Assembly: GCA_963843145.1 (NCBI GenBank)
Contig: CAWJJC010000027.1
Coordinates: forward strand, 384,001 to 448,000
Direction: 5' to 3'
From: an uncultured delta proteobacterium
GTDB lineage: Bacteria; Desulfobacterota; RBG-13-43-22
DNA: 64,000 bases
Shown here: positions 1 through 64,000 of the stretch, piece after piece
Layout of the letters: each line of letters opens with the position of its first letter
Position numbering within the stretch: the first letter of the stretch is position 1
Notes under the pieces: model-generated
The model's database searches: none
What the model was told of the DNA's origin: nothing
What the model saw: only the letters and a program-made list of their open reading frames with translations
Translations under genes and position numbers: made by a program

Positions 1-51
1 GGCCGCCTTGGCTTTTTCAGCCAGTTCCAGGACCATTTTTTGAATATCCAT
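1..51 (-). CDS. proA: N-terminus of probable gamma-glutamyl phosphate reductase (runs off window)
   Basis: Reads MDIQKMVLELAEKAKAA directly downstream of proB; ProA-like start and synteny. Confidence 0.65.
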   Translation of the reverse strand, partial: MDIQKMVLELAEKAKAA

Positions 52-99
52 ATGAAGATCCTTATCTGTTTGGAGCCGTGATTACAAAAAAAGGTTAAA

Positions 100-1269
100 T
101 TAGAGATCATCCGAGATCAGCACCAGATTGTCCCGGTGGATGGCTTCGTCGGACTGTTTGAACTCTAAGCGCTTTTCAATTTCAGAAGACTTCAGCCCTT
201 TGATCTTCTCCAGATCGGAAGAGGAGTAATTCACCAGGCCCTTGGCCACCCGTCTACCCTCCTGATCCAGACAACCGACACAGGAGCCTACCCCAAAACG
301 GCCTCGCACCGTGACGATACCGGAAGGCAAGAGACTCTTTCCTTTTTCGACCAGTGCTTTTCGGGCCCCGTCATCAAGAATAATTTCGCCCCGAGGTTTA
401 AGGGTATAGGCAATCCAATGTTTCTTGCGACTTAACGATTGTTTCTGGGGGAGGAAAAGGGTACCCCAGGGCTTGCCTTTAATGATCTCCTTCAAAACCC
501 CTTCCCGGCGCCCATTGGCAATGATGACCGGAGTACCTTGGAAGGTTACCTTTCGGGCGGCCTTGATTTTGGTCCGCATTCCCCCCAGGCCCCATTCGCC
601 GGAACTAAGGGAGGTAAAGCGTATGACCTGGCTGTCCACCTTCTCTACCACCGGGACCAATTCAGCCTGGGGATACTGCCGGGGGTCCCGGCTGTAAAGC
701 CCGTCCATATCGGTCAGGATGATCAACAAATCTCCATCAATGAGATGGGTAATCAGGGCTGAGAGATTGTCGTTGTCGCCGAATTTGATCTCCTCCACGG
801 CCACGGTATCGTTCTCGTTGATGATGGGGATGATCCCCCAGTTCAGCAAGGTAGTCAGGGTATTGCGGGCATTGAGGTATCTGCCCCGATGGGTCAGATC
901 GTCCCGGGTAAGCAGGATCTGAGCGACTTTCAGGTCGAAACGGTCGAAGGCTTCCTCGTAGACCTGAATCAAACGGCCTTGGCCGATGGCGGCCACGGCC
1001 TGTTTCTCGGGAATGGTTTCCGGTTTTTTCTTGATCCCCAGCTTTCCCATCCCGGAGGCGATCGCCCCGGAAGAAACCAGGGTCACCTTCAACCCCTTTT
1101 TCTCCAGGAAGGCCATTTCTTCGGAGAGTCGAAGAATGGTCGGCCGGTGTAAGGCCCCATTTTCCGTGAGGACCGCGCTCCCCACCTTGATGACTACCCG
1201 ATTGACTCCTTTAAGAAGTTCTTTCCGTTGTACCGTCAGTGATTCCTGGGGAGTCATTTTGGATTTCAA
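100..1269 (-). CDS. proB: Glutamate 5-kinase with PUA domain
   Basis: VVIKVGSAVLT, VSSGAIA, IINENDTV, FGDNDNLS, GGMRTK motifs; C-terminal PUA domain (SLLPSGI...IHRDNL); true start may be a few codons downstream. Confidence 0.96.
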   Translation of the reverse strand: MKSKMTPQESLTVQRKELLKGVNRVVIKVGSAVLTENGALHRPTILRLSEEMAFLEKKGLKVTLVSSGAIASGMGKLGIKKKPETIPEKQAVAAIGQGRLIQVYEEAFDRFDLKVAQILLTRDDLTHRGRYLNARNTLTTLLNWGIIPIINENDTVAVEEIKFGDNDNLSALITHLIDGDLLIILTDMDGLYSRDPRQYPQAELVPVVEKVDSQVIRFTSLSSGEWGLGGMRTKIKAARKVTFQGTPVIIANGRREGVLKEIIKGKPWGTLFLPQKQSLSRKKHWIAYTLKPRGEIILDDGARKALVEKGKSLLPSGIVTVRGRFGVGSCVGCLDQEGRRVAKGLVNYSSSDLEKIKGLKSSEIEKRLEFKQSDEAIHRDNLVLISDDL

Positions 1270-2248
1270 CCTTTTGAAAAATTTGGGCGACCAACTCTTC
1301 CAACCCCTCTCCGGTCAGCGCTGATATCCCCAAGGGGGCAGCGCCCTGTTCCCGAAAGCGCGCTGCCGTTTTCAGAAACTCCTTCCGGACCGGAGGTAAA
1401 TCTATTTTGTTGACCACCACCAGGGAGGGCTTCTCCAGTATCCTGGGGTTAAAAGCTTGTATTTCCTGCCTAATGATCTGCCATGATCTTAGGGGATGGG
1501 CATCGGCTCCGTCAACCAAATAAATAAGCAGCCGGGTCCTTTCAATGTGGCGTAGAAATTTCAACCCCAACCCGGAACCCGAACCGGCCCCCTCGATGAG
1601 CCCGGGTATGTCGGCCAGGGTCAATCGTCGACCGCGCGGGTCTTCAACGACTCCCAGATTGGGGGTTAAGGTGGTAAAGGGATAATCGGCGATTTTTGGT
1701 TTAGCCGCGGAGATCTTCGAAAGCAGTGTGGATTTTCCGGCATTGGGGAGGCCGATCAGTCCCACCTGGGCTAAAAGTTTCAGTTCCAGGCGCAGCCATC
1801 GTTCTATTGCGGGTTCCCCGTCCTGGGCAAATCGGGGTGTCCGCTGGGTGGCCGAGGCGAAATGTCTATTCCCCTTTCCGCCACGTCCCCCTGCTGCGGC
1901 AACCCAGATCTGGCCGTCCGCAACCAAATCCGCAAAAATTTCTCCGGATTCGGGATCCCGAACCAGGGTCCCCAGAGGAACCGGTATCCGAATGTCCTCG
2001 CCGTTCTTGCCGTGGCGGTCATTTCCCTGGCCTTGTCCGCCCTTGGCGGCCTTAAAATGTTGCTGGTATTGAAAATCAAGAAGGGAATGGATCTTCGAAG
2101 AAGCAATGAAGAGCACGTCTCCCCCTCGGCCGCCGTCCCCGCCATCAGGGCCGCCAAAGGGTTTAAACCGCTCCCGCCGGAAACTGACACAGCCCTTCCC
2201 CCCGGCACCGGAGCGAACAAATATTTTGGCCTCATCAACAAACTTCAA
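1211..2248 (-). CDS. obgE: GTPase ObgE/CgtA
   Basis: MKFVDEAKI, glycine-rich Obg fold, GLPNAGKS, DYPFTT, DIPGLIEGA, NKID; follows rplU-rpmA. Confidence 0.98.
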   Translation of the reverse strand: MKFVDEAKIFVRSGAGGKGCVSFRRERFKPFGGPDGGDGGRGGDVLFIASSKIHSLLDFQYQQHFKAAKGGQGQGNDRHGKNGEDIRIPVPLGTLVRDPESGEIFADLVADGQIWVAAAGGRGGKGNRHFASATQRTPRFAQDGEPAIERWLRLELKLLAQVGLIGLPNAGKSTLLSKISAAKPKIADYPFTTLTPNLGVVEDPRGRRLTLADIPGLIEGAGSGSGLGLKFLRHIERTRLLIYLVDGADAHPLRSWQIIRQEIQAFNPRILEKPSLVVVNKIDLPPVRKEFLKTAARFREQGAAPLGISALTGEGLEELVAQIFQKVEIQNDSPGITDGTTERTS

Positions 2249-2351
2249 CGATGACCAGGATTGACGGGCGTCGACCGCCCTGGAGGGCGGCCGACGGGCG
2301 CTTTATTTTAGAGGATTGGTTGTTCGTGAGATCAACGATTGGGTCGGCAAA

Positions 2352-2600
2352 TTAGCGGATGCTTATTCTTTTCCGGTCCTGGCCGAAGGCTTCAAAGGAC
2401 ACGACCCCCTCCACCTTGGCAAAAAGGGTATAGTCTTTGCCCATGCCCACATTTTCACCGGGGTGAAACTTGGTCCCAATCTGGCGGACGAGGATATTCC
2501 CCGCTTTAACCCGCTGCCCGGAATAGCGCTTGACCCCCAGCCGCTGTCCGCCGCTGTCTCGACCGTTTCGAGAGCTGCCTCCCGCTTTCTTATGTGCCAT
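2352..2600 (-). CDS. rpmA: 50S ribosomal protein L27
   Basis: [16 protein letters not shown]...RLGVK signature. Confidence 0.99.
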
Positions 2601-2626
2601 ATTCGTTACTCCTTTTAACCAAAAAT

Positions 2627-2953
2627 CTAACTATTTTCGGTTAGGCCTTGGATGGCCTTGATCTTTAGCGCCGTGAAAGGCTGGCGGTGCCCCACCATCT
2701 TTCGATAGCCCTTGCGGCGTTTATGCTTAAATATTAATACCTTTCGTTGGCGTCCCTGCCGGAGGATTTCGCCCTCCACCGAGACCTCTTCCAAAAAAGG
2801 ATGTCCCACCAAGACCTTTTCATCCTGGGCAATAAACAAGACCTGCGGGAGTACCACGTTTTCCCCCACCTGCCCGCTTAATTGCTCCACCTGAATGATA
2901 TCGCCCGGAGCTACCTGATACTGTTTTCCGCCGGTTTGGATGATGGCATACAT
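2627..2953 (-). CDS. rplU: 50S ribosomal protein L21
   Basis: [12 protein letters not shown]...[15 protein letters not shown]. Confidence 0.99.
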
Positions 2954-3011
2954 AAGCTTTTCCTTTGATAAAAATTATAAAAGGAGTATTAAACCACAAT
3001 TTTATTTTTTG

Positions 3012-4544
3012 TCAACTATAAATTTCAAATTGCTCGATATGAATATTCTCTCTCGATTCCACCGAAATGCGCTTATTGATCCGCTCTTCGAGTTCCTCCA
3101 TGGCCGGTCGTTCCTCGTCCAAAAGCAGGTGGGCGATATCCGGGTGAACCCGCGCGACGACGTTCTCCCGATTCGACTCCCAGGCCTCCCTTTCAATCTG
3201 GCGCAGGACCTGGTAGCAGATGGAATTGCGTGACTTCAACCACCCTTCCCCCTCGCAATAGAAGCAGGGTTCCCGGAAAATGCGATTCAAGTTTTCTCGG
3301 GTCCGTTTTCGGGTCATCTCGATCAAACCCAATTCGGACATTTTCAGCACGTTGGTCTTGCTTTTATCCCTTTTCAGGGCCTCTCTCAGGGCGTTGAAGA
3401 CCTTTTCGCGATCATTCTTTTTTTCCATATCGATGAAATCGATGACCACCAGCCCTCCGATGTTACGCAGGCGCAACTGATAGGCGATCTCCTTGACCGC
3501 CTCCAGGTTGGTCTTGAGGATGGTTTCCTCCAGGTTGCGCTTCCCCACGTATCGGCCGGTATTCACGTCGATGGAAGTCAAGGCCTCGGTCATTTCGATG
3601 ACAATATAACCGCCGGATTTCAGCCAGACCTTTCTTCCCAAGGCCCGTCCTAATTCCATCTCGATCCCGTGGGCGTCAAAGAGGGGCTCCGGCTCCTCAT
3701 ATAAATGAACCAGATTCTTGAGCTTGGGATTGAAGGTATCAATAAAATTGAGGATCTGCTCGTATTCCTTTTTTCCGTCGATCACCAGGCGGTCCACTTC
3801 CTTGGTGAACAGGTCCCGGACCGAACGGAGGGTGACGTTTAAGTCCTGATAAATCAAACTGGAGACCGGTGCCCGGGACATCTTCTGTTGGATGTTATTC
3901 CAAAGTTTGATCAGGAAATCCATCTCGGTTTTGATCTTGTCTTTGGGCGCGCCTTCCCCGGCCGTCCGGGCAATCAAACCAAACCCGTTGGGTTTGATAC
4001 CGGTTAACAAGTCCCGAAGGTTCCGTCGTTCCTCTTCGTCTTCAATCCGTCGGGAAACTCCCACGTGATCCATGGTGGGCATCAAGACCAGGTGCCTCCC
4101 GGGAAGGGAAATGTGGGTGGTGATCCGCGCGCCTTTGGAGCCGATCGGTTCCCGCATGATCTGAACCAGAAGTTCCTGGCCTTCCTTCAAGAGGTCTTCG
4201 ATATTGTTGAAGTAAAGGGGGCGAACCTTTTCTTCCAACTCCTCAGAGGCGTCGCCGAAAGTCTCTTCCAGGTCGCCCTCTTCTTCATCCTGCATCAGGG
4301 CTTCAAATTCTTCATAATTATCGGCCACGTCACTCACATATAAAAAACCGGCCCTTTCCAGCCCGATATCCACAAAAGCCGCCTGCATCCCGGGCAAGAC
4401 CCGGACCACTCGTCCTTTGTAAATATTGCCCGCCAGGCTGTTTCGCTGAGGCCGTTCCAAATGGAACTCGGTTAAGATGTTATTCTCAACCAGAGCAACA
4501 CGGGTTTCATAGGAGCGGGCGTTGATGAGTAGTTCAATGGACAT
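3012..4544 (-). CDS. rng: Ribonuclease G (Rne/Rng family)
   Basis: GNIYKGRVVRVLPGMQAAFVDIG S1 domain, IDVNTG, QLRLRNIGGLVVIDFIDM; 510 aa with no long RNase E tail. Confidence 0.93.
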   Translation of the reverse strand: MSIELLINARSYETRVALVENNILTEFHLERPQRNSLAGNIYKGRVVRVLPGMQAAFVDIGLERAGFLYVSDVADNYEEFEALMQDEEEGDLEETFGDASEELEEKVRPLYFNNIEDLLKEGQELLVQIMREPIGSKGARITTHISLPGRHLVLMPTMDHVGVSRRIEDEEERRNLRDLLTGIKPNGFGLIARTAGEGAPKDKIKTEMDFLIKLWNNIQQKMSRAPVSSLIYQDLNVTLRSVRDLFTKEVDRLVIDGKKEYEQILNFIDTFNPKLKNLVHLYEEPEPLFDAHGIEMELGRALGRKVWLKSGGYIVIEMTEALTSIDVNTGRYVGKRNLEETILKTNLEAVKEIAYQLRLRNIGGLVVIDFIDMEKKNDREKVFNALREALKRDKSKTNVLKMSELGLIEMTRKRTRENLNRIFREPCFYCEGEGWLKSRNSICYQVLRQIEREAWESNRENVVARVHPDIAHLLLDEERPAMEELEERINKRISVESRENIHIEQFEIYS

Positions 4545-4643
4545 GCCGTATTTTCCTTTGACCGACGGTTAAAGGAACCGTATCCGGAAAATTAGTTTTT
4601 ATTTGAATTTATTACTAATCTAGTTTACACCATTGATGGGTCC

Positions 4644-6350
4644 ATGTCAAAAATGAAACTGGTTCTAATACAACCTCCGATCGAAGATTTCTATCATACC
4701 CCGGTACGGTTGGTCCCCCTGGGCTTAGGATATTTAAAAGCGACGGTTAAAAAATACCTGCCCCAAGTGGAAGTGGTCATCAAAGATTACCACCAGGGTT
4801 GGGGTCGCCGAACCATCCCCCTCCCCCACGACCTGGCTTATTTGAAGGAGTATTACGCCTGGCCGGACCAGAGCCCCTTTTCCACTTTTTTTCACTATTA
4901 CCATTTCGGGGCTGACTATAAAACCCTGACCTCGGAAATCGTCCGGGAAAAACCTGATCTTGTCGGAATTTCTTCCCTATTTACTCCCTACCATCGTGAA
5001 GTCTGGCAAAGCGCCGAGGCCCTGAAGAAAAGGCTGAACATCCCGATTTTATTGGGCGGGGCACATGTTTCCGCCGCCCCGGAGTTGATGCTCGCTCATC
5101 CCGCGGTGGATTGGGTTATCCGGGGAGAGGGCGAAAAACCACTGGTCGAATTGCTCCGGGCCATCCTTGAGGGACGAGCCTTATCCGGAATCCCGAACTT
5201 GGGATTTAAACAAGAAGGGCGGATAATCCTCAATCCCATCGAGGAGAACTATCCCCTGGAAGAGATCCCCTGTCCGGATCTCTCGGACCTGCCGCCGGAT
5301 TATTATTTATACGATCGAAAACCCCTCTGTTTCCTGATGACCTCCAGAGGGTGCCCTCACCGTTGCGCTTTTTGCTCGGTTCATCTGACCTTCGGCCGAA
5401 GGCATCGTCGCCGCCGACCCGAGGCCGTTTTTGAAGAGATCCAAGAAAGGTATCGCCAGGGTTACCGGATTTTTGATTTTGAAGACGACAACCTGACCTT
5501 CTCCCGGGAGGACATGATCACCCTGGCCGAACACCTCAGCCGGACCTTTGCCCCGGGGGAAGTGCAGTGTCTGGCCATGAATGGGATTTCCTATATGAGT
5601 TTGGATCCGGAGCTGTTGGCGGTAATGAAAAAGGCTCATTTCACCCAGCTAAACTTATCCTTGGTCAGCCTGGATCGTGAAACCCGGAATCGCGCCCAGC
5701 GGCCCCATACCTTGAACCGCTATATCACCGTGGTCCAAGAGGCCCATCGATTGGGTTTCAAACTGGTTTCCTACCAGATTTTAGGCCTGCCCGGGGAATC
5801 CCTGGAGTCCATGATCCGGACCCTGGTCCTGGCCGCCGGCCTGCCCGTCCTGATCGGGGCCTCACCCTTTTACTTGTCCCCCCGAACCCCTTTATCCCTG
5901 AATTTTCCCGCGCCTGAAGCCAGCGATCTATTTCGCGCCCGGCTTACCGCGCTGGCCCTGGAGACCGACTCCTGTAAACGGGAGGACCTCTACACCCTTT
6001 GGGTGGCCACCCGAATCATCAATTTCATGAAGGGCCTGCACTTCAGCCCGGCCTGCATTTCTTTTTCCGAAGCCCTGGACCTGGCCCTTAAGCAAGGCCG
6101 CCGGGCCGCCTCGGGAGTGGAGATCCTCTCCCGCCTGCTGACGGAAAAAACGTTTTACGCCGCCACCCCGGACGGTTTAAGGCCCCTGCCCAAATTTCGC
6201 GCCCCCCTCTTTTTCAAACTCTGGACTCAATTGAGACAAATTGTGACTACGGAAGGGAAAGGAATAACTTTAGATAAATTTGATCTTAAAAAAAACGTTC
6301 TGCAGGTACTGGGCGTAGAGGTCGGCCATTTCGGTATCGAGAACCCATAA
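4644..6350 (+). CDS. B12-binding domain radical SAM protein
   Basis: PLGLGYL, DLVGISSLF, GGAHVS, GEGE cobalamin-binding region; SRGCPHRCAFC CxxxCxxC; FEDDNL. Confidence 0.9.
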   Translation: MSKMKLVLIQPPIEDFYHTPVRLVPLGLGYLKATVKKYLPQVEVVIKDYHQGWGRRTIPLPHDLAYLKEYYAWPDQSPFSTFFHYYHFGADYKTLTSEIVREKPDLVGISSLFTPYHREVWQSAEALKKRLNIPILLGGAHVSAAPELMLAHPAVDWVIRGEGEKPLVELLRAILEGRALSGIPNLGFKQEGRIILNPIEENYPLEEIPCPDLSDLPPDYYLYDRKPLCFLMTSRGCPHRCAFCSVHLTFGRRHRRRRPEAVFEEIQERYRQGYRIFDFEDDNLTFSREDMITLAEHLSRTFAPGEVQCLAMNGISYMSLDPELLAVMKKAHFTQLNLSLVSLDRETRNRAQRPHTLNRYITVVQEAHRLGFKLVSYQILGLPGESLESMIRTLVLAAGLPVLIGASPFYLSPRTPLSLNFPAPEASDLFRARLTALALETDSCKREDLYTLWVATRIINFMKGLHFSPACISFSEALDLALKQGRRAASGVEILSRLLTEKTFYAATPDGLRPLPKFRAPLFFKLWTQLRQIVTTEGKGITLDKFDLKKNVLQVLGVEVGHFGIENP

Positions 6351-8435
6351 GTTATAAATTCGATCATAGGGAAAATTATTGTTTTTGAGGTAATCGGAGG
6401 GAAGGACCATAATAGGCATTTGCTGCACCGGATAATGGCTGCCCAACCAGGTCAGGACCTTAAGAAAAACATCAAAAGGCAAATGCTGATGGTCCAGGAT
6501 GAACAGGCTGGCCGAATTGGTTAATTCCGAGAGGTTCAACCCCATATTGGTCCTGGTGATGGACAGCACGAGGTAGAGATCTTTATTTCTTCTTAGGGCG
6601 AGAACATCTCTCTCCCGATAGAGACCGGCTCGGGTGTACGATTGGCTCAGCGTATCCACGCCGATCCGGGAAGGCTTCAAGTCCAGGGCTTCCAAAAGCA
6701 ACCCTCCGGAATAATCCTGGTAAAATTCAGCCAATCTTTCCATATCCTCGGGTTCGGCCTTTTCAATCACCCACGGGTCCGGCAGGGGTTCCGGTCTTAT
6801 GTAGGAGGGGTAGTTCAAAAAAGCCAGGCCGTCTTGAGATATGGCGGCCTGGTTTTTAATTTTTCTGACCGCACCCCCGAAAATCAGGTTGGAAAATTTA
6901 TTGGTGGACTGGAAATAGCAGATGATGTATTTCATCCGCGATTGAGTTAAATTCAAGGAGTCGTTGATATACCGGTGTAGTTGGTAGAGCAGGGTCAAAC
7001 CAACTTTTTTATATCGAAATTCAGGGTCGGCCGCATAATGATGGATCATCCAGGCATTCTCATACACCCGCAACATCCCGATGTGGCCCTGAATTTCTCC
7101 ATGCTCCTGGTAGGTGAAATGGCGGGCGATTTCGGGGTGATTCATATAAACGTTTTTATAAATCTCCGGCAGGTGCTGCTTGTTCTTTAAAATCTGTTGA
7201 TATTTCTGGGGGTAAATAAAACCCGACCGAAAAAACAAAGACCATAAGGATTCAAAATCGATCGGGCCACCCATCTCCACGTTTTGGTTGACGGTCTTAT
7301 TTAAAAGACTGGACAGCCTTAAATGGTCCTCCGTGGAAATGTCCAGGATAAAAAAACCGAATTGCACCCTGGTCCCTTGGACTTGTTTGCGGTAAATAAT
7401 CTGCCCTCGACATTTCAGGCAGGATAAATCGGGAAATTCAATTTTAATCTCCGGGAGGATCAGACCGGGAATCAGGTTGGCGTTTTCCGTCTCTTCTTGC
7501 TCCACCGAAAACCCGGTGATGGATATATCCTGGGCCGGGAATTTAATCAGTTTTTTAATGAGGGGATGCTGAAAGATGATGTTGGGCGGCGGGGACAGTC
7601 TGAAGCGATCGGTTCGGAGTTCCCTTTTTTTTACCCGCTCGAAACCATCCTCTAAAAGCTGCAAGACCACGACCCGGTCCCGCTGCTGATCCCATTCCTT
7701 TAAAAGGGTGGCCCTACCCGAATAAACGACCTCACCCTCTTCGGTGCTGAGCTGGATAGTCAACGGCTTGTCGGGATTGATCCAATTCCATTGGGCTAGT
7801 TCGGCTTCGGAGATCAACATCCGCAGGCTGGTGATACTGAATTCGTTTAAGCGACCCCGGCAACTGAACCCGTCTTGAAAGAAGTGGGCCCGGATCGACT
7901 GGCAGACAAAACGCCGGTTTTTTCGGGAGGCGACCTCAACCCCTTTAAGGGGAATTTTCAATAGTAGATGGTCCTCTTCTAGCCGGATATCCTCCGGTTT
8001 GGCGATGACCACCGACCGGCCTTCATCGATCAAAAAACAAACCAGACGGGCATCCTGGGGAATGGCCGGGGATCCCTGGCTTCTTTCAAGGAGACAATCG
8101 ACTCGATCATTTTGGACGGGAGAGGGTTTGACCGGGAACAAAAGAAGTTCTTTAGATCTCGGGTGACTGAAGACTAAGAAAACATCCTTTTCAAAAAAAT
8201 TATTAAAATTGACCAGGTTAACCAACTGGCTATGATGAAGGATTTTGATATTGGCCGGCAGGTTGTGGCCTTCCGGCCCCGCCTCCTGCAGCCACTCTTC
8301 CGTTAAATCCAAGAGACTCAGCAGGTCCTTATATTGCAAGGGCTCCCTTTCCGAATGAGGGTCTTCCCTCCCGTTGGGTATCGGTTTCTCTTCCTTGGAA
8401 TTAGGAATTAAAAAAGGGTGGATGGAATCCGGCAT
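6270..8435 (-). CDS. PilZ-domain protein with C-terminal GNAT-like region
   Basis: RxxxR motifs (RKNRR, RELRTDR) and DISITG (D/NxSxxG); long C-terminal alpha/beta region; start chosen at MPDSIH. Confidence 0.7.
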   Translation of the reverse strand: MPDSIHPFLIPNSKEEKPIPNGREDPHSEREPLQYKDLLSLLDLTEEWLQEAGPEGHNLPANIKILHHSQLVNLVNFNNFFEKDVFLVFSHPRSKELLLFPVKPSPVQNDRVDCLLERSQGSPAIPQDARLVCFLIDEGRSVVIAKPEDIRLEEDHLLLKIPLKGVEVASRKNRRFVCQSIRAHFFQDGFSCRGRLNEFSITSLRMLISEAELAQWNWINPDKPLTIQLSTEEGEVVYSGRATLLKEWDQQRDRVVVLQLLEDGFERVKKRELRTDRFRLSPPPNIIFQHPLIKKLIKFPAQDISITGFSVEQEETENANLIPGLILPEIKIEFPDLSCLKCRGQIIYRKQVQGTRVQFGFFILDISTEDHLRLSSLLNKTVNQNVEMGGPIDFESLWSLFFRSGFIYPQKYQQILKNKQHLPEIYKNVYMNHPEIARHFTYQEHGEIQGHIGMLRVYENAWMIHHYAADPEFRYKKVGLTLLYQLHRYINDSLNLTQSRMKYIICYFQSTNKFSNLIFGGAVRKIKNQAAISQDGLAFLNYPSYIRPEPLPDPWVIEKAEPEDMERLAEFYQDYSGGLLLEALDLKPSRIGVDTLSQSYTRAGLYRERDVLALRRNKDLYLVLSITRTNMGLNLSELTNSASLFILDHQHLPFDVFLKVLTWLGSHYPVQQMPIMVLPSDYLKNNNFPYDRIYNLWVLDTEMADLYAQYLQNVFFKIKFI

Positions 8436-8491
8436 GGCCTCTTCTTTATGACGTTTCGCCCTTTTCGTTGTGTACCCTCCCAAATTGGCCT

Positions 8492-8712
8492 GGCCGCCGG
8501 TTCTCGGCCAAAGGGTTTTCCAAAGGTACTCCGGACTTCGAATACGGATTTAACTCACTAAATTTACTAAAAGACCTCCTAAACTCAGACACTTACAATC
8601 CCTCCCGGTCCAGACCTGCCTCCCGAAAGACTTAATAACGCGGGCGTCGGCTTAGAACCTTAAAAGGCCCGCCGCGGTGGGCGGATAACCCTTGGGCCGA
8701 GAACCGACGGCC
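8492..8712. repeat. 26-bp inverted repeat pair upstream of the PilZ gene
   Basis: GGCCGCCGGTTCTCGGCCAAAGGGTT (8492-8517) vs reverse complement of 8687-8712, 2 mismatches. Confidence 0.8.
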
Positions 8713-8767
8713 GCGAGGGCCCGATTTCAGACTAAGCTATCACCTATTTATGGCCACCCAATTAAGA

Positions 8768-8885
8768 TGACCTCGCAAAAAGTCAAAAAACGACTTTCTG
8801 CTCGGCGGGGAAGGGCTTCCCCTATCCCCCAGCCCGGCGCTTAATCGCGCTCGGGCTGCTGACGGACTTTCTACGAGTCCGTCAA
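8768..8885. repeat. REP/MITE-like element with ends CTCGCAAAAAGTC...GACTTTCTACGAG
   Basis: Imperfect terminal inverted repeats; related ends recur near 42530 and 62345-62476. Confidence 0.6.
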
Positions 8886-9160
8886 ATAAAAGGGCGAACA
8901 ACCTTCTTTATAATAATTCAGAGAACGGATTGGGATGAAAATGGATATTGACGCCAGAGTGTAATGAGGAATTACAAGTATGTCAATAAAAATTTACCAC
9001 TACATCTTGTATATTTTATAAAAAACAAGGCGGCCGCGGTGGAGGCGGGAATTACTTAAAAATTCACCCATAAAATAGCAATCCGGCCCTGCTCCATCCT
9101 GGGGACCCGGTCGGTGATCCGCCGCTTTTTGCCCCATATCCTGCGGCGCCGCTTTTTTTT

Positions 9161-9305
9161 AGACAGGATTTGCAGGATCGACCGGGATTATTGACCCGGC
9201 CGGATGCCGGGACAAAAGAAGTCCTCTCCGCCTCCGGCGGATAAAGGTTGCTCCCTGCCCTCCGGGAAGGGAGTGAAAATCAAGTATATCCTGTTGATCC
9301 TGTCT
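9161..9305. repeat. REP-like palindromic element
   Basis: AGACAGGATTTGCAGGAT ... ATCCTGTTGATCCTGTCT inverted ends. Confidence 0.65.
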
Positions 9306-9516
9306 GTCAGGAGATTTGTTGACAATTTCAATAAATTAAGTAGGATATAAGCAGTTTGGTAACCGAAAGAGGGATGGCATTTTCTTTTTTGGACCCCTGG
9401 AAATCATCTGGTTGTTGTAGTTCAAAATAAACAACAGAATAATTTGATGGGCCGGCGGCCCATCCCCAGGCTACGGAGCGCAAAATTAACGGGTGACTAT
9501 GGCTTGCGAAAGCCCG

Positions 9517-9575
9517 GCCCATCAAACGGATTGAGCAGACGCGCCATGCCGCGCTCCTCATCCTGGGCGTTAGTC
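9517..9575 (+). other. Degenerate attC-like site
   Basis: GCCCATC..GGATTGAGCAGACGCG..CGCGCTCCTCATCC..GTTAGTC imperfect palindrome ending in a GTTRR core, just before RBS and ATG. Confidence 0.55.
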
Positions 9576-9589
9576 GCCAGGAGATAACT

Positions 9590-10455
9590 ATGAAGCATGT
9601 AGCTTTTTGTTTGGTAGTCGGCATACTTGCTTTTGCCACAGGGTGCTGGTCGATTCAGACACAGGCAAAGATCGATCAGGCAAGGCCCAAATTCCGACAG
9701 GGGCACCTCTCGAAACTGATAGCACCGGGAGGGCGGCAGAGGCAGCGCAGAAAGGGGTTACCAGGGTCATTTGTCGCCCTACGTCCTTTGGCGGCACTGG
9801 TTTCCTGCATAAGAGTGGCTTCGTTATAACCGCAGCTCACGTGGTCGCTAACTGCGCGCCGGGAGATCTATTGATTCTTGCTGCCTCTGGAAAACAGACA
9901 GGAGTAGCGTCTGTGTCCGCTGATGATGTCAAAGACTTGGCAATCTTGCGGCCAAGTTCGCCCCTGTCTCGACTCCTCTCCCCATCGCTTCGATATCTGA
10001 GCCTCGGCTCGGCACACAAGTGACTACATGGGGCTATCCAGGTGGATATACAGGGCTTTCCCTCTCCTCAGCGTTGGTTATTTTGCTGGAATCCAAGACT
10101 TCGATTTAGAGACACCCTCCCGCGCTACCCGGCGTTGGGTCATCAATGCCGCTTTTAATGGAGGCAACTCGGGCGGCCACGGTCCTATCAGTGGAAGACG
10201 GCCAGGTCATCGGCGTTGTCAGCAGTAAGCTTCGCGCCTCTGCCCGTGGCCATCGCAAAGATCATAGAAGGCCTTAAGAATGACAAAAGCGGGGTTTACT
10301 CTGGCTGGGTCCATTAACGGCCAATCCGTAAGCCAGGCTCAACTTGCCGGTCACATCTTGGACTATCTTCGTACGCAGGTTCAACTTTAGTTGGTTACGC
10401 GGTCACAACAAAGGACCTTAACGACTTTCTCAAGGCACAGGGTATCGAGCGGTGA
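9590..10455 (+). pseudogene. Trypsin-like serine protease gene cassette, several frameshifts
   Basis: Fragments in different frames: signal peptide, GTGF, ITAAHVV (His), DLAIL (Asp), AAFNGGNSGG (Ser). Confidence 0.8.
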
Positions 10456-10499
10456 ATTGAAATCGCGCTAATGGAACTATTGAACGTGAAAAACGCATA

Positions 10500-11072
10500 A
10501 TCGGGTAAGGGGGAGTTTTTCTCTCCCCCTCCCCCCACCGCCTAGCATGCGGGTCCGCACTAGGCGGTTCCCACGAGTTACCGAGCCGTAGCCGGGTAAT
10601 GGATGTTTACCCAAAGATCTTTGACAGACAGCAAACCTTGATCCTTGAGTCACGCCAAGGGGTGATCATGCTCGTCTGGATTGCCCGTGTACGTGAGAGT
10701 CGCCAGGGGCCTTTCCGGCTCATCGCGACCGAGATAGCAGTCCGCGGGCTTTCATTAGGATTGGTCTTGTCGGCCTCGCGCTTCCCGGATGGGTTCATGG
10801 CAAAGGTCGAGCTTACCGGTGCCATGTTGTTCTGACTTGCCCGAAGACTGGGCCTTGTTTGCCATTTCTGTACCCCGGATCAAATCCGGGGCAGGCTTGG
10901 CTCATAGCTTTGCGCTCCAGCTTCTTTCGGACGATCCCGCGAGATCGCCCTTGCTTTCGGCTAGTATTTATGTTCCTGTCTCATGACAGTAACGGGTTTA
11001 CATACAGGGGACTTCCTTGACCTGAGCAGGGTCGAAGGTCACCCCATAAGATCACGCCCATGCCGGGTGTAC
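10500..11072 (-). mobile_element. Group IIC-attC intron, internally deleted (RT mostly lost), 573 nt
   Basis: 5' end GTACACCCGGCATGGG; domains V/VI GAACCGCCTAGTGCGGACCCGCATGCTAGGCGGTG...CCTTACCCGAT; RT C-terminal remnant SRKGPWRLSRT / LKDQGLLSVKDLWVNIHYPATAR*; inserted at TTGT/TA of the attC bottom strand. Confidence 0.88.
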
Positions 11073-11128
11073 ACAACCGGCTCCACCGGATCGCCAATAA
11101 ATCCGGCTCCCGGTGAGCCGCATTAGAT
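11073..11128 (+). other. Remainder of the attC site interrupted by the intron (left part GCATA at 10495-10499)
   Basis: Rejoined GCATAAC-AACCGGCTCCACCGG...CCGGTGAGCCG-CATTAGAT palindrome; core degenerate (ATTAGAT). Confidence 0.7.
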
Positions 11129-11144
11129 CGCGAATCGAGGTACC

Positions 11145-12080
11145 ATGGACGAGCCTACTGCTCAGAAAATCAAAGACAACCTGGTGGACGTGGCTTTGGG
11201 CGCCGTCCGAACCGGAATGTTGTCCTCGACCGAGCCACCGGTACTGTACCACTTCACTGACTGCCAGGGGATCATTGGCATTTTAAAGAATCATTGCCTC
11301 TGGGCCTCGCTAGCTGTTGGAATGACCGATTACTCTGAGGTTCGATATTGCGTGGCGCGTGCTCAACGTATGTTGCGAGATGGTGAGCCTGGAGACGTTG
11401 ACCCAGCATTCCTCGCGAGAGTCGATCATTTCTTGGATCCAGCCAATACGATCCTGGGGATTCAATTTGAGTTCGATCCGTACGTCATCTCCTTTTGCGC
11501 CCGCGCCGATCTCAGCGTCCACTGGCTTCACTATGGCAGGGCAGGCAGAGGGTGCACAATCGCATTCGACGTCAAGGGATTAATTCAAAAGCCATTCGAC
11601 TTGGTACCTGTCCTTTATAAGGAGGAGGACCAGGACGGGCTTATTGCGTCTGTCGTGCAGAGCGTGTGACGACAGGTTAGGACATTCGAAATCGAAAAGC
11701 GTGATTTGACTGAGGCGAAAATGTTGTTCGAGGTAGCTGCGAACGCTACGGCGGCGGGCATCCGAATAGCAGCGCCCGGTATAAAGAGCATCGCATTTGC
11801 CAACGAAGAGGAATGGCGTCTCATCACCTATGAGGTGAATGTAAACCATAACTATCCGAAGGCGGCGATTATGCCGCTGAACAGAAACTTTCGCGCAACT
11901 AATGATCGAGTCATTCCATACCTTGAATACTCTCTCCCGTTGGCACCCGTGACTGAGATTGTATTGGGCGCCAGTTCGCCTATGAAGGTCGAGGAGCCGG
12001 CGCTTGCGATTCTACTACGCGAAACCGCGCCCGGCCAAAGTGTCAGCATCTCTCGATCGACTGTGCCAATACGCCCGTGA
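11145..12080 (+). pseudogene. DUF2971-family gene cassette with in-frame TGA at 11667-11669
   Basis: LYHFT..GIIGIL..LWAS..SFC..DLSVHWLHYG..G and KSIAFANEEEWR motifs; ORFs 11145-11669 and 11706-12080 share one frame; GACTAAC overlaps the stop. Confidence 0.75.
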
Positions 12081-12611
12081 CTAACTTCGCACGGAATCCG
12101 ATCTTACCGGCACTTTGCAGCATGTACTCGCTGCGGTTGAGTGGGTAATGCCAAACGTGACTGGAAACCAAAAAGCTACACTCGGAAGTCTAGATATGGA
12201 ATCGGGGTCGTCCCAGACGAACTAATTCAATTTTCAACAGATCATATTGAATTAGATAGGAAAACGAGGCCTTAAAGTGCACTTTTTACCTCCAAAAAGA
12301 AGCTTCTAAGCGGCAAAGATCGAGAGGCCATTCCCAAGTCCATGCCATTAGTGGCCGGAGGGAGGACCGGTGGACGGAAAGCCTGGTGGAGGGTGGTCTG
12401 GTCCGCCCCCAATTTCCAGCCGGCAAAAGGTAATGGTCGGCTATAAAAGGAGAAAGACATGGGAAAGGCGATTAAAATCTACATCGCGATATGGAAGCCC
12501 GAAAAACCAACGGGTCCACTATCCTGATCCCCTGAACCGGCCTAACATGAACTATCAAATACGGCTCTTGCCTCCCGGTGATGGCCCTTCCCAAAAGAAA
12601 GGATCTTACTT

Positions 12612-13166
12612 ATGCTGAGAACACGAATTTTGTTGGTTGTCGTTTTTTGCTTGGCCTCCACGGTAGTCTACGCGGGCGCCTTCACCCTTACCAGTCCAAC
12701 CATTAAATCCGGGGCTCTTCTTACCGAGGAACAGGTGTTTAATGGATTCGGGTGCACAGGGAAGAATCAATCCCCAGCGCTTCAATGGACGGCAGGTCCA
12801 ACGGGAACGAAAAGCTATGCGCTTACTGTTTATGATCCTGACGCGCCGACGGGGTCGGGTTGGTGGCATTGGGTCGTCTACAATATCCCCGCTAATGTTA
12901 CCGAACTCCCGGTGGGCGCCGGCGATCAAACTGGGAAGCTGTTGCCTCCGGGTGCCGTTCAAGGTCGAACGGATTTTGGGATCCACGCTTTTGGTGGTGC
13001 CTGCCCGCCACAAGGAGATAAGCCCCACCGCTATATTTTTACGGTTTATTCGCTCAAGATCGAAAAAATAGACGTTCCCGCTGATTCGACCGCTGCCTTA
13101 ATCGGCTTCATGATAAATGCCAACTCCCTGGGGAAAGCAAGCTTTACGGCCAGGTATGGTCGCTAA
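12612..13166 (+). CDS. YbhB/YbcL family PEBP (Raf kinase inhibitor-like) protein, exported
   Basis: Signal peptide; YDPDAPTGSGWWHW, GGACPPQGDKPHRY. Confidence 0.93.
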   Translation: MLRTRILLVVVFCLASTVVYAGAFTLTSPTIKSGALLTEEQVFNGFGCTGKNQSPALQWTAGPTGTKSYALTVYDPDAPTGSGWWHWVVYNIPANVTELPVGAGDQTGKLLPPGAVQGRTDFGIHAFGGACPPQGDKPHRYIFTVYSLKIEKIDVPADSTAALIGFMINANSLGKASFTARYGR

Positions 13167-13267
13167 CCACGGTGGCGAACTATTTTTGCCCAAATATAGG
13201 CCTGAACGATGAACAGAAAACCTGACGGTGGGCGGAGCGGCTTTTCGAAAAATAAGGAGGAAAAACA

Positions 13268-13789
13268 ATGATCGATATTCTAAGGTCCCGGCGGAGCATC
13301 CGAAAATACGAGAAGAGACCCATCGACGAAAGGTCTTTGGAGACGTTAAAAGAAGCCTTGCTGCGCTGTCCGTCTTCCCGGGGGATCAACCCCTGGACAT
13401 TTATATTCGTTGACGAGGTTGATCTGCTCGCCGGGCTTTCCAAGGCTAAGGAACACGGTTCGGGCTTTCTCAAAAATGCCGCCCTGGCCATTGTGGTCTG
13501 CGGTGACGAGTCCGATTCCGATGTCTGGGTGGAAGATTGTTCCATAGCCGCCATCGTGGCCCATCTTACCGCCCACTCCCTGGGGCTCGGAAGCTGCTGG
13601 ATCCAGATCAGAAAGAGGGCCCATTCCACCGAAAAGACCGCCGAAGAGTATGTCCGGGACCTTCTCGGCCTTCCTTCGAACCTGAGGGTGGAATCGATCA
13701 TCAGTATCGGTTTTCCCGGAGAGACCAAGACGCCGGTTCCAGCGGAAAAACTTCAGTATGAAAAGATAAAGGTCAATCGTTACGAATAA
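13268..13789 (+). CDS. Nitroreductase family protein
   Basis: RRSIRKY, PSSRGINPW, LGLGSCWIQ; AGGAGG RBS. Confidence 0.93.
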   Translation: MIDILRSRRSIRKYEKRPIDERSLETLKEALLRCPSSRGINPWTFIFVDEVDLLAGLSKAKEHGSGFLKNAALAIVVCGDESDSDVWVEDCSIAAIVAHLTAHSLGLGSCWIQIRKRAHSTEKTAEEYVRDLLGLPSNLRVESIISIGFPGETKTPVPAEKLQYEKIKVNRYE

Positions 13790-13847
13790 AGGGATACAGA
13801 CCAGCCTGGCACTCCCCTATGAATGGAATGGAAAGTCGATCGACAGT

Positions 13848-13979
13848 GGGGCCAGCATCGGCGTCGTCATGAACCTAACCGGACATGAACAGACAGATGA
13901 CATCATCCGGGATGCCGATACCGCCATGTATCGCGCCAAGGGCGACGGCGGTAATGCGTTTAGGGTATTTGAAGATTGA
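13848..13979 (+). pseudogene. C-terminal fragment of a GGDEF domain
   Basis: Translates ASIGVV...DIIRDADTAMYRAKGDGGN..RVFED*; no N-terminal part present. Confidence 0.7.
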
Positions 13980-14050
13980 TCTCACGACTCGGGGAGGTCC
14001 TCCGGGGGCAAGCCTATGAAGACAGACTATGGATCAATCGATCATTATTG

Positions 14051-14364
14051 ACAGTCTCACAATTGTGCTTACACGGAGTGTTTTCTTTTTGTCTCTCGCC
14101 CGCTTCGCTCGAGTTCGCCGAGGGCGCAGAGAAAGACCAAGTTATTTTTTGAAAAATCGTTGAGACGCCGATTTTTCAAAAGAACTCACGCCTCCGGCGG
14201 GTCTTATTCGCGGAGCGGCAGATTTTTTTTGATTGCCGGCCTCTCAGCGGCAATCAAAAATCATATATTCTCTGCGGTCTCTGTGTGCTCTGTGAGAGAT
14301 CGTCTTTTGTCTTTGGTCGTGACTGGTGACGTCAAGAAATCCGTTCAATATTATTTGAGACCGT
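14051..14364 (+). mobile_element. MITE-like non-coding element, copy 1
   Basis: Ends ACAGTCTCACAAT / ATTATTTGAGACCGT; highly similar inverted copy at 59512-59826. Confidence 0.8.
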
Positions 14365-14583
14365 TAATATACTCGCGATTTTCCAATTTCCGATTGATCA
14401 GCCTATGCCACTCGATCTCATTAAAAAAATCGTAAAATTCCGAGTTGAAGAAAACTCGGCGAAGGCAAAAAAGAAATGAAAGCGAAGGCAACAAACAAAA
14501 TGTTTAGACAGGTGGCCGGGTCAAGCTCGGCCACGGTTTACCCTCGGGTTACGGGGGATGGGGCCTGAAAGCAGGTCCGGCGA

Positions 14584-15234
14584 TTAGGCGGCGATCCGGC
14601 CTTGTTCGATCCGAATGACCCGGTCGGTGATCCGCTTCACCTGCTCCATATCATGGGTGGCCATGATCACCATGGTCCGAGCCTGCCTTCTGAGCTTCAA
14701 AATGATCTCCTCGATCACCGCGGTGTTTTGGGGATCGATGGAGGCCGTGGGTTCATCCAAGAAGAGGACTTCCGGTTCCACCACCAAAGCCCGGGCCAGG
14801 CCCAGACGCTGGGTTTCACCGCTGGAAAGGGTCAGCGCATTCTGGTCTTTCTTATGGGCTATCCCCACATAGTCCAGGGCCTCCGAGACTTTATCTTTGA
14901 TCAGACGGGCTGCCCCGCCCCTGACCTTCAGACCGAAGGCCACATTCTTGAAAACCGAGCTATTAAAAACCCCCACCTTGGGCAGCACCAGGGTGATTCG
15001 CCTCCTGAGTTCCATGTCTGGGGTGATCACCCGGCCCGCGGACTCATAGACAACGGCTCCCTGGTCAGGACTTTCCAAGAGAGCGCAGATTCTCAAAAAA
15101 GTGGACTTCCCTCCCCCATTCGGTCCGATCAAACCATAAATCCCGGCCTGCCCGAAGGAATAGGAACAATCCCTGAGAATATACTTCCCTTCATATTGCT
15201 TGGAGACGTTGCTTAGACCCAGGGAAAGGCTCAT
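14584..15234 (-). CDS. tupC: Tungstate ABC transporter ATPase
   Basis: GPNGGGKST, LSSGETQR, LDEPT; operon with tupAB. Confidence 0.85.
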   Translation of the reverse strand: MSLSLGLSNVSKQYEGKYILRDCSYSFGQAGIYGLIGPNGGGKSTFLRICALLESPDQGAVVYESAGRVITPDMELRRRITLVLPKVGVFNSSVFKNVAFGLKVRGGAARLIKDKVSEALDYVGIAHKKDQNALTLSSGETQRLGLARALVVEPEVLFLDEPTASIDPQNTAVIEEIILKLRRQARTMVIMATHDMEQVKRITDRVIRIEQGRIAA

Positions 15235-15938
15235 CCTTTGCCCCCTAAATCCCCGCGTTTCTGAATCAACCGCAACGCGAAATTGATCAGCAGGGAGATG
15301 GTCAGCAGAATAATCCCCAGGGCCAAGGCCAGCTCGAAGTTCCCTTTGTCGGTTTCCAGGGCGATAGTGGTGGTCATGACCCGGGTATAGCCGGCGATAT
15401 TCCCGCCCACCATCAGGATCGCGCCTACCTCGGCCATTACACGCCCGAAACCCGCGATAATCCCGGCCATGATTCCGTAGCGGGCTTCCCTGACCACTAA
15501 GATCGCCTCCTGGGAAGGGGTGGCGCCCAGGGTCTTGGCTGCCTGCCGGATCACTCCGGGGACATTGACAATAGCCGAGTGGCAGAGGGCGCTGACGATG
15601 GGAAAGGCCAGGATGGTCTGGGCAATCACCATCGCTGAGGGAGTGTAGAGCAGCCCCAGGAACCCGAAAGGTCCTCTGCGGGATAAAAGCAGATAAACAA
15701 AAAGGCCCACCACCACCGGCGGCAGGCCCATAAAGGTATTCAAGAGGTTGATCATCAGGCCCCGGCCGAAAAACCGTTTCAGCCCCAACAAGGCTGCCAA
15801 GGGGAGCCCCAGCAGCGTGGCGATCAGCAAAGCCGATCCGGAGACCCTGAGGGACATCATGATGATCCGCAAGAGTTCCCGGTCCATCGCTCCGATCAGG
15901 GTCAAGGCCGCCGAAAAACTATTAAGAATGGAGTCCAC
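15231..15938 (-). CDS. tupB: Tungstate ABC transporter permease
   Basis: MGLPPVVVGL, GFGRVMAEVGA, GGNIAGYTRVMTTTIALET. Confidence 0.92.
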   Translation of the reverse strand: MDSILNSFSAALTLIGAMDRELLRIIMMSLRVSGSALLIATLLGLPLAALLGLKRFFGRGLMINLLNTFMGLPPVVVGLFVYLLLSRRGPFGFLGLLYTPSAMVIAQTILAFPIVSALCHSAIVNVPGVIRQAAKTLGATPSQEAILVVREARYGIMAGIIAGFGRVMAEVGAILMVGGNIAGYTRVMTTTIALETDKGNFELALALGIILLTISLLINFALRLIQKRGDLGGKG

Positions 15939-15997
15939 TCTTGCCTATCACCCTGAACAGAGACCCGACATTGAAAAAAGAGAGATCCGAAAAATTC

Positions 15998-16837
15998 CTA
16001 TTTCGTTTGACCGGCGTTGGGGAAGAAGAGCACGTTCCCGAACTTGTCCTTATAGGAGCCGATGGCCTGCTGTCCTTCTTTGGAGATCATCCAGTTGACA
16101 AATTCCATCGCTTCTTTAAATTTGGTGTGCTTATATTTTTCGGGGTTGACCGCCATGACGCCATACTGATTGAAGAGCGCCGGGTCCCCCTCCAGGACGA
16201 TGGTCATTTCCAGTTTGTCTTTGTCTTTGGTGGCCAGCCAGGTGCCCCGGTCGGTCAGCGTATAGCCCTTCTTTTCATTGGCGATCCGCTGCGTCTTTTC
16301 CATCCCCTGTCCGACCTCCAGGTACCAGGCCTGGCCTTTGGGGTCCAAGCCCACCTTTTTCCAGAGGGAAAGCTCCTTGGTGTTGGTCCCGGATTTATCC
16401 CCCCGGGAGACAAACGGTCCTTTGCCGGCGGCAATTTTGGAGAAGGCCTCGGTGGCCTGCTTCAACCCCTTTATTTTCAAAGGGTCATCAGCCGGTCCGA
16501 TGAGGACAAAATCGTTGTACATGACGTCATGCCGGTTGACGAAATAGCCTTCGGCCACCGCCTTGAGCTCCAATTCCTTGGCGTGAACCAGGACCACGTC
16601 GCAGTCGCCCCGTTTGCCGATTTCAATGGCCGCTCCGGTACCCACGGCTACCACATCGACTTTGATCCCGGTCTTTTTCTCAAACAAGGGCAGCAGGTAG
16701 TCGAACAATCCGGAATTCTGGGTGCTGGTGGTCGAGGCGCAACGGATGCGCGTCTGGGCCTGGGCGGTACCATTCAGCAGCAGGAAGCCCATCATAAAAA
16801 CAGATAAAAACAAAATCATCGCTTTTCTCATCTTCAT
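15998..16837 (-). CDS. tupA: Tungstate ABC transporter substrate-binding protein
   Basis: Signal peptide; STTSTQNSGL, VGTGAA, MYNDFV, FVSRGDKSGT, YTLTDRGT. Confidence 0.92.
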   Translation of the reverse strand: MKMRKAMILFLSVFMMGFLLLNGTAQAQTRIRCASTTSTQNSGLFDYLLPLFEKKTGIKVDVVAVGTGAAIEIGKRGDCDVVLVHAKELELKAVAEGYFVNRHDVMYNDFVLIGPADDPLKIKGLKQATEAFSKIAAGKGPFVSRGDKSGTNTKELSLWKKVGLDPKGQAWYLEVGQGMEKTQRIANEKKGYTLTDRGTWLATKDKDKLEMTIVLEGDPALFNQYGVMAVNPEKYKHTKFKEAMEFVNWMISKEGQQAIGSYKDKFGNVLFFPNAGQTK

Positions 16838-16940
16838 ACCTCCTTAATCAGAAGACCCTTTGACCGAAGAAAATACCAAGGCGGGGAGTGGGATTACCCG
16901 GCCTTGGCATTTTTTCAGGAAATAGTAAACAGAACCCGGG

Positions 16941-18377
16941 CTACCAGACTATTTCAAAGCGGGTCAGAATGGCCTGTTCATTATCCATTTTTTTACCGCT
17001 GACGGTGATGGGGTCATCGAACTTGGTATAATAATAATTGACCATGAAGCGCAGCATGTCGTTCGGGTACCAGGTCAGACCCAGGGTATAGCCGGAGGCT
17101 TTGGCGGTGTATTTTTTGGAATCGGCAAATCCCATTTTCAGGATGTCCGGGTCCATATCGATCCATTCATATCGGCCCAGGAGCTGGAAGGCGCCGCAAT
17201 ATCCTGACTTCCCTAAGGCAAAGGGTTTTTTGGGGGTGATTTGCCCCGGCAGCCCGTTCCGCCAGGGTTCCTCTTCACCGGTCAGAAACCATCCCAGGGA
17301 AGCGTAGCCGGCCGTGTTGTCAAAACTGGCCTTTGTCTTGTTGTAGGTCAAATCATTCAACTGCATTTTCATATATTCGGACTTCAGGGAAACCGGACCG
17401 ACCATCCAGGCCAGTTCACCTCCGAAACGGTTGCGGCTGCCGTCCTGGGTCACCGTATCATTAAACTGCAGGAAGGTCGTTCCGCTTTCGGTTTTGTATT
17501 GATACCGCCACCAGTCTGTTGCCGGGGCGGTGGTATGCTGGATCCCGGTGGTGAAGGCCCCGCCAATATGGAAGCCTTTTAAGAACTTATTGTCCACCTT
17601 GGAGAAGGGCGCCAGGGTAACCCGTCCGGCCACGTCTTTCTGGTCGTCCACATCGCTGGAATTGATCTTCCGGCCGTTGAAGACCCCCAACTGATAATAG
17701 AGGAAATCTTTGCTGATATTGCCGTGAAGCATGACGCCCAAGTCCCTAGAGGGAGCAAAATTGTCGGACAGGGAGCGTTCCACGAAATCGATCCAGTTGT
17801 CCGAACTCAATTCTTCCAGACTGAAAGGAACCTTGTATTGCCCGAACATCAATTGGGCATAAGGAAAGTAATTGATATTCAAAAAGGCATCGTTGAGCTG
17901 GGCGTTCCCCTGGCCCATCTCGTATTCCACGCTGAAATTATAGTGTTTATAGAAAGTACCGATGGCGGCCAGTCGAGCGCGCCGGATCAGGAAGGTGTCG
18001 TTGTTGGGATTGTCGTTCAGAAACTGTCGGTAGTCGGCATGCAGCCGCCCGGAAAGTCGGAGCTTATTGTCGCCGTCCTCCGACTCCATGGTAAAACCCT
18101 TCTTGAAATCCACCTTGGCATTCCCCGCCGGGGCCTTTTCTTCCTTGACCTTCTTCTCCAGAGCCCGCAGCCGGGTCAATTCCGCCTCTTCGGCCTCGGC
18201 CTGCTTCTTCATTTCCTGGTACTTTTCCGGTGTAACCATCTTGCTGTTCAGCAGAATTTCCAGGATCTGTTCATTGAGCGATTTGGCCTGGGCCCCTTGG
18301 GGCAGAGCCCAGATGAAAATTCCGGTCAGCAATAAGAATCCAATAGACCTGCCAAAGGTTCGTCCTTTCACCCTCAT
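16941..18377 (-). CDS. OprO/OprP-family oxyanion-selective porin
   Basis: Signal peptide, coiled N-terminus, FLIRRARL, GQYKVPFSLEEL, SRDLGVM, terminal aromatic residue. Confidence 0.85.
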   Translation of the reverse strand: MRVKGRTFGRSIGFLLLTGIFIWALPQGAQAKSLNEQILEILLNSKMVTPEKYQEMKKQAEAEEAELTRLRALEKKVKEEKAPAGNAKVDFKKGFTMESEDGDNKLRLSGRLHADYRQFLNDNPNNDTFLIRRARLAAIGTFYKHYNFSVEYEMGQGNAQLNDAFLNINYFPYAQLMFGQYKVPFSLEELSSDNWIDFVERSLSDNFAPSRDLGVMLHGNISKDFLYYQLGVFNGRKINSSDVDDQKDVAGRVTLAPFSKVDNKFLKGFHIGGAFTTGIQHTTAPATDWWRYQYKTESGTTFLQFNDTVTQDGSRNRFGGELAWMVGPVSLKSEYMKMQLNDLTYNKTKASFDNTAGYASLGWFLTGEEEPWRNGLPGQITPKKPFALGKSGYCGAFQLLGRYEWIDMDPDILKMGFADSKKYTAKASGYTLGLTWYPNDMLRFMVNYYYTKFDDPITVSGKKMDNEQAILTRFEIVW

Positions 18378-18402
18378 GTCTCCCTCCTTTTATGTAATTT
18401 CT

Positions 18403-18436
18403 TTGCCATATATGTCAACAAAGGCATATCTGTCAA
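18403..18436 (-). promoter_or_regulatory. Palindromic operator overlapping TTGACA -35 upstream of porin-tupABC
   Basis: TTGCCATATATGT-CAACAAAG-GCATATCTGTCAA; same design as 29282-29315. Confidence 0.7.
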
Positions 18437-18536
18437 GTTATTTTTCGATTTCCAGGAATATGAGGGGACTGGATCTTGGGGAGTCGTTGGGAGGAAGGGA
18501 AAAGCAAGGTCAGATGAGCAACTCCGACCGAGGAAG

Positions 18537-18900
18537 TTATAAAATCAGGAGTATCCGGAATCGTCTCCCCGGGAGAAAAACCGGGCCTTCCGCAAGGCAA
18601 TCCGCCGGAAGGCTTCCTTGGCGGTGGCGGAGCCGGCGGTTTCGGCCGGGTCGCCGAGGCGGCCCCACCAAGTAAAATTCATTATACCCGATTAAAGTCC
18701 TTTGGGTGGCCCAGCCTTCCTGAACGGCCTTCTCTTCCCCTTCCGGGGCATGGACCATGATGACATCCACCTTCTTGTTCTTCAGGAGACGCAACGACTC
18801 ACCGGAACCGGCTTTGATCCAGCAAAGGGAGGCCCCCGCCTCTGGCAAAGGCCTCCGGACTTTCAACCCTAATTCACCGGGGCTTCCGGTGGCTACGAAA
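18537..18900 (-). pseudogene. Truncated TupA-like binding protein fragment
   Basis: KAGSGESL..VDVIMVHAPEGE..IGYNEFYLVGP, then frame breaks; no signal peptide or C-terminus. Confidence 0.65.
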
Positions 18901-19021
18901 ATACGATTGCCGGAGCAAATTCCTTAGTACAGACCGCTTGTGCCAATGGCTGAGGCCAAGCGGTAGCCAGGATCAGAAATACCCAAAGCGTTAGACCGCC
19001 TATTCGACGCATTTCCCGCTA

Positions 19022-19801
19022 TCACTTGCCTTTGATAACCGAGGGTATGGCCTCGGGATAAAACAGGTTGGTCCCATGCTTTTTGTAGCCGGCAATCAGC
19101 TTTTGTCCTTCCACGGAGGTGACGAAGGCGATAAATTCCATGGCCGCCAGGTAATTGGCTTGGGGAAATTTGTCCGGACAAACCGCCATAACGCTGTAAT
19201 AATTCAACAGCAAAGGATCTCCCTTGAAAAGGATCTTCAAACTCAGCTTTGGTTCATATTTCAGAAAAGTCCCCATATCGGTCAAAGTGTAGGCCCCCTG
19301 ACGATCCGCCGCGATCAGGGTATCGGCCATATTGGCCCCGGCCTCCTGATACCAGCTCTTGCCTTTCGGAGTCAGCCCGGCATCGTCCCAGAGATCCAAC
19401 TCCCGGATGTTGGTCCCTGAATCATCCCCCCGAGAGACGAAAAGGCTGCCTTTCTCCGCAATCTCTTCCAAGGCTTCAATGACGGTGCGGGCCTTTTTCA
19501 CCTTGGCCGGGTCCTTGGCCGGTCCAACAATGGCAAACTCATTGTACATCACTTCCCGGCGATTGACTCCATACCCTTCGGCAATGAATTTTTCTTCCCG
19601 GAAAGGATCATGGACAAAAAGTACATCGGCTTCTCCTTTTTTAGCCAGCCGAATAGCCTTGCCCGTACCGACGGAAATAACCTCCACCTTGACCTGGTAT
19701 TTTGAAAATTTCTCATAGGCCGGAATCAAAATGTCAAAAAGACCTGAGTTCTGGGTACTGGTGGTTGAGGCAATGATCAGCTTGTTTTTCGCTTTGGCCA
19801 T
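19022..19801 (-). CDS. TupA-like tungstate-binding protein without signal peptide
   Basis: STTSTQNSGL at residue 12, FVSRGDDSGT, YTLTDMGT; AAGGAG RBS directly before MAKAK. Confidence 0.85.
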   Translation of the reverse strand: MAKAKNKLIIASTTSTQNSGLFDILIPAYEKFSKYQVKVEVISVGTGKAIRLAKKGEADVLFVHDPFREEKFIAEGYGVNRREVMYNEFAIVGPAKDPAKVKKARTVIEALEEIAEKGSLFVSRGDDSGTNIRELDLWDDAGLTPKGKSWYQEAGANMADTLIAADRQGAYTLTDMGTFLKYEPKLSLKILFKGDPLLLNYYSVMAVCPDKFPQANYLAAMEFIAFVTSVEGQKLIAGYKKHGTNLFYPEAIPSVIKGK

Positions 19802-19889
19802 GGGGATCTCCTTTTTTGTAGGTTAAGTTAATAATATTAATCTTTTTAAATTAATACTTTAACTTGGATTGTCAATGGTCCCCCGGTGG

Positions 19890-20813
19890 TTATTTCCCCC
19901 CCGGGTCATCCCCGTGTTGTTGTTTGATGAACTTCTGGTGAGTGGCCGTGCCCTCTTTTCGGGCCTGCCCGACGCTCAGGAACTTGCCCACCATGAGCAT
20001 GTGCATTTCCGGAGGCAAATTCTGATAATCCACCTCTTTTAGAAACCGGCCGACCGTGCTGCGGATGACTTGCTGTTTCTCCCGGTCGCCGGCATAGGTG
20101 ACTACCGCCACCGGGGTGTCCTGAGGATAGTTCTTCTTAAGCTGGCTGAACAGTTGGGGGTAATCCAGCTTCATGGTATAGAAAACCATGCTGGTTTTAT
20201 GGGTCATCAATTCCTGGTTTTTGTCCTGCCGGCCGGGCCAATCGGTCATGGTCAGGATGACCGAACTGGTGTCCCAGCCATAGGGCGGACTCATCTTGAC
20301 CGCAGCGCTGGAGGCCTGAAAGGCCCCTATCCCGGGAATGATCTCGGAAGGGAAATCCTTGGGCAACATCTCCAGATAAAAGGTGGTTCCATACATCATG
20401 GGGTCCCCCCACTGGAGGGCCGCTACTTTTTTCCCCTGGGCCACCGCTTCTTTGATCTTGCCGATCATCGACTTTCGGGCTTCGGCGTTCCGGATGGCCT
20501 TGGCCCTGGCCTCGGGGTCTTTTAAGGTCTGCGGATCGATCCCATAATACACCCGGGCGACATGTCCCAGGTACCAGACCGGTTTGTCGCCGATCCACTG
20601 TTTCCAAGCCTCCAGATCCGGCCGGTCTTCCAGGATGAAGATATCGGCCTGCTTAACCGTCTCGAGCCCCCGGAGGGTAATCAAATCCGGGCTGCTGCCC
20701 ATGCCGACGATGTAGAATTTCCCCTGATCGGCCCAAAGAGCCGTGGGAAGGGCGATCAGGATTACCGCCCAAAGTGTTAGTAGTGCAATCCTCCAGTCCT
20801 TGGTGATGAACAT
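19890..20813 (-). CDS. Tetrapyrrole (corrin/porphyrin) methylase-family protein with signal peptide
   Basis: Hydrophobic N-terminus ending ALWA; FYIVGMG..PDLITLRG, GDPMMYG, IPGIGAF, PVAVV. Confidence 0.82.
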   Translation of the reverse strand: MFITKDWRIALLTLWAVILIALPTALWADQGKFYIVGMGSSPDLITLRGLETVKQADIFILEDRPDLEAWKQWIGDKPVWYLGHVARVYYGIDPQTLKDPEARAKAIRNAEARKSMIGKIKEAVAQGKKVAALQWGDPMMYGTTFYLEMLPKDFPSEIIPGIGAFQASSAAVKMSPPYGWDTSSVILTMTDWPGRQDKNQELMTHKTSMVFYTMKLDYPQLFSQLKKNYPQDTPVAVVTYAGDREKQQVIRSTVGRFLKEVDYQNLPPEMHMLMVGKFLSVGQARKEGTATHQKFIKQQHGDDPGGK

Positions 20814-20827
20814 AACTCGCTTCCTTT

Positions 20828-21601
20828 CTAATTTAGTCGATAGACCACTGGGATCTTGATCTGGGCCTCCACGGGTGGATGGGGGAAAGGAACGCTTTCC
20901 TTCAGGGCCTCCAGCGCACCCTGGTCCAGAACCTCGTACCCGGACCCCCTAACCACCTGGGCTTCTTTGATCGATCCGCTCAGGGTGATTACAAAGGAGA
21001 GGACCACCCGGCCCTCCCAGCCCAGACGCCGGGCTAGGGACGGATAGCTGACGTTTTTCAGAATCTTGTCCCGAATATAAGCGAATTGTTCGGCCAGGTA
21101 GCGGTTTTTGGCCTTTTCAGCGCCACCGCTTTCCAAACCCCCTTCCCCGCCGGTACCGCCCTTTCCGGAGGCCGGTCCACTGCCGGAGATCCCGGACTTC
21201 CCTGTTCCCCCGGCTGGCCCGTCTGTCTTTCCCAACCCTCCCGGCACATTCGGCAGGCCGGGCTGTTCCACGGGAACGGTCATGTCTGAAGTGGATTGAA
21301 TCCAGGTCGGGGCGGTTTCCTGGATTTTCGGTGGCGCCGGAGGGGGGAGGCGTTTGTTCTCTTCCCGGGGAACCGGGGCGGGAGCGGCCTGAGGTACTTT
21401 TTTCGATGCCGGCCGAAATGATTTTATTGGAGTGGGCTCCCGGATCTTTTGAACCGGAGCGGGAGTTGGTTTTTCCAGGTCAAAGTCGATGATCATCGGG
21501 TGATGTTTTTTTACTTCCAGCGTGCCGAGACCCAGCACCCCGGCAATCACCGCCGCGTGAATGATCAAAGAATATTGGAGCCCTCTGGCTTGCGGTTTCA
21601 T
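20828..21601 (-). CDS. tonB: Energy transducer TonB
   Basis: N-terminal TM with SxxxH, Pro-rich linker, YPSLARRLGWEGRV..SGYEVLD. Confidence 0.9.
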   Translation of the reverse strand: MKPQARGLQYSLIIHAAVIAGVLGLGTLEVKKHHPMIIDFDLEKPTPAPVQKIREPTPIKSFRPASKKVPQAAPAPVPREENKRLPPPAPPKIQETAPTWIQSTSDMTVPVEQPGLPNVPGGLGKTDGPAGGTGKSGISGSGPASGKGGTGGEGGLESGGAEKAKNRYLAEQFAYIRDKILKNVSYPSLARRLGWEGRVVLSFVITLSGSIKEAQVVRGSGYEVLDQGALEALKESVPFPHPPVEAQIKIPVVYRLN

Positions 21602-21978
21602 GGGCGTTCTTCGGTCTGGAGACTGACCCGTTTAAACTGGAGCCTTTTGACCAGATCCAGGACGTCGACGAACCCCTGCAAAGCGATCTGCCGATCTGCC
21701 CGGATCAGGATTGGGATATTCCGATTCAGCCCCTCCAGCCCCTGTTTCAAGCCATCCAGGGCCACCGCTTTGGCGTTCAGGAACAGGTCCCCCCGGCGAT
21801 TAATCTCAATGGTCTGGGTCCGCAGCATCTCCCCCTGGCTTCTAACCACCTTAGGCAGATCGAGAGGAATCATCCCGGTGGCGATAAAGGAAGAAGTGGT
21901 CAGAACGATGGTCAACAGGACCAACATGACGTCCACCAGAGGAATTACATTGATATAATCAAACTCCTTTTCTTCCAT
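21598..21978 (-). CDS. exbD: Biopolymer transporter ExbD
   Basis: INVIPLVDVMLVLL, IRADR. Confidence 0.93.
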   Translation of the reverse strand: MEEKEFDYINVIPLVDVMLVLLTIVLTTSSFIATGMIPLDLPKVVRSQGEMLRTQTIEINRRGDLFLNAKAVALDGLKQGLEGLNRNIPILIRADRQIALQGFVDVLDLVKRLQFKRVSLQTEERP

Positions 21979-22393
21979 TCAGCACATCCCAATCCAGGAG
22001 CAACACCTTAACCCGGCGAAGCAGGAAATTGTACAAGGTCACCGAGGGAATGGCCACCAGCAATCCCACGGCTGTGGCCTTCAGGGCCAGGGCCAGGCCC
22101 ACCATGATCTTGCCCGTATCCATGAACCCTTCCTGTCCGATGGTATAAAAAGTCAGCATAATCCCTAAAACGGTCCCGAGCAGGCCGATATAGGGCGCAT
22201 TGCTTCCAATGGTGGCAATCAGGTGAAGCTTTCTGGTCAGTTCCTTTTCCAGCGCGGGTTTGTTAGGGAAGTCCTCTAAGCGAAGGCGCCGAAAAACCAA
22301 GTGGCGTTCCAGGGCCACGCTCAAGGCCATGATGCTCAGCAGGATCAGGAACCCGATGATCCCGTAATCGACGGCAATTTTTAACCATTCCAT
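21959..22393 (-). CDS. exbB: TonB-system energizer ExbB (short type)
   Basis: IGSNAPYIGLLGTVLGIM, ALKATAVGLLVAIP. Confidence 0.92.
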   Translation of the reverse strand: MEWLKIAVDYGIIGFLILLSIMALSVALERHLVFRRLRLEDFPNKPALEKELTRKLHLIATIGSNAPYIGLLGTVLGIMLTFYTIGQEGFMDTGKIMVGLALALKATAVGLLVAIPSVTLYNFLLRRVKVLLLDWDVLNGRKGV

Positions 22394-22483
22394 AATGTTT
22401 TTCCAAAATAAAGGCGCCCCTCCCGTCATCTCGTTATTCTACGGAATGACGAGAGAGGGCTTTATTTATCTGCAGGGGGTTCG

Positions 22484-24554
22484 TTAAAACTTACCGGTAA
22501 GACCTGTCCAGAAAGCCCGTCCGGGACCGGGAAACCCGTATTCCGGCTCGTAGTTGATGTCAAAAATATTGTTTACCGCCACATACACTTCGAACCATTT
22601 GAGGATCGGCTGGGTAACTTTGAAGTTGGTCAGGAAATAGTCCCCGGTCTTCAGGGTCTCCAGGTTTTTGTTCTGGGGCGTTGGGAGCTGGGAAAAGGCC
22701 TCGCCGACATACAGCCCGGTCAGATCCAACTTGGTTTTAACCTGAGGGAGGACATATTGTACCCCGAGGTCCAACTTGTGCTGGGGGGAGAAGGTTACGT
22801 CGTCGGTGACCCGTCCGTCACTTTCATTCTTAGAATCGATGTAGGTGTAATCCCCCCGCAGAAGCAGCCCGTCCAGAGGATAGACCGACCCGCCCAACTC
22901 GAAACCCATCCGCTTCACGTTCCCGTAGTTTAGATAGGTGCCGAGAGTACCGGGGGCGTCGCGGGAGATCAGATCGGTGACGTCATGATAGAATAAGGCG
23001 AACTCCAATTGGCCCACCTTGCCCAGGGCCTGATCCACACCCACCGTGTAGTTGAGGCTTTTTTCCGAGGCCAGATCGGTGTTGCCGCCCTTGCTGGAGT
23101 AAAGCTGTTGCAGGGTCGGGAAGCGGGATTTGCGGGCGATGGAGCCGAAGAGCTTGGTCCCATCAACCACCTGGTAATTCAACCCAGCCATGGGATTGAA
23201 TTCGCTGGTGTTGGGCTGGGGGTTGGAGATCTGCTGCACAAAATTACCCGTTTTGGAATCCGTCACATTTTTCTGGGCCTGGGTCACATCAAACCAGTCG
23301 TAGCTGACTCCACCCACCAGAGAAAGATTTTTTACCAGCGTGAATTCGTCTTCCAGACCCCAGGATCCAGTGTAAGACTTGGACTCCGCAAAGGGCAGAT
23401 AGGCATCGTCCCGCTCCTTGTGGTTGTCCTCCTTGTAATGCAAAGACATACGCAGGTTGTTCCATTTCACCGGCTGGTAATCGACAAAATAGGAGCCGCC
23501 CATGATATAATCCTCATAGCGGCTGATGGCGATCTGTTTGGTCAGGGCCGAATCGGCATAAGAAACGTAATCGTCGTTATGATGGTGATAAAAGAGCTTG
23601 GCCTTCATATTCCACTGGTCGTTCAACCGGTGCCTCCCGTCCAGGTCGACCCCCCAATCCTCATAATTCTGGATCCGGACGTTGGCCGTAGAAAAGGCCG
23701 GACGGTTAAGAAACACCGAGTTAGCATCGGTGGAGGCCGGCGCCCCTTTGTCTTTGTTCAGGTAATGGAAATTGACGAAAAATTCTGAATCCTTTAAGGG
23801 GGTCGCCCCGAATTTGGCCCAGAAATTTTTGCTGGTGATGTCCGAATTGTCCCGTTTTCCCCCGTCTTCAAAAACGACGGTGCTTTTCCCGCCCGGGCTA
23901 CGGGTCAGAGTCCCTTTTCTGGGCTGATAATCGTCCGAGAGATTCCAGCCATCCGAGTTCAGGTAGCTGGCATTCAGCCACCAGTTCCAGATCCCTTTCT
24001 TCATGCCGTGGGAGGCCGAAAGGCGGTAGGTGTTGTTCTCGCTGAATTCCACCGTGGCGCTGGTAAAAGGCTTTTCCGAGGGTTGTTTGGTGATAATGTT
24101 GACCACCCCGGCCAGGGCATTGGCCCCGTAGAGGACCGAGGCGCCACCCTTGATGACCTCGATGCGGGCCACGTTGTCGGTGGGAATCTGATTCAGGTCC
24201 AGTTTCCCGAAATTGGTTTCGTAATAGGGGACCCCGTCGATCAGGATCAGGGCCTGGGACTGATCGAAATTTCGAATCGAGACATTGGGTTCGTTTTTTC
24301 GACCGGTGGTGACCTTGACGCCCGGGGCATAACTCAGGGCCTCGGCCACGGTTTTGCTGTTGGTGGCCGCAATGTCTTCGGCGGTGACCTCGGTGATCAC
24401 CGTCGTTTCCCGGACCTTGTCCCCCGAGCACCACGATCTCACCCAGGTTGTAGGTCTCGAATTCCTTGGCCTTCTTTCCCTCGGCCCAGACCAGTCCGGT
24501 CCCCAAGAAAAAGAACAGCGTTAACAGTACACCCATCTTCTCTCTCTTCCTCAT
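22484..24554 (-). CDS. TonB-dependent receptor (apparent +1 frameshift near 24430)
   Basis: Signal peptide and LGEIVV in one frame; plug (LIDGVP, RIEVIKGGASVLYGANALAGVVNIIT) and barrel ending GKF in another. Confidence 0.88.
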
Positions 24555-24564
24555 CTTCTCCTCC

Positions 24565-25887
24565 TTATATTTTATTTGCCGGGTTCTTTAATTTTCGGGC
24601 CCAAAAAAAATAAAACGGCAACCCCGATAAGGCGATGATCAGCCCCAACAGCGAGGTCTGGGGCTTCTCCCAGGAAATCTGCCAGGCAATCCAACCGTAG
24701 GCTCCCACAAACACCAGCGGCGTCAGGGGATAACCCCAGGTCCGGTAAGGTCGGAATAGGGCCGGCCTCCTGGCCCGAAGAGTCAAGTGCGCCAGACCCG
24801 TCGCCATCGAGGACACCAGCATGATGAGCACCACATAGCTCAAAAGCTGGTCGAAGCTTCCCCAAAGGACCATACCGGCCGCCAGCAGCCCCTGGGTCAA
24901 AATCGATCCGTAGGGCGTCCGGTGCCGGGGATGAAGCTTTTTCAAAAAGGACCAAAATAGGCCGTCCTCGGCCATGGCGTAAAAAATCCGAGAGCAGGCC
25001 AGGAGCGTGGCATTGATCCCGGAGGCGATGGCCAGTACGATCACCAGGGAGATCAGTCCGGCGTAAGGGCCGCTGAACAAACTTTCCGCCGCCAGTTGGC
25101 CTACATTGACCACCCCCTGAAGCTTCAAGATCGGGACGGCATACAGGTAGGTAATGTTCATTAAGGCATACAATACAGTTACGATCAGGGTTCCCCAGAG
25201 CAGCGATCGGGGAACGTTTTTCTCCGGGTCCCTGACTTCACTGCCCACATACGCCGAGGCGAACCAGCCGCTGTAGGTAAAAATGACGGCGATCATCGGC
25301 GAGGCGAAGAGTTTGGTCCAGGATAGGGGCCCCCCCGTATTCCCTGAAAAATGCTGCCAGCTCCCCTTTCCCCATAGTATTCCTCCCGAGACGAACAGAC
25401 CGATGAGCAACAGGGCGCCCAGGGTAAGAATATCCTGGGTAGTGCTACCCCAGCGTATCCCGCGGTAATTGATCCAGGTAAACAAGGCGATCACCGCCAG
25501 GGCCAGGGCCTTTTCCGAACCCGTGCCGACCCCCGGCAGAAACGGTTTCAGGTAACTGACCAGCGCCAGGGTCAAGGCGGCCATCGAACCCGGAATAATG
25601 ATCCAAAAGTTGACCCAGCCCAGCAAAAATCCGGCCCAGGACCCGTAGGCCTCCTTGAGGAACTGGTAGTCCCCGCCGGCTCGGGGAAACAAACCGGCCA
25701 GTTCGGCATAGGTCAGGGCCCCGCAAAGCGTGAGCACCCCCCCGATGATCCAGATGCCGACAAACCAGAAAGGCTGGGGCAGCTCACCGGCCAGAAAACC
25801 GCTGGTGGTGAAGATGCCGGCGCCCACCACGTTGCCCACCACCAGCAGAATGGCATCCGAAAGTTTAAGACTTCGATTGAGCGGCAA
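24565..25887 (-). CDS. APC-family amino acid permease
   Basis: GNVVGAGIF, YAEL..FPRAGGDY, YSGW, RPYRTWGYP; about 12 hydrophobic segments. Confidence 0.92.
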   Translation of the reverse strand: MPLNRSLKLSDAILLVVGNVVGAGIFTTSGFLAGELPQPFWFVGIWIIGGVLTLCGALTYAELAGLFPRAGGDYQFLKEAYGSWAGFLLGWVNFWIIIPGSMAALTLALVSYLKPFLPGVGTGSEKALALAVIALFTWINYRGIRWGSTTQDILTLGALLLIGLFVSGGILWGKGSWQHFSGNTGGPLSWTKLFASPMIAVIFTYSGWFASAYVGSEVRDPEKNVPRSLLWGTLIVTVLYALMNITYLYAVPILKLQGVVNVGQLAAESLFSGPYAGLISLVIVLAIASGINATLLACSRIFYAMAEDGLFWSFLKKLHPRHRTPYGSILTQGLLAAGMVLWGSFDQLLSYVVLIMLVSSMATGLAHLTLRARRPALFRPYRTWGYPLTPLVFVGAYGWIAWQISWEKPQTSLLGLIIALSGLPFYFFWARKLKNPANKI

Positions 25888-25907
25888 AGATCGGTTTCCA
25901 GTTCAGG

Positions 25908-27693
25908 TTAATGATGGCGGTCCAACGTCTGAGACTCCAGGCAAGCCCCGATGTAAATCATGCCCAGCCACTTTTCTTTTTCGTCCCAGGCGATGGACAG
26001 GGCCTTATCCAGCGTGGTCTTCACCAGACGTTCGCTGTCGGCAAAACCCACCCGGTAGGCAAAATAAACCGGGGTGGAAGGCGGGTAATAGCCGCCCAAC
26101 AGATCCACCAGACTCTTCAGTTCCTTCAATCCCATGAACAGGGCCAGGGTGTCTCCCTTCTCAACCGCCGCCTTAAGCAACGCCGGGTTATCTTTCAACG
26201 CCCAGGAGGTGGATAGGACAATCGACCCTCCCCGGCAGGCCAGTTCCTTCCCGATGAGCGCGTTGGCGGCGTTGAAGGCGCTGATCCCCGGGATGAACTC
26301 CTTTTCCTGATCACCCAATCGGGCGGCGATCTCGCGCAGACTCCCATAGATAAAGGGATCCCCGTATTCCAGCAGGGCCACGTTCTTCCCCCGCCGGAGT
26401 TCCGCCTGGATCAGTTCCACTGCTTCCACGATCTTTTTTTCCAGCAGGGCCTTTTTTTCCTCCGGTGACAGCTTGCCCAGCTCCTTTCCATAAATGGGCT
26501 CCGGCATTAAATACTTAAAGGGATCAAACAGGACCGGGCGTCCTCCGATGTAGGCGGCCAGCCGTTTTTTCAGATCGTCGCTGCAGACGAAGACATCGAC
26601 CCGCCCCAGGGCCGATAAGGCCTGCTGGGTTAACAGGTCCGGATCGGCGCAACCCACACTGATCAGGTAGGCCTTGGGCTTCCGGATCAGGTTGATGACC
26701 TCGATCCGAGAAACGGCCATCACCCAGCGGTCGGCCGACAAGTCATCGGGAATCACCAGCTTGAACTTGCCGCTCGTCCTCCTGGAGGGGCTTTCCTTCT
26801 TTCCGGTCGGCGATGATGATCCGCCGGCCCAGGGGATTGAGCACCAGCTCCCCCATGGAAATCAGGGATCGGTACCCGTCCGGGGCCGAAATGACAACGG
26901 CCGAATCCAGGTCCTGGGTTGCCCCGGCCCGGGTGAGCAGGTCCGTTAGGGGGGTCCCTTCGAAACGAAACAAACCGTGATAACCCCTCCCCTCGCCTGC
27001 GACCTTGCCCATCACTTCCAGTCGGGGATAAGCCGATAAATTAGTTACGGTCAGCAGCGTTTTGCTATCCTGACCCACCGTCAGCTCGGGGGCAAAAAGC
27101 TCCTTCATCCGTTTCACCGGCATTTTGAAATGCAGGTCGACCACCTCGATACTGGCCACGTTTTCCAGGGACCGTTCGGTATAAAAATCGTTGGCCACCA
27201 CCAGCCTGGGTAAGCCCACCTTTCGCTTCAAGGGATCTTGCCAGACCCGGTAAACCTCCGGGGTGTGACAGGCGGCGCAGTCTCTGTGGGGCATGACGGG
27301 CTCCGCCTGGAAGGCCACGATCAATTCCGCCGGATTGCGGTAAAAAACTTCCCCCCAGGAAAGGACGGTCTCGCGGCCCTCGCGATTGCGGACCACGATA
27401 GCCAGGTCATCCGGTTTGCCAAACGCGGATTCCCCCTTCTGCACCACCGCGGTCTCCAGCAACTCCCTCAACGGCACCCCGCGGTAGTTGAAAACACCGT
27501 GAAAGGTTTTGTCCCGGGTCAGTTCATTCAGACGCACTGAAACCGATTGAAAGCGAGCCAGGTCGGAGAGGCTGAATTGAAGCGGTTGTTTGACGGCGCC
27601 CATGATGTGCAGGCTTTCCAAGGTACCGGCCTGCACCCCGGAACCGATCAACAGGAGACTCAGACCATAAACGACCCATTTCATCTTCTTCAT
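25908..27693 (-). CDS. Exported protein: two molybdopterin-oxidoreductase-like domains with a CxxCH motif, probably fused to a tetrapyrrole methylase domain (frameshift near 26775)
   Basis: Signal peptide; YRGVPLRELL, CAACH, FEGTPLTDLL, APDGY; GKFKLVIPDD..DRWV..VSRIEV continues in the next frame into VGCADPDLLT, GDPFIYG, IPGISAFNAA. Confidence 0.75.
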
Positions 27694-27711
27694 AAAACAA
27701 TACTCCTTTTA

Positions 27712-28470
27712 TTAAACGGATTTTCGCTGCGGAAAATACCAGACCAGGGCCAGAATCAGGACAATGAACCCCCAGAAAATGAAGGGCCGGCCGGGGTCCC
27801 GTTTGATAACCACCTTCAACTCTTGACCCGGCTGGGCCTTTTTGGCCAAGTCCAGATGAAAGGTATATCCCTTCCAAGAGACCGGTTGCATGATCTGGAG
27901 CTCCCGGGATTCCAGGCTGCCGGCGGCGTCAAGCAGCAGAACCGCCCGGCATTGCTGTACCATCCCCCGGATAGGCTCCGGCCCCGGATAGCGCTGACAG
28001 TCTTGATTGATCACCCGGACCATCCCGGCGCCCGGAAGACGGATACCGCTTTCCGGGTTGTTCGGAATGACCCCATTGAAGCCCACGACCAGGCTGATCC
28101 AGTGCCCGGAAAGGATGACCAGGAAACATAAATGGATCAAGGAAGGGCTGAGTCGGATGGAAAAAGTTCGGGCCCCGATCTGTCTCCTTAAAGGCCATAA
28201 ATGGATCAGTCGTTTCAAAGCGCAGACCACGGTATTGATGCCCAAAAAGAACAGCAGGAGAAAAAGACTCCCCAGCCACCAGAGTTGGTTGACCTGGGAA
28301 CGACCCACTTGCTGCACCCACTCTTGAATCAACATCTGGTTCAGCGAATTGAAGAAAGTAAAATTAAACTTCAAATAATAGGAACCGATCCCCAGGTTGG
28401 CGGAAATCAACAACAGCAACCAGAAGTTGACCTTGACCTCGCCGCAGAAATCCCAAATCTTTTTAAGCAT
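27712..28470 (-). CDS. ResB/CcsB-like cytochrome c biogenesis membrane protein
   Basis: LLFFLGINTVVC, LIHLCFLVILSGH, KRDPG before the final TM; adjacent to ccsA. Confidence 0.72.
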   Translation of the reverse strand: MLKKIWDFCGEVKVNFWLLLLISANLGIGSYYLKFNFTFFNSLNQMLIQEWVQQVGRSQVNQLWWLGSLFLLLFFLGINTVVCALKRLIHLWPLRRQIGARTFSIRLSPSLIHLCFLVILSGHWISLVVGFNGVIPNNPESGIRLPGAGMVRVINQDCQRYPGPEPIRGMVQQCRAVLLLDAAGSLESRELQIMQPVSWKGYTFHLDLAKKAQPGQELKVVIKRDPGRPFIFWGFIVLILALVWYFPQRKSV

Positions 28471-28474
28471 TCCT

Positions 28475-29233
28475 CTATCCCCCGATCCGTGGCGGTAGGT
28501 TGGTTTCGGTCAAGAACCCTAAGTAGCCGTAAAGCAGGATCATTGCCGGCCCGACCAGCGAGAAGCGGGCCTCGGTCCGCAGATTCCAGACCGGAAGATA
28601 GCGAAGATGCAGCAAAGCCGCATAAAAACACCAGAGTGAAGCGGATTGCAGGTGACGGGCGCTCCAATGTAAGGGGGTGGCCCAACCCAGATAGGCCCAG
28701 TAGGCACCCACCACCTGGGCGCCGCTGAAAAAGATAAACCCCCAGACCAGGAAGGAATGGAAAAGACGGGCCGTTTCATCCTGTCGCAAGTAGATCAGGC
28801 CCAACATGCTCCCCGCGATAAAACAGGCGTGGCTGAAAACCTCCAGCATAAAGAACAGCCAAGAAAAAAAGGTCTGGGTTTTCGGATTGGGCGGAACCAC
28901 CCCCAGGGGAAAAAGAAAAGCCAATACCGAGAAGACCACCAGGGGGATCAGTAGCCCGCCGGCGAGAGAGGCTTTCCCGGGAATGAATCTGAAGCCCAAA
29001 GCCAACGCCGCCAAGCACCAGGGAAGAAAAAAACTCTCTTCAAAAAGGGCATAGGGGGACCAAATCCCGACAAGCCCTCCCCGGTTGATCAGAAAGATGG
29101 TGTGTCCCAGGAAACCGAGCACCAGGCAGACGAAGGGAATGTATCTCCGCCGGAATAGCCAGGCGACCATTGAAGCGGCATAAAAACCCGTTACGAGCGA
29201 AAAGCCGTTATTTATTGCTATCGAGATCATCAA
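28475..29233 (-). CDS. ccsA: Cytochrome c assembly protein, CcsA/ResC type
   Basis: GAYWAYLGWATPLHWS tryptophan-rich WWD-like motif, conserved His (FSHA, LLHLR). Confidence 0.8.
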   Translation of the reverse strand: MMISIAINNGFSLVTGFYAASMVAWLFRRRYIPFVCLVLGFLGHTIFLINRGGLVGIWSPYALFEESFFLPWCLAALALGFRFIPGKASLAGGLLIPLVVFSVLAFLFPLGVVPPNPKTQTFFSWLFFMLEVFSHACFIAGSMLGLIYLRQDETARLFHSFLVWGFIFFSGAQVVGAYWAYLGWATPLHWSARHLQSASLWCFYAALLHLRYLPVWNLRTEARFSLVGPAMILLYGYLGFLTETNLPPRIGG

Positions 29234-29281
29234 TTAAAATTTTTTTCGGAAACGGGATGAGCGAGAAGAACTATGTCTTTT

Positions 29282-29315
29282 TTGACATGTATGCCAAGAC
29301 AAGCATATATGTCAA
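29282..29315 (-). promoter_or_regulatory. Palindromic operator overlapping a sigma70-type promoter of the ccsA-led operon
   Basis: TTGACATGTATGC-CAAGACAA-GCATATATGTCAA, 13-bp arms with 1 mismatch. Confidence 0.72.
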
Positions 29316-29348
29316 GAATATTTTCCGGGGATCACTAAAAAATTAATT

Positions 29349-31553
29349 TTACTGAAATCGAGCTTGGAGGGCCTTATAGTTCCAGCCGAAGGAAACCAGC
29401 AGCTCCTCCCCGGCCTTGAGGAGCAGTTCGAGGTATTTTTTTTGGTCGTAGGGTTCTTGGCCGCTCAGGAAGGGGGCGGGGACCACCCGCTCCTCGGGCC
29501 GGGTCGCCCCGCTGTCTCGCAGGAGAAAGGACACCCGTTGGCCGGGCTGGAGGGTCAGCCCCTCGGCCTCCAGTTGCTGGAGGGTCAGGGCCGACTGGGT
29601 AGCCACCCGGTACTGGTCCAGGGGACGGCTGGATCGGCGGGTGATGATCAGTTCCGTGGGGTGGACCCGTCCGTCTTTCAGCAGTCCGGCGTATTCGCCC
29701 AGACGGGTCAGCATTTCCGGCACCTGTTTTTCCAGAGCTTGCCGGTCTCCGGCCCGGGCCATCCAGCCCAGAAGTTCCTCCTGCACCTCCCGGACGAAGC
29801 GGGGGACGTCCTTGCGGCAGCGGGCGATCCCCCGGGTCTTGAGGGTCCCGTTTTGAAAGGCCCCGAAGTAGCGGTTGGCCACCGGACGGCGCGGCTGGAC
29901 CTTGGAAGGCAGGAAGACGATCCAATGATAAATTCCCTCCAGACTTATGGGAACCTGAGTCTTTCGCTCGATTTCCTCAAGCAAAATCTTAAGGTCCACT
30001 TCCGTCAGCCGCTCCCCCTGGAGCCAGAGGGAATCGGTCAGCCCGTGGAGGACCTGGTAGCCCCGGGCCTCGGCGCACTCCTTGGCGATCAGCAGCTTGT
30101 CCCGGCCGAAGGCGGTGATGGCCTCGTGGGCCTCGATCCGACCGAAGCGGGCGTTCTTGTAGCCCAGGTAGCCGAAGCAGGTGACCAGCACCCACTTCAA
30201 CCCTTTCTGCAGGGCCTGATAAACGGCCATCCGCGGATGCCCGGCCTTGATCCGGGCCTTGAGCTCGGTCCGCAGCTTCAGGATCGGCTCCAATGTTTCA
30301 GGCACCAGTCCCCGACGGCGCCGACAAATATTGTAGCCCGCCTCCGGGACCACCGGTTCCGGGCAGCAGGAACATAGCATGGTTTCGGGCGAGATATTGT
30401 GCCGGACCATGATGGTGGGATACATGGAGGCATAGTCGATCTCGGCCACCCGCTCTCGGAGTCCGATCGGCGGCTGGAAGACCAGCCCTCCCTTGTCCGC
30501 AACCAGGAGGTCCCAGGCGGTCTTGAAGTCCTCGGGCCGCCCCTTTTTCCAGGGGATCAGGATCCCTTTCTGTACCGCCCGGTCGAGCTGCATGGAGGTG
30601 ATGGCCGTGCCCGGCGAGGTCCGGGCCAGGGTCTGGACCGGGATTTTGGTCAGTCGGGCCAGGGAAATGGTTCCCTCCAGGCCGCACTCGCCTTGGGTGA
30701 AGAAAAAGGAATTGTTCCGGTCGATGTGGAAGCGTCCGAAGAGGGGGAAGGCCGCGCCCTGGTAGGCGATCTGACCGTAAGTGAAGTAAGAGCGCCCTTC
30801 CCCCACCCGCCGCCGCGCCGGAGGGTGGGGGTCCCGATCCAGGACCAAAGGAATTCTTTCCTTCTCCGCCCAGCGCCAGAGACAGGGAAAGATGCGGCCG
30901 TCCCCCTGCTGGGAAAGGAGGCAGTCCGGATCCAGACGGGCGATCAGCCGGTTGAACTCGGTCAGGAACTCCGCGGGAGTCAGGCCGTCCAGTTCGAAGA
31001 CCCGGTCCTCGTAAATGACCCGCAGGCTGTTGCCCCGGTCCAAAGGAATCTGGGGGTGTTTCGCCAGGGTGAGCTCGACAACTTTCAGAGAGGGGATCGG
31101 AGCATCCGGGTCCCAGGGAGAATGGAGGACCTTGAGGCCCCGGAGCTGATTGCGCTCCCATTCGAACTCGCAGAAGGCCAGGGGGAAGACGCCCCGCTCG
31201 TAGGCGTAGTACTGGGGGACGGCCAAATCGCAGTTATAAAAGGTGATCCCGCCGGCCCAGTCGGCCAGGCGCCGCTGGATCTCCGGAAGCTTCTGCAGGG
31301 CCCGGACCTCCAGCTCAAAAACCGGCATTGCCTTGCCGCTCCAGAATTCGGTCCGCTTAGTCCAGCCCGTGCGCCGCAGATACCGACCGAGCCCTCTTTC
31401 CAGGGCGCTCAGAGCGGACCGGGTCCCCTGGGCGTAAAAGCGGTAGCCGAAATAGTCGGTCAGGCAGAGCATCTCCCCGCCCGTTAATCGAAACCAGAGG
31501 ACCATCACGTCCTCCCGCACATAGAGGTCGAAGAGCCAGCCTTTGGCGATCAT
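29349..31553 (-). CDS. Family B DNA polymerase, PolB2 (archaeal Dpo2-like) type
   Basis: Motif A EIDYASMYPTIM, motif B QKGLKWVLVTCFGYLGY, motif C HGLTDS (first Asp of YGDTDS replaced); degenerate exonuclease region. Confidence 0.88.
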   Translation of the reverse strand: MIAKGWLFDLYVREDVMVLWFRLTGGEMLCLTDYFGYRFYAQGTRSALSALERGLGRYLRRTGWTKRTEFWSGKAMPVFELEVRALQKLPEIQRRLADWAGGITFYNCDLAVPQYYAYERGVFPLAFCEFEWERNQLRGLKVLHSPWDPDAPIPSLKVVELTLAKHPQIPLDRGNSLRVIYEDRVFELDGLTPAEFLTEFNRLIARLDPDCLLSQQGDGRIFPCLWRWAEKERIPLVLDRDPHPPARRRVGEGRSYFTYGQIAYQGAAFPLFGRFHIDRNNSFFFTQGECGLEGTISLARLTKIPVQTLARTSPGTAITSMQLDRAVQKGILIPWKKGRPEDFKTAWDLLVADKGGLVFQPPIGLRERVAEIDYASMYPTIMVRHNISPETMLCSCCPEPVVPEAGYNICRRRRGLVPETLEPILKLRTELKARIKAGHPRMAVYQALQKGLKWVLVTCFGYLGYKNARFGRIEAHEAITAFGRDKLLIAKECAEARGYQVLHGLTDSLWLQGERLTEVDLKILLEEIERKTQVPISLEGIYHWIVFLPSKVQPRRPVANRYFGAFQNGTLKTRGIARCRKDVPRFVREVQEELLGWMARAGDRQALEKQVPEMLTRLGEYAGLLKDGRVHPTELIITRRSSRPLDQYRVATQSALTLQQLEAEGLTLQPGQRVSFLLRDSGATRPEERVVPAPFLSGQEPYDQKKYLELLLKAGEELLVSFGWNYKALQARFQ

Positions 31554-31681
31554 GGGATATTTTTCGGGACTTATCAATTTGTTGCCAATCGGAAGTTAAT
31601 CTTCCAATGAACAAGGATAGGTTTCGCGACGTCTGATGTATTTAAAAGGTTTTGGGTGGACCTGAAGGATCATAAGACCGG

Positions 31682-31940
31682 CTAATTCATTTTTACCGGC
31701 TGCCGAATAACGGTCTTCAGCTTTTCCGAGGCGGTCCTACGGGGATCGCTCAAATAAATCTCGTTAGGACAGGCGGTACAAGGCATCTACCGCCGCCTGG
31801 AAATCCGGTGCAGTATTGGGATCTCCGACCCCATCGGCCATGAGGAAGTTCATGTCCGGCACCTCGACCAGCGTTACTTCTTTGGCGGAAGGGGCGTAAG
31901 AGATGTTATTGTTCTTTTTCAGGTCGATTTTACCCATCAT
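31682..31940 (-). pseudogene. GyrI-like effector-binding protein with large internal deletion
   Basis: MGKIDLKK..VEVPDMNFLMADGVGDPNT..AVDALY abuts the C-terminal EIYLSDPRRTASEKLKTVIRQP. Confidence 0.7.
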
Positions 31941-31962
31941 GCCCTGTATAACTCAACTTTTC

Positions 31963-32187
31963 TCAAACGCCCGAGAAATCATCCCGAGAAATTCCAGCTT
32001 GGGTACAAATAGTACGCAAAGTCGAAGCCTTGAGGTTAGAATGATTCGGCATGGTCAACGGAGTCCTGGTCCCATCCGGATTAATCCTTTCCATGGCGAT
32101 GTGCTCTTTTTCCCGGACCAAGCGAAAACCGCGCAGTTCAAACGCCTTGACTACTTTCCCTTTTGGCGCATCAACCGGGAATTTCAT
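31963..32187 (-). CDS. HicA-family toxin
   Basis: GFRLVREKEHI, LTMPNH, TLRTICTQAGI. Confidence 0.8.
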   Translation of the reverse strand: MKFPVDAPKGKVVKAFELRGFRLVREKEHIAMERINPDGTRTPLTMPNHSNLKASTLRTICTQAGISRDDFSGV

Positions 32188-32404
32188 GCGATGGCCGCCT
32201 CCGCGACAAATACTTCCAGCACCGGAGGCCCTACTTCTAAGACCTCCTCCCAAATGTTTCAATATGAAAACGCACGGCTGATTTCACATCAGCAAGAGCC
32301 TCTTCATAGGAATCTCCTTCCCCTACCACCACCCCTTTAAGTCCCAGAGGATAGGCTACATATCCATCAGATTGTTTTTCAACGATAATTTTATACTGTT
32401 TCAC
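32184..32404 (-). CDS. HicB-family antitoxin (apparent 1-nt deletion in a G run)
   Basis: VKQYKIIVEKQSDGYVAYPLGLKGVVVGEGDSYEEALADVKSAVRFHIE; stop overlaps the hicA ATG (ATGA). Confidence 0.72.
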
Positions 32405-32457
32405 CCAGATCCCCCCTTGCTATAATAATTCTGTTTATGTTTCTGGCCGGTGCTCTC

Positions 32458-33381
32458 TTATCCCTCCTTGTCTGGCAAGTCTGGGATACTGGGCGGCTGA
32501 AGCGAATAGAGGTCGCGCCAGAGTTCCATGGCTGTTGCAGTACGGTAGGCTACATGCCTGCGAAGCGCTTTCTCCAAAGCAAATCTGTAAGGGGCCAGGA
32601 GATCCAGTGCCATGTCTCTTGGGCGACCAGCAAGTATCTCGTCTTGAGAAAATCGCAACTCGTGTGAGTGGGCCAACTGCAGAAGGAGCAGTCCGATGTG
32701 ATAAATATCAATTCGGTGGTCAATCGGTCCAAACTCCGAGGGGTCAATTGCTTCGGGTGGAAGCATCCAGTCCGCACGTGTGTTTGTTGAATTCAACTCT
32801 CCGAAAAGCTTGGCAACCCCAAGATCACCAAGTTTGAACTGAATCGCGCCGGGATCCTTTGGACGCATCTCGTCCTTGGCGAATGCAGCAAAGACATTGC
32901 CAGAATGTATGTCCTGATGAGCGTACTGATTGAGGTGGATATAATGTACGGCCTGCAGCAGGCACCGGGCAATTGGCATTAACCATGCAATTCCAATGAA
33001 ATCCTTCAATGAAAAGAGCTGGGCAAGCGGACAGTAGCATCGCTCCGTGATGATGTAAAAAGTATCCCTGAACTCAAAAGCGTCGAATACATATGTGATA
33101 TTTGGATGACGCAAGACGGCCAGTTTTCTAAATTCAGCTTCAGCCGAGGCCCTTATTTTCTCGTAGGTGCCGATGGGCTTCAAAACTTTTGCGGCCATAT
33201 CGTTATCCCAAACGTCAACACAGCTAAAAACGACTCCAAAGTAGCCTTCGCCGATCTGATGACCCATGGTATAGGTATTACCCGTCGCGAGACTGGTGAT
33301 TACCTCTCCTGGCGCCGGAGGGACAACTACTTTTGCTGGGGATATAGGGGCTGGAACCGTTGCCACTGGCATGCCCATCAC
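32458..33381 (-). CDS. Stand-alone Hanks-type Ser/Thr protein kinase
   Basis: IGEGYFGVV, AAKVL, HQDIHSGNV, LGDLGVAK, PPE, DIYHIG. Confidence 0.9.
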   Translation of the reverse strand: MMGMPVATVPAPISPAKVVVPPAPGEVITSLATGNTYTMGHQIGEGYFGVVFSCVDVWDNDMAAKVLKPIGTYEKIRASAEAEFRKLAVLRHPNITYVFDAFEFRDTFYIITERCYCPLAQLFSLKDFIGIAWLMPIARCLLQAVHYIHLNQYAHQDIHSGNVFAAFAKDEMRPKDPGAIQFKLGDLGVAKLFGELNSTNTRADWMLPPEAIDPSEFGPIDHRIDIYHIGLLLLQLAHSHELRFSQDEILAGRPRDMALDLLAPYRFALEKALRRHVAYRTATAMELWRDLYSLQPPSIPDLPDKEG

Positions 33382-34457
33382 CGATTCTCCTCTGACGGTC
33401 TAACTGACTTCTTTGATTGTTTTTCGGTTTTATATTCGGCGTTTTTTTCACAAAGGAACAACTGTGCCGGTCTGATGATGGTGGCCAATTCCTTATCTAG
33501 CCTCGCCCAAAGATCCGTAATTGCACTTTTTGTATCTAGGTCGATAAACCGTAGTGCCGACGTGCGGACAAACATGCTTTCTATTTCAAAACTCAGCCAT
33601 TTCCTTCTTAAATTCTGCGCCGCAAATCCCGTCGTATTGGACCCCGCGAAAATGTCAAGGACGACATCACCCGGGTCTGTTAGAAACTGGATAAAGAAGG
33701 ATGGCAACTTTTCGGGAAATCTGGCCGGGTGTGCTCCAATGCCAACAGCCTTGCATGCACGAAGGTACAAAGAATTACTTTCCGTATTGGAGATTTCAAG
33801 AAGGTTGGAGGGGATGGCCCCTCCATTGTCAGAGGCAAAACCAATACTAATGTCGTGACCGGATGGCCGCTTCTTCGGAGAATAGAAGCTCTCGCTGTCT
33901 GCCAGAAGCTTTTTCATCCTATCCGAGTATGGAACAAGGACGTTTTTAACGTTAGCTTTCGGTGCTTCGGTCTTACTTAGCCACCAAACCGTGTCAACTG
34001 AATCTTTCGCCCGGATTTTGCGTTTATTAACCCATTCGATGGGAGATGGCAGTTTGGCCGGATTATGCCAAAAAAACTCCTCAGCCAGGTTAAAACCTTC
34101 ATTGTCGCAAAGCCGTATTAATACCTTATAGTTGTAAAGCGATCTGATCGGCTTACCCTTCTGATAAGCACCGCCAAGATCTATTACGAAGCTACCTGTA
34201 GGTTTCAGTATCCGATATACAGGAGAGGCAAACTGAAGTAACCAGTCAACATATTCTGATTGCTCTGTATTGCCATAGGATTTCTTCCTCTGGAGGGCAA
34301 AAGGTGGTGATGTCATCACCAGATCGACACTCTCCGGAGGCAGAGACTTAAGAAGTTCCAGCGAATCACCGCAGTAGGCTCTGCCCCAATCCGTCAGGTA
34401 GGTGGGAATCGGTAATCCCTTGACTATGCTATCATCAGAATTCATCCACATCAGCAA
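33378..34457 (-). CDS. Beta-class N4-cytosine DNA methyltransferase, M.PvuII-like
   Basis: DLVMTSPPF (motif IV) precedes HPARFP and VLDIFAGSNTTG (motif I). Confidence 0.9.
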   Translation of the reverse strand: MLMWMNSDDSIVKGLPIPTYLTDWGRAYCGDSLELLKSLPPESVDLVMTSPPFALQRKKSYGNTEQSEYVDWLLQFASPVYRILKPTGSFVIDLGGAYQKGKPIRSLYNYKVLIRLCDNEGFNLAEEFFWHNPAKLPSPIEWVNKRKIRAKDSVDTVWWLSKTEAPKANVKNVLVPYSDRMKKLLADSESFYSPKKRPSGHDISIGFASDNGGAIPSNLLEISNTESNSLYLRACKAVGIGAHPARFPEKLPSFFIQFLTDPGDVVLDIFAGSNTTGFAAQNLRRKWLSFEIESMFVRTSALRFIDLDTKSAITDLWARLDKELATIIRPAQLFLCEKNAEYKTEKQSKKSVRPSEENR

Positions 34458-35924
34458 TCCAGCTCCTCATAATCTGCCACGGAACGGTGGCTTCTAAAAA
34501 AACCTCAGGATCAGATTCTTTGATCGGTTGAATACGGGCCGCCCACGTATCGCCGTCTTGTGTACCCAGAATATAGGCAATCCATCGTCTGGCTTCGTCA
34601 TCACCCTGACACACTTGAGCAAGTTCTTCGATTGTGAAGCGGCCGCTACGGCTGAGGGCCCAAGCTAAGCCTGCGCGTCGATTAGACTCGGCTGTACCCA
34701 AATGTGCAGTCAGGCTTAAACACCTTTCGTCATTCTCCATAACCTTCCGAAGCGCACGTACAGCTTCAATTCGTAACCCGGCTGTTAGATCACTAAAGGT
34801 ACAAACAAGAGCATCGACCCCTTTGGCATCGCCAATTTCGCCGATCGCCCAAGCCGCACCAGCTCGAGATCTCTGCATGCCGTCGAGGATCGAGTAGCGT
34901 ATCGATAAGGAGGTCTGTTGCCTCGGAAGTTCGCATTTCCCCCAAAATGATCACTGTTTCAAGCTGATTCTCCAAAAAGTCGCTATCCAAGGACTTTTTG
35001 ATCCAGTCCCAGCCTTCCTGCACACCTTGTCGTGCAAGGCTTGCTGCTGCCTCTAAGCGAACGTAAATATGCTCAGCTTCGTCCCGTTCGGCCCGCAGCA
35101 GAGAGGCACGGACACGTTCACCGGTAAAATGGGCCAAGGCCTTGGCCCCGGAATATCTTAAGGCAACATCCCGCGAGGAAAGCCATTCAATATAAGATTC
35201 TTTGGTGACTGTGGGCATTTCCGGTAATATGCGCATTACAGGAACAACCGAAGCCACCACCTGGGACTCATGCACCTCCTCTCCTACAGACACTAAAACA
35301 TTCAAATCGATTCCTTTCCGGCGGAGCAGAAGAGATACGGTTCTATTGTCACCTTCACGCTGGTATTTAAGACGGTCCCCAACAATCTCTTTTACTCTTC
35401 CGAGCCTGTTCGCAATAGCGGCGGGCCAAGTAACCCTTAGTTCAAACCCCTCTTGTGCACCTTTCGGCTTTTCCTTTATCACCTGTCCGGAAGCCCAAGC
35501 TTTCCGCATCTCCTCTACCTGAATATATTGGATAAGGGAGTTGGCCTGCCAATCTATCGGTCGGGTGCCCACCTTTGAGCACCAAGTCAGGGCTACAAAA
35601 TCACTATTAAGAAGCCCCACGATCCCAACCCCGCTCGGGGTCTGATTCCGAATGCGACATACTGATTTCAAGCGCTGTTTTTGCCCGTGCCTCGATTCGG
35701 ATTCCCTTATCCAAAAGAAGAATATCGGGGAGTCGCAGCCTCTTTATCTTGATCTGCTTCCATATTTTCCAGTTTGAAGATCCCCGTTCCAATTCAATCG
35801 GAGTAAAACCCTGCTGCCGAAGATCGCTCATCACGGCTCGGGTACCGGTCGCACCAATGGCGAGTTTTTCCAGGAAACTTTCGTCTGACTTAAAAGATCT
35901 ACGGATGGCCATACCTTTTCCCAA
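34435..35924 (-). CDS. PD-(D/E)xK-like nuclease domain fused to HEAT repeats (two apparent frameshifts)
   Basis: LPDILL..IRIEARAK N-terminus; HEAT-like repeats (LRYSGAKAL, VRLEAAASL, RAGAAWAIGEIG, LRIEAVRAL) spread over ORFs 35607-35924, 34793-35671 and 34435-34878. Confidence 0.65.
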
Positions 35925-35999
35925 TCTTCCCCAATGATCCCGTTTATTAAAATTGGCTCAGAAAATATAAATGACTTAGCGCCGTATTATGCCCCAAGT

Positions 36000-36200
36000 T
36001 TTATAAATTTGATTCTCTTTTTCGCCTGATCCTAATCCGATGCGGTTACTTTACCGGTCGTGAAGGCCTCCTCCCGATCTTTAAGGATGGCCTCATGCCA
36101 GGCCGGTGATTTTAATTTCTTCTCGTCATGGGTCAGTTTCTCTAGAAGCATTTTCATCAAACCCAGTTTCTGGGAAAAGGTAAGTTGGGAAAGAGCCAAG
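36000..36200 (-). pseudogene. Addiction-module antitoxin component remnant
   Basis: LSQLTFSQKL..SPAWHEAILKDRE..SD*DQAKKRI; TAG at the expected Trp. Confidence 0.6.
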
Positions 36201-36209
36201 ATGCCTTTC

Positions 36210-37253
36210 TTATTTCGTTCTGAATTCCTTGAGTCGCGTCGTCTCAACAACCGGTCAAGTGTTTTAAAGTAAAAACTTTCCCCCTAGTCGCACAAGATCA
36301 ATCTTTTCATATCTTCCCGACGGACCCCAAAGCCCCGGCCGCCGATACAGGCAACGACTTCATATTTCGGGGCATTATCTTGAGATCGTTTTGAGAGACT
36401 TAACTCGCCAGATGCTGGATGCGTGTGACCTTATCCCTGGCCGTCCCATCATCTTCGGTAATTTTCGCCTCGATGATAATCTGAGGATTGAATTCGCTGG
36501 GAACAATGAAATCCGGTATTTGATCAAACCCTTCGATACGCTCCGCACGTTTTGTTTTTCGGAAGCTGATCCCGGCCTGGCTCAAGACATCCTCGATGGC
36601 CGATTCGAGATATCTCCAACTCAATTCACTCACCGAATCCCGATGGCCTGCAAATGGTCTGCCGAGAAACCGTTCATATAGTAGCATGGCATAGGGTACC
36701 CCCATACCGGCGAGATTTTTAATGCTTTGGATTCCGACTCTGGTGTCGGCTTTATCCAGACGATGAAGTTGGTAGACTTCAATTTTCGGAACGCATTGTG
36801 AGAGCAATTGACAGGCCGTATCCACAAGAGCCTGCAGCCGCTCCCGGGTCACCCCTGTTGATGTATCGGAGTCTCCGGAGTCATCCTCACTTTGCGGTCC
36901 AGCGAGCGCACGAATCCTTGAGAAACGACCACACCTGTCCTTTGGGTGGCAACATAAGCCCACTCCGGCGGCGTAAAGCCAAGCATGGATCGCAATACCA
37001 CCAGCGAAATTGGTTCCTTCAAAATCCCGGCAAGCACATTGGACGGCTCCACTCGGGAAAACCCTTGGGTTGCCGCTTTCAAGGCTTCATAACCGCGCTC
37101 GAAAACAGGATATTCCACGAAGCCGGCTCCTTTGGGCATTATCAGAAATTCCGACTCGAGACAGGAGAAAACGGCGTCAACATAGCTTTCCGGATCTTTT
37201 AAGATTTCTTCAAAGGGAACTTCAAAAGGAAACATCGGCATCTTGGTTTCCAT
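36210..37253 (-). CDS. Putative PD-(D/E)xK restriction endonuclease (several apparent frameshifts)
   Basis: QIPDFIVP..IIIEAKITEDDGTARDK; start overlaps the end of the upstream methylase. Confidence 0.7.
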
Positions 37254-39436
37254 AAGGTTTCGTCTCTTCCCGCACAGCAAAAAGAAGGGTTTCAGACTGT
37301 GATTGGTTGGGATCCTCGAGAAGTTTTTCGACTTCGCCCCATCCCCCAAATTTCCGAAGCCATTCGGCGACCGCCAGCATCCTTACAGTCACTGTAGCTT
37401 TTTTGTCCCACTCATTTTCTCAGATGCCAAACAGCCAGGCGAATCAGATGGCCATAGGTGACACAGCGGGCGTCTCCGGGGGTAGGCTTCACCCCACCCT
37501 CCCTGAGCCCGGCCAAGTCCTCGGCTACCAGATCGGCAACCCCTTCGAATCGAATCGGGCAGCCATTTTTTTGAAATGGTTCCCGTAGACCGGCAGACAA
37601 AAACGGTATCGATGATAGACGATCCCGTGCCGTTGATGTGAATGGAAGCCCCCATTTCCGCCGGGCAGGGCAGCGAAGCGGAGCAGGTCAGACCTGCATC
37701 AAGTATGGCGACGGCTACTGGGGAATAGGCGTTGAGGTCATTGTGGTGGTACGTGAAGGCCAGAGGAGACCCCGGCTTCAAGGCCGCTGCCATGCGCTGA
37801 TAAACGGCGGAAAGGCCCTGGGTGAAATGCTCCAGTCCCCGACCCATATCCTCGTTTCCGGTGAGTTCCTGGGGGTTCCGGGTCGATTCCCGCTCGAAGG
37901 CCTCGATCTTTTCACCGACCAGACGCCGCAGCCAGACATAGCAGAAATCCATCAGTTCCGCATATTGCACATTACCAAAATACGGCGGATCGGTAAAAAC
38001 CGCATCCAGGGAGGAAGACGGCAGCTTCACTTTGGCCGCGTCCCGGCATTGAATGTCCACCCACCGCTGCATTTTTGATTTGTCGCCGTTAAGGTGGTCA
38101 CCGATCCATTCGCCCTGGATGGGCACCATTTCCTTTCGAAATCCGTGGTGCCTGATCTCGAAAGGAGCCTCACAGTAGGCCTTGGCTTTGCGAAACTTAT
38201 CGGTGATATTGGCCCAGCCGCCGCTTCCCACACACATATTCTTGTTGGGGTCCCTGATGCCCATAAAATTGGACTCGCATTGAATCAGCCCCACCGGAAA
38301 GCCGTGGACGGAGAATATATCCAGTGATTTCAAAGCCATGGTGTCGTAGCGGCAGAGCATATTCTGATAGCGCAACAAGTCGGAGAGGTTCGTTGCCAGG
38401 GCGTTACGGACGCGTTCATTCGCCGTTTTGGAAATGATTCGCGCCGAAAGTTCAAGCCCCAGAAGCTGTCGGGCGTTGAACATTTCCCGGTAGTGTCGGT
38501 ATCCCCATCGATGCAGGCGATTGGTTTCATCGCCCGACGGAATCTCATCGTCCGGGACAAATCGCGAGCGCAATCCCTTCCATCGTTCCTCGGCTTCCGT
38601 CACCCGTCTTCAGGTCAGGCCCATCGGGGACCTTAAAGAACCGCCCCGCATGGCCTTTTTTGCAGGACGGACAGTGATATTCGATGGCGAAAAGCCGGTG
38701 CCGCGGCGGTCCCAGGCTGCTGTTGGGATAAAAATTGTCGGTTTCACAATGAGGGCAACGGCATCGGTTTCGGCCGGCAGGACCATGCATCGACAGCCCG
38801 GTACCGCAATGCCGGCAGTTGCCCGGATTAATCCGGTCTCCGGTCTCCGTCAATTGACCGCAACCAGAGCAGACAAAGACATTTTTGGGGATGCCGTCTG
38901 TCCGTGGAAATCAGGTAGCCGGGGAACAGATCGATATCCTTCTCGCACTGACTACAGGAAATGACCTTGACCCACAAAAAATACTTAACGGAGGCGTCCT
39001 GCTTTCCGCAAAGAACACATTCCGTGTGGTACAAATGTCCGATGTCGTTTTCCAGCCTTCGGTTCAGGGATTCGACCGCCTGGTCATAGGCTCCAAGGTC
39101 CAGATGCTCGATTTCCTGTTTGACGATCCAATACGACATGGGGTTGATATCGAAGCCGGTCACGTGGCAGCCCAAGCGGTTCGCTTCCAGGAGAGGCGTC
39201 CCGCCCCCCATGAAGGGATCGGCAATCCGGAGAGCCTTCAAATCGTTCGCCTGATAAAAGGCCTCGCGAAGCGGAAGACCCGAGAATTCGGACAGCAACA
39301 GTCCCCGAAACAGGGTCCCCGGACGCCGGGCGAACCACTTATGCACCGCAATGATCGGCCGGTAGTTCTGCTGAATCTGCTTCTCCCGCAGCGCCAGATC
39401 GGCGATGAAGGCTATGTCGAAGTTTTTTTCAATCAT
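37222..39436 (-). CDS. DUF1156-type adenine-specific DNA methyltransferase (several apparent frameshifts)
   Basis: HKWFARRP, DPFMGGGT (motif I), CxxC zinc ribbons, TDPPYFGNVQYAEL (motif IV), FTYHH. Confidence 0.82.
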
Positions 39437-39478
39437 GGATTTTATGACGGCTTCTACTTGGAGAGTATGATAGTTCTA

Positions 39479-39916
39479 TCATCGCAGATTTTCCAGATCG
39501 GCCAGATCCTGCAATCGCCCCGCCGCCTTCTTGGTCTTTTTCAGGTTTTCCCGGTCGATGAAATTTACCGGGACGCCGTCGATCACCACTTCCACCCGGG
39601 CCGCATAGGAACGTTCGAAATCGATCCCTGGCGGTGATATGATCAGGTCGATGCGGTTGGGCGGGTAGCCCAGTTGGATAATCTGTTCCGGTTCCAGGAA
39701 ATCCTCCGCCGTGAGATCCAGGGACCCGAATCCGAAATGCACCAGGGCCTTCATCAGCTTCGCCGCATTCTCCGGGTCCCGCTCAATCCACACATCCAGG
39801 TCCTTGGTATAGCGGGGATAGCCGTGCAGCGCCACCGCATACGCCCCGATCACCAGGTAGCGGACATCGTTATCGTTTAACGATCGAATAAACTCTTTGA
39901 AATCCGGGTTCAGCAT
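39479..39916 (-). CDS. Nucleotidyltransferase-fold protein (putative TA component)
   Basis: YLVIGAYAVALHGYPRYTKDLD, K.AAGRLQDLADLE. Confidence 0.8.
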   Translation of the reverse strand: MLNPDFKEFIRSLNDNDVRYLVIGAYAVALHGYPRYTKDLDVWIERDPENAAKLMKALVHFGFGSLDLTAEDFLEPEQIIQLGYPPNRIDLIISPPGIDFERSYAARVEVVIDGVPVNFIDRENLKKTKKAAGRLQDLADLENLR

Positions 39917-40067
39917 CGTATTTCCACCTGTGGAATTCCTGCCGGATCTGTTCCAGGGCGGCCAGCCGGCGGGCATAGGGCTGGGTCTGCCAGTAGGCAA
40001 AATCGGTTTTCTGTTCGCCGATTTTTACTTTGGTCCAGACCTTGGCAATGGAGGGAGACGGTTCCAT
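39870..40067 (-). CDS. Small partner protein of the nucleotidyltransferase
   Basis: 65 aa, DFAYWQTQPYARRLAALEQIR; overlaps the NTase start. Confidence 0.65.
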   Translation of the reverse strand: MEPSPSIAKVWTKVKIGEQKTDFAYWQTQPYARRLAALEQIRQEFHRWKYDAEPGFQRVYSIVKR

Positions 40068-40163
40068 ATTTAATTTCCTGATACTCCTTTTTTTGTTTAT
40101 AACTATCACATTTTACAAAAATAATCCAACAGACTCCCAAGGCAATCATTCCCGAAAAGCAGG

Positions 40164-40342
40164 GAACACCACGAGCGCCTCCGGGTCCGGGTGGATCTCT
40201 TCGAAAAACTGGCCGTCGCCCAGGCGCAATCGGCCTCCGACGCCAAGGGGTTTACCCCCACGCAGGTGATGAAAAAACTTCGGCAGCGTCTGCATGGCCG
40301 GTAAGGTTTCCCTGTTCACGGCTCCCGCGACCTGGCCGATAT
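40164..40342 (+). pseudogene. Remnant of Phd/YefM antitoxin C-terminus plus start of a ParE/RelE-like gene
   Basis: EHHERLRVRVDLFEKLAVAQAQS..VMKKLRQRLHGR* overlapped by MAGKVS...DLADI. Confidence 0.45.
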
Positions 40343-40345
40343 CAT

Positions 40346-40615
40346 CTAAAAACCAGCCCCCTCTTTTCGTACCACTTCGAGCTTCCCCCGCAGCTCCGCC
40401 AGTTCCTTCTCCTGCTCCAGGAGGATGGAGACCAGGATGGTCTCCAGGGGCCAGGGCCGGGAGGCGTAGCTGCCGGCCTGGACGTGGATCCGGGCCCGGT
40501 CGAAGAGCCGGTCCAGGACCTGCTGGTCTTCCCGGCGCAGGGCCCGGCGGAATTTCTTCCAGTCTTCGTATTCCCGCTCCAGGGCTTGGCTGAATGGCAG
40601 TACCGTCCTTCCCAT
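40346..40615 (-). CDS. Small PolB2-associated protein (PPB2/arCOG07300-like)
   Basis: MGRTVLPF..EDWKKFRRALRREDQ..LETILVSILLEQEK; context with iRadA, lexA and polB2. Confidence 0.8.
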   Translation of the reverse strand: MGRTVLPFSQALEREYEDWKKFRRALRREDQQVLDRLFDRARIHVQAGSYASRPWPLETILVSILLEQEKELAELRGKLEVVRKEGAGF

Positions 40616-40766
40616 ACACTCCTCAAAGTCGAAATTGCACCGCAAAGACGCAAAGAAGGAGTTTTTTCCGGCTGTCGCCGGAGAAAAAATTCCTTTGCGC
40701 TCTTTGCGCCTTGAGCGAAGCGGGCGGTGAAAATTTTCGTCCGCGTGTGTCTGCGGTTAAAAAAGA

Positions 40767-41360
40767 TTACCCTCTACGGGGCACCACGGCGGCCGGGTGC
40801 TGCAGCATCCCTTCGATGCCCTGCTCGCCGTAGCGCACCTGGATCACCAGTTCCACCCGGGCGGCCAGTTCCCGGCCGTAAAAGAGGTTTTTGACCCGCG
40901 ACGATACCGGCCCCTGGAAAAGGAATACCCCCCTTCCCCGCCGCCCCAGGATGGCCAGGGAGGCCGCCACTTGTTTAAAAAGGTTCCGGCGCTCCGTCAA
41001 GGCCACCTGATCGTCGTAGAACAGGGCGCAGGGTCCGAGGACGAAGAGGGGTTCCCCCGGCCCGGTCGCGGGCAGGGTCTCGCAGAGCAGGGTAACCAAC
41101 TGATGGCAGGTAAAGGCCCGGCTCAGACGGATACGCTCGAGCAGCGCCCGGGGGTCCAGCTCCCGGTAGCGGCTCATGCGGGCCACCAAGTAAGGGTCGA
41201 AAGACTGGGCGGCATCCACCAGGGTCACGGGACTCCCCTGCAGGGCAACCCGGCCGATGAGGTAGGCGGCCAGGCGGGGCATGGCCTCCCCGAAAAAAAG
41301 GATGCTCCGGCCGGTAAGGGCCAGACGGCAAATCTGAGGCAGCAGGACTAAGGCGTTCAT
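40767..41360 (-). CDS. Inactivated RadA/RecA-like protein (iRadA)
   Basis: VTLVDAAQSFDPY, LERIRLSRAFTCHQL RecA-fold motifs; no intact Walker A. Confidence 0.75.
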   Translation of the reverse strand: MNALVLLPQICRLALTGRSILFFGEAMPRLAAYLIGRVALQGSPVTLVDAAQSFDPYLVARMSRYRELDPRALLERIRLSRAFTCHQLVTLLCETLPATGPGEPLFVLGPCALFYDDQVALTERRNLFKQVAASLAILGRRGRGVFLFQGPVSSRVKNLFYGRELAARVELVIQVRYGEQGIEGMLQHPAAVVPRRG

Positions 41361-41369
41361 ACCTGAAAG

Positions 41370-41575
41370 CCGTGAGGCGTAAAACGTAAGGCGTAAGGGG
41401 TAAGCGCCATAACGGTTGAAATTGACAACAAAAAATTCGTGAAGATATTTTCCCCAAAGGCCATCATGATTGAGCCAGGTGGCCGCCGGCCCTTTTCCCC
41501 GCCATTTCTTCTTTTACGCTTTACTCCTCACGCCTTGCGCCTTACGCTCCGCGCCCTGCGCTCAGCGCTCCGCGT
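41370..41575. repeat. Heptamer-repeat inverted element between lexA and iRadA
   Basis: AGGCGTA-like 7-mers on the left, complementary CCTTACG-like 7-mers on the right. Confidence 0.55.
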
Positions 41576-41578
41576 CTT

Positions 41579-42184
41579 TTACAAAACCGGCCGGTAGATC
41601 CCGATCACCTGCCCGATGACCCCCAAATCGGCCAGATTTTTCCGTTCGATGGTCAAGGGCTCGAATTCCGGATTGTCTCCTTTGAGGACCACCCGATCCC
41701 CTTCCCGGTGCCAGCGCTTCAAGGTCACCTCGTTATCCAGGCGGAAGACCCCCACCGCCCCTTCGGGCAGGCGCTCCTGACGGCGGACGATCACCTGGTC
41801 TCCCGAGAGAATGGTGGGACGCATGCTCTCGCCCTGGACCCGCAGCAGGAAGACCTCCTCGCCTTTGGCCCAGTCCGCCGGCAGGGTCACCTGGTCTTCC
41901 GCTTCTTCGAGGACCAGCCGGGGGCCGCCGGCGGCAACGGCCCCGTACCGTGAAATGGTGCGCAGCGGACCAGGAACCGGCTTCAAGCTCAGGCCCCGGG
42001 AGCGGTTCGGCTCCCGCTTCAGACGGCCCTTCCGAATCAGGGCCTTCAGGTGGTCCTGGACAGAGCCCGGGTAGATCCGGAAGTGGCCGGCCACCTCCCG
42101 CCGTGAAGGCGGATACCCGTGCCGTTCCTGGAAATCCCGGATAAATTCCAAAATCTCCTGTTGCCGCGGAGTCAATTCATCCAT
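41579..42184 (-). CDS. lexA: LexA repressor
   Basis: LTPRQQEIL..GYPPSRRE winged helix; VAAG cleavage site; GESM Ser and VTLK Lys catalytic dyad. Confidence 0.93.
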   Translation of the reverse strand: MDELTPRQQEILEFIRDFQERHGYPPSRREVAGHFRIYPGSVQDHLKALIRKGRLKREPNRSRGLSLKPVPGPLRTISRYGAVAAGGPRLVLEEAEDQVTLPADWAKGEEVFLLRVQGESMRPTILSGDQVIVRRQERLPEGAVGVFRLDNEVTLKRWHREGDRVVLKGDNPEFEPLTIERKNLADLGVIGQVIGIYRPVL

Positions 42185-42190
42185 GGCTTG

Positions 42191-42220
42191 TCATATACCA
42201 TACATTTGTATGGTTGTCAA
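42191..42220 (-). promoter_or_regulatory. lexA promoter with 18-bp palindrome (candidate LexA box)
   Basis: TTGACA-N17-TATATG ending 7 nt before the ATG; ACCATACA-TT-TGTATGGT at 42197-42214. Confidence 0.65.
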
Positions 42221-42255
42221 CGGAAAATCATATTTTTCTGGAGGGGGCGTATTAA

Positions 42256-42550
42256 CCCCCCCCCATGCCCGGGGCGGGCACCCCGAATGATGAAAATATT
42301 TCAAGTTTTTGTTTTTCGTAGGGCAGGCGACCCCGCCTGCCGGTTGAATGAGGGATAAGGTTTCCTGCACATCCAGGGTAAGGCTACGGCGACGATGGCG
42401 AAATCCGGCCCCGGTTTGGGCGGCGGGGTCGCCGCCCCTACCTTTCTGGTCATTCGAGCTCGATTAAACCCCGAATCTAATTTTTTTAGAGGAGGGTAGA
42501 ATTGATAACCTCGCAATGACAGCCTGGAGGACTTTTTGCGAAGTTATCAG
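42256..42550. repeat. Cluster of REP-like repeats
   Basis: CCCRTGCCCGGGGCGGGCACCCCGAA recurs near 43070; GTAGGGCAGGCGACCCCGCC...GGCGGGGTCGCCGCCCCTAC inverted pair; half element CTCGCAATGAC..GACTTTTTGCG. Confidence 0.55.
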
Positions 42551-42975
42551 AATTAAGCCAGTCAATGATCAGTCCGGCCGTTTCTTCGGGGAGTTCTTCC
42601 TGAGGGGCATGGCCGCAGTGGGGGATGATGCGCAGGGTGGAATGGGGGAGATCCCGCTCCAAACGCCGGCCGACGGGGAGTTTTACCCAGGGGTCATCCT
42701 CCCCCCAGATCAGCAAGGTGGGGATATCAATGGCGGGAAGGCGTTGGTCGTACCGGCTCAAAATTTTGAAATCCAGAGCCGGCACCTTTCAGGTCGAGGG
42801 CATAGACCCGGTAGCCCGCCGCCTGCAGCAACGGGGCCAGCGCTTCCCAGGAGTAGGTCGAGGAACCCAGGCCGTGCAACAGGAAGAGCGTTTGCCCGGC
42901 TGCCGGGTATTCCAGGTAATGATAGTTCACTCCCCGGATGGTAATAAATTGGCTCTGGGGATGGCTCTTTTTCAT
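42551..42975 (-). pseudogene. Alpha/beta hydrolase with central deletion
   Basis: LLHGLGSSTYSW..VYALDLKG joined out of frame to PTLLIWGEDDPWV..CGHAPQEE; nucleophile elbow GxSxG missing. Confidence 0.75.
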
Positions 42976-43259
42976 TTCTGACGCTTCGCCCTTTGGGGTG
43001 GGTACCCCCGCCTATCTGGTATGGCCGTTGGGTCTCGGCGGCCACGAAGGTGCGATTTCAGGCTAAACCCCCGTGCCCGGGGCGGGCACCCCGAAGAACA
43101 AAGGGGTAGACATAACCCTAACTGGTTGACATTAATAATTAATAATCAATTGTTAATTATCAATTGATTATTGATTATTGGCCCTTTGCAGGTCATGGAG
43201 TTTATTTTCGCACTAAACTACTCTGTATTGTGACCACCCACCCCAAAGGGAGAACAACC

Positions 43260-44966
43260 TCATTTCTGTCCGGGCCGCAGGGCTTTCTTGTCCACCTTCC
43301 CCACGGGGGTCAGCGGGAGGGAATCAACGAATTCAATGATCTTGGGAACCTTGTAGGGAGACAGGTTCTCCCGGGCGAAATTCAAGATTTCCCGTTTGAG
43401 CGTCTCTTCCGGCCGGTCCTTGGCAGCCGGGGATCTTTGAATCACCAGCTTGACCAGTTCACTGCCCGGCCGCTGGGGATTGGGAACACCGACGATGGCG
43501 CACAGGTCCACCGCCGGGTGGTCATAGAGTTTTTCTTCCACTTCCCGGGAGAAGACCTTAAAGCCCCCCACGTTGAGCATATCCTTGGCCCGGTCCACCA
43601 GGGTGAAATACCCGGCTTCATCCATGCGGGCCACGTCGCCGGTATGCATCCAGACTTCTCCTTGAAATTCACGCAGGGCATGGGCGGTTTCCTCCGGCCG
43701 GTTGAGATAGCCTTTCATCACCTGCGGGCCTTGAATGATAAGCTCCCCTTCCTCCCCGATGGGCACTTCCAGGCTCCCGGTTTCCAGGTCGGCCAGTTTC
43801 ACTCGCGTATTAACTATGGGTAACCCGACGGTGCCGATCTTCTTTTGGCCTAAATGAGGGTTGCAGGTGATCAGCGGACTGGTTTCCGTCATCCCGTACA
43901 CTTCCACGACTTTCCCGACGCCCACGATTGCTTCCAGCGCCCGGATGGATTCCACCGGAAAAGGAGCGGCCCCGGACAGACAGAAAGTCAATTGGCTGTA
44001 ATCAAGTTTCCGGAACTTCGGGTTATCCATCAACATCAAATAGAGTGTCGGGACATTGACCAGGATAGTGGGCCGGTACTGGGCAATCTCCCGGCAGATG
44101 TGGTTCGTATCCCGGGGGTTGGGAATCAGGACCTGGGTGCCGCCCAGGGCCAGGGTGGTCATGGCCAGCATTAATCCCGCCAGATGAAAAAAGGGGAACC
44201 CGGATAAAAAGACCTCCTTTCCCGCTTCCATATGAAACCAGGTTCTGGCTTGAACGATATTGGCCACCAGATTGCGATGGGTCAGCATGGTCCCTTTGGG
44301 GAGACCGGTGGTGCCTCCCGTGTATTGAATCAGACAGACGGCCTCCACCGGGATCTTTAAATCTAAGGGCAAAGAAGGGTATCGGTCCATGACGCGCATA
44401 AAAGGGATCACGGTTTTTTCCGGCAGGTCGAAGATCCTTCCCGTGGGGACCTTTTTTATCTTTTTCCCCAGGAGCTGTTTCCAACGGGGGAGGAAATCCA
44501 AGATCCCGGTTGGGCAGATCGTGCGGAGGTCCGGCAGTTCCTGGTGGATGGGGGCCAGGCGCTTTTCAAAGATGGCATCCAGCGTCACCAGCACCTTGGC
44601 GCGGCTGTCTTTCAATTGGTAGGCCATTTCCTTCCCGGTATGAAGGGGCGAAAGGCCGGTGACGGCGCACCCGGCCAGGATGGCGCCGATATGGGCAATG
44701 AGGTACTGAGGGGTATTGGGTAAATTGACGGCCACCACGTCCCCGGGTTGGCAACCCTGCTCCCGGAGCATATGGGCGAATCTTAGGGCCCGGTTTTGGA
44801 ATTCCTGGAAGGTGGTGGTCAAACCGAGGAAATGGTAGGCGTTCTTCTGGGGGAAACGCTGGAAGGTTTCCTGAAGCAGATCCGTATAGGATTGATCGGG
44901 GATGGGGATTTCAGGTCGAACATCCGCGTCATAAGAAGACAGCCACGGCCGGTCGTCGTAGTTCAT
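43260..44966 (-). CDS. Long-chain fatty acid--CoA ligase
   Basis: QYTGGTTGLPKG, YGMTETSP, HTGDV, DRAKDM, VGKVDKK. Confidence 0.93.
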   Translation of the reverse strand: MNYDDRPWLSSYDADVRPEIPIPDQSYTDLLQETFQRFPQKNAYHFLGLTTTFQEFQNRALRFAHMLREQGCQPGDVVAVNLPNTPQYLIAHIGAILAGCAVTGLSPLHTGKEMAYQLKDSRAKVLVTLDAIFEKRLAPIHQELPDLRTICPTGILDFLPRWKQLLGKKIKKVPTGRIFDLPEKTVIPFMRVMDRYPSLPLDLKIPVEAVCLIQYTGGTTGLPKGTMLTHRNLVANIVQARTWFHMEAGKEVFLSGFPFFHLAGLMLAMTTLALGGTQVLIPNPRDTNHICREIAQYRPTILVNVPTLYLMLMDNPKFRKLDYSQLTFCLSGAAPFPVESIRALEAIVGVGKVVEVYGMTETSPLITCNPHLGQKKIGTVGLPIVNTRVKLADLETGSLEVPIGEEGELIIQGPQVMKGYLNRPEETAHALREFQGEVWMHTGDVARMDEAGYFTLVDRAKDMLNVGGFKVFSREVEEKLYDHPAVDLCAIVGVPNPQRPGSELVKLVIQRSPAAKDRPEETLKREILNFARENLSPYKVPKIIEFVDSLPLTPVGKVDKKALRPGQK

Positions 44967-45160
44967 AGGTGCCCTCCTGGGAAAAGGGAAGCGGTTGACT
45001 ACGAAATAAGCGGATGGAATGCTGGATGACGGTTTAGATTAGACACATTTTGTCTGGGTTATCAATAAAAATTATACAGACCGATGACCGGTCTTTTCCT
45101 TTCCAGATCATTATGATACGATAAGAAAAAATCCGGTGGGCATAGGCAACAGAGGCGAAC

Positions 45161-46576
45161 ATGAAAAAATGGCAACGAAGATCCCTTCGGGGTCTGCTGA
45201 TTATCATGATTCTCTTCGTCGGCGGGCTGGGGTGGTATGTTTATAAGGCCGTCCCCATCGGCACCGGTTATGCGGCGAAATACCTCTGTTCCAGCGTTTT
45301 TATTTCCCAGCGGGACCCGGCAGCGGTCTTTAAGGAAGACATTATACCGGTGGATAAAACGCTGACCCGGGTGATTGACGTAGCGGTGGACTATAACCGC
45401 AAAACCGTAACAGCCACGGCTTTGGGCCCATTGAAATCCAAAGCCATCTACCGCGAAGGCTGCGGCTGCACCCTGGTGGTCGGCGCCACCGAGGATGAAC
45501 TTCGGAGGCAGCCCCGGCCCGCCTTTACTCCCCGACGTCTCCCGATAAATCAACCTTGGCCCACTGGTGAAGAAGGACCGGACAGGACCCGGCCCGCGGG
45601 CTGGGACGACGAAAAGCTGCGGCAGGCCATCGACCGGCACTTTGCCGAGCCGGGTCCCGACAAGAAAAAGCAAACCCGGGCCGTAGTGGTGGTTTACGAC
45701 GGCCGCCTGGCGGCGGAACGCTACGCACCCGGTTTTCGCCAGGACATGCCGCTCCTCGGCTGGTCCATGGCCAAGAGCGTGACCAGCGCGATCCTGGGGA
45801 TCATGGTGCAAAAAGGGCTCATCGACATCCACCGCCCGGCCCCGGTATCCGAATGGCAAAATCCCGGGGATCCCCGCCGGGCCATCACCATCGACCAATT
45901 GCTGCGCATGGCCAGCGGCCTTAAATTTGATGAGGTGTACCAACCGCTGCGCGGGGTGACTACCATGCTTTACGGCTCCCGTGACTTCGGGGCCTTTGCC
46001 GCCGGCCAACCCCTGGAAATTCCCCCGGACCAAGAATGGCACTATTCCAGCGGTACGACCAATATCTTGGCCAAAATTATTCGCCTCCGACTGGAGGCGG
46101 CCGGCCTGCGCTCCCTGGATTTTATCCGCCGGGAGTTGTTCGACCCTTTGGGCATGTCCAGCGCCGTCTTTGAGCCGGATCCTTCCGGGACCTTCGTCGG
46201 GTCTTCCTACCTGTGGGCCACCCCCCGGGATTGGGCGCGCTTCGGGCTCTTTTATTTGCAGGACGGGGTCTGGCAGGGCCAGCGGATTCTTCCCGAAGGC
46301 TGGGTCACGTATTCATCTACTCCAACGCCGCTAGCGCCACTAGGTCAATACGGCGCCCATTTCTGGCTGAATGCCGGATCGGCTTCCAACCCAGCGGATC
46401 GGGTCTGGCCGCAGGTGCCGACGGATGCTTTTTTCGCCGAAGGCTATCAGGGCCAGCGGGTGGTCATCATTCCTTCCAGGAAACTGGTTGTGGTCCGGTT
46501 CGGCCTGACCCCGAATCCGGCCGACATGGATTTTGAGGCCTTTCTGGTTGACGTCCTGAAGGCCTTTTCTGGTTGA
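45161..46576 (+). CDS. Serine hydrolase, beta-lactamase class C-like
   Basis: WSMAKS (SxxK), YSSG, LFDPLGM, GYQGQ; N-terminal membrane anchor. Confidence 0.9.
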   Translation: MKKWQRRSLRGLLIIMILFVGGLGWYVYKAVPIGTGYAAKYLCSSVFISQRDPAAVFKEDIIPVDKTLTRVIDVAVDYNRKTVTATALGPLKSKAIYREGCGCTLVVGATEDELRRQPRPAFTPRRLPINQPWPTGEEGPDRTRPAGWDDEKLRQAIDRHFAEPGPDKKKQTRAVVVVYDGRLAAERYAPGFRQDMPLLGWSMAKSVTSAILGIMVQKGLIDIHRPAPVSEWQNPGDPRRAITIDQLLRMASGLKFDEVYQPLRGVTTMLYGSRDFGAFAAGQPLEIPPDQEWHYSSGTTNILAKIIRLRLEAAGLRSLDFIRRELFDPLGMSSAVFEPDPSGTFVGSSYLWATPRDWARFGLFYLQDGVWQGQRILPEGWVTYSSTPTPLAPLGQYGAHFWLNAGSASNPADRVWPQVPTDAFFAEGYQGQRVVIIPSRKLVVVRFGLTPNPADMDFEAFLVDVLKAFSG

Positions 46577-46669
46577 GAAATAGCGGTTCTTCTCTCCCCA
46601 AAGGGTAAGACGAATAAACGTTTCCACATGGTCCGAATATGGGCTCCCTCTGCTGGCGCTAAATCTTGA

Positions 46670-47476
46670 TTAGGGCCGCTGACTTAGTATTCCCCGATGA
46701 TAGGCTTCAATGTACTTGAGGCAGTAACGGTCCTTAGCTAGCAGGACCTCGGCAGCGTAAATGAGGGCTACCATGGGGCGGTCTAACGGGTCCATAATAA
46801 CGGCATCCAGTCCGCCTGCCACGCTAAGGACAACAAAGGCTCGGTTAAGCTGGCGCCGTTCCGGCAGACCATAAGATACATTGCTGAGGCCGGAAATAAA
46901 GTGCAAACCCGCAAAGTGCGAGCCCAGGATCTTCATCAGGTCCAACGTGGCCAACACGCCGCCCGGACTGGTAGCAATAGAACGCACGAGGGGATCAAAA
47001 TAGATGTCTTCCAGGGGAACGCCATCGGCCAACAGATCCTTTACCAATGCTAAGCCTACCTCCAGGGCCAGATTCTTGTCCTGGGGTACACCTCGGTCAT
47101 CCATGCATAAGGCCACCACAGAGGCACCGTATTGCTTCACCAACGGTAATACCTGTTCATATCGTCGTTTCTCTCCGCTGATTGAATTGACCATTGGCTT
47201 GCCCTGATGAACGGCCAGTCCTGCGGCCAGAGCCAACGGATTGGGACTGTCCAGGCAGAGCGGCAAACCTACTGCTGACTGGACAATCCCAACTAGCCAG
47301 GCAAGCGCCTCAGGCTCGGTTTCGGCCGGCAAGGTGCCGCAATTTACATCCAGACTTTGTGCTCCGGCCCGAACCTGTCGAATGGCCTCCTCCCGGATTA
47401 CGTCACTCTTTCTCCCTTCAACCGCACTACTTATGCTTTTCCGGGTGGAATTAATCTTCTCGCCTATGATTAACAT
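46670..47476 (-). CDS. Pterin-binding methyltetrahydrofolate:corrinoid methyltransferase (AcsE/MeTr-like)
   Basis: IIGEKINST, LDVNCG, LCLDS, NSISGE, FDPLV, GLSNVSYGLP. Confidence 0.9.
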   Translation of the reverse strand: MLIIGEKINSTRKSISSAVEGRKSDVIREEAIRQVRAGAQSLDVNCGTLPAETEPEALAWLVGIVQSAVGLPLCLDSPNPLALAAGLAVHQGKPMVNSISGEKRRYEQVLPLVKQYGASVVALCMDDRGVPQDKNLALEVGLALVKDLLADGVPLEDIYFDPLVRSIATSPGGVLATLDLMKILGSHFAGLHFISGLSNVSYGLPERRQLNRAFVVLSVAGGLDAVIMDPLDRPMVALIYAAEVLLAKDRYCLKYIEAYHRGILSQRP

Positions 47477-48108
47477 CAGCGCTCCTCAGCATAAATCCGT
47501 TTGCAAATATTCAACCCGGCCACGGCATCCTCTGCATAAAAATCAGCGCCGGCAAACTGCCTCACCTGCTCATTGCAAGGTGTTCCGCCGATGATCACCT
47601 TAACGCAATCTTTGAGACCGGCCTGGCCGACCGCCTCCACCACAGCCTTCATCTGAGGATAGGCAAAATTCAATAAGGCGCTTAGGCCCAGGACCTTGGA
47701 TCCCGTCTCTCGGAGAGCGGCCACAAATTTTTCGGCCGGCACATCGACACCGAGATCAACGACTTCGAAACCAGACCCGCGCAGGAGCGTTATGACGATG
47801 TTCTTGCCAATATCATGGATGTCGCCTTTCACCGTTCCGATAACGACCTTTCCCAAAGAAGAGCTACCGCCTGCCTCTCGGAGCAATGGCTCCAATCGTT
47901 TCATGACGGTTTTGAGGATCTCCGCGGAGAAAATAAGCTGGCTGATAAAATACGTGCCGATGGAGAAAAGCTCTCCTACCGCAATCATGCCCTCGTCGCA
48001 GGCCTTGATTATTTCAAATGCCGGCACGCCTTCTTTGATCCTCTCCTCAACGAGATCGTAAAACTTCTTCTCGTCTAAATCGCGCAATGCCTGAGCAAGT
48101 TCATCCAT
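47476..48108 (-). CDS. Corrinoid (cobalamin-binding) protein
   Basis: GTVKGDIHDIGKNIV (DxHxxG), DLGVDV, LSALL, IIGG. Confidence 0.93.
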   Translation of the reverse strand: MDELAQALRDLDEKKFYDLVEERIKEGVPAFEIIKACDEGMIAVGELFSIGTYFISQLIFSAEILKTVMKRLEPLLREAGGSSSLGKVVIGTVKGDIHDIGKNIVITLLRGSGFEVVDLGVDVPAEKFVAALRETGSKVLGLSALLNFAYPQMKAVVEAVGQAGLKDCVKVIIGGTPCNEQVRQFAGADFYAEDAVAGLNICKRIYAEER

Positions 48109-48134
48109 TTTGCTTCCTCCCTTATATCAATTTC

Positions 48135-49499
48135 TTACAACGCCCACTGCCAGAGCCAGATGTAGGCCATACTCTCGAACATTTCCCAAGGCTTCTGGAT
48201 CAAACCTTCTTCACCCATAACCCCACCGATTTCGGTTGATTTCACCTCCCAGGGTGTAACCATTTTCGGGAACTTGAAGGCCCTGATTTCACCTGGAGGA
48301 GCTGCCTTGGGCTTAGGTTTAATACTTTTGTCGTAAACCCCGAATTCCATCACTCCATCGATCATGGCGCGAAAATTTTCAGGCTTTGTGGTGTAAGGGA
48401 TGCCGCAACCTCCGTTGACTATAAAGCCGCCTCCCTGGCCCACGATTTCACATAAGTGCTTCACCTGCTGGCGCATCTCTTCTGGAGTCCCGAGGATAAA
48501 CTGGGAATCCTTAATCCCGCCCGCTAAACACTGGTGATGACCGATCTCTTTCTTGGCATTAAAAATATCGCCCTGATTGTCGATGTCGCAAAGGACCTTG
48601 CCCCTGGGCAGTTCCAGCATATGATGCCAGTGATGACTCCAGTCACCTTCCAGGTAGGCGCGGACTGTGTGGCCTGCCCCAATTATTATCTCCAGGACCC
48701 TCTTAAAGGAAGGCCAGTAGAACCTGTCGAACTCCTGGGGTGAGAGGAAGCAGGCCTTGTGGGTGGGCACGAAAATGGGCCACCGTCTGAGCGGATCGGC
48801 CATGGCCAGCGCGAGATTGGCCATTTCATTAACCAGGACGTCACAGGCGGCTACGACCTTATCTGGCTGCCGGTAACAGTCCATGAGGGTGCCCGTCAAC
48901 CCGCGCATACCATCGGCCAGAACATCAAAGGGGGCTAGGAAGAAGCCCGCCATGGGTTGGGGCATGCCTACCTCGTTTTGCAAATGGATGGCCCGGTTCC
49001 TCATGATCTGGCCCAGCATCACTTGGGCCATTCCGCCCTTGAGGAAGGCCAGGTAAGAGCGTATGGAACCTCTCTCTCCATATTCGCCAAGTATCCTGGG
49101 CAACCAGCGGTCAAAAAGGAATTCAACGGGATTGTTAATCAGCAGGCCGTACTCGTCGGCCTTCATGTATTCCTCTTCCACAAATTGAAACTGGTTTCGA
49201 GGTGGCAGGTCCCGGCCCGGCAGCTTGTAGGTTTTCAATCCGACGGCGTCAAAGAGCGGACCATAAATGCGGTTGTCCCTCAGCACATCTACCTCGGGAA
49301 AAGCGCGGCAGAAATCCACTTCCGCCTGGAGCCACTTTTCACTATCGTAGATCGTTTCTTGGTTCGTGTTGCCAGAGTAGACCTCAGCAAAATAGTTGCT
49401 GCCAGGTGCGATCGGCACGCGATCTGTCGGCTCCAGGGCAACGGCCGCCTGGTAGCGGCCCAATCTTTCGTCAAAAAGTGCTTTTGCATCTTGGGACAT
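48135..49499 (-). CDS. Uroporphyrinogen decarboxylase/MtaA-CmuA family methyltransferase
   Basis: DRVP, APFD, FLSPQEFDRFYWP, GTPEE, GGFI..GC. Confidence 0.85.
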   Translation of the reverse strand: MSQDAKALFDERLGRYQAAVALEPTDRVPIAPGSNYFAEVYSGNTNQETIYDSEKWLQAEVDFCRAFPEVDVLRDNRIYGPLFDAVGLKTYKLPGRDLPPRNQFQFVEEEYMKADEYGLLINNPVEFLFDRWLPRILGEYGERGSIRSYLAFLKGGMAQVMLGQIMRNRAIHLQNEVGMPQPMAGFFLAPFDVLADGMRGLTGTLMDCYRQPDKVVAACDVLVNEMANLALAMADPLRRWPIFVPTHKACFLSPQEFDRFYWPSFKRVLEIIIGAGHTVRAYLEGDWSHHWHHMLELPRGKVLCDIDNQGDIFNAKKEIGHHQCLAGGIKDSQFILGTPEEMRQQVKHLCEIVGQGGGFIVNGGCGIPYTTKPENFRAMIDGVMEFGVYDKSIKPKPKAAPPGEIRAFKFPKMVTPWEVKSTEIGGVMGEEGLIQKPWEMFESMAYIWLWQWAL

Positions 49500-49664
49500 G
49501 GCATCGCCTCCTCCATTTTTTTTAGGATAACCCCTAGCCAAAAAGTTTTGAAATTTTTTTGGCTGTAACCAGAACTACTTTAAAAGGTTCAAGGAACGTT
49601 CTTTTATATTAGATTCTCACATCCATGGTTAGAGACGAATCATCAGAGCAATGGATAAAAGAAT

Positions 49665-50459
49665 CTACCACGATTCGTTCCCACTGAACGCCTTATCCCC
49701 CGAATAGATTCTGATTACCTCTGGGTTGTTCAATACTACTTCGGGTTTTCCCTCTGTAATTTTGGTGCCAAAGTTAAGCACGACGATCCAATCGGCAAGG
49801 TCGCTCACCATCTGCATATCATGTTCAACCCAAACCATGGTCATCCCCATCTCATGTTTGATCCTGAGCATGAAGCGGGCAAGGTCTTCCTTTTCCTGGC
49901 GGTTCATCCCAGCAGATGGCTCATCCAGTAAAAGTATCTGAGGTTCTATGGCCAGGGCCCTCCCAAGGCCTATGATCTTCTGAATGCCATAAGGTAAGTC
50001 CGAGACCATTCTCTTACGGTACCTCTGCAGTTCGAGAAAATAGATAATTTCCTCTGCCGCCTCCCGCTGCTCCAGCTCTTCCTTCAAAGTCTTTCCCCAG
50101 AAGAGGCCGTTCGATAGGAGACCTCCCCGTATTTTCAGGTGTCTGCCTATGAGAAGGTTGTCGAGAACCGTCAGATGCGGGAAGAGCTCTACATGCTGAA
50201 AAGTTCGTGCGATGCCAGCCTTGGCCACTTCGTGGGGCTTTGCTTTCGCCAGGTTGATGCCGTTGAAGATAATTGTCCCCTCCGTAGGAGGGTAAATGCC
50301 GCTTATACAGTTGAAGGCGCTCGTTTTCCCTGCGCCATTCGGACCTATGAGGGCGAGCAACTCCCCACTGTGGACATCCATAGAGATATTATTGAGGATC
50401 CCCAGGCCCCGCACAGAGAAACTTAAGGACTTTAGGCTCAAATGGATCGGCCTATCCAT
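49665..50459 (-). CDS. LivG-like ABC ATPase
   Basis: GPNGAGKTS, GIARTFQ, LPYG, LDEPSAGM, VEHDM. Confidence 0.9.
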   Translation of the reverse strand: MDRPIHLSLKSLSFSVRGLGILNNISMDVHSGELLALIGPNGAGKTSAFNCISGIYPPTEGTIIFNGINLAKAKPHEVAKAGIARTFQHVELFPHLTVLDNLLIGRHLKIRGGLLSNGLFWGKTLKEELEQREAAEEIIYFLELQRYRKRMVSDLPYGIQKIIGLGRALAIEPQILLLDEPSAGMNRQEKEDLARFMLRIKHEMGMTMVWVEHDMQMVSDLADWIVVLNFGTKITEGKPEVVLNNPEVIRIYSGDKAFSGNESW

Positions 50460-51267
50460 AGCATCTCCTGGTACGCCGGTACTGTTTCACCGCGGCATAG
50501 CTCCTCCTTGAGTCCTTTTGTCCTTGTCCCAAGTAAAAGTCCTTGATATTTTGATCATTTTTGAGCATATCCCGATTCCCGGCTAGGACGATGCGGCCGT
50601 TTTCAATTACATAGCCATAGTCGGCTATTTCGAGAGCGGCCACCGCATTCTGTTCCACCAGGAGTATGGAAATTCCCTGCTCATTGCAGATCAACTTGAG
50701 GAGATTCATGAGTTCCCTTACTATGATGGGTGCCAGCCCAAGAGAAAGCTCATCAACGAGCAACAATCGGGGCTGGCAGAGAAGCGCCGTTGCCAGGGCC
50801 AACATCTGTCGTTCCCCTCCGCTTAGATAGCCGGCCAGGCGGTTTCGGACCTTTCCGAGAAGTGGAAAATATTCAAAGACGCGTTGGTGGAGGATGGGGT
50901 TATGCGCCTTTCCGGTGCAGGGAACAGCAATTTCGAGGTTTTCTTCGACGGTGAGGCTTTCGAACACCTTATCGCGCTCCGGTACGAGGACAAGACCTTT
51001 CTGGGCGATTTGGTGGGGGAACTTTCCTTGAATCTGCTCTCCTCGAAAAGTTATAAACCCCTCGGTTACCTTGGCATTATCCACCCCGAGGAACCCCGAT
51101 ATGGCCCGCAGGGTCGTCGTCTTCCCCGCCCCGTTGACACCCAGAAGGGCCACAATCCGATTTCTTGCTACACCGAGGGATACACCCTGAACAGCAGTTG
51201 ACACGTTATGGTAGACCACTTCCAGGTTTTCCACGGCGAGAAGGATTTCGTCCCTATCGTCAGTCAT
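50452..51267 (-). CDS. LivF-like ABC ATPase
   Basis: GVNGAGKTT, LSGGERQML, DELSLGLAP, VEQNA. Confidence 0.9.
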   Translation of the reverse strand: MTDDRDEILLAVENLEVVYHNVSTAVQGVSLGVARNRIVALLGVNGAGKTTTLRAISGFLGVDNAKVTEGFITFRGEQIQGKFPHQIAQKGLVLVPERDKVFESLTVEENLEIAVPCTGKAHNPILHQRVFEYFPLLGKVRNRLAGYLSGGERQMLALATALLCQPRLLLVDELSLGLAPIIVRELMNLLKLICNEQGISILLVEQNAVAALEIADYGYVIENGRIVLAGNRDMLKNDQNIKDFYLGQGQKDSRRSYAAVKQYRRTRRCYG

Positions 51268-51272
51268 CGGCG

Positions 51273-52334
51273 CTATCTTCCTAAAGGTTTGTATTTGAAC
51301 GGCCACATCAGGAAATAATTCTTGATCCGATTCCAGATGCCCACAAGGCCGCTCGGCTCAAGAAGAAGAAAAATAATCATGATGAGCCCGAAACTCCCAT
51401 ACTTGACGGCAGAAATATAGGTAGTGAACCGCGTCGGGATCGAAAACGTACTGGCCGCCATATCGATGAGATAGGGGAGGAGCACAATAAAGATTGTGCC
51501 GAATATGGTCCCGAGAATGGAGCCCAGACCTCCAATAATGATGATGGCAACATACTCGATGGTGGTGAACAGTGAAAAGGCCTCAACGGACACGAACCCC
51601 CGATAATAGGCGAAGAGACCTCCCGCGATAGAGGTAATGGTCGAACTGACCATAAACGCCGAAACCTTATAGAAGGAAACATTGACTCCCAAGGCTTCGG
51701 CAGCTACGTCCCTGTCCCGGATGGCCACCCAGGCCCGACCTGTTTTGGATCGGAGCAGGTTCATCGAAAAAAGAATAAGCAAAAGGTCTGCAGCCAGAAA
51801 CGCAAAGTACCAGACTACGGGGTTTTCTATGATGAAAGGCCCTATTTTCGGTGGGTCTATCACAACGCCGGTGGCGAACTCTCTTCGTGTCTGGTACTCG
51901 GAGCCAAGATAAATGACGATAAAATGGAGCGCCATGGTACTCAGCGCTAGATACAACCCTTTAAGGCGCAACGAGGGAAAACCAAAAATGAACCCCAGAA
52001 TGGCCCCTATCAATCCAGAGGCGGGCAGCGTAATCCAGATGGGTGCCTGCACCTCTTTGAAAAGTATGGCTGTGGTGAACGCACCCGCTGCCAGCAATCC
52101 AGCATGCCCTAACGATATCTGTCCCGCATATCCCGTCAGAAGCATCAGGGCAAGCGCCCCGATCAGAGTAAGAAAAATCTGGGCAGCTAGGTCAATTCCA
52201 AAGGCAGTAGTGAAAAAGGGGAAGGCCAGAAGGCCCGTGCCCAGTAATGCCAGCAGTACCCACCTGTTCCTCGTTTCCACCAAGGACAAATCTTCTCGAT
52301 AACTTGTCTTCACACCTCCGTTTGAATAGGCCAT
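51273..52334 (-). CDS. LivM-like ABC permease
   Basis: GYAGQISLGHA, RLKGLYLAL, GRAWVAIRD, IIGGLGS. Confidence 0.9.
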   Translation of the reverse strand: MAYSNGGVKTSYREDLSLVETRNRWVLLALLGTGLLAFPFFTTAFGIDLAAQIFLTLIGALALMLLTGYAGQISLGHAGLLAAGAFTTAILFKEVQAPIWITLPASGLIGAILGFIFGFPSLRLKGLYLALSTMALHFIVIYLGSEYQTRREFATGVVIDPPKIGPFIIENPVVWYFAFLAADLLLILFSMNLLRSKTGRAWVAIRDRDVAAEALGVNVSFYKVSAFMVSSTITSIAGGLFAYYRGFVSVEAFSLFTTIEYVAIIIIGGLGSILGTIFGTIFIVLLPYLIDMAASTFSIPTRFTTYISAVKYGSFGLIMIIFLLLEPSGLVGIWNRIKNYFLMWPFKYKPLGR

Positions 52335-53213
52335 TTATACCCTGTCCAATTCTTCCTTAGTGCCGAAAAGCCCCCATGGTCTGACAAGCAGCATGCACAA
52401 GAGCACAAAAAAAGGAGCAGCTTCGCTTACTTCGGGACTTATATAATTTATAGCTAGAATCTCCGCCAGGGCAACAATGAGGGCGCCGGGGATTACTCCT
52501 GCCAGACTGTCCAGTCCACCGACGAGGACAACAGGGAAGGCCTTAAGCCCGATGACAAACAGGTTTGGCTCAAGACCGCTGTCGCAGGCCTGGATCATCC
52601 CGGCAAAACCTGCTGCAAAGACAGCTATCGCCCAAGAGATGGCATAGTAAAGATGGAGCCTTATGCCCCTCTGGGAGGATAGCAGGGGGTTTTCTCCTAC
52701 GGCACGCATTCGGAGACCCCATCGGGTAAATTTCAAGCCGAAGAAAAGACCTGTATACAGCACAATGGAGCTGACGACGGTGACCAAACCGAAGGTGGAA
52801 ACAACGGCCCCCTTCATCAGGGTATAGGAGACGTTCTTAAGGCCAAGCTGCTCAAGGGGATGCAAGGCCTGGGCGGTCCAGATCAGCGTGATGAGGCCCC
52901 GCAGGAGAATTCCCAGTGATATGGTGACGAGAACGCCTGCGAAAATAGATTTACCCGAGATAAAACGCATGAGAAAAAAATAAATGAGGAAACCCAGTAC
53001 CAAGCTAAGGATACAGGCTCCTACAAAAGCAACCATGGGGTGAACCCCCACCCACAGTGCCGAGGTAAAAAGAAAGTAACCGCCCATGGCCATGAGTTCT
53101 CCGTGGGCTAGGTTCAACACACGGCTCACTTTGTATATGAGAACATAGCCACAACAGATCAGAGAATAAAGTGCGGTAAGCACGACGACATTGACGGCTA
53201 ATTGCATAAACAT
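52335..53213 (-). CDS. LivH-like ABC permease
   Basis: LNLAHGE, GLRMRAV, VGGLDS, VRPWGLFG. Confidence 0.9.
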   Translation of the reverse strand: MFMQLAVNVVVLTALYSLICCGYVLIYKVSRVLNLAHGELMAMGGYFLFTSALWVGVHPMVAFVGACILSLVLGFLIYFFLMRFISGKSIFAGVLVTISLGILLRGLITLIWTAQALHPLEQLGLKNVSYTLMKGAVVSTFGLVTVVSSIVLYTGLFFGLKFTRWGLRMRAVGENPLLSSQRGIRLHLYYAISWAIAVFAAGFAGMIQACDSGLEPNLFVIGLKAFPVVLVGGLDSLAGVIPGALIVALAEILAINYISPEVSEAAPFFVLLCMLLVRPWGLFGTKEELDRV

Positions 53214-53523
53214 AATGGATTAATATAGTTATAAATCATTACAGTTTTTCGCCTACGACCTGGAGATATTCAACCTAATTGAATTATAATTTACATGATA
53301 TTGATATGTCAATAACTTTTTTTAACATAAATCCTAATATCCTCTTTTTTTCTTGACATATTATAATTTTATTAGGTAATATGTATTTAAATAGATAGAT
53401 TATTCATTTTTTATTAATAAATTATAATATTATTAGGAATAGTTTATTTAAAAAGACAATTATATCTTAAAGATCCTGGAATGTTAGGTAACTATATTAT
53501 TTAATTAGCTTAGGAATAGACCG

Positions 53524-54123
53524 ATGCCAACTGACAAGTCTTCAAAAGACAGTACGAAGGACCGAATTCTGAAGGCCGCCACAAAGCTCTTCGCTGAACA
53601 GGGATACCAGGCCACTATTGTCGACATTTCCAAAGAGGCAGGCTATTCCGAGGCAGCTCTGTACGAGTATTTTCAGGGCAAGGAAGAGTTGCTCCTTACC
53701 ATCCCCCACATGTGGGTCGTTGATGGGATTGAGGAATTGAAAGAACAGTTGTTCGGTATAAAAGGAGCCTTTAATAAGCTTAGAAAGTTCCTCTGGTGGT
53801 ATATGCGGTATATTGAAAAGGCCCCGCTCACCGCCAAGGTGGTTTTTCTCCATATTAAAGTGAACCGGAATTTTGTTGATACCGAGGTCTACTCCCACGT
53901 AAAGACCTTTTATGCCTCCCTTATCGACATATTTGAAGAGGGGAAGCAGTCAGGTGAGATTAGGAGCGATTTGAACCCCTTCGTGGCGAGAAGCATCTTC
54001 ATCGGGACCATCGAGCATATGACTATCCGCTGGCTGCTGAAAGATATGACCTATTCACTTTTCGATACACTTGAGGAGACCTTTGACCTCCTTGTGGATG
54101 GCTTACGACCGCCGAACTCATGA
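53524..54123 (+). CDS. TetR/AcrR family regulator
   Basis: ILKAATKLFAEQGY..ISKEAG..LYEYFQGKEEL; divergent from the ABC genes across an AT-rich spacer. Confidence 0.92.
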   Translation: MPTDKSSKDSTKDRILKAATKLFAEQGYQATIVDISKEAGYSEAALYEYFQGKEELLLTIPHMWVVDGIEELKEQLFGIKGAFNKLRKFLWWYMRYIEKAPLTAKVVFLHIKVNRNFVDTEVYSHVKTFYASLIDIFEEGKQSGEIRSDLNPFVARSIFIGTIEHMTIRWLLKDMTYSLFDTLEETFDLLVDGLRPPNS

Positions 54124-54169
54124 GCGGACTCCATAGGATGCAGGAGGATTGGGGTTTAAAAAGAGAGAA

Positions 54170-56071
54170 ATGGAAGCACTGAAAAAGTATGAGGAACTGA
54201 GAAATAAGACAGTTCCTGGGCTCTTGCGAGAGCGGGCACGCACCAGGCCAGATGGAGTTGCCTATCTTTCAAAGAAAAAAGGGATCTACCAGAAACGGAC
54301 CTGGTCGGAATTCCACGGGATGGTTGCTGGCTGTGCCATAGCTTTCATGGGTCTAGGCCTTCGGAAAGGCCATCGTCTTGCCCTTATGGGAGACCCCTCG
54401 GCGGAATATGTTATTGCAGAACTGGCAGCCCAATGCCTCGGGGCCGTTACCTACGGCATTTACCCCACCTCCTCACAAAAAGAGCTTTGTTACCTCCTGG
54501 GGGACGGCGGCGCATCCATTTTTGTGGCAGAAAACCATGAATATGTGGATAGGCTCTTACCCATCCTTGAAGGTCTGAAACAACTGAAACAGATCATAGT
54601 GATCGATACGAAGGGGATGTTCACTTACCGCCACCCTCTGCTTACCTCCTTTGAGGACCTCATGCTCGAAGGCAAGAATCGACTCTCATCGGAACAAAAG
54701 GCCTTTGACGAATATGTGAGTAGGGTGGCCCCCACTGACGGACTCTCCATCATCTATACATCGGGCACTACGGGAAATCCCAAAGGGGTACTGGTCAGCC
54801 ACGGCAAGCATCTTGCCGCCGCTTATACTTTTTTAGACCGTTACCCGATCCTGGCCAAGTGCCCGCATAGGACCGTTGTTTATCTCCCCCTCTGCCACAT
54901 CGTCGGGAAGGTGGTGGCTATAACGCTGCCCCTTTTGGCTGACCTGATTCCTCATTACGGCGAGGACATCGTAGATCTCGAGCAGACGATTTTCGATACG
55001 GGTCCTACCGTGTTGTTTACCGTACCTAGGTACGTTCAGAAGTTTGCTTCCAAAGTACTTGTGGGGATTCAGAACACCAGTGGCTTCAAGAAGATTTTGT
55101 ACCATCTTGCACTTGCCCTCGGCCGAAAGTACGCAAGAAACCTTTGGGAGGGCAGACAGAGTATCCTGGTTTCATTGGGATATTTCCTAGCCTCTTGGAC
55201 CATCTTCAAGCCCATCTTAAACCAGATCGGCTTCGACAAGGTCAGGCTCCTCCTCTCCGTAGGTGCACCCCTCTCGCCAGAACTCGCCGTATTATGGCAG
55301 ATTTACGGTGTCAATCTTTCGGATATTTATGGGCAGACTGAAACTGGCGGCGCTATCATAGCCTCCCAAGGGCAAAGTTTCCCCAGACCCGGCGATGTGG
55401 GAGTGCCACCGACGGGATGGGAGGTCGGGCTGGGCGAGAATCGAGAGATTCTAGTAAGAGGACAGGATCTCTTCGAAGGATACTGGAATAATCCGACCAT
55501 GACACAGGCCGTATTAGATAATGACGGATGGCTCCATACCGGCGATACCGGTGAATGGACACCAAAGGGACAGTTACGTATTCTTGACCGCCTCCGGGAC
55601 ATCATAGTTACTTCCGGAGGGAAGACCTTGAGTCCCACTTCGATAGAAAGCTCGCTACGGGCAAGCCCCTATATCAATGAGGCTGTCGTCTTTGGTCATA
55701 ATCGGAATTACATAACCGCCCTCATCGAAATTGACTTTGAAACCGTCTCCGCCTGGGCTAGGCTTCACAATGTTACGTATACGGGTTTTAGTGATCTAAG
55801 CGGGAATGCGCAAATACTCCGCCTGGTCGACGATGAGATAGACAAGGCCAATGCGGACCTGGCCCGGGTGGCCCAGGTAAAGGATTTCCGTATCTTGCCT
55901 CAGGAACTCGATCCCTGGCACGATGAGGAGCCCATAACACCTACCAGAAAGGTGAAGCGGGACCTTATGTATCAGAAGTATGAAAAGCTGATCGAGTCGA
56001 TGTACACTGATAAACAGGAGGAAGGGCTGGTTACCTCCGAAATCGGGGATCTGCTGTTGTCGAACTCCTGA
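54170..56071 (+). CDS. AMP-binding acyl-CoA synthetase (long-chain type)
   Basis: YTSGTTGNPKG, YGQTE, WLHTGD, DRLRD, TPTRKVKR. Confidence 0.9.
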   Translation: MEALKKYEELRNKTVPGLLRERARTRPDGVAYLSKKKGIYQKRTWSEFHGMVAGCAIAFMGLGLRKGHRLALMGDPSAEYVIAELAAQCLGAVTYGIYPTSSQKELCYLLGDGGASIFVAENHEYVDRLLPILEGLKQLKQIIVIDTKGMFTYRHPLLTSFEDLMLEGKNRLSSEQKAFDEYVSRVAPTDGLSIIYTSGTTGNPKGVLVSHGKHLAAAYTFLDRYPILAKCPHRTVVYLPLCHIVGKVVAITLPLLADLIPHYGEDIVDLEQTIFDTGPTVLFTVPRYVQKFASKVLVGIQNTSGFKKILYHLALALGRKYARNLWEGRQSILVSLGYFLASWTIFKPILNQIGFDKVRLLLSVGAPLSPELAVLWQIYGVNLSDIYGQTETGGAIIASQGQSFPRPGDVGVPPTGWEVGLGENREILVRGQDLFEGYWNNPTMTQAVLDNDGWLHTGDTGEWTPKGQLRILDRLRDIIVTSGGKTLSPTSIESSLRASPYINEAVVFGHNRNYITALIEIDFETVSAWARLHNVTYTGFSDLSGNAQILRLVDDEIDKANADLARVAQVKDFRILPQELDPWHDEEPITPTRKVKRDLMYQKYEKLIESMYTDKQEEGLVTSEIGDLLLSNS

Positions 56072-56156
56072 TAGTGTGCCTTGAGCGATCAGGGAGGTCA
56101 ATAGCAAACTGCTGGTTGATTTCAGACAATAAAAAAATATTAAGGAGGACTGAACC

Positions 56157-57332
56157 ATGTTACGGAAAGGAATGTATGGATTTTTGCTGGTGGTATGTCT
56201 CTTGGCTTTGTGCTGGGGTCCTGCCTACGCGCAGGAAGGCTATGTCGTCGGATTCAATCTCGCCATAACAGGTTTCGGTGCTGAGACCTATGCACCGATA
56301 AAGGATGCATTTGACGCCTATTTCAAGGACGTAAATGCCAGGGGGGGCATAAACGGACATCCCGTCAAAATTATCTATGAGGACGACACTTCACAGCCAT
56401 CCAAGGCGGCGGCCAATGCAAAAAAGCTAATCTACCAGGATAAAGTCATTCTGCTCATGAACGCCAGTTTGTCCAGTACCTTTCCGCCCACGGTCAGCAC
56501 TGCAAAACAGGCGAAGGTGCCCGTCTTTTTCGCCGGCGCGGTCTGTCCGCCGGAGGTATATCCTCCACACCCTGACCCTTATCAATTCTGCTCTACGGCA
56601 TTCTCCATGAAGAATGACAGTCGATTTGCCATTTCTTTCATTAAGCAGCAGACCAAACCGCCTTTCAAGCTTGGACTTGTCGCGATGAACATACCTATCT
56701 CTCGGGGAGAGATTGATTTTGCAGAGGAGCTCTCCAAGACGATGAATATCACGGTGGCAGATAAAGAGATAATCCCGCCGCCGACTGCCGATTTTACACC
56801 CTTTGCCACTAAACTAAAAAACGCAGACCCTGAGTGGGTTTATGCCTGGGCTCCCTGGGGACACGAAATAAAGACCTTGGAAGCCCTTCGCAAACTCGGT
56901 TGGAAGGGCGAATATTTGTCCTGGGCCCATTTACAAGCGGAAGATGAACTTGCCAGATTGAAGGACGACAACCTCTACGTATTTGGAACGAATGCCTTTT
57001 TTTCGGAAAACCTCGAAGTGCACAAGAAAATAAAGTCCGCGGCGAGTAGCCAGAAAACGATCTACCCATTTACCCAGTTGACCGAAGGATGGGTCGGGGC
57101 TACCGTCCTTGAGGACATTCTAAAGAATACATCTTGGCCGCCGACTCCGGAAAAGGTGCGACTTGCCATGAATCATGTTAAGGCTGATATGAAGGGGCTC
57201 AAGGGCGGACCCCTCGTATGGACGGAGAACAACCATTTCCGAACAGTAAATTATTATAGGGTTTACAAATGGGACTCTAAGAAGAACGGAATCGTAATAA
57301 TCAAAGACTGGACACCGATGGAGATTAAATAA
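56157..57332 (+). CDS. LivK/LivJ-type ABC substrate-binding protein
   Basis: Signal peptide; VNARGGINGHPV..YEDD; TADFTP. Confidence 0.88.
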   Translation: MLRKGMYGFLLVVCLLALCWGPAYAQEGYVVGFNLAITGFGAETYAPIKDAFDAYFKDVNARGGINGHPVKIIYEDDTSQPSKAAANAKKLIYQDKVILLMNASLSSTFPPTVSTAKQAKVPVFFAGAVCPPEVYPPHPDPYQFCSTAFSMKNDSRFAISFIKQQTKPPFKLGLVAMNIPISRGEIDFAEELSKTMNITVADKEIIPPPTADFTPFATKLKNADPEWVYAWAPWGHEIKTLEALRKLGWKGEYLSWAHLQAEDELARLKDDNLYVFGTNAFFSENLEVHKKIKSAASSQKTIYPFTQLTEGWVGATVLEDILKNTSWPPTPEKVRLAMNHVKADMKGLKGGPLVWTENNHFRTVNYYRVYKWDSKKNGIVIIKDWTPMEIK

Positions 57333-57366
57333 CCTATTGGACCCTTTAAATGATCCCTGGCAGATA

Positions 57367-57398
57367 GGGAGTGATCCTTCGATCACTCCCCACTTTTT
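57367..57398 (+). terminator. Rho-independent terminator
   Basis: GGGAGTGATC-CTTC-GATCACTCCC perfect 10-bp stem followed by CACTTTTT. Confidence 0.75.
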
Positions 57399-57840
57399 GA
57401 AATAGGCAGAATACCAGGCCGGCTGCCATTATCCGAAGAGAGATAAGATGTCCAAATCGGGGGCAAAATAGGCACTTAAAGGATATTGAGCATCAGGGTG
57501 TTGCTATCGCTCGCTATCACCGCTTATTAACCGAGCAACGGCGCTGCCCCTTAATGTATCCGGGATTTTTTTTATTAAAGCCTCTTCCTCCCACGGCTAT
57601 CCGATTTTGAACGTCTGATGGCCGGGTTGGAGTACATCGGCCAGAAAGGGGCCTACCGCTACCCAGTCCCGAACCTGTCGGCCCTGTCCGAGCCGAAGAT
57701 TCCTCAAAACTATTTTCAGATCGCTCCGGCGGCCGGATGAGCTGAAAGCCGGCCGGCGTATTGGATGATTTCGGAAGTTTCTCAGGGATAGGTGGCCAGA
57801 CACTTATGCGGGGCCGACTGGAGTTCCCTCTGCCGCGTAG

Positions 57841-58827
57841 TTATCCGGCCACCTTTCTCAACTCTTCCAGGAGATTGTCCTCGAGCTCAATGGTTCCGGA
57901 GGCCCGGCTTTCGGCGGCCTGACGGTTGCCCCGTTCCCCGGGCACGAAGATTTCCTGGACTCCGGGCAGCTTTGCCGTCGCCTTTACCTTTTCAATCAGG
58001 GTGCTCACGTTGCGGATGAAGGCTTCGCGATCCCCAAAGAGATCGGGATCGATAGCCAGCACGAGGTGCCCCCAATTCTTCCCGGGGTCCCCTACCCCCG
58101 CGCAGGCGGCGCCCACCAGCGGACCGGCGAGGATCTCGATAATCAGGGCCAGGCCGGCCCCTTTATACCCCCGGTCGAAAGACCGGATCGCCCCTTTGAT
58201 CGCCAGGGCCGGATCGGTGGTGAGGCTGCCGTCCGGATCATAGGCCACATCATCGGGGATGCTTTTACCGGCCGTTTGGGCCTCGACTAGCCCGTAAAAG
58301 GCCATGGCGGCCGTGGACATGTCCAGAACGATCGGACCGGGTTTCGCGGGAATCCCCACGGCCAGGGGATTGGTGCCGAAGATCGGCTGAAAGGACCCGG
58401 CCGTAGCCACCCGCGGCGGCGAACTGGCAAAGACCAGCCCCACGAGGCCCTGGCTGGCGATCTCGGAGGCGACATAGCCGATGGCGCCCGAGGACGTGGA
58501 AGTGTTGAAAGTACCGACGATGCCGATACCGCCGGCCTTGGCCTTTTCCAACACCACGTCCAACGCCTTTTTGACCACCACCATGGCCTGGTTCTGGTTT
58601 CCGTTTATTTTGGCCGACAGGGCGGTTTCCTTTTCGATCGTTATGGCCCCGGCCTTCGGGTCTTTGGGTATGCCTTTGCCGATGAGCTTGACCACCCCTT
58701 GATTGTTGCCCCGCAGTTGCGCGTAAAGCAGCATCTCCCGGATGGTGGCGGTTTCGGCGTCGTCATAGCCGTAGTGTTTAAGGGCCTTGTCGGTCAGGGC
58801 TTCCAATTCTTTCAGTTCAATCTTCAT
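57841..58827 (-). CDS. Ldh_2 family (malate/L-lactate/sulfolactate-type) oxidoreductase
   Basis: AQLRG..G, FGTNPLA, VLDMST, YKGAGLAL, VPGER. Confidence 0.88.
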   Translation of the reverse strand: MKIELKELEALTDKALKHYGYDDAETATIREMLLYAQLRGNNQGVVKLIGKGIPKDPKAGAITIEKETALSAKINGNQNQAMVVVKKALDVVLEKAKAGGIGIVGTFNTSTSSGAIGYVASEIASQGLVGLVFASSPPRVATAGSFQPIFGTNPLAVGIPAKPGPIVLDMSTAAMAFYGLVEAQTAGKSIPDDVAYDPDGSLTTDPALAIKGAIRSFDRGYKGAGLALIIEILAGPLVGAACAGVGDPGKNWGHLVLAIDPDLFGDREAFIRNVSTLIEKVKATAKLPGVQEIFVPGERGNRQAAESRASGTIELEDNLLEELRKVAG

Positions 58828-58891
58828 CCAAATTTCCTCGCTTTACCTGCTTGGCGCAGTTTTGCCACGTCCGGCGCAGTTTCTTTTCGCT

Positions 58892-59149
58892 TCAGCGATA
58901 AATATCCTTTCGATGACCAACCTTCACTACCCAGATAGCAAGTAGCTCGTCTAAAACGGAATACACCATGCGATATCGGCCATGACGGAGGCGATACCTT
59001 TCCTGGCCGGTTAGTTTTTCGCAGCCTGGCGGCCTCGGGTCAATAGCCAGCGATTGGATACGGCGCAGAATCTTCGTCAGATCTTTCTTCGGTATGGCAT
59101 TGAAGTCTTTCTGAACGGATTCCCTGAAATAGACCTTATATGCGGCCAT
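58892..59149 (-). CDS. RelE/ParE family toxin
   Basis: DPRPPGCEKLTG..YRLRHGRYRMVY..VGHRKDIYR. Confidence 0.9.
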   Translation of the reverse strand: MAAYKVYFRESVQKDFNAIPKKDLTKILRRIQSLAIDPRPPGCEKLTGQERYRLRHGRYRMVYSVLDELLAIWVVKVGHRKDIYR

Positions 59150-59372
59150 CGCGCTTTAGCCGTTTGACCATTTCATCATAAGCGATCAATGGTTCACCGA
59201 CTCTTTGCTCGAAGGCCGCAATATCTTCGGCATCTTCCGCCAGGGCTTCCCTTACGGCGTCATTGATAAGTTCTGATACCGACCGGGAAGTCTCGACCGC
59301 TTTCAGCTTTAACGCCTTATGCAGGTTGGGGTCCAAATAGACGGTGGCTCGCCTTGTTGTTTGTAAGGTCAC
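59136..59372 (-). CDS. CopG/RHH antitoxin
   Basis: RATVYLD..HKALKLKA..SVSELINDAV; overlaps the toxin start. Confidence 0.87.
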   Translation of the reverse strand: MTLQTTRRATVYLDPNLHKALKLKAVETSRSVSELINDAVREALAEDAEDIAAFEQRVGEPLIAYDEMVKRLKRDGRI

Positions 59373-59402
59373 GATAGGTCCTCCCCCAAATGAAACTATA
59401 AA

Positions 59403-59431
59403 ACTATAACACTATAACGTCTTAGCGTCAA
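59403..59431 (-). promoter_or_regulatory. Sigma70 promoter of the TA operon with ACTATAA direct repeats
   Basis: TTGACG-N17-TATAGT; three ACTATAA repeats (59396-59417) overlap the -10. Confidence 0.6.
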
Positions 59432-59511
59432 GACTCCAACCTCCACAAGTTTGAGGCGAATGTCGTATCGATCCGTGGCCCGCCACTTGAACTGGTTCGA
59501 CGTTTTTATTA

Positions 59512-59826
59512 ACGGTCTCAAAATAATATTGAACGGATTTCTTAACCCCGCCCAGTCACAAAGAAAGGCAAAAGACGATCTCTCACAGAGCACACAGAGA
59601 TCGCAGAGAATAGTTAATTTCTGATTGCCGCTGAGAGGCCGGCAATCAGAAAAAATCTCCCGCTCCGCGAATAAGACCCCGCCGGAGGCGTGAGTTGTTT
59701 TGAAAAATCGGCGTCTCAGCGATTTTTCAAAAAATAACTTGGTCTTTCTCTGTGCCCTCGGCGAACTCGAGCGAAGCGGGCGAGAGATAAAAATAACACC
59801 CTGTGTAAATACAATTATGGGACTGT
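59512..59826 (-). mobile_element. MITE-like non-coding element, copy 2
   Basis: Inverted homolog of 14051-14364; TTAA spans both junctions. Confidence 0.8.
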
Positions 59827-60278
59827 TAATATCTCCAACTCTGCAACTCAATGATGTTGCCTTCCGGGTCGGCGCAATAAATAAAGGTCAAGAGCCCCAC
59901 CCCCTTCACCTCAGCGGAGGTAATTTCGCCTATCTTCCTGCCGCCATGGCCTAGGACGAGAGCCAATGTCTCCTTCACATCGTCTACCTCAAAGGCCAGG
60001 TGCATGATCCCTTCCCGGTTGGCGATGCTAGGCGATCTCGGCGCATTCTCGGAATACTGGTAGATTTCGAGCGTCGGCCCTTCTTCTCCGTACCCGGGAA
60101 ACCTCAAATGCACGCCCGAGAATTGAGCATTGGCCACCCCGGTCCCCTTACTCAGCCACTCGCCCCCGAGATGGCGTTCCGGCGGTACCGGGGCACAGCC
60201 GAACACCTCCTCATAAAATCGGGAAAGCCGGCGCCAATCCGCTGCTACTATATTCGTATGCTTGTATTTTGTTTTCAT
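59826..60278 (-). CDS. VOC/glyoxalase family protein (cassette)
   Basis: HTNIV..FYEEVFG, LEIYQY, HLAFEVDD, DPEGNIIELQ. Confidence 0.9.
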   Translation of the reverse strand: MKTKYKHTNIVAADWRRLSRFYEEVFGCAPVPPERHLGGEWLSKGTGVANAQFSGVHLRFPGYGEEGPTLEIYQYSENAPRSPSIANREGIMHLAFEVDDVKETLALVLGHGGRKIGEITSAEVKGVGLLTFIYCADPEGNIIELQSWRY

Positions 60279-60284
60279 ATTTTC

Positions 60285-60372
60285 GTCGAATGCGGCGTTG
60301 ACCCTTAGCCCGCAGCGTGTGGGGGTGGCCCGTGTGCGCAAGGGACATCGTGGTCCAATGTCCTGGTTGGAA
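60285..60372 (-). other. attC-like site
   Basis: Minus strand TTCCAAC..CATTGGACC...GGTCAACGCC.CATTCGAC; matching GTCGAAC after the VOC gene at 59495-59501. Confidence 0.5.
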
Positions 60373-60407
60373 GCAGTCGAACGTACCCCCGCTGGTGTCG
60401 TCAGCTA

Positions 60408-60800
60408 CTATTTCTTCTGGCAAGGCCAGGCTGTCTTGATAGCTTCTATGACCAGTTTGGCCGCTGGCAAATGTAATTTTTCAGGATGGTCCTCAAGATA
60501 TCTTCTAACAACTCGAATTGCCTGGGCAAGATTTACTATAGAAGGAATGCAAAGCAAAGACGGATTCTTTATTGACTGGCCGACGGCCCCGAGGTTATAT
60601 GTATCAATCGCACCTTCCACAAGTCCTTGACAAATTCCAGCAGCTTCGGTTGCCCTTCCTTTAACAAAATCATCGCAGAACTGAAGAAGATTTTTGCCAT
60701 AAGTACTGTAAGTCACCACGACCTCTTCTTCTCCAGCATAAACCGGTGTTGCTGCTAAAACAGCAAAACAAGCAAGAACTGTTATAATCATTTGTTTCAT
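60408..60800 (-). CDS. Rap1a/Tai-family immunity-like exported protein (cassette)
   Basis: Signal peptide; G..LLQFC, CQGLVEG, CIP, YLEDHPEKLHLPA..A...AWPC. Confidence 0.8.
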   Translation of the reverse strand: MKQMIITVLACFAVLAATPVYAGEEEVVVTYSTYGKNLLQFCDDFVKGRATEAAGICQGLVEGAIDTYNLGAVGQSIKNPSLLCIPSIVNLAQAIRVVRRYLEDHPEKLHLPAAKLVIEAIKTAWPCQKK

Positions 60801-60838
60801 TTTTCAACCTTCTTCCTGTTGAACAGTCGGTGTTGTCA

Positions 60839-60904
60839 TTTCAACGCAGAGCTAACCCGGAGTGGCCCGCCAGGGACACGATCCGGTTCATGCGGTTGTT
60901 AAAA
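60839..60904 (-). other. attC-like site
   Basis: TTTTAAC (overlapping the upstream stop)-AACCGCATGAACCGGA...TCCGGGTTAGCTCTGC-GTTGAAA imperfect palindrome. Confidence 0.65.
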
Positions 60905-62125
60905 ATCTCGCTTTTCCTCAGTAGTCCCCGGGTACTCGTCTTCATGAACTTTAATAAGTCTTGGATTTGCGAAGTAGCCAAATTCCTTTTGAGAATAGTC
61001 CATCCGTCCCTGCAACTCATAAGTCCATTGGGGGATATGCATGTGTATCAGATCAAAAGAATAACCCTTTCCATTCTCATATCTTTCCGTTGTCAAGCCT
61101 ATGACCGTACTGCGGTCTTGATGGAGCCCTCTGGCAACCAGACATCTGCTAAAGAGTTCAGCTTTCCGGAAATTTCTGTCTTCGTCGTGCGGGACGGCCA
61201 AGAAGACGTACGTTACGTCCGAATTTCCGAGAATCATCCTGGACCTGACTTTCTTTTCACGCGCAAGCTCATAGAACTCAACAAAGGATTTTCCTAGAAG
61301 CCGCCTGCCGAATCTATTCTCACGAGCCATCGTACGGACCGCTATTTCGGACTCGTTCAGGTCTGGACCAAATTCCAGATTACCATGCAGTATGTCATTG
61401 CTCAGAGTCTCAACAAGGCGGTCCCATGCATAGCTTACAGAATCGGCCTCCTTTTTTGCCTTATAGTACTCATTCTCTTTGAACCCTGCCCACAGGTTAT
61501 CGTCGATAACGAACAGGTCAACCTTCTCCGGGAATTGACGACCATTATGCAGATAGAAAGCCAGAAGATCCTCCTCTCCGCCTTGGAATAATGTTGTCTT
61601 TCCGGAAATATATAGTGCTTCTTTTGCAGACAGATAAGCAACAAAATCCTCTACCGTGTCCAATTCACCCATGATTACGTCCAGAGAGGTTTTATCAAAA
61701 ACGTGAACAAATCCTTTTCCGAAGTCCCCGAAGCTGATAGGAGCTTTGTCTTGGTCTCCAAGGGCGATAGCGACTCGATGAACCCGCCTGACCTCCCGAC
61801 TGGGTAGTTTTATCCCGGGGCTACCGTCGCTACGGATAACCTGGGATGACCCTACGAGCCATCTTTCTGCGCCGTATATCTGCTTGGCTGAGGCGTCAAT
61901 TGCCCGCTTCCTCCAGCGCTTCCAATCGACCGAGAAGTCACCACTTTCCGTCAGACCAATGTCTTTGACGCTGAATATTATGATATCGGGTTCGCACACC
62001 ACCAGTGTATCGCATAGTTCTTTTCCGTCCTTTCCAAGAGGATTTGGGTAGCTCCAAAGACACAAGAATGATCCTTTGCAGATATCGTAGACAAGCTGTT
62101 CAGACGCGTTGAAGAGTTCGCTCAT
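60899..62125 (-). CDS. Hypothetical protein with NERD/PD-(D/E)xK-like N-terminus (cassette)
   Basis: KELCDTLVV..IIIFSVKD..QIYGAERW; GTTAGAA core 15 nt upstream of the ATG. Confidence 0.6.
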   Translation of the reverse strand: MSELFNASEQLVYDICKGSFLCLWSYPNPLGKDGKELCDTLVVCEPDIIIFSVKDIGLTESGDFSVDWKRWRKRAIDASAKQIYGAERWLVGSSQVIRSDGSPGIKLPSREVRRVHRVAIALGDQDKAPISFGDFGKGFVHVFDKTSLDVIMGELDTVEDFVAYLSAKEALYISGKTTLFQGGEEDLLAFYLHNGRQFPEKVDLFVIDDNLWAGFKENEYYKAKKEADSVSYAWDRLVETLSNDILHGNLEFGPDLNESEIAVRTMARENRFGRRLLGKSFVEFYELAREKKVRSRMILGNSDVTYVFLAVPHDEDRNFRKAELFSRCLVARGLHQDRSTVIGLTTERYENGKGYSFDLIHMHIPQWTYELQGRMDYSQKEFGYFANPRLIKVHEDEYPGTTEEKRDF

Positions 62126-62340
62126 ATCATCTCATTGATTTCTAACAAGTTATTCTATTGTTTCTTCTAATTTACCAAAACCGGAAAATCTCCCAATAGA
62201 AGTAGACAAGGCGCGCACCCCGTATTAGTTGCCAAAAATTTCCGTATCCATTTAATAACATGAATATTTTCAACAATCCAATAGGAGATCAACGGCAATC
62301 CAATAGCGGGGATCATTCCGGATATCATGATTCTCACGAG

Positions 62341-62477
62341 ACAACCTCGCAAAAAGTCCAAAAACCTGTCATTGCGAGCGATGCGAAGCAATCCCCACCA
62401 TAGTAACTAGCTGATTCTGGGGGATTGCTTCGTCGCTTCACTCCTCGCAATGACAGCACTGGGGGCTTTTTGCGAAC
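62341..62477. repeat. REP/MITE-like palindromic element
   Basis: CTCGCAAAAAGTC..GTCATTGCGAG..GAAGCAATC / GATTGCTTC..CTCGCAATGAC..CTTTTTGCG. Confidence 0.7.
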
Positions 62478-62530
62478 ATATCTCACGAAATCAATAATAT
62501 TCGAGTGATTCCTGATGCCGATCCACCCAA

Positions 62531-62791
62531 TTATGACCCCTTCTCCCGCCTCCAGATCAGATCGCCGTCTTTATAGACTTCCCTGATCCGGTGGAAGGGG
62601 ATGGTGACCACCTCCCCTTCAGGCGTTTGCAGATCAAAAGAGAAGCTGTTTCCCTGCTCGAAGTGGAGCTCCCCCAGGGGAACCCGGATTACGATTCCCT
62701 CTCGGTGATCGAAGTAGCCGATCTCGAAGCGGCCCCGGCCGAAGTCCCTATCCCAGCGGATCCGGCTTAGAAGCTCGTGTATCGGTATCAT
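62531..62791 (-). CDS. DUF504 (MJ1316-like) protein
   Basis: IHELLSRIRWD..IGYFD..IPFHRIREVYKDG..IW. Confidence 0.82.
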   Translation of the reverse strand: MIPIHELLSRIRWDRDFGRGRFEIGYFDHREGIVIRVPLGELHFEQGNSFSFDLQTPEGEVVTIPFHRIREVYKDGDLIWRREKGS

Positions 62792-62897
62792 GGTTTTATG
62801 AATTTTAAAAGCGGCCCTCTCGGAGGCCATAAAAAGTCTTTTTTTCAATGGATGAATAAATTATTATAGCGAGAGATACGATTCAGCCATTATAAGA

Positions 62898-63470
62898 ATG
62901 AACGGCCAGCCTATGGAAAAAACGGTTTCCCTGCAATCCCACAAGATGAAAAAAGCGGCCCTGCGGGGCTTTCGGGAATGGAAACGACTGCTCCCTTCCC
63001 TGTCCTATCTGGATGAAACCACCCGTTTGCTGGACCTCCCCGATGACCTGATTCTTTTTTTCTGTGAAGATACCCCCCGGAGCCGGGTCCTGATCTACGA
63101 CCTGCTCATGGGAATTTACGGGTTGGGCAGCGGCTATGAATTCGAGTCCTTGCCGCCGGAAACGGTGAGCGCCCTGCTGGACCCTTATTTCCTGATTACC
63201 GACCAGATTCGCTTTGATTGCCTGCGTCGTCTGAACTGGACCCTGCCCTCCCCTGCTGCGGAAAGACCGATCGTCGAGTTGGTCCTGGAGATCCGGAATA
63301 AAATACCATCTGAATTTCTGGAAATTCCGCAGGCCACCCCGCAACATCCGGCCTACCCGCTGCTGAAGCCCGACAGCCTGATGGAACAGGCGGTGCTGAT
63401 CCGCAGGCTCCTGCCGGAGGCCATCAGCCAATTCCGGGAAAAAATCAGGGCTGAAGTCCCTAGAGGTTGA
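62898..63470 (+). CDS. Hypothetical protein
   Basis: 190-aa ORF with protein-like composition filling the gap; no recognised motif. Confidence 0.6.
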   Translation: MNGQPMEKTVSLQSHKMKKAALRGFREWKRLLPSLSYLDETTRLLDLPDDLILFFCEDTPRSRVLIYDLLMGIYGLGSGYEFESLPPETVSALLDPYFLITDQIRFDCLRRLNWTLPSPAAERPIVELVLEIRNKIPSEFLEIPQATPQHPAYPLLKPDSLMEQAVLIRRLLPEAISQFREKIRAEVPRG

Positions 63471-64000
63471 TCAAGGCATAACGGTGATGGTTCCCGGCGG
63501 GCCCGCGGTCACTTCTCCGATCACGGCGGCCTCCCGGATTCCCCGGGCCTTTAACCGGTTCAGCATTTCCGCCGCCCGGTTTTCCTTGACGGAAATCAGT
63601 AATCCCCCCGAGGTCTGGGCATCGGCCAGAATATCCAATAGGTGGGAAGGGATGGCTGGATCCACCGTCAGCGAATGGTGGCAAAAGTTGCGATTGGCAT
63701 ACGTCCCGGCCGGCACTAGACCCATTTGCGCATATTCTCGGGCAAAGGAAAGAATGGGTACCCGGGAGACCCGTAACACCATCCCGCATTGACTGGCGTT
63801 GGCCATTTCCAGCGCATGGCCCAGCAGACCGAACCCGGTGATATCGGTGCAGGCCTGGGCCCCCACCTCTTCCATTACTTCAGCCCCTACCCGATTCAAT
63901 TCCACCATGACGGCGATCATCGCCTCTTCCGCTTCCGGCGAGGAGAATTTACCCTTCAGGGCCGTGGAAATAATCCCGGTCCCGATGGGTTTGGTCAAAA
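63471..64000 (-). CDS. selD: Selenide, water dikinase, C-terminal part (runs off window)
   Basis: LTKPIGTGI, ACTDITGFGLLGH, DAQTSGGLL. Confidence 0.93.
   Translation of the reverse strand, partial: LTKPIGTGIISTALKGKFSSPEAEEAMIAVMVELNRVGAEVMEEVGAQACTDITGFGLLGHALEMANASQCGMVLRVSRVPILSFAREYAQMGLVPAGTYANRNFCHHSLTVDPAIPSHLLDILADAQTSGGLLISVKENRAAEMLNRLKARGIREAAVIGEVTAGPPGTITVMP

Follow-up and report, generated by a model that had tools for sequence, protein, structure and literature searches.

What might a bacterium gain from an operon that joins two exported proteins with a tetrapyrrole methylase fold to a TonB-dependent import module, directly upstream of genes resembling the importer genes tupABC? 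Literature searches found no description of a system with such a composition, in agreement with an earlier note on this DNA. The operon lies in a window of 64,000 nucleotides from an uncultured delta proteobacterium; all features described here are on its minus strand and are given in window positions. From 29233 to 19890 the order is ccsA-like, resB-like, a fusion gene, an APC permease, a TonB-dependent receptor, exbB, exbD, tonB and TPM2, the second exported CbiF-like protein, with genes overlapping or separated by gaps of 4 to 54 nt. Profile matches and ORF coordinates agree with the order, strand and domains claimed in the earlier note.

Two of these genes are broken in the assembly. The exported fusion protein (25908-27693) appears as an N-half ORF (26743-27693), encoding the signal peptide, PF00174 in two stretches and CAACH, and a TP_methylase ORF in a shifted frame (25908-26756, 131 bits). 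The surplus base responsible, at about 26776, is missing from a short-read contig that is 100% identical, and the frame without it is a single ORF of 590-odd aa. The earlier note had seen this frameshift, but it belongs to the assembly, and a second assembly frameshift had been overlooked in the receptor (22484-24554), which is divided between a main ORF (22484-24442) and a signal-peptide ORF (23898-24554). Here one surplus base lies around 24421-24431; a short-read contig (run X4, about 98% identical) is one base shorter at 24429 and has the signal-peptide frame restored. The fusion and receptor genes are probably both intact.

The fusion protein consists, in order, of a signal peptide, a SUOX/PruR-fold domain 1 with CAACH, a SUOX-fold domain 2 and a CbiF-like class III methylase-fold domain, and belongs to a family with 406 database matches of 569-607 aa, composed of PF00174 and PF00590. 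The AF2 model of a relative with 83% identity has a mean pLDDT of 86, that of the N-half encoded in the window one of 84, and these predicted structures match SorA (Z 14.7) and PruR (Z 12.8, rmsd 2.6, 122 of 146 residues). Since the Mo-ligating Cys is absent from both N-terminal domains and the signal peptide is of Sec and not of Tat type, these are PruR-like Moco-less SUOX folds and not molybdoenzyme domains. PruR, from Agrobacterium and other Proteobacteria, is described (PMC11194511) as a periplasmic Moco-less SUOX fold that binds a small ligand, free pterin, and the likeness extends to export and to a fold of ~140 residues without the Mo-ligating Cys. The fusion differs in that the domain is duplicated, a covalent heme motif has been added and a methylase fold joined, and the operon holds no DcpA-type partner.

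The SUOX fold being characteristic of enzymes that carry out redox chemistry on oxyanions, the operon might instead serve to redox-convert or detoxify toxic ones (selenite, tellurite, arsenate, chromate) in the periplasm, under the control of an oxyanion sensor and with no connection to nutrient uptake. A c-type heme would suit this role, multiheme c7-like proteins occur in 7 of 47 TPM2 loci (at least 5 kb), and the O_P-type porin encoded at 16941-18377 is weakly similar to the ExtI selenite/tellurite porin (41 bits, cut-off 150). We regard it as very improbable, however, because the Mo-ligating Cys is missing from the SUOX domains and Moco cannot be delivered by the Sec route, because TonB-powered import of a poison makes little sense, and because the domains are joined in relatives to high-affinity TupA-type binding proteins.

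Both CbiF-like proteins of the operon carry predicted Sec-type signal peptides, that of TPM2 (19890-20813, 307 aa, PF00590 121 bits) ending between LWA and DQ. Using a home-made hydrophobicity heuristic, not SignalP, we found signal peptides in 111/115 fusion and 102/110 TPM2 homologues, with an RR motif in only 3/115 and 1/110, respectively; among 24 aligned members of the TPM2 family, which numbers at least 584 at E<=1e-10, signal-peptide-like N-termini were present in all except P0232, whose start is cut off. By this heuristic, the proposed export of both methylase-like proteins extends across their families. The fold of the methylase domain in the fusion is that of CbiF/CobM (Foldseek E 1e-12 to 4e16 and 3nei), the HMM matches are 121-131 bits, and the motifs GxG, GDP.[IM]YG and PG[IV][SG]AF are kept. 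Unlike CbiF/CobM, both proteins are exported, score 80-83 bits against the CbiF/CobM NCBIfam models (cut-off 260), group in separate clades (98/97 and 100/100 support, TPM2 apart from the six other TP_methylases of this genome at 100/100) and lie outside the cbi cluster, the canonical cbi methylases being encoded on C20. Their SAM loop reads GxGC[AG]D or GMG[ST][AS]PD where CbiF has GAGPGD, with the P and G of GPGD replaced in both families; as the loop is only partly altered, we do not claim that SAM binding is lost. At 56-60% identity across phyla, these domains are conserved to a degree that would suit an enzyme no less than a passive binder.

The exported proteins could accordingly be imagined as true periplasmic methyltransferases, supplied with SAM by the permease acting as an exchanger (SAM out, SAH or an amino acid in) and acting on an imported tetrapyrrole or a reduced oxyanion of the As, Se or Te type. 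The retained motifs and the high identity are compatible with this, and members of the APC family are known to transport SAM or S-methylmethionine in yeast and E. coli. The permease of the operon (24565-25887, 440 aa, PF13520 197.6 bits) is of the LAT/SLC7 type, a group rich in exchangers; its closest solved chains are y+LAT1 (2e-53) and 6f2g, a bacterial putative amino acid/polyamine transporter (1e-51). Its gene is directly 3' of the fusion gene, and translationally close to it, in 22 of 36 well-flanked loci, that is, loci with 6 kb or more of sequence to either side. Against such a role, an APC-type cluster was found in just 4 of the 47 TPM2 loci (at least 5 kb), all four of the fusion type, so that the permease is mostly missing from split TPM2 systems; part of GPGD is replaced; no metK, SAH-hydrolase or nucleosidase genes recur nearby; and we know of no periplasmic SAM pool. 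Periplasmic methylation is in our view distinctly unlikely.

The first two genes seem to serve the heme. The CcsA-like protein (28475-29233, 252 aa) matches PF01578 with 40.8 bits (cut-off 29.9) and TIGR03144 with 37 bits (cut-off 188); housekeeping CcsA copies elsewhere in the genome score 190 and 159 bits. The resB call for the next gene (27712-28470, 252 aa) fits in position and topology, with transmembrane segments and a short outer loop, but has no Pfam support (PF05140, E 0.34). The housekeeping ResB, at 462 aa, is encoded at C28. The two genes occur together in 12 of the 36 well-flanked loci, and CxxCH is invariant in 114/114 aligned fusions. As in system II (CcsA plus ResB/CcsB), a divergent CcsA-type and ResB-shaped pair thus adjoins the sole CxxCH protein that it would serve, although the ResB-like partner, half as large as usual, escapes recognition by the Pfam model. 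Dedicated system II isoforms for special cytochromes include Wolinella NrfI and CcsA1; in comparison, the heme motif of the fusion is an ordinary CxxCH.

The receptor (plug 99.9 bits, barrel 143 bits) is followed by ExbB (21959-22429; TIGR02805 160.4 bits, over the cut-off of 135), ExbD (21598-21978; PF02472 77.8 bits) and TonB (20828-21601; TonB_C 65.9 bits). It reached no NCBIfam equivalog, scoring 138 bits against the BtuB equivalog (cut-off 600). Known TonB-dependent uptake loci (BtuB/BtuFCD, CntO/pseudopaline, siderophores) likewise combine a receptor with its own ExbB-ExbD-TonB, periplasmic and inner-membrane parts and apparent metal-responsive repression in one operon. They differ in having a cluster-A-type binding protein and an ABC importer, in place of which this operon has exported proteins of CbiF-like and SUOX-like heme type together with a secondary permease of the LAT type; its receptor, moreover, matches no curated equivalog.

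Scavenging of a tetrapyrrole (corrinoid or heme), imported by a BtuB-like receptor, bound by the CbiF-like proteins and handled by the CcsA/ResB-like pair, comes to mind at this point. The best solved match of the receptor is BtuB (plug only, 9e-21), TonB-hemin is the sole NCBIfam model that aligns with it end to end (165 bits), the substrate of CbiF, the nearest fold, is a corrin precursor, and an exported, heme-binding CbiK paralogue is known from Desulfovibrio. All receptor models are nevertheless far under their cut-offs, there are no btuFCD or heme ABC genes at the locus, and the neighbors that recur encode TupA/ModA-type proteins and W/Mo-type regulators rather than B12 or heme functions. 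The canonical cbi cluster lies elsewhere, and Rfam gave 0 matches over the window, a cobalamin riboswitch included. The locus is not a cbi/B12 locus, so the view that it is no cobalamin salvage operon was correct, and we consider tetrapyrrole scavenging quite improbable.

The tup genes and a common operator point elsewhere. TPM2 is followed after 88 nt by the gene of a TupA-like binding protein without signal peptide (19022-19801; TupA NCBIfam 227 bits; ribosome-binding site 6 nt before ATG), presumably a cytoplasmic paralogue judging from a comparison of N-termini; such a gene also follows TPM2/TonB in L002, L008 (two copies) and L058. Beyond the porin, the genes at 14584-16837 encode a TupA/B/C-like ABC importer. 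TupA, TupB and TupC are indeed the best matches, as the naming in the earlier note implied, but with 255 vs 400 bits, 167 vs 320 and 119 vs 400 all are under the NCBIfam equivalog cut-offs, and tungstate is therefore indistinguishable from molybdate or a related oxyanion. Upstream of the operon, paired operator-like half-sites, TTGACATATATGC and GCATACATGTCAA with an 8-nt spacer (29282-29315), overlap a sigma-70-like promoter, TTGGCA-16-CATAGT (29297 to 29270). A second paired copy precedes porin-tupABC (18403-18436), and the half-sites, of the type TTGACAT[A/G]TATGC, give 5 matches against 0.66 expected, which bears out the palindrome said to be common to both transcription units. In the genome of 5.35 Mb the paired operator is found only at these two promoters. 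In L002, L005, L013, L015, L049, L055 and L058 equivalent sites precede the first gene of the operon, and L002 and L058 also have the copy before porin-tupABC. It is probable from this arrangement that porin-tupABC is co-regulated with the operon.

We compared 79 genome loci, 64 of which contain the fusion. All loci found come from MAGs, and the fusion family is patchy across Thermodesulfobacteriota, Nitrospirota and Spirochaetota. The 36 well-flanked loci include APC genes in 22, the receptor in 26, exbB in 17, ccsA-like genes in 12, tupA, tupA-like or tupB genes in 16, a PBP_like regulator in 10, and a tup gene or such a regulator in 18; since fragmented genes were missed, these counts are lower bounds. 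The expectation of a conserved neighborhood was borne out across phyla. In L048 a single 847-aa ORF combines Oxidored_molyb, TP_methylase and a TupA-type PBP_like_2 domain, the lipoprotein P0241 joins a SUOX-like domain to two TupA domains, and P0259 is a TupA-FmdE fusion. FmdE recurs in the neighborhoods; no metallophore biosynthesis genes do. Other phyla have a split form, in which the receptor is followed by a 180-200-aa exported SUOX-like protein, matching both fusion domains (hhalign prob 96.9 and 96.1), and then by TPM2. Genes for HTH+PBP_like regulators, ModB-like permeases and ModA-like binding proteins accompany the split form as well. The PBP_like domain of the regulators matches the C-terminal domain of a MoeA-fusion 'molybdopterin biosynthesis protein' (182-202 bits); tungstate/molybdate-sensing regulators with this domain form the TunR family. 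In the genome studied here no PBP_like regulator was found, the sole PBP_like match being in a 640-aa MoeA-containing open frame.

We propose, with a probability of roughly 0.45, that the operon encodes a TonB-dependent system for acquisition, regulated by tungsten/molybdenum, whose periplasmic components for binding and redox work are new, as read from sequence. The link to these metals is drawn because of the TupA fusions, the neighboring PBP_like regulators, the unique paired operator and the 10 AOR-family (AFOR_N) genes of the genome, which also has MoaC and two MoeA. Like TupABC with its PBP_like regulators, the system has TupA-type proteins, here fused to or adjoining the new ones, HTH+PBP_like regulators (10/36 fusion loci, 9/47 TPM2 loci) and an operator common to the operon and porin-tupABC; the known system, by contrast, is of porin and ABC type only, the TonB branch and the methylase/SUOX-like helper being absent from the searched literature. 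On the other side, in 18 of the 36 well-flanked loci no tup gene and no PBP_like regulator lies within the flank, no RNA run contains this DNA, and the tup operon has its own porin, which makes the need for a TonB route a matter of argument.

The same link to TupA and W/Mo-type regulators would also suit salvage of the pterin-dithiolene cofactor, in which the receptor would import free or peptide-bound tungsto- or molybdopterin, including dinucleotide forms, from dead cells; the SUOX/PruR pockets would hold the pterins and the nucleoside pocket of the methylase the nucleotide, the heme would oxidise the dithiolene and the oxyanion would pass to TupA. TonB-dependent receptors take cargoes of this size. 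Two domains of the fusion are PruR-like, of pterin type, and PruR binds free pterins in the periplasm (PMC11194511). Its methylase fold binds an adenosyl group in relatives, and split systems likewise pair one SUOX-like protein with one TPM2. However, the PruR pterin-contact residues (PW, N102, Y104, W160) are not alignable and the domain 2 profile gave 0 PDB sequence matches, the genome makes its own cofactor (MoaC, two MoeA), and the APC permease is left without an explained part. The cofactor is also chemically labile, and we know of no bacterial Moco uptake. Cofactor salvage thus appears unlikely.

For tungsten/molybdenum acquisition, we infer the direction of transport, the cargo, the roles of the heme and the permease and any involvement of SAM as follows. 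Metal limitation would relieve a repressor at the common operator and switch on both the operon and porin-tupABC. The receptor, driven by its own ExbB-ExbD-TonB, would import scarce or bulky W/Mo species beyond the porin route, while the Sec-exported fusion would be supplied with one c-type heme by the CcsA-like and mini-ResB-like proteins dedicated to it. The SUOX/PruR-fold and CbiF-like domains, together with TPM2, might then bind and redox-process the cargo, after which tungstate would pass to TupA and enter via TupBC, and the LAT-type permease could carry an amino-acid-like organic part, or a counter-substrate, over the inner membrane. Conserved as it is in many uncultured anaerobes, the operon points to an undescribed way to acquire tungsten or molybdenum.

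The genes between 29233 and 19890 form a minus-strand operon whose members overlap or are separated by gaps of 4-54 nt. In the order of transcription it encodes a CcsA-like protein (28475-29233; PF01578), a ResB-shaped membrane protein of 252 aa (27712-28470), a signal-peptide protein with two Oxidored_molyb-type stretches and a CAACH motif (26743-27693), a TP_methylase open reading frame entered after a change of frame (25908-26756), an APC permease (24565-25887), a TonB-dependent receptor (22484-24442; the signal peptide is encoded in a different frame, as far as 24554), ExbB, ExbD and TonB, and finally a second TP_methylase protein with a signal peptide (19890-20813), here called TPM2. A gene for a family B DNA polymerase (29349-31577, minus strand; 742 aa, PF00136) lies directly upstream, a position kept in two loci of other genomes, L001 and L058, and 3' of the operon follow a signal-less TupA-like gene, a decayed third TupA-like gene, a porin gene and tupA/B/C-like genes. 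Elsewhere in the window are a LexA gene (41579-42184) and, beside a branched-chain-type ABC importer, three adjoining minus-strand genes with Pterin_bind, B12-binding and URO-D-like domains (46670-49541), the combination of domains that makes up a corrinoid-dependent methyl transfer (demethylase-type) system.

The CAACH protein and the TP_methylase frame that follows it correspond to a single protein, the fusion (25908-27693), whose halves join between ...PLQED and GKFKLVIP... according to alignment with intact homologues. We compared contigs from public short-read runs over 24300-26900; among public RNA runs, none was listed as covering the stretch. One contig, identical over 178 nt, is without one base at 26776 and yields a single fusion open reading frame, and another, ~98% identical, is without one base at 24429 and restores the receptor frame; each correction comes from one contig only, of depth 2.7-3.3, and is thin. 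Other overlapping same-strand pairs of open reading frames in the window (34435/34793, 36400/36849 and 38521/38885, spanning 34435-35671, 36400-37349 and 38521-39637) look like genes split by single-base errors, which fits an error-prone consensus in this assembly. Because the short-read contigs are without the surplus bases and the window holds other split-looking pairs, both operon breaks probably represent consensus errors or strain variants and not decay, and we ruled out a decaying pseudogene cluster for the two frameshifts on the strength of those single contigs. The break that the earlier note had reported in the fusion is present, but the short-read contig restores the frame; the second break, in the receptor, is not mentioned in that note.

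In the nearest relative, L058 (L058:8300-21700 against window 14500-31600), the polymerase, ccsA, exbBD, TPM2, tupA-like, porin and tupA genes are 91-97% identical to those of the window, whereas the ResB-like gene, the fusion and part of the permease reach only 52-82%. This low identity amid conserved flanks suggests that recombination has replaced the central cassette. L058 also gives many split matches, which suggests frameshift errors.

The N-half of the fusion matches 406 database proteins of 554-2000 aa, the best 120 of which are 569-607 aa long and all contain PF00174 and PF00590; source names among the listed relatives include 'precorrin-4 methylase', 'SAM-dependent methyltransferase' and 'molybdopterin-dependent oxidoreductase'. 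Across 114 aligned fusions the CxxCH motif, the GYHG histidine, the DGYR motif of domain 2, GDP and C485 are invariant, and C347 (at the SAM-loop position) and C583 are near-invariant (numbering of the homologue P0001). In the same numbering, the invariant H239 is the candidate distal ligand of the heme. In confident AF2 models (pLDDT of 86 in a relative with 83% identity and of 84 in the N-half from the window), the N-half consists of two SUOX-fold domains, with Z scores of 14.7 to SorA (138 residues aligned, rmsd 2.5) and 11.7 to YedY, and PF00174 scores 43.4 bits. At the level of sequence profiles, domain 2 gave no matches to PDB sequences and domain 1 weak ones (YedY E 0.06), while an ESM Atlas search with the N-half returned 'Oxidored_molyb domain-containing' clusters only.

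The fusion has the fold of the SUOX-family molybdoenzymes (sulfite oxidase, YedY/MsrP) but neither their Mo-ligating Cys nor their Tat motif. In a weak profile alignment (E 0.06), the Mo-ligating Cys of the YedY RMRC motif is matched by a variable position other than Cys (R60 in the window), and the only conserved Cys of the N-half are those of CxxCH. Sec-like N-termini were recognised by our own heuristic in 111 of 115 family members with the anchor motif, and an RR motif (RRx##) in 3 of 115. A motif for covalent heme c implies that the protein is exported by Sec and then matured in the periplasm. From these N-termini and the heme motif, the fusion is predicted to reside in the periplasm without Moco. 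The two oxidoreductase-molybdopterin-like domains with CAACH described earlier are therefore borne out in fold, signal peptide and CxxCH, but not in the Mo-ligating Cys, as far as that weak alignment goes.

Model residues 23-185 also match PruR (Z 12.8 to 7kos, 7kou and 7rkb; 122/146 residues aligned), with Foldseek TMt values of 0.62-0.68 to PruR-type structures. According to passages of its description (PMC11194511), PruR is exported, has a SUOX fold lacking Moco and binds free pterins. Its pterin-contact residues are the PW motif, N102, Y104 and W160, to which the domain 2 profile, without matches among PDB sequences, gave no residue-level alignment. What it has in common with the fusion is an exported, truncated SUOX fold without the Mo-ligating Cys, whereas the GGDEF/EAL (DcpA-type) partner of PruR was found in none of the neighbourhood clusters examined. 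Bacterial salvage of pterin-dithiolene cofactors would draw on this likeness: the receptor would take up tungsto-/molybdopterin species released by other cells, the exported protein would bind them, with SUOX pockets of the PruR type for the pterins and a pocket derived from the methylase fold for the nucleotide, the covalent heme would oxidise the dithiolene, and the freed tungstate would be given to TupA. We consider such salvage unlikely. A complex prediction of the fusion (L008, residues 26-584) with the exported TupA of the same genome, run without controls, scored 0.00, which counts neither for nor against binding.

Proteins of ~340 aa with the double SUOX-like/heme part and without the methylase domain are encoded in L030, L044, L045, L046, L059 (Spirochaetota), G001, G111, G152 and others, where the CcsA/ResB-like genes and a receptor gene adjoin them. 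Certain genomes have the N-part and the methylase part as two genes side by side.

Both exported methylase-like domains share the family HMM and two-domain fold of class III methylases: PF00590 scores 131.4 bits in the fusion and 121.2 bits in TPM2 against a cut-off of 27.8, and the C-half of the fusion has the CbiF/CobM fold (Foldseek E ~1e-12 to 4e16, 3nei and 2cbf). The cobM_cbiF NCBIfam equivalog reaches 80-83 bits against a cut-off of 260, and whereas CbiF/CobM-type enzymes are cytoplasmic and occur in a cob/cbi/cysG context, the fusion and TPM2 have signal peptides and are sited outside the cbi cluster. They also differ from CbiF/CobM in the glycine-rich GxGPGD loop: the SAM loop of CbiF reads GAGPGDPDLIT, whereas TPM2 has GMGS-SPDLIT (family-wide GMG[ST][AS]PD) and the loop of the fusion is [GS][VM]GC[AG]D, the Cys of which is near-invariant. 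GxG is retained, P and G are replaced in both families, and D is replaced in TPM2 as well, a pattern by which the loop is altered but not destroyed. True periplasmic SAM-dependent methylation supplied by an exchanger would accord with the retained GxG and with the permease, which belongs to the LAT/SLC7 group (best solved matches y+LAT1, 2e-53, and 6f2g, a bacterial putative amino acid/polyamine transporter, 1e-51), many members of which are exchangers; given the replacements in the rest of the loop, we regard it as rather improbable.

The TPM2 family comprises at least 584 members at E<=1e-10, nearly all of 300-308 aa, and extends to Acidobacteria, Gemmatimonadota and Armatimonadota MAGs. Its 24 aligned members are 56-82% identical to the window's protein, and all except P0232, the start of which is cut off, have a signal-peptide-like N-terminus, mostly with an AxA-type site. 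The signal peptides proposed earlier for both methylase proteins are thus seen in the window and in nearly all examined members of their families, by our own heuristic or by alignment. Six further TP_methylase genes are present in the genome, of which four form a cluster on contig C20; cbi-type methylases are found at C20:152.5-156.2 kb. The phylogeny obtained places the fusion domain, TPM2 and a cable-bacteria type in supported clades of their own, apart from those six; the deep branches are unresolved, and we make no claim that the three exported clades have one origin or that CbiF is their sister. The cable-bacteria type, found in L071-L079 (cable bacteria and Desulfobacterales MAGs), has two tandem CbiF-like domains in one exported protein, next to APC permease, receptor, DUF4198 and FmdE-like genes. 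Passages of a paper on nickel homeostasis in cable bacteria (PMC11247825) do not mention this architecture.

The TonB import module was recognised in full, with scores of 99.9 bits for the receptor plug, 143.1 for the barrel, 102.5 for MotA_ExbB, 77.8 for ExbD and 65.9 for TonB_C, and with the ExbB equivalog above its cut-off. A second exbB-exbD-tonB set is located on contig C20 (G000:C20:593600-605600), with ExbB/ExbD 80-83% and TonB 47% identical to those of the operon. The receptor found with it shares 38% identity in the plug region, a ModB/TupB-like permease is close by, and the whole may represent a paralogous uptake locus. A BtuB-type cobalamin locus would comprise the BtuB equivalog, a riboswitch and btuFCD/cbi genes, none of which the operon has: the match to the TonB-B12 (BtuB) equivalog is confined to the plug and, at 138 bits, far below the cut-off of 600, the window contains neither btuFCD nor cbi salvage genes, and we report no cobalamin or Moco riboswitch because an Rfam search of the whole window at gathering thresholds found no RNA families. 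The locus is thus not a standard cobalamin salvage operon (homologs in such an operon would, according to the earlier note, have refuted its proposal), and tetrapyrrole scavenging, which the CbiF-like folds might bring to mind, seems quite improbable.

With respect to heme attachment by a system II synthase (CcsA + ResB), the operon's CcsA-like protein passes PF01578 only (~40.5-40.8 bits against 29.9; TIGR03144 37 against 188), and its partner falls below significance with the ResB model (E 0.34). Elsewhere the genome encodes a normal ResB (271 bits) beside a normal CcsA (190 bits), plus a further CcsA (159 bits). The low CcsA score, the partner not recognised as ResB and the normal pair elsewhere together identify the operon pair, at the level of sequence, as a divergent extra one, and we infer that it serves the adjoining single-CxxCH protein.

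We examined genomic neighborhoods with one genome per species, which gave 79 loci. The fusion is present in 64 of them, all in MAGs, and its carriers belong to Thermodesulfobacteriota (Smithella, Syntrophorhabdus, Desulfatiglandales, Desulfarculus, Geobacteraceae and others), Nitrospirota and Spirochaetota. Neighbours were counted in the 36 fusion loci with at least 6 kb on both sides, and these counts are lower bounds because fragmented genes are missed: a receptor was found in 26/36, an APC permease in 22, exbB in 17, tupA, tupA-like or tupB in 16, ccsA-like and ResB-like genes in 12 each, an HTH+PBP_like regulator in 10 and TPM2 in 6. The co-occurrence for which a neighbourhood search had been proposed is conserved across phyla. 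Distribution within the window's own phylum is patchy, with a match at E<=1e-40 in 40 of 401 sampled genomes, representing 34/254 genera.

Six lines of evidence beyond adjacency connect these proteins with tungsten or molybdenum. Some proteins join the domains directly: a single 847-aa open reading frame in L048 contains Oxidored_molyb, TP_methylase and a TupA-type PBP_like_2 domain, the lipoprotein P0241 has two TupA domains behind a SUOX-like one, and P0259 is TupA joined to FmdE, which also recurs in the neighbourhoods. We also sampled the split form, which occurs in other phyla and in which a SUOX-like protein and TPM2 are separate genes, in 47 metagenome loci of at least 5 kb retrieved with TPM2. 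These contain a receptor (16/47), an exported protein of 180-200 aa that matches both SUOX-like domains of the fusion in profile comparison (13/47; prob 96.9 and 96.1), an HTH_3+PBP_like regulator (9/47), a ModB-like permease (7/47), a c7-type multiheme cytochrome (7/47) and ModA-like binding proteins (6/47). The PBP_like domain of the regulators matches the C-terminal domain of a MoeA-fusion 'molybdopterin biosynthesis protein' with 182-202 bits. The one PBP_like match in the window's own genome, at C17:194227-194916, was rejected as a regulator, as it lies inside a 640-aa MoeA-containing open frame.

Paired operator-like half-sites of the type TTGACAT[A/G]TATGC occur twice: those at 29282-29315 overlap a promoter-like site, and those at 18403-18436 precede porin-tupABC. 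Within the 5.35 Mb genome, the pair (at most 4 mismatches in all, spacing 17-21) is found at these two promoters only, which upholds the palindrome said earlier to be common to the operon and porin/tupABC; single half-sites elsewhere number 5, against ~6 expected by chance. Like sites precede the first operon gene in L002, L005, L013, L015, L049, L055 and L058, and the porin gene in L002 and L058.

The tup genes of the window all fall short of the NCBIfam equivalog cut-offs for a TupABC tungstate importer, with best matches of 254.8 and 227.2 bits for TupA (cut-off 400), 166.9 for TupB (320) and 119.4 for TupC (400). The TupA-type protein at 19022-19801 (minus strand) is without a signal peptide, starts MAKAKNKLIIASTTSTQNSG and has a ribosome-binding site 6 nt upstream; this form is kept in L002, L008 (two copies) and L058, whose exported TupA proteins have signal peptides, and it may be a cytoplasmic tungstate binder or sensor. 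What remains of a third TupA-like gene, of the exported type, lies at ~18554-19011 (minus strand) and begins with a signal peptide and a stop. The sequence after these corresponds, in two frames, to residues 20-121 and 114-158 of the L002 orthologue (287 aa); the C-terminal half is gone and, unlike the two operon frameshifts, this looks like real decay.

We propose, with a probability of roughly 0.45, that the operon encodes a W/Mo-responsive TonB-dependent acquisition system in which Moco-less SUOX/PruR-type domains, a c-type heme and exported CbiF-like proteins would perform the periplasmic steps and the acquired W/Mo would be passed on to TupABC. A tup gene or the regulator accompanies the fusion in 18 of the 36 well-flanked loci, and the other 18 are without either. 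No chelator biosynthesis genes recur in the fusion/TPM2 neighbourhoods examined, and the cargo is the main gap. The genome encodes 10 AOR-family genes, one MoaC and two MoeA, which as the last of the six lines of evidence speak for a demand for tungsten. Oxyanion detoxification appears very unlikely.

In kind, the proposed system is TonB-dependent trace-metal uptake, with two protein groups in roles without characterised precedent. NCBIfam contains no model naming the fusion or the small SUOX-like protein, and our searches of the open full-text literature found no account of tetrapyrrole-methylase-like proteins that are exported, or of tungsten uptake by a TonB-dependent route. To our knowledge, only porin/ABC routes (Tup, Wtp, Mod) are established for W/Mo uptake. 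The proposed acquisition system is testable, as it involves soluble periplasmic domains, a defined operator and an easily applied predicted inducer, W/Mo starvation. If salvage of pterin-dithiolene cofactors were true instead, it would be the first bacterial W/Mo cofactor-scavenging pathway and the first extra-cytoplasmic job for the class III methylase fold. Anaerobes that use AOR-, FDH- and benzoyl-CoA-reductase-type enzymes need trace W and Mo. If the acquisition reading is true, two large groups now mis-annotated as 'precorrin-4 methylase' and 'molybdopterin-dependent oxidoreductase' would gain their first function, and a TonB-powered branch of wide occurrence, equipped with periplasmic machinery of its own, would provide a new view of W/Mo limitation in sediments, aquifers, peat and digesters.
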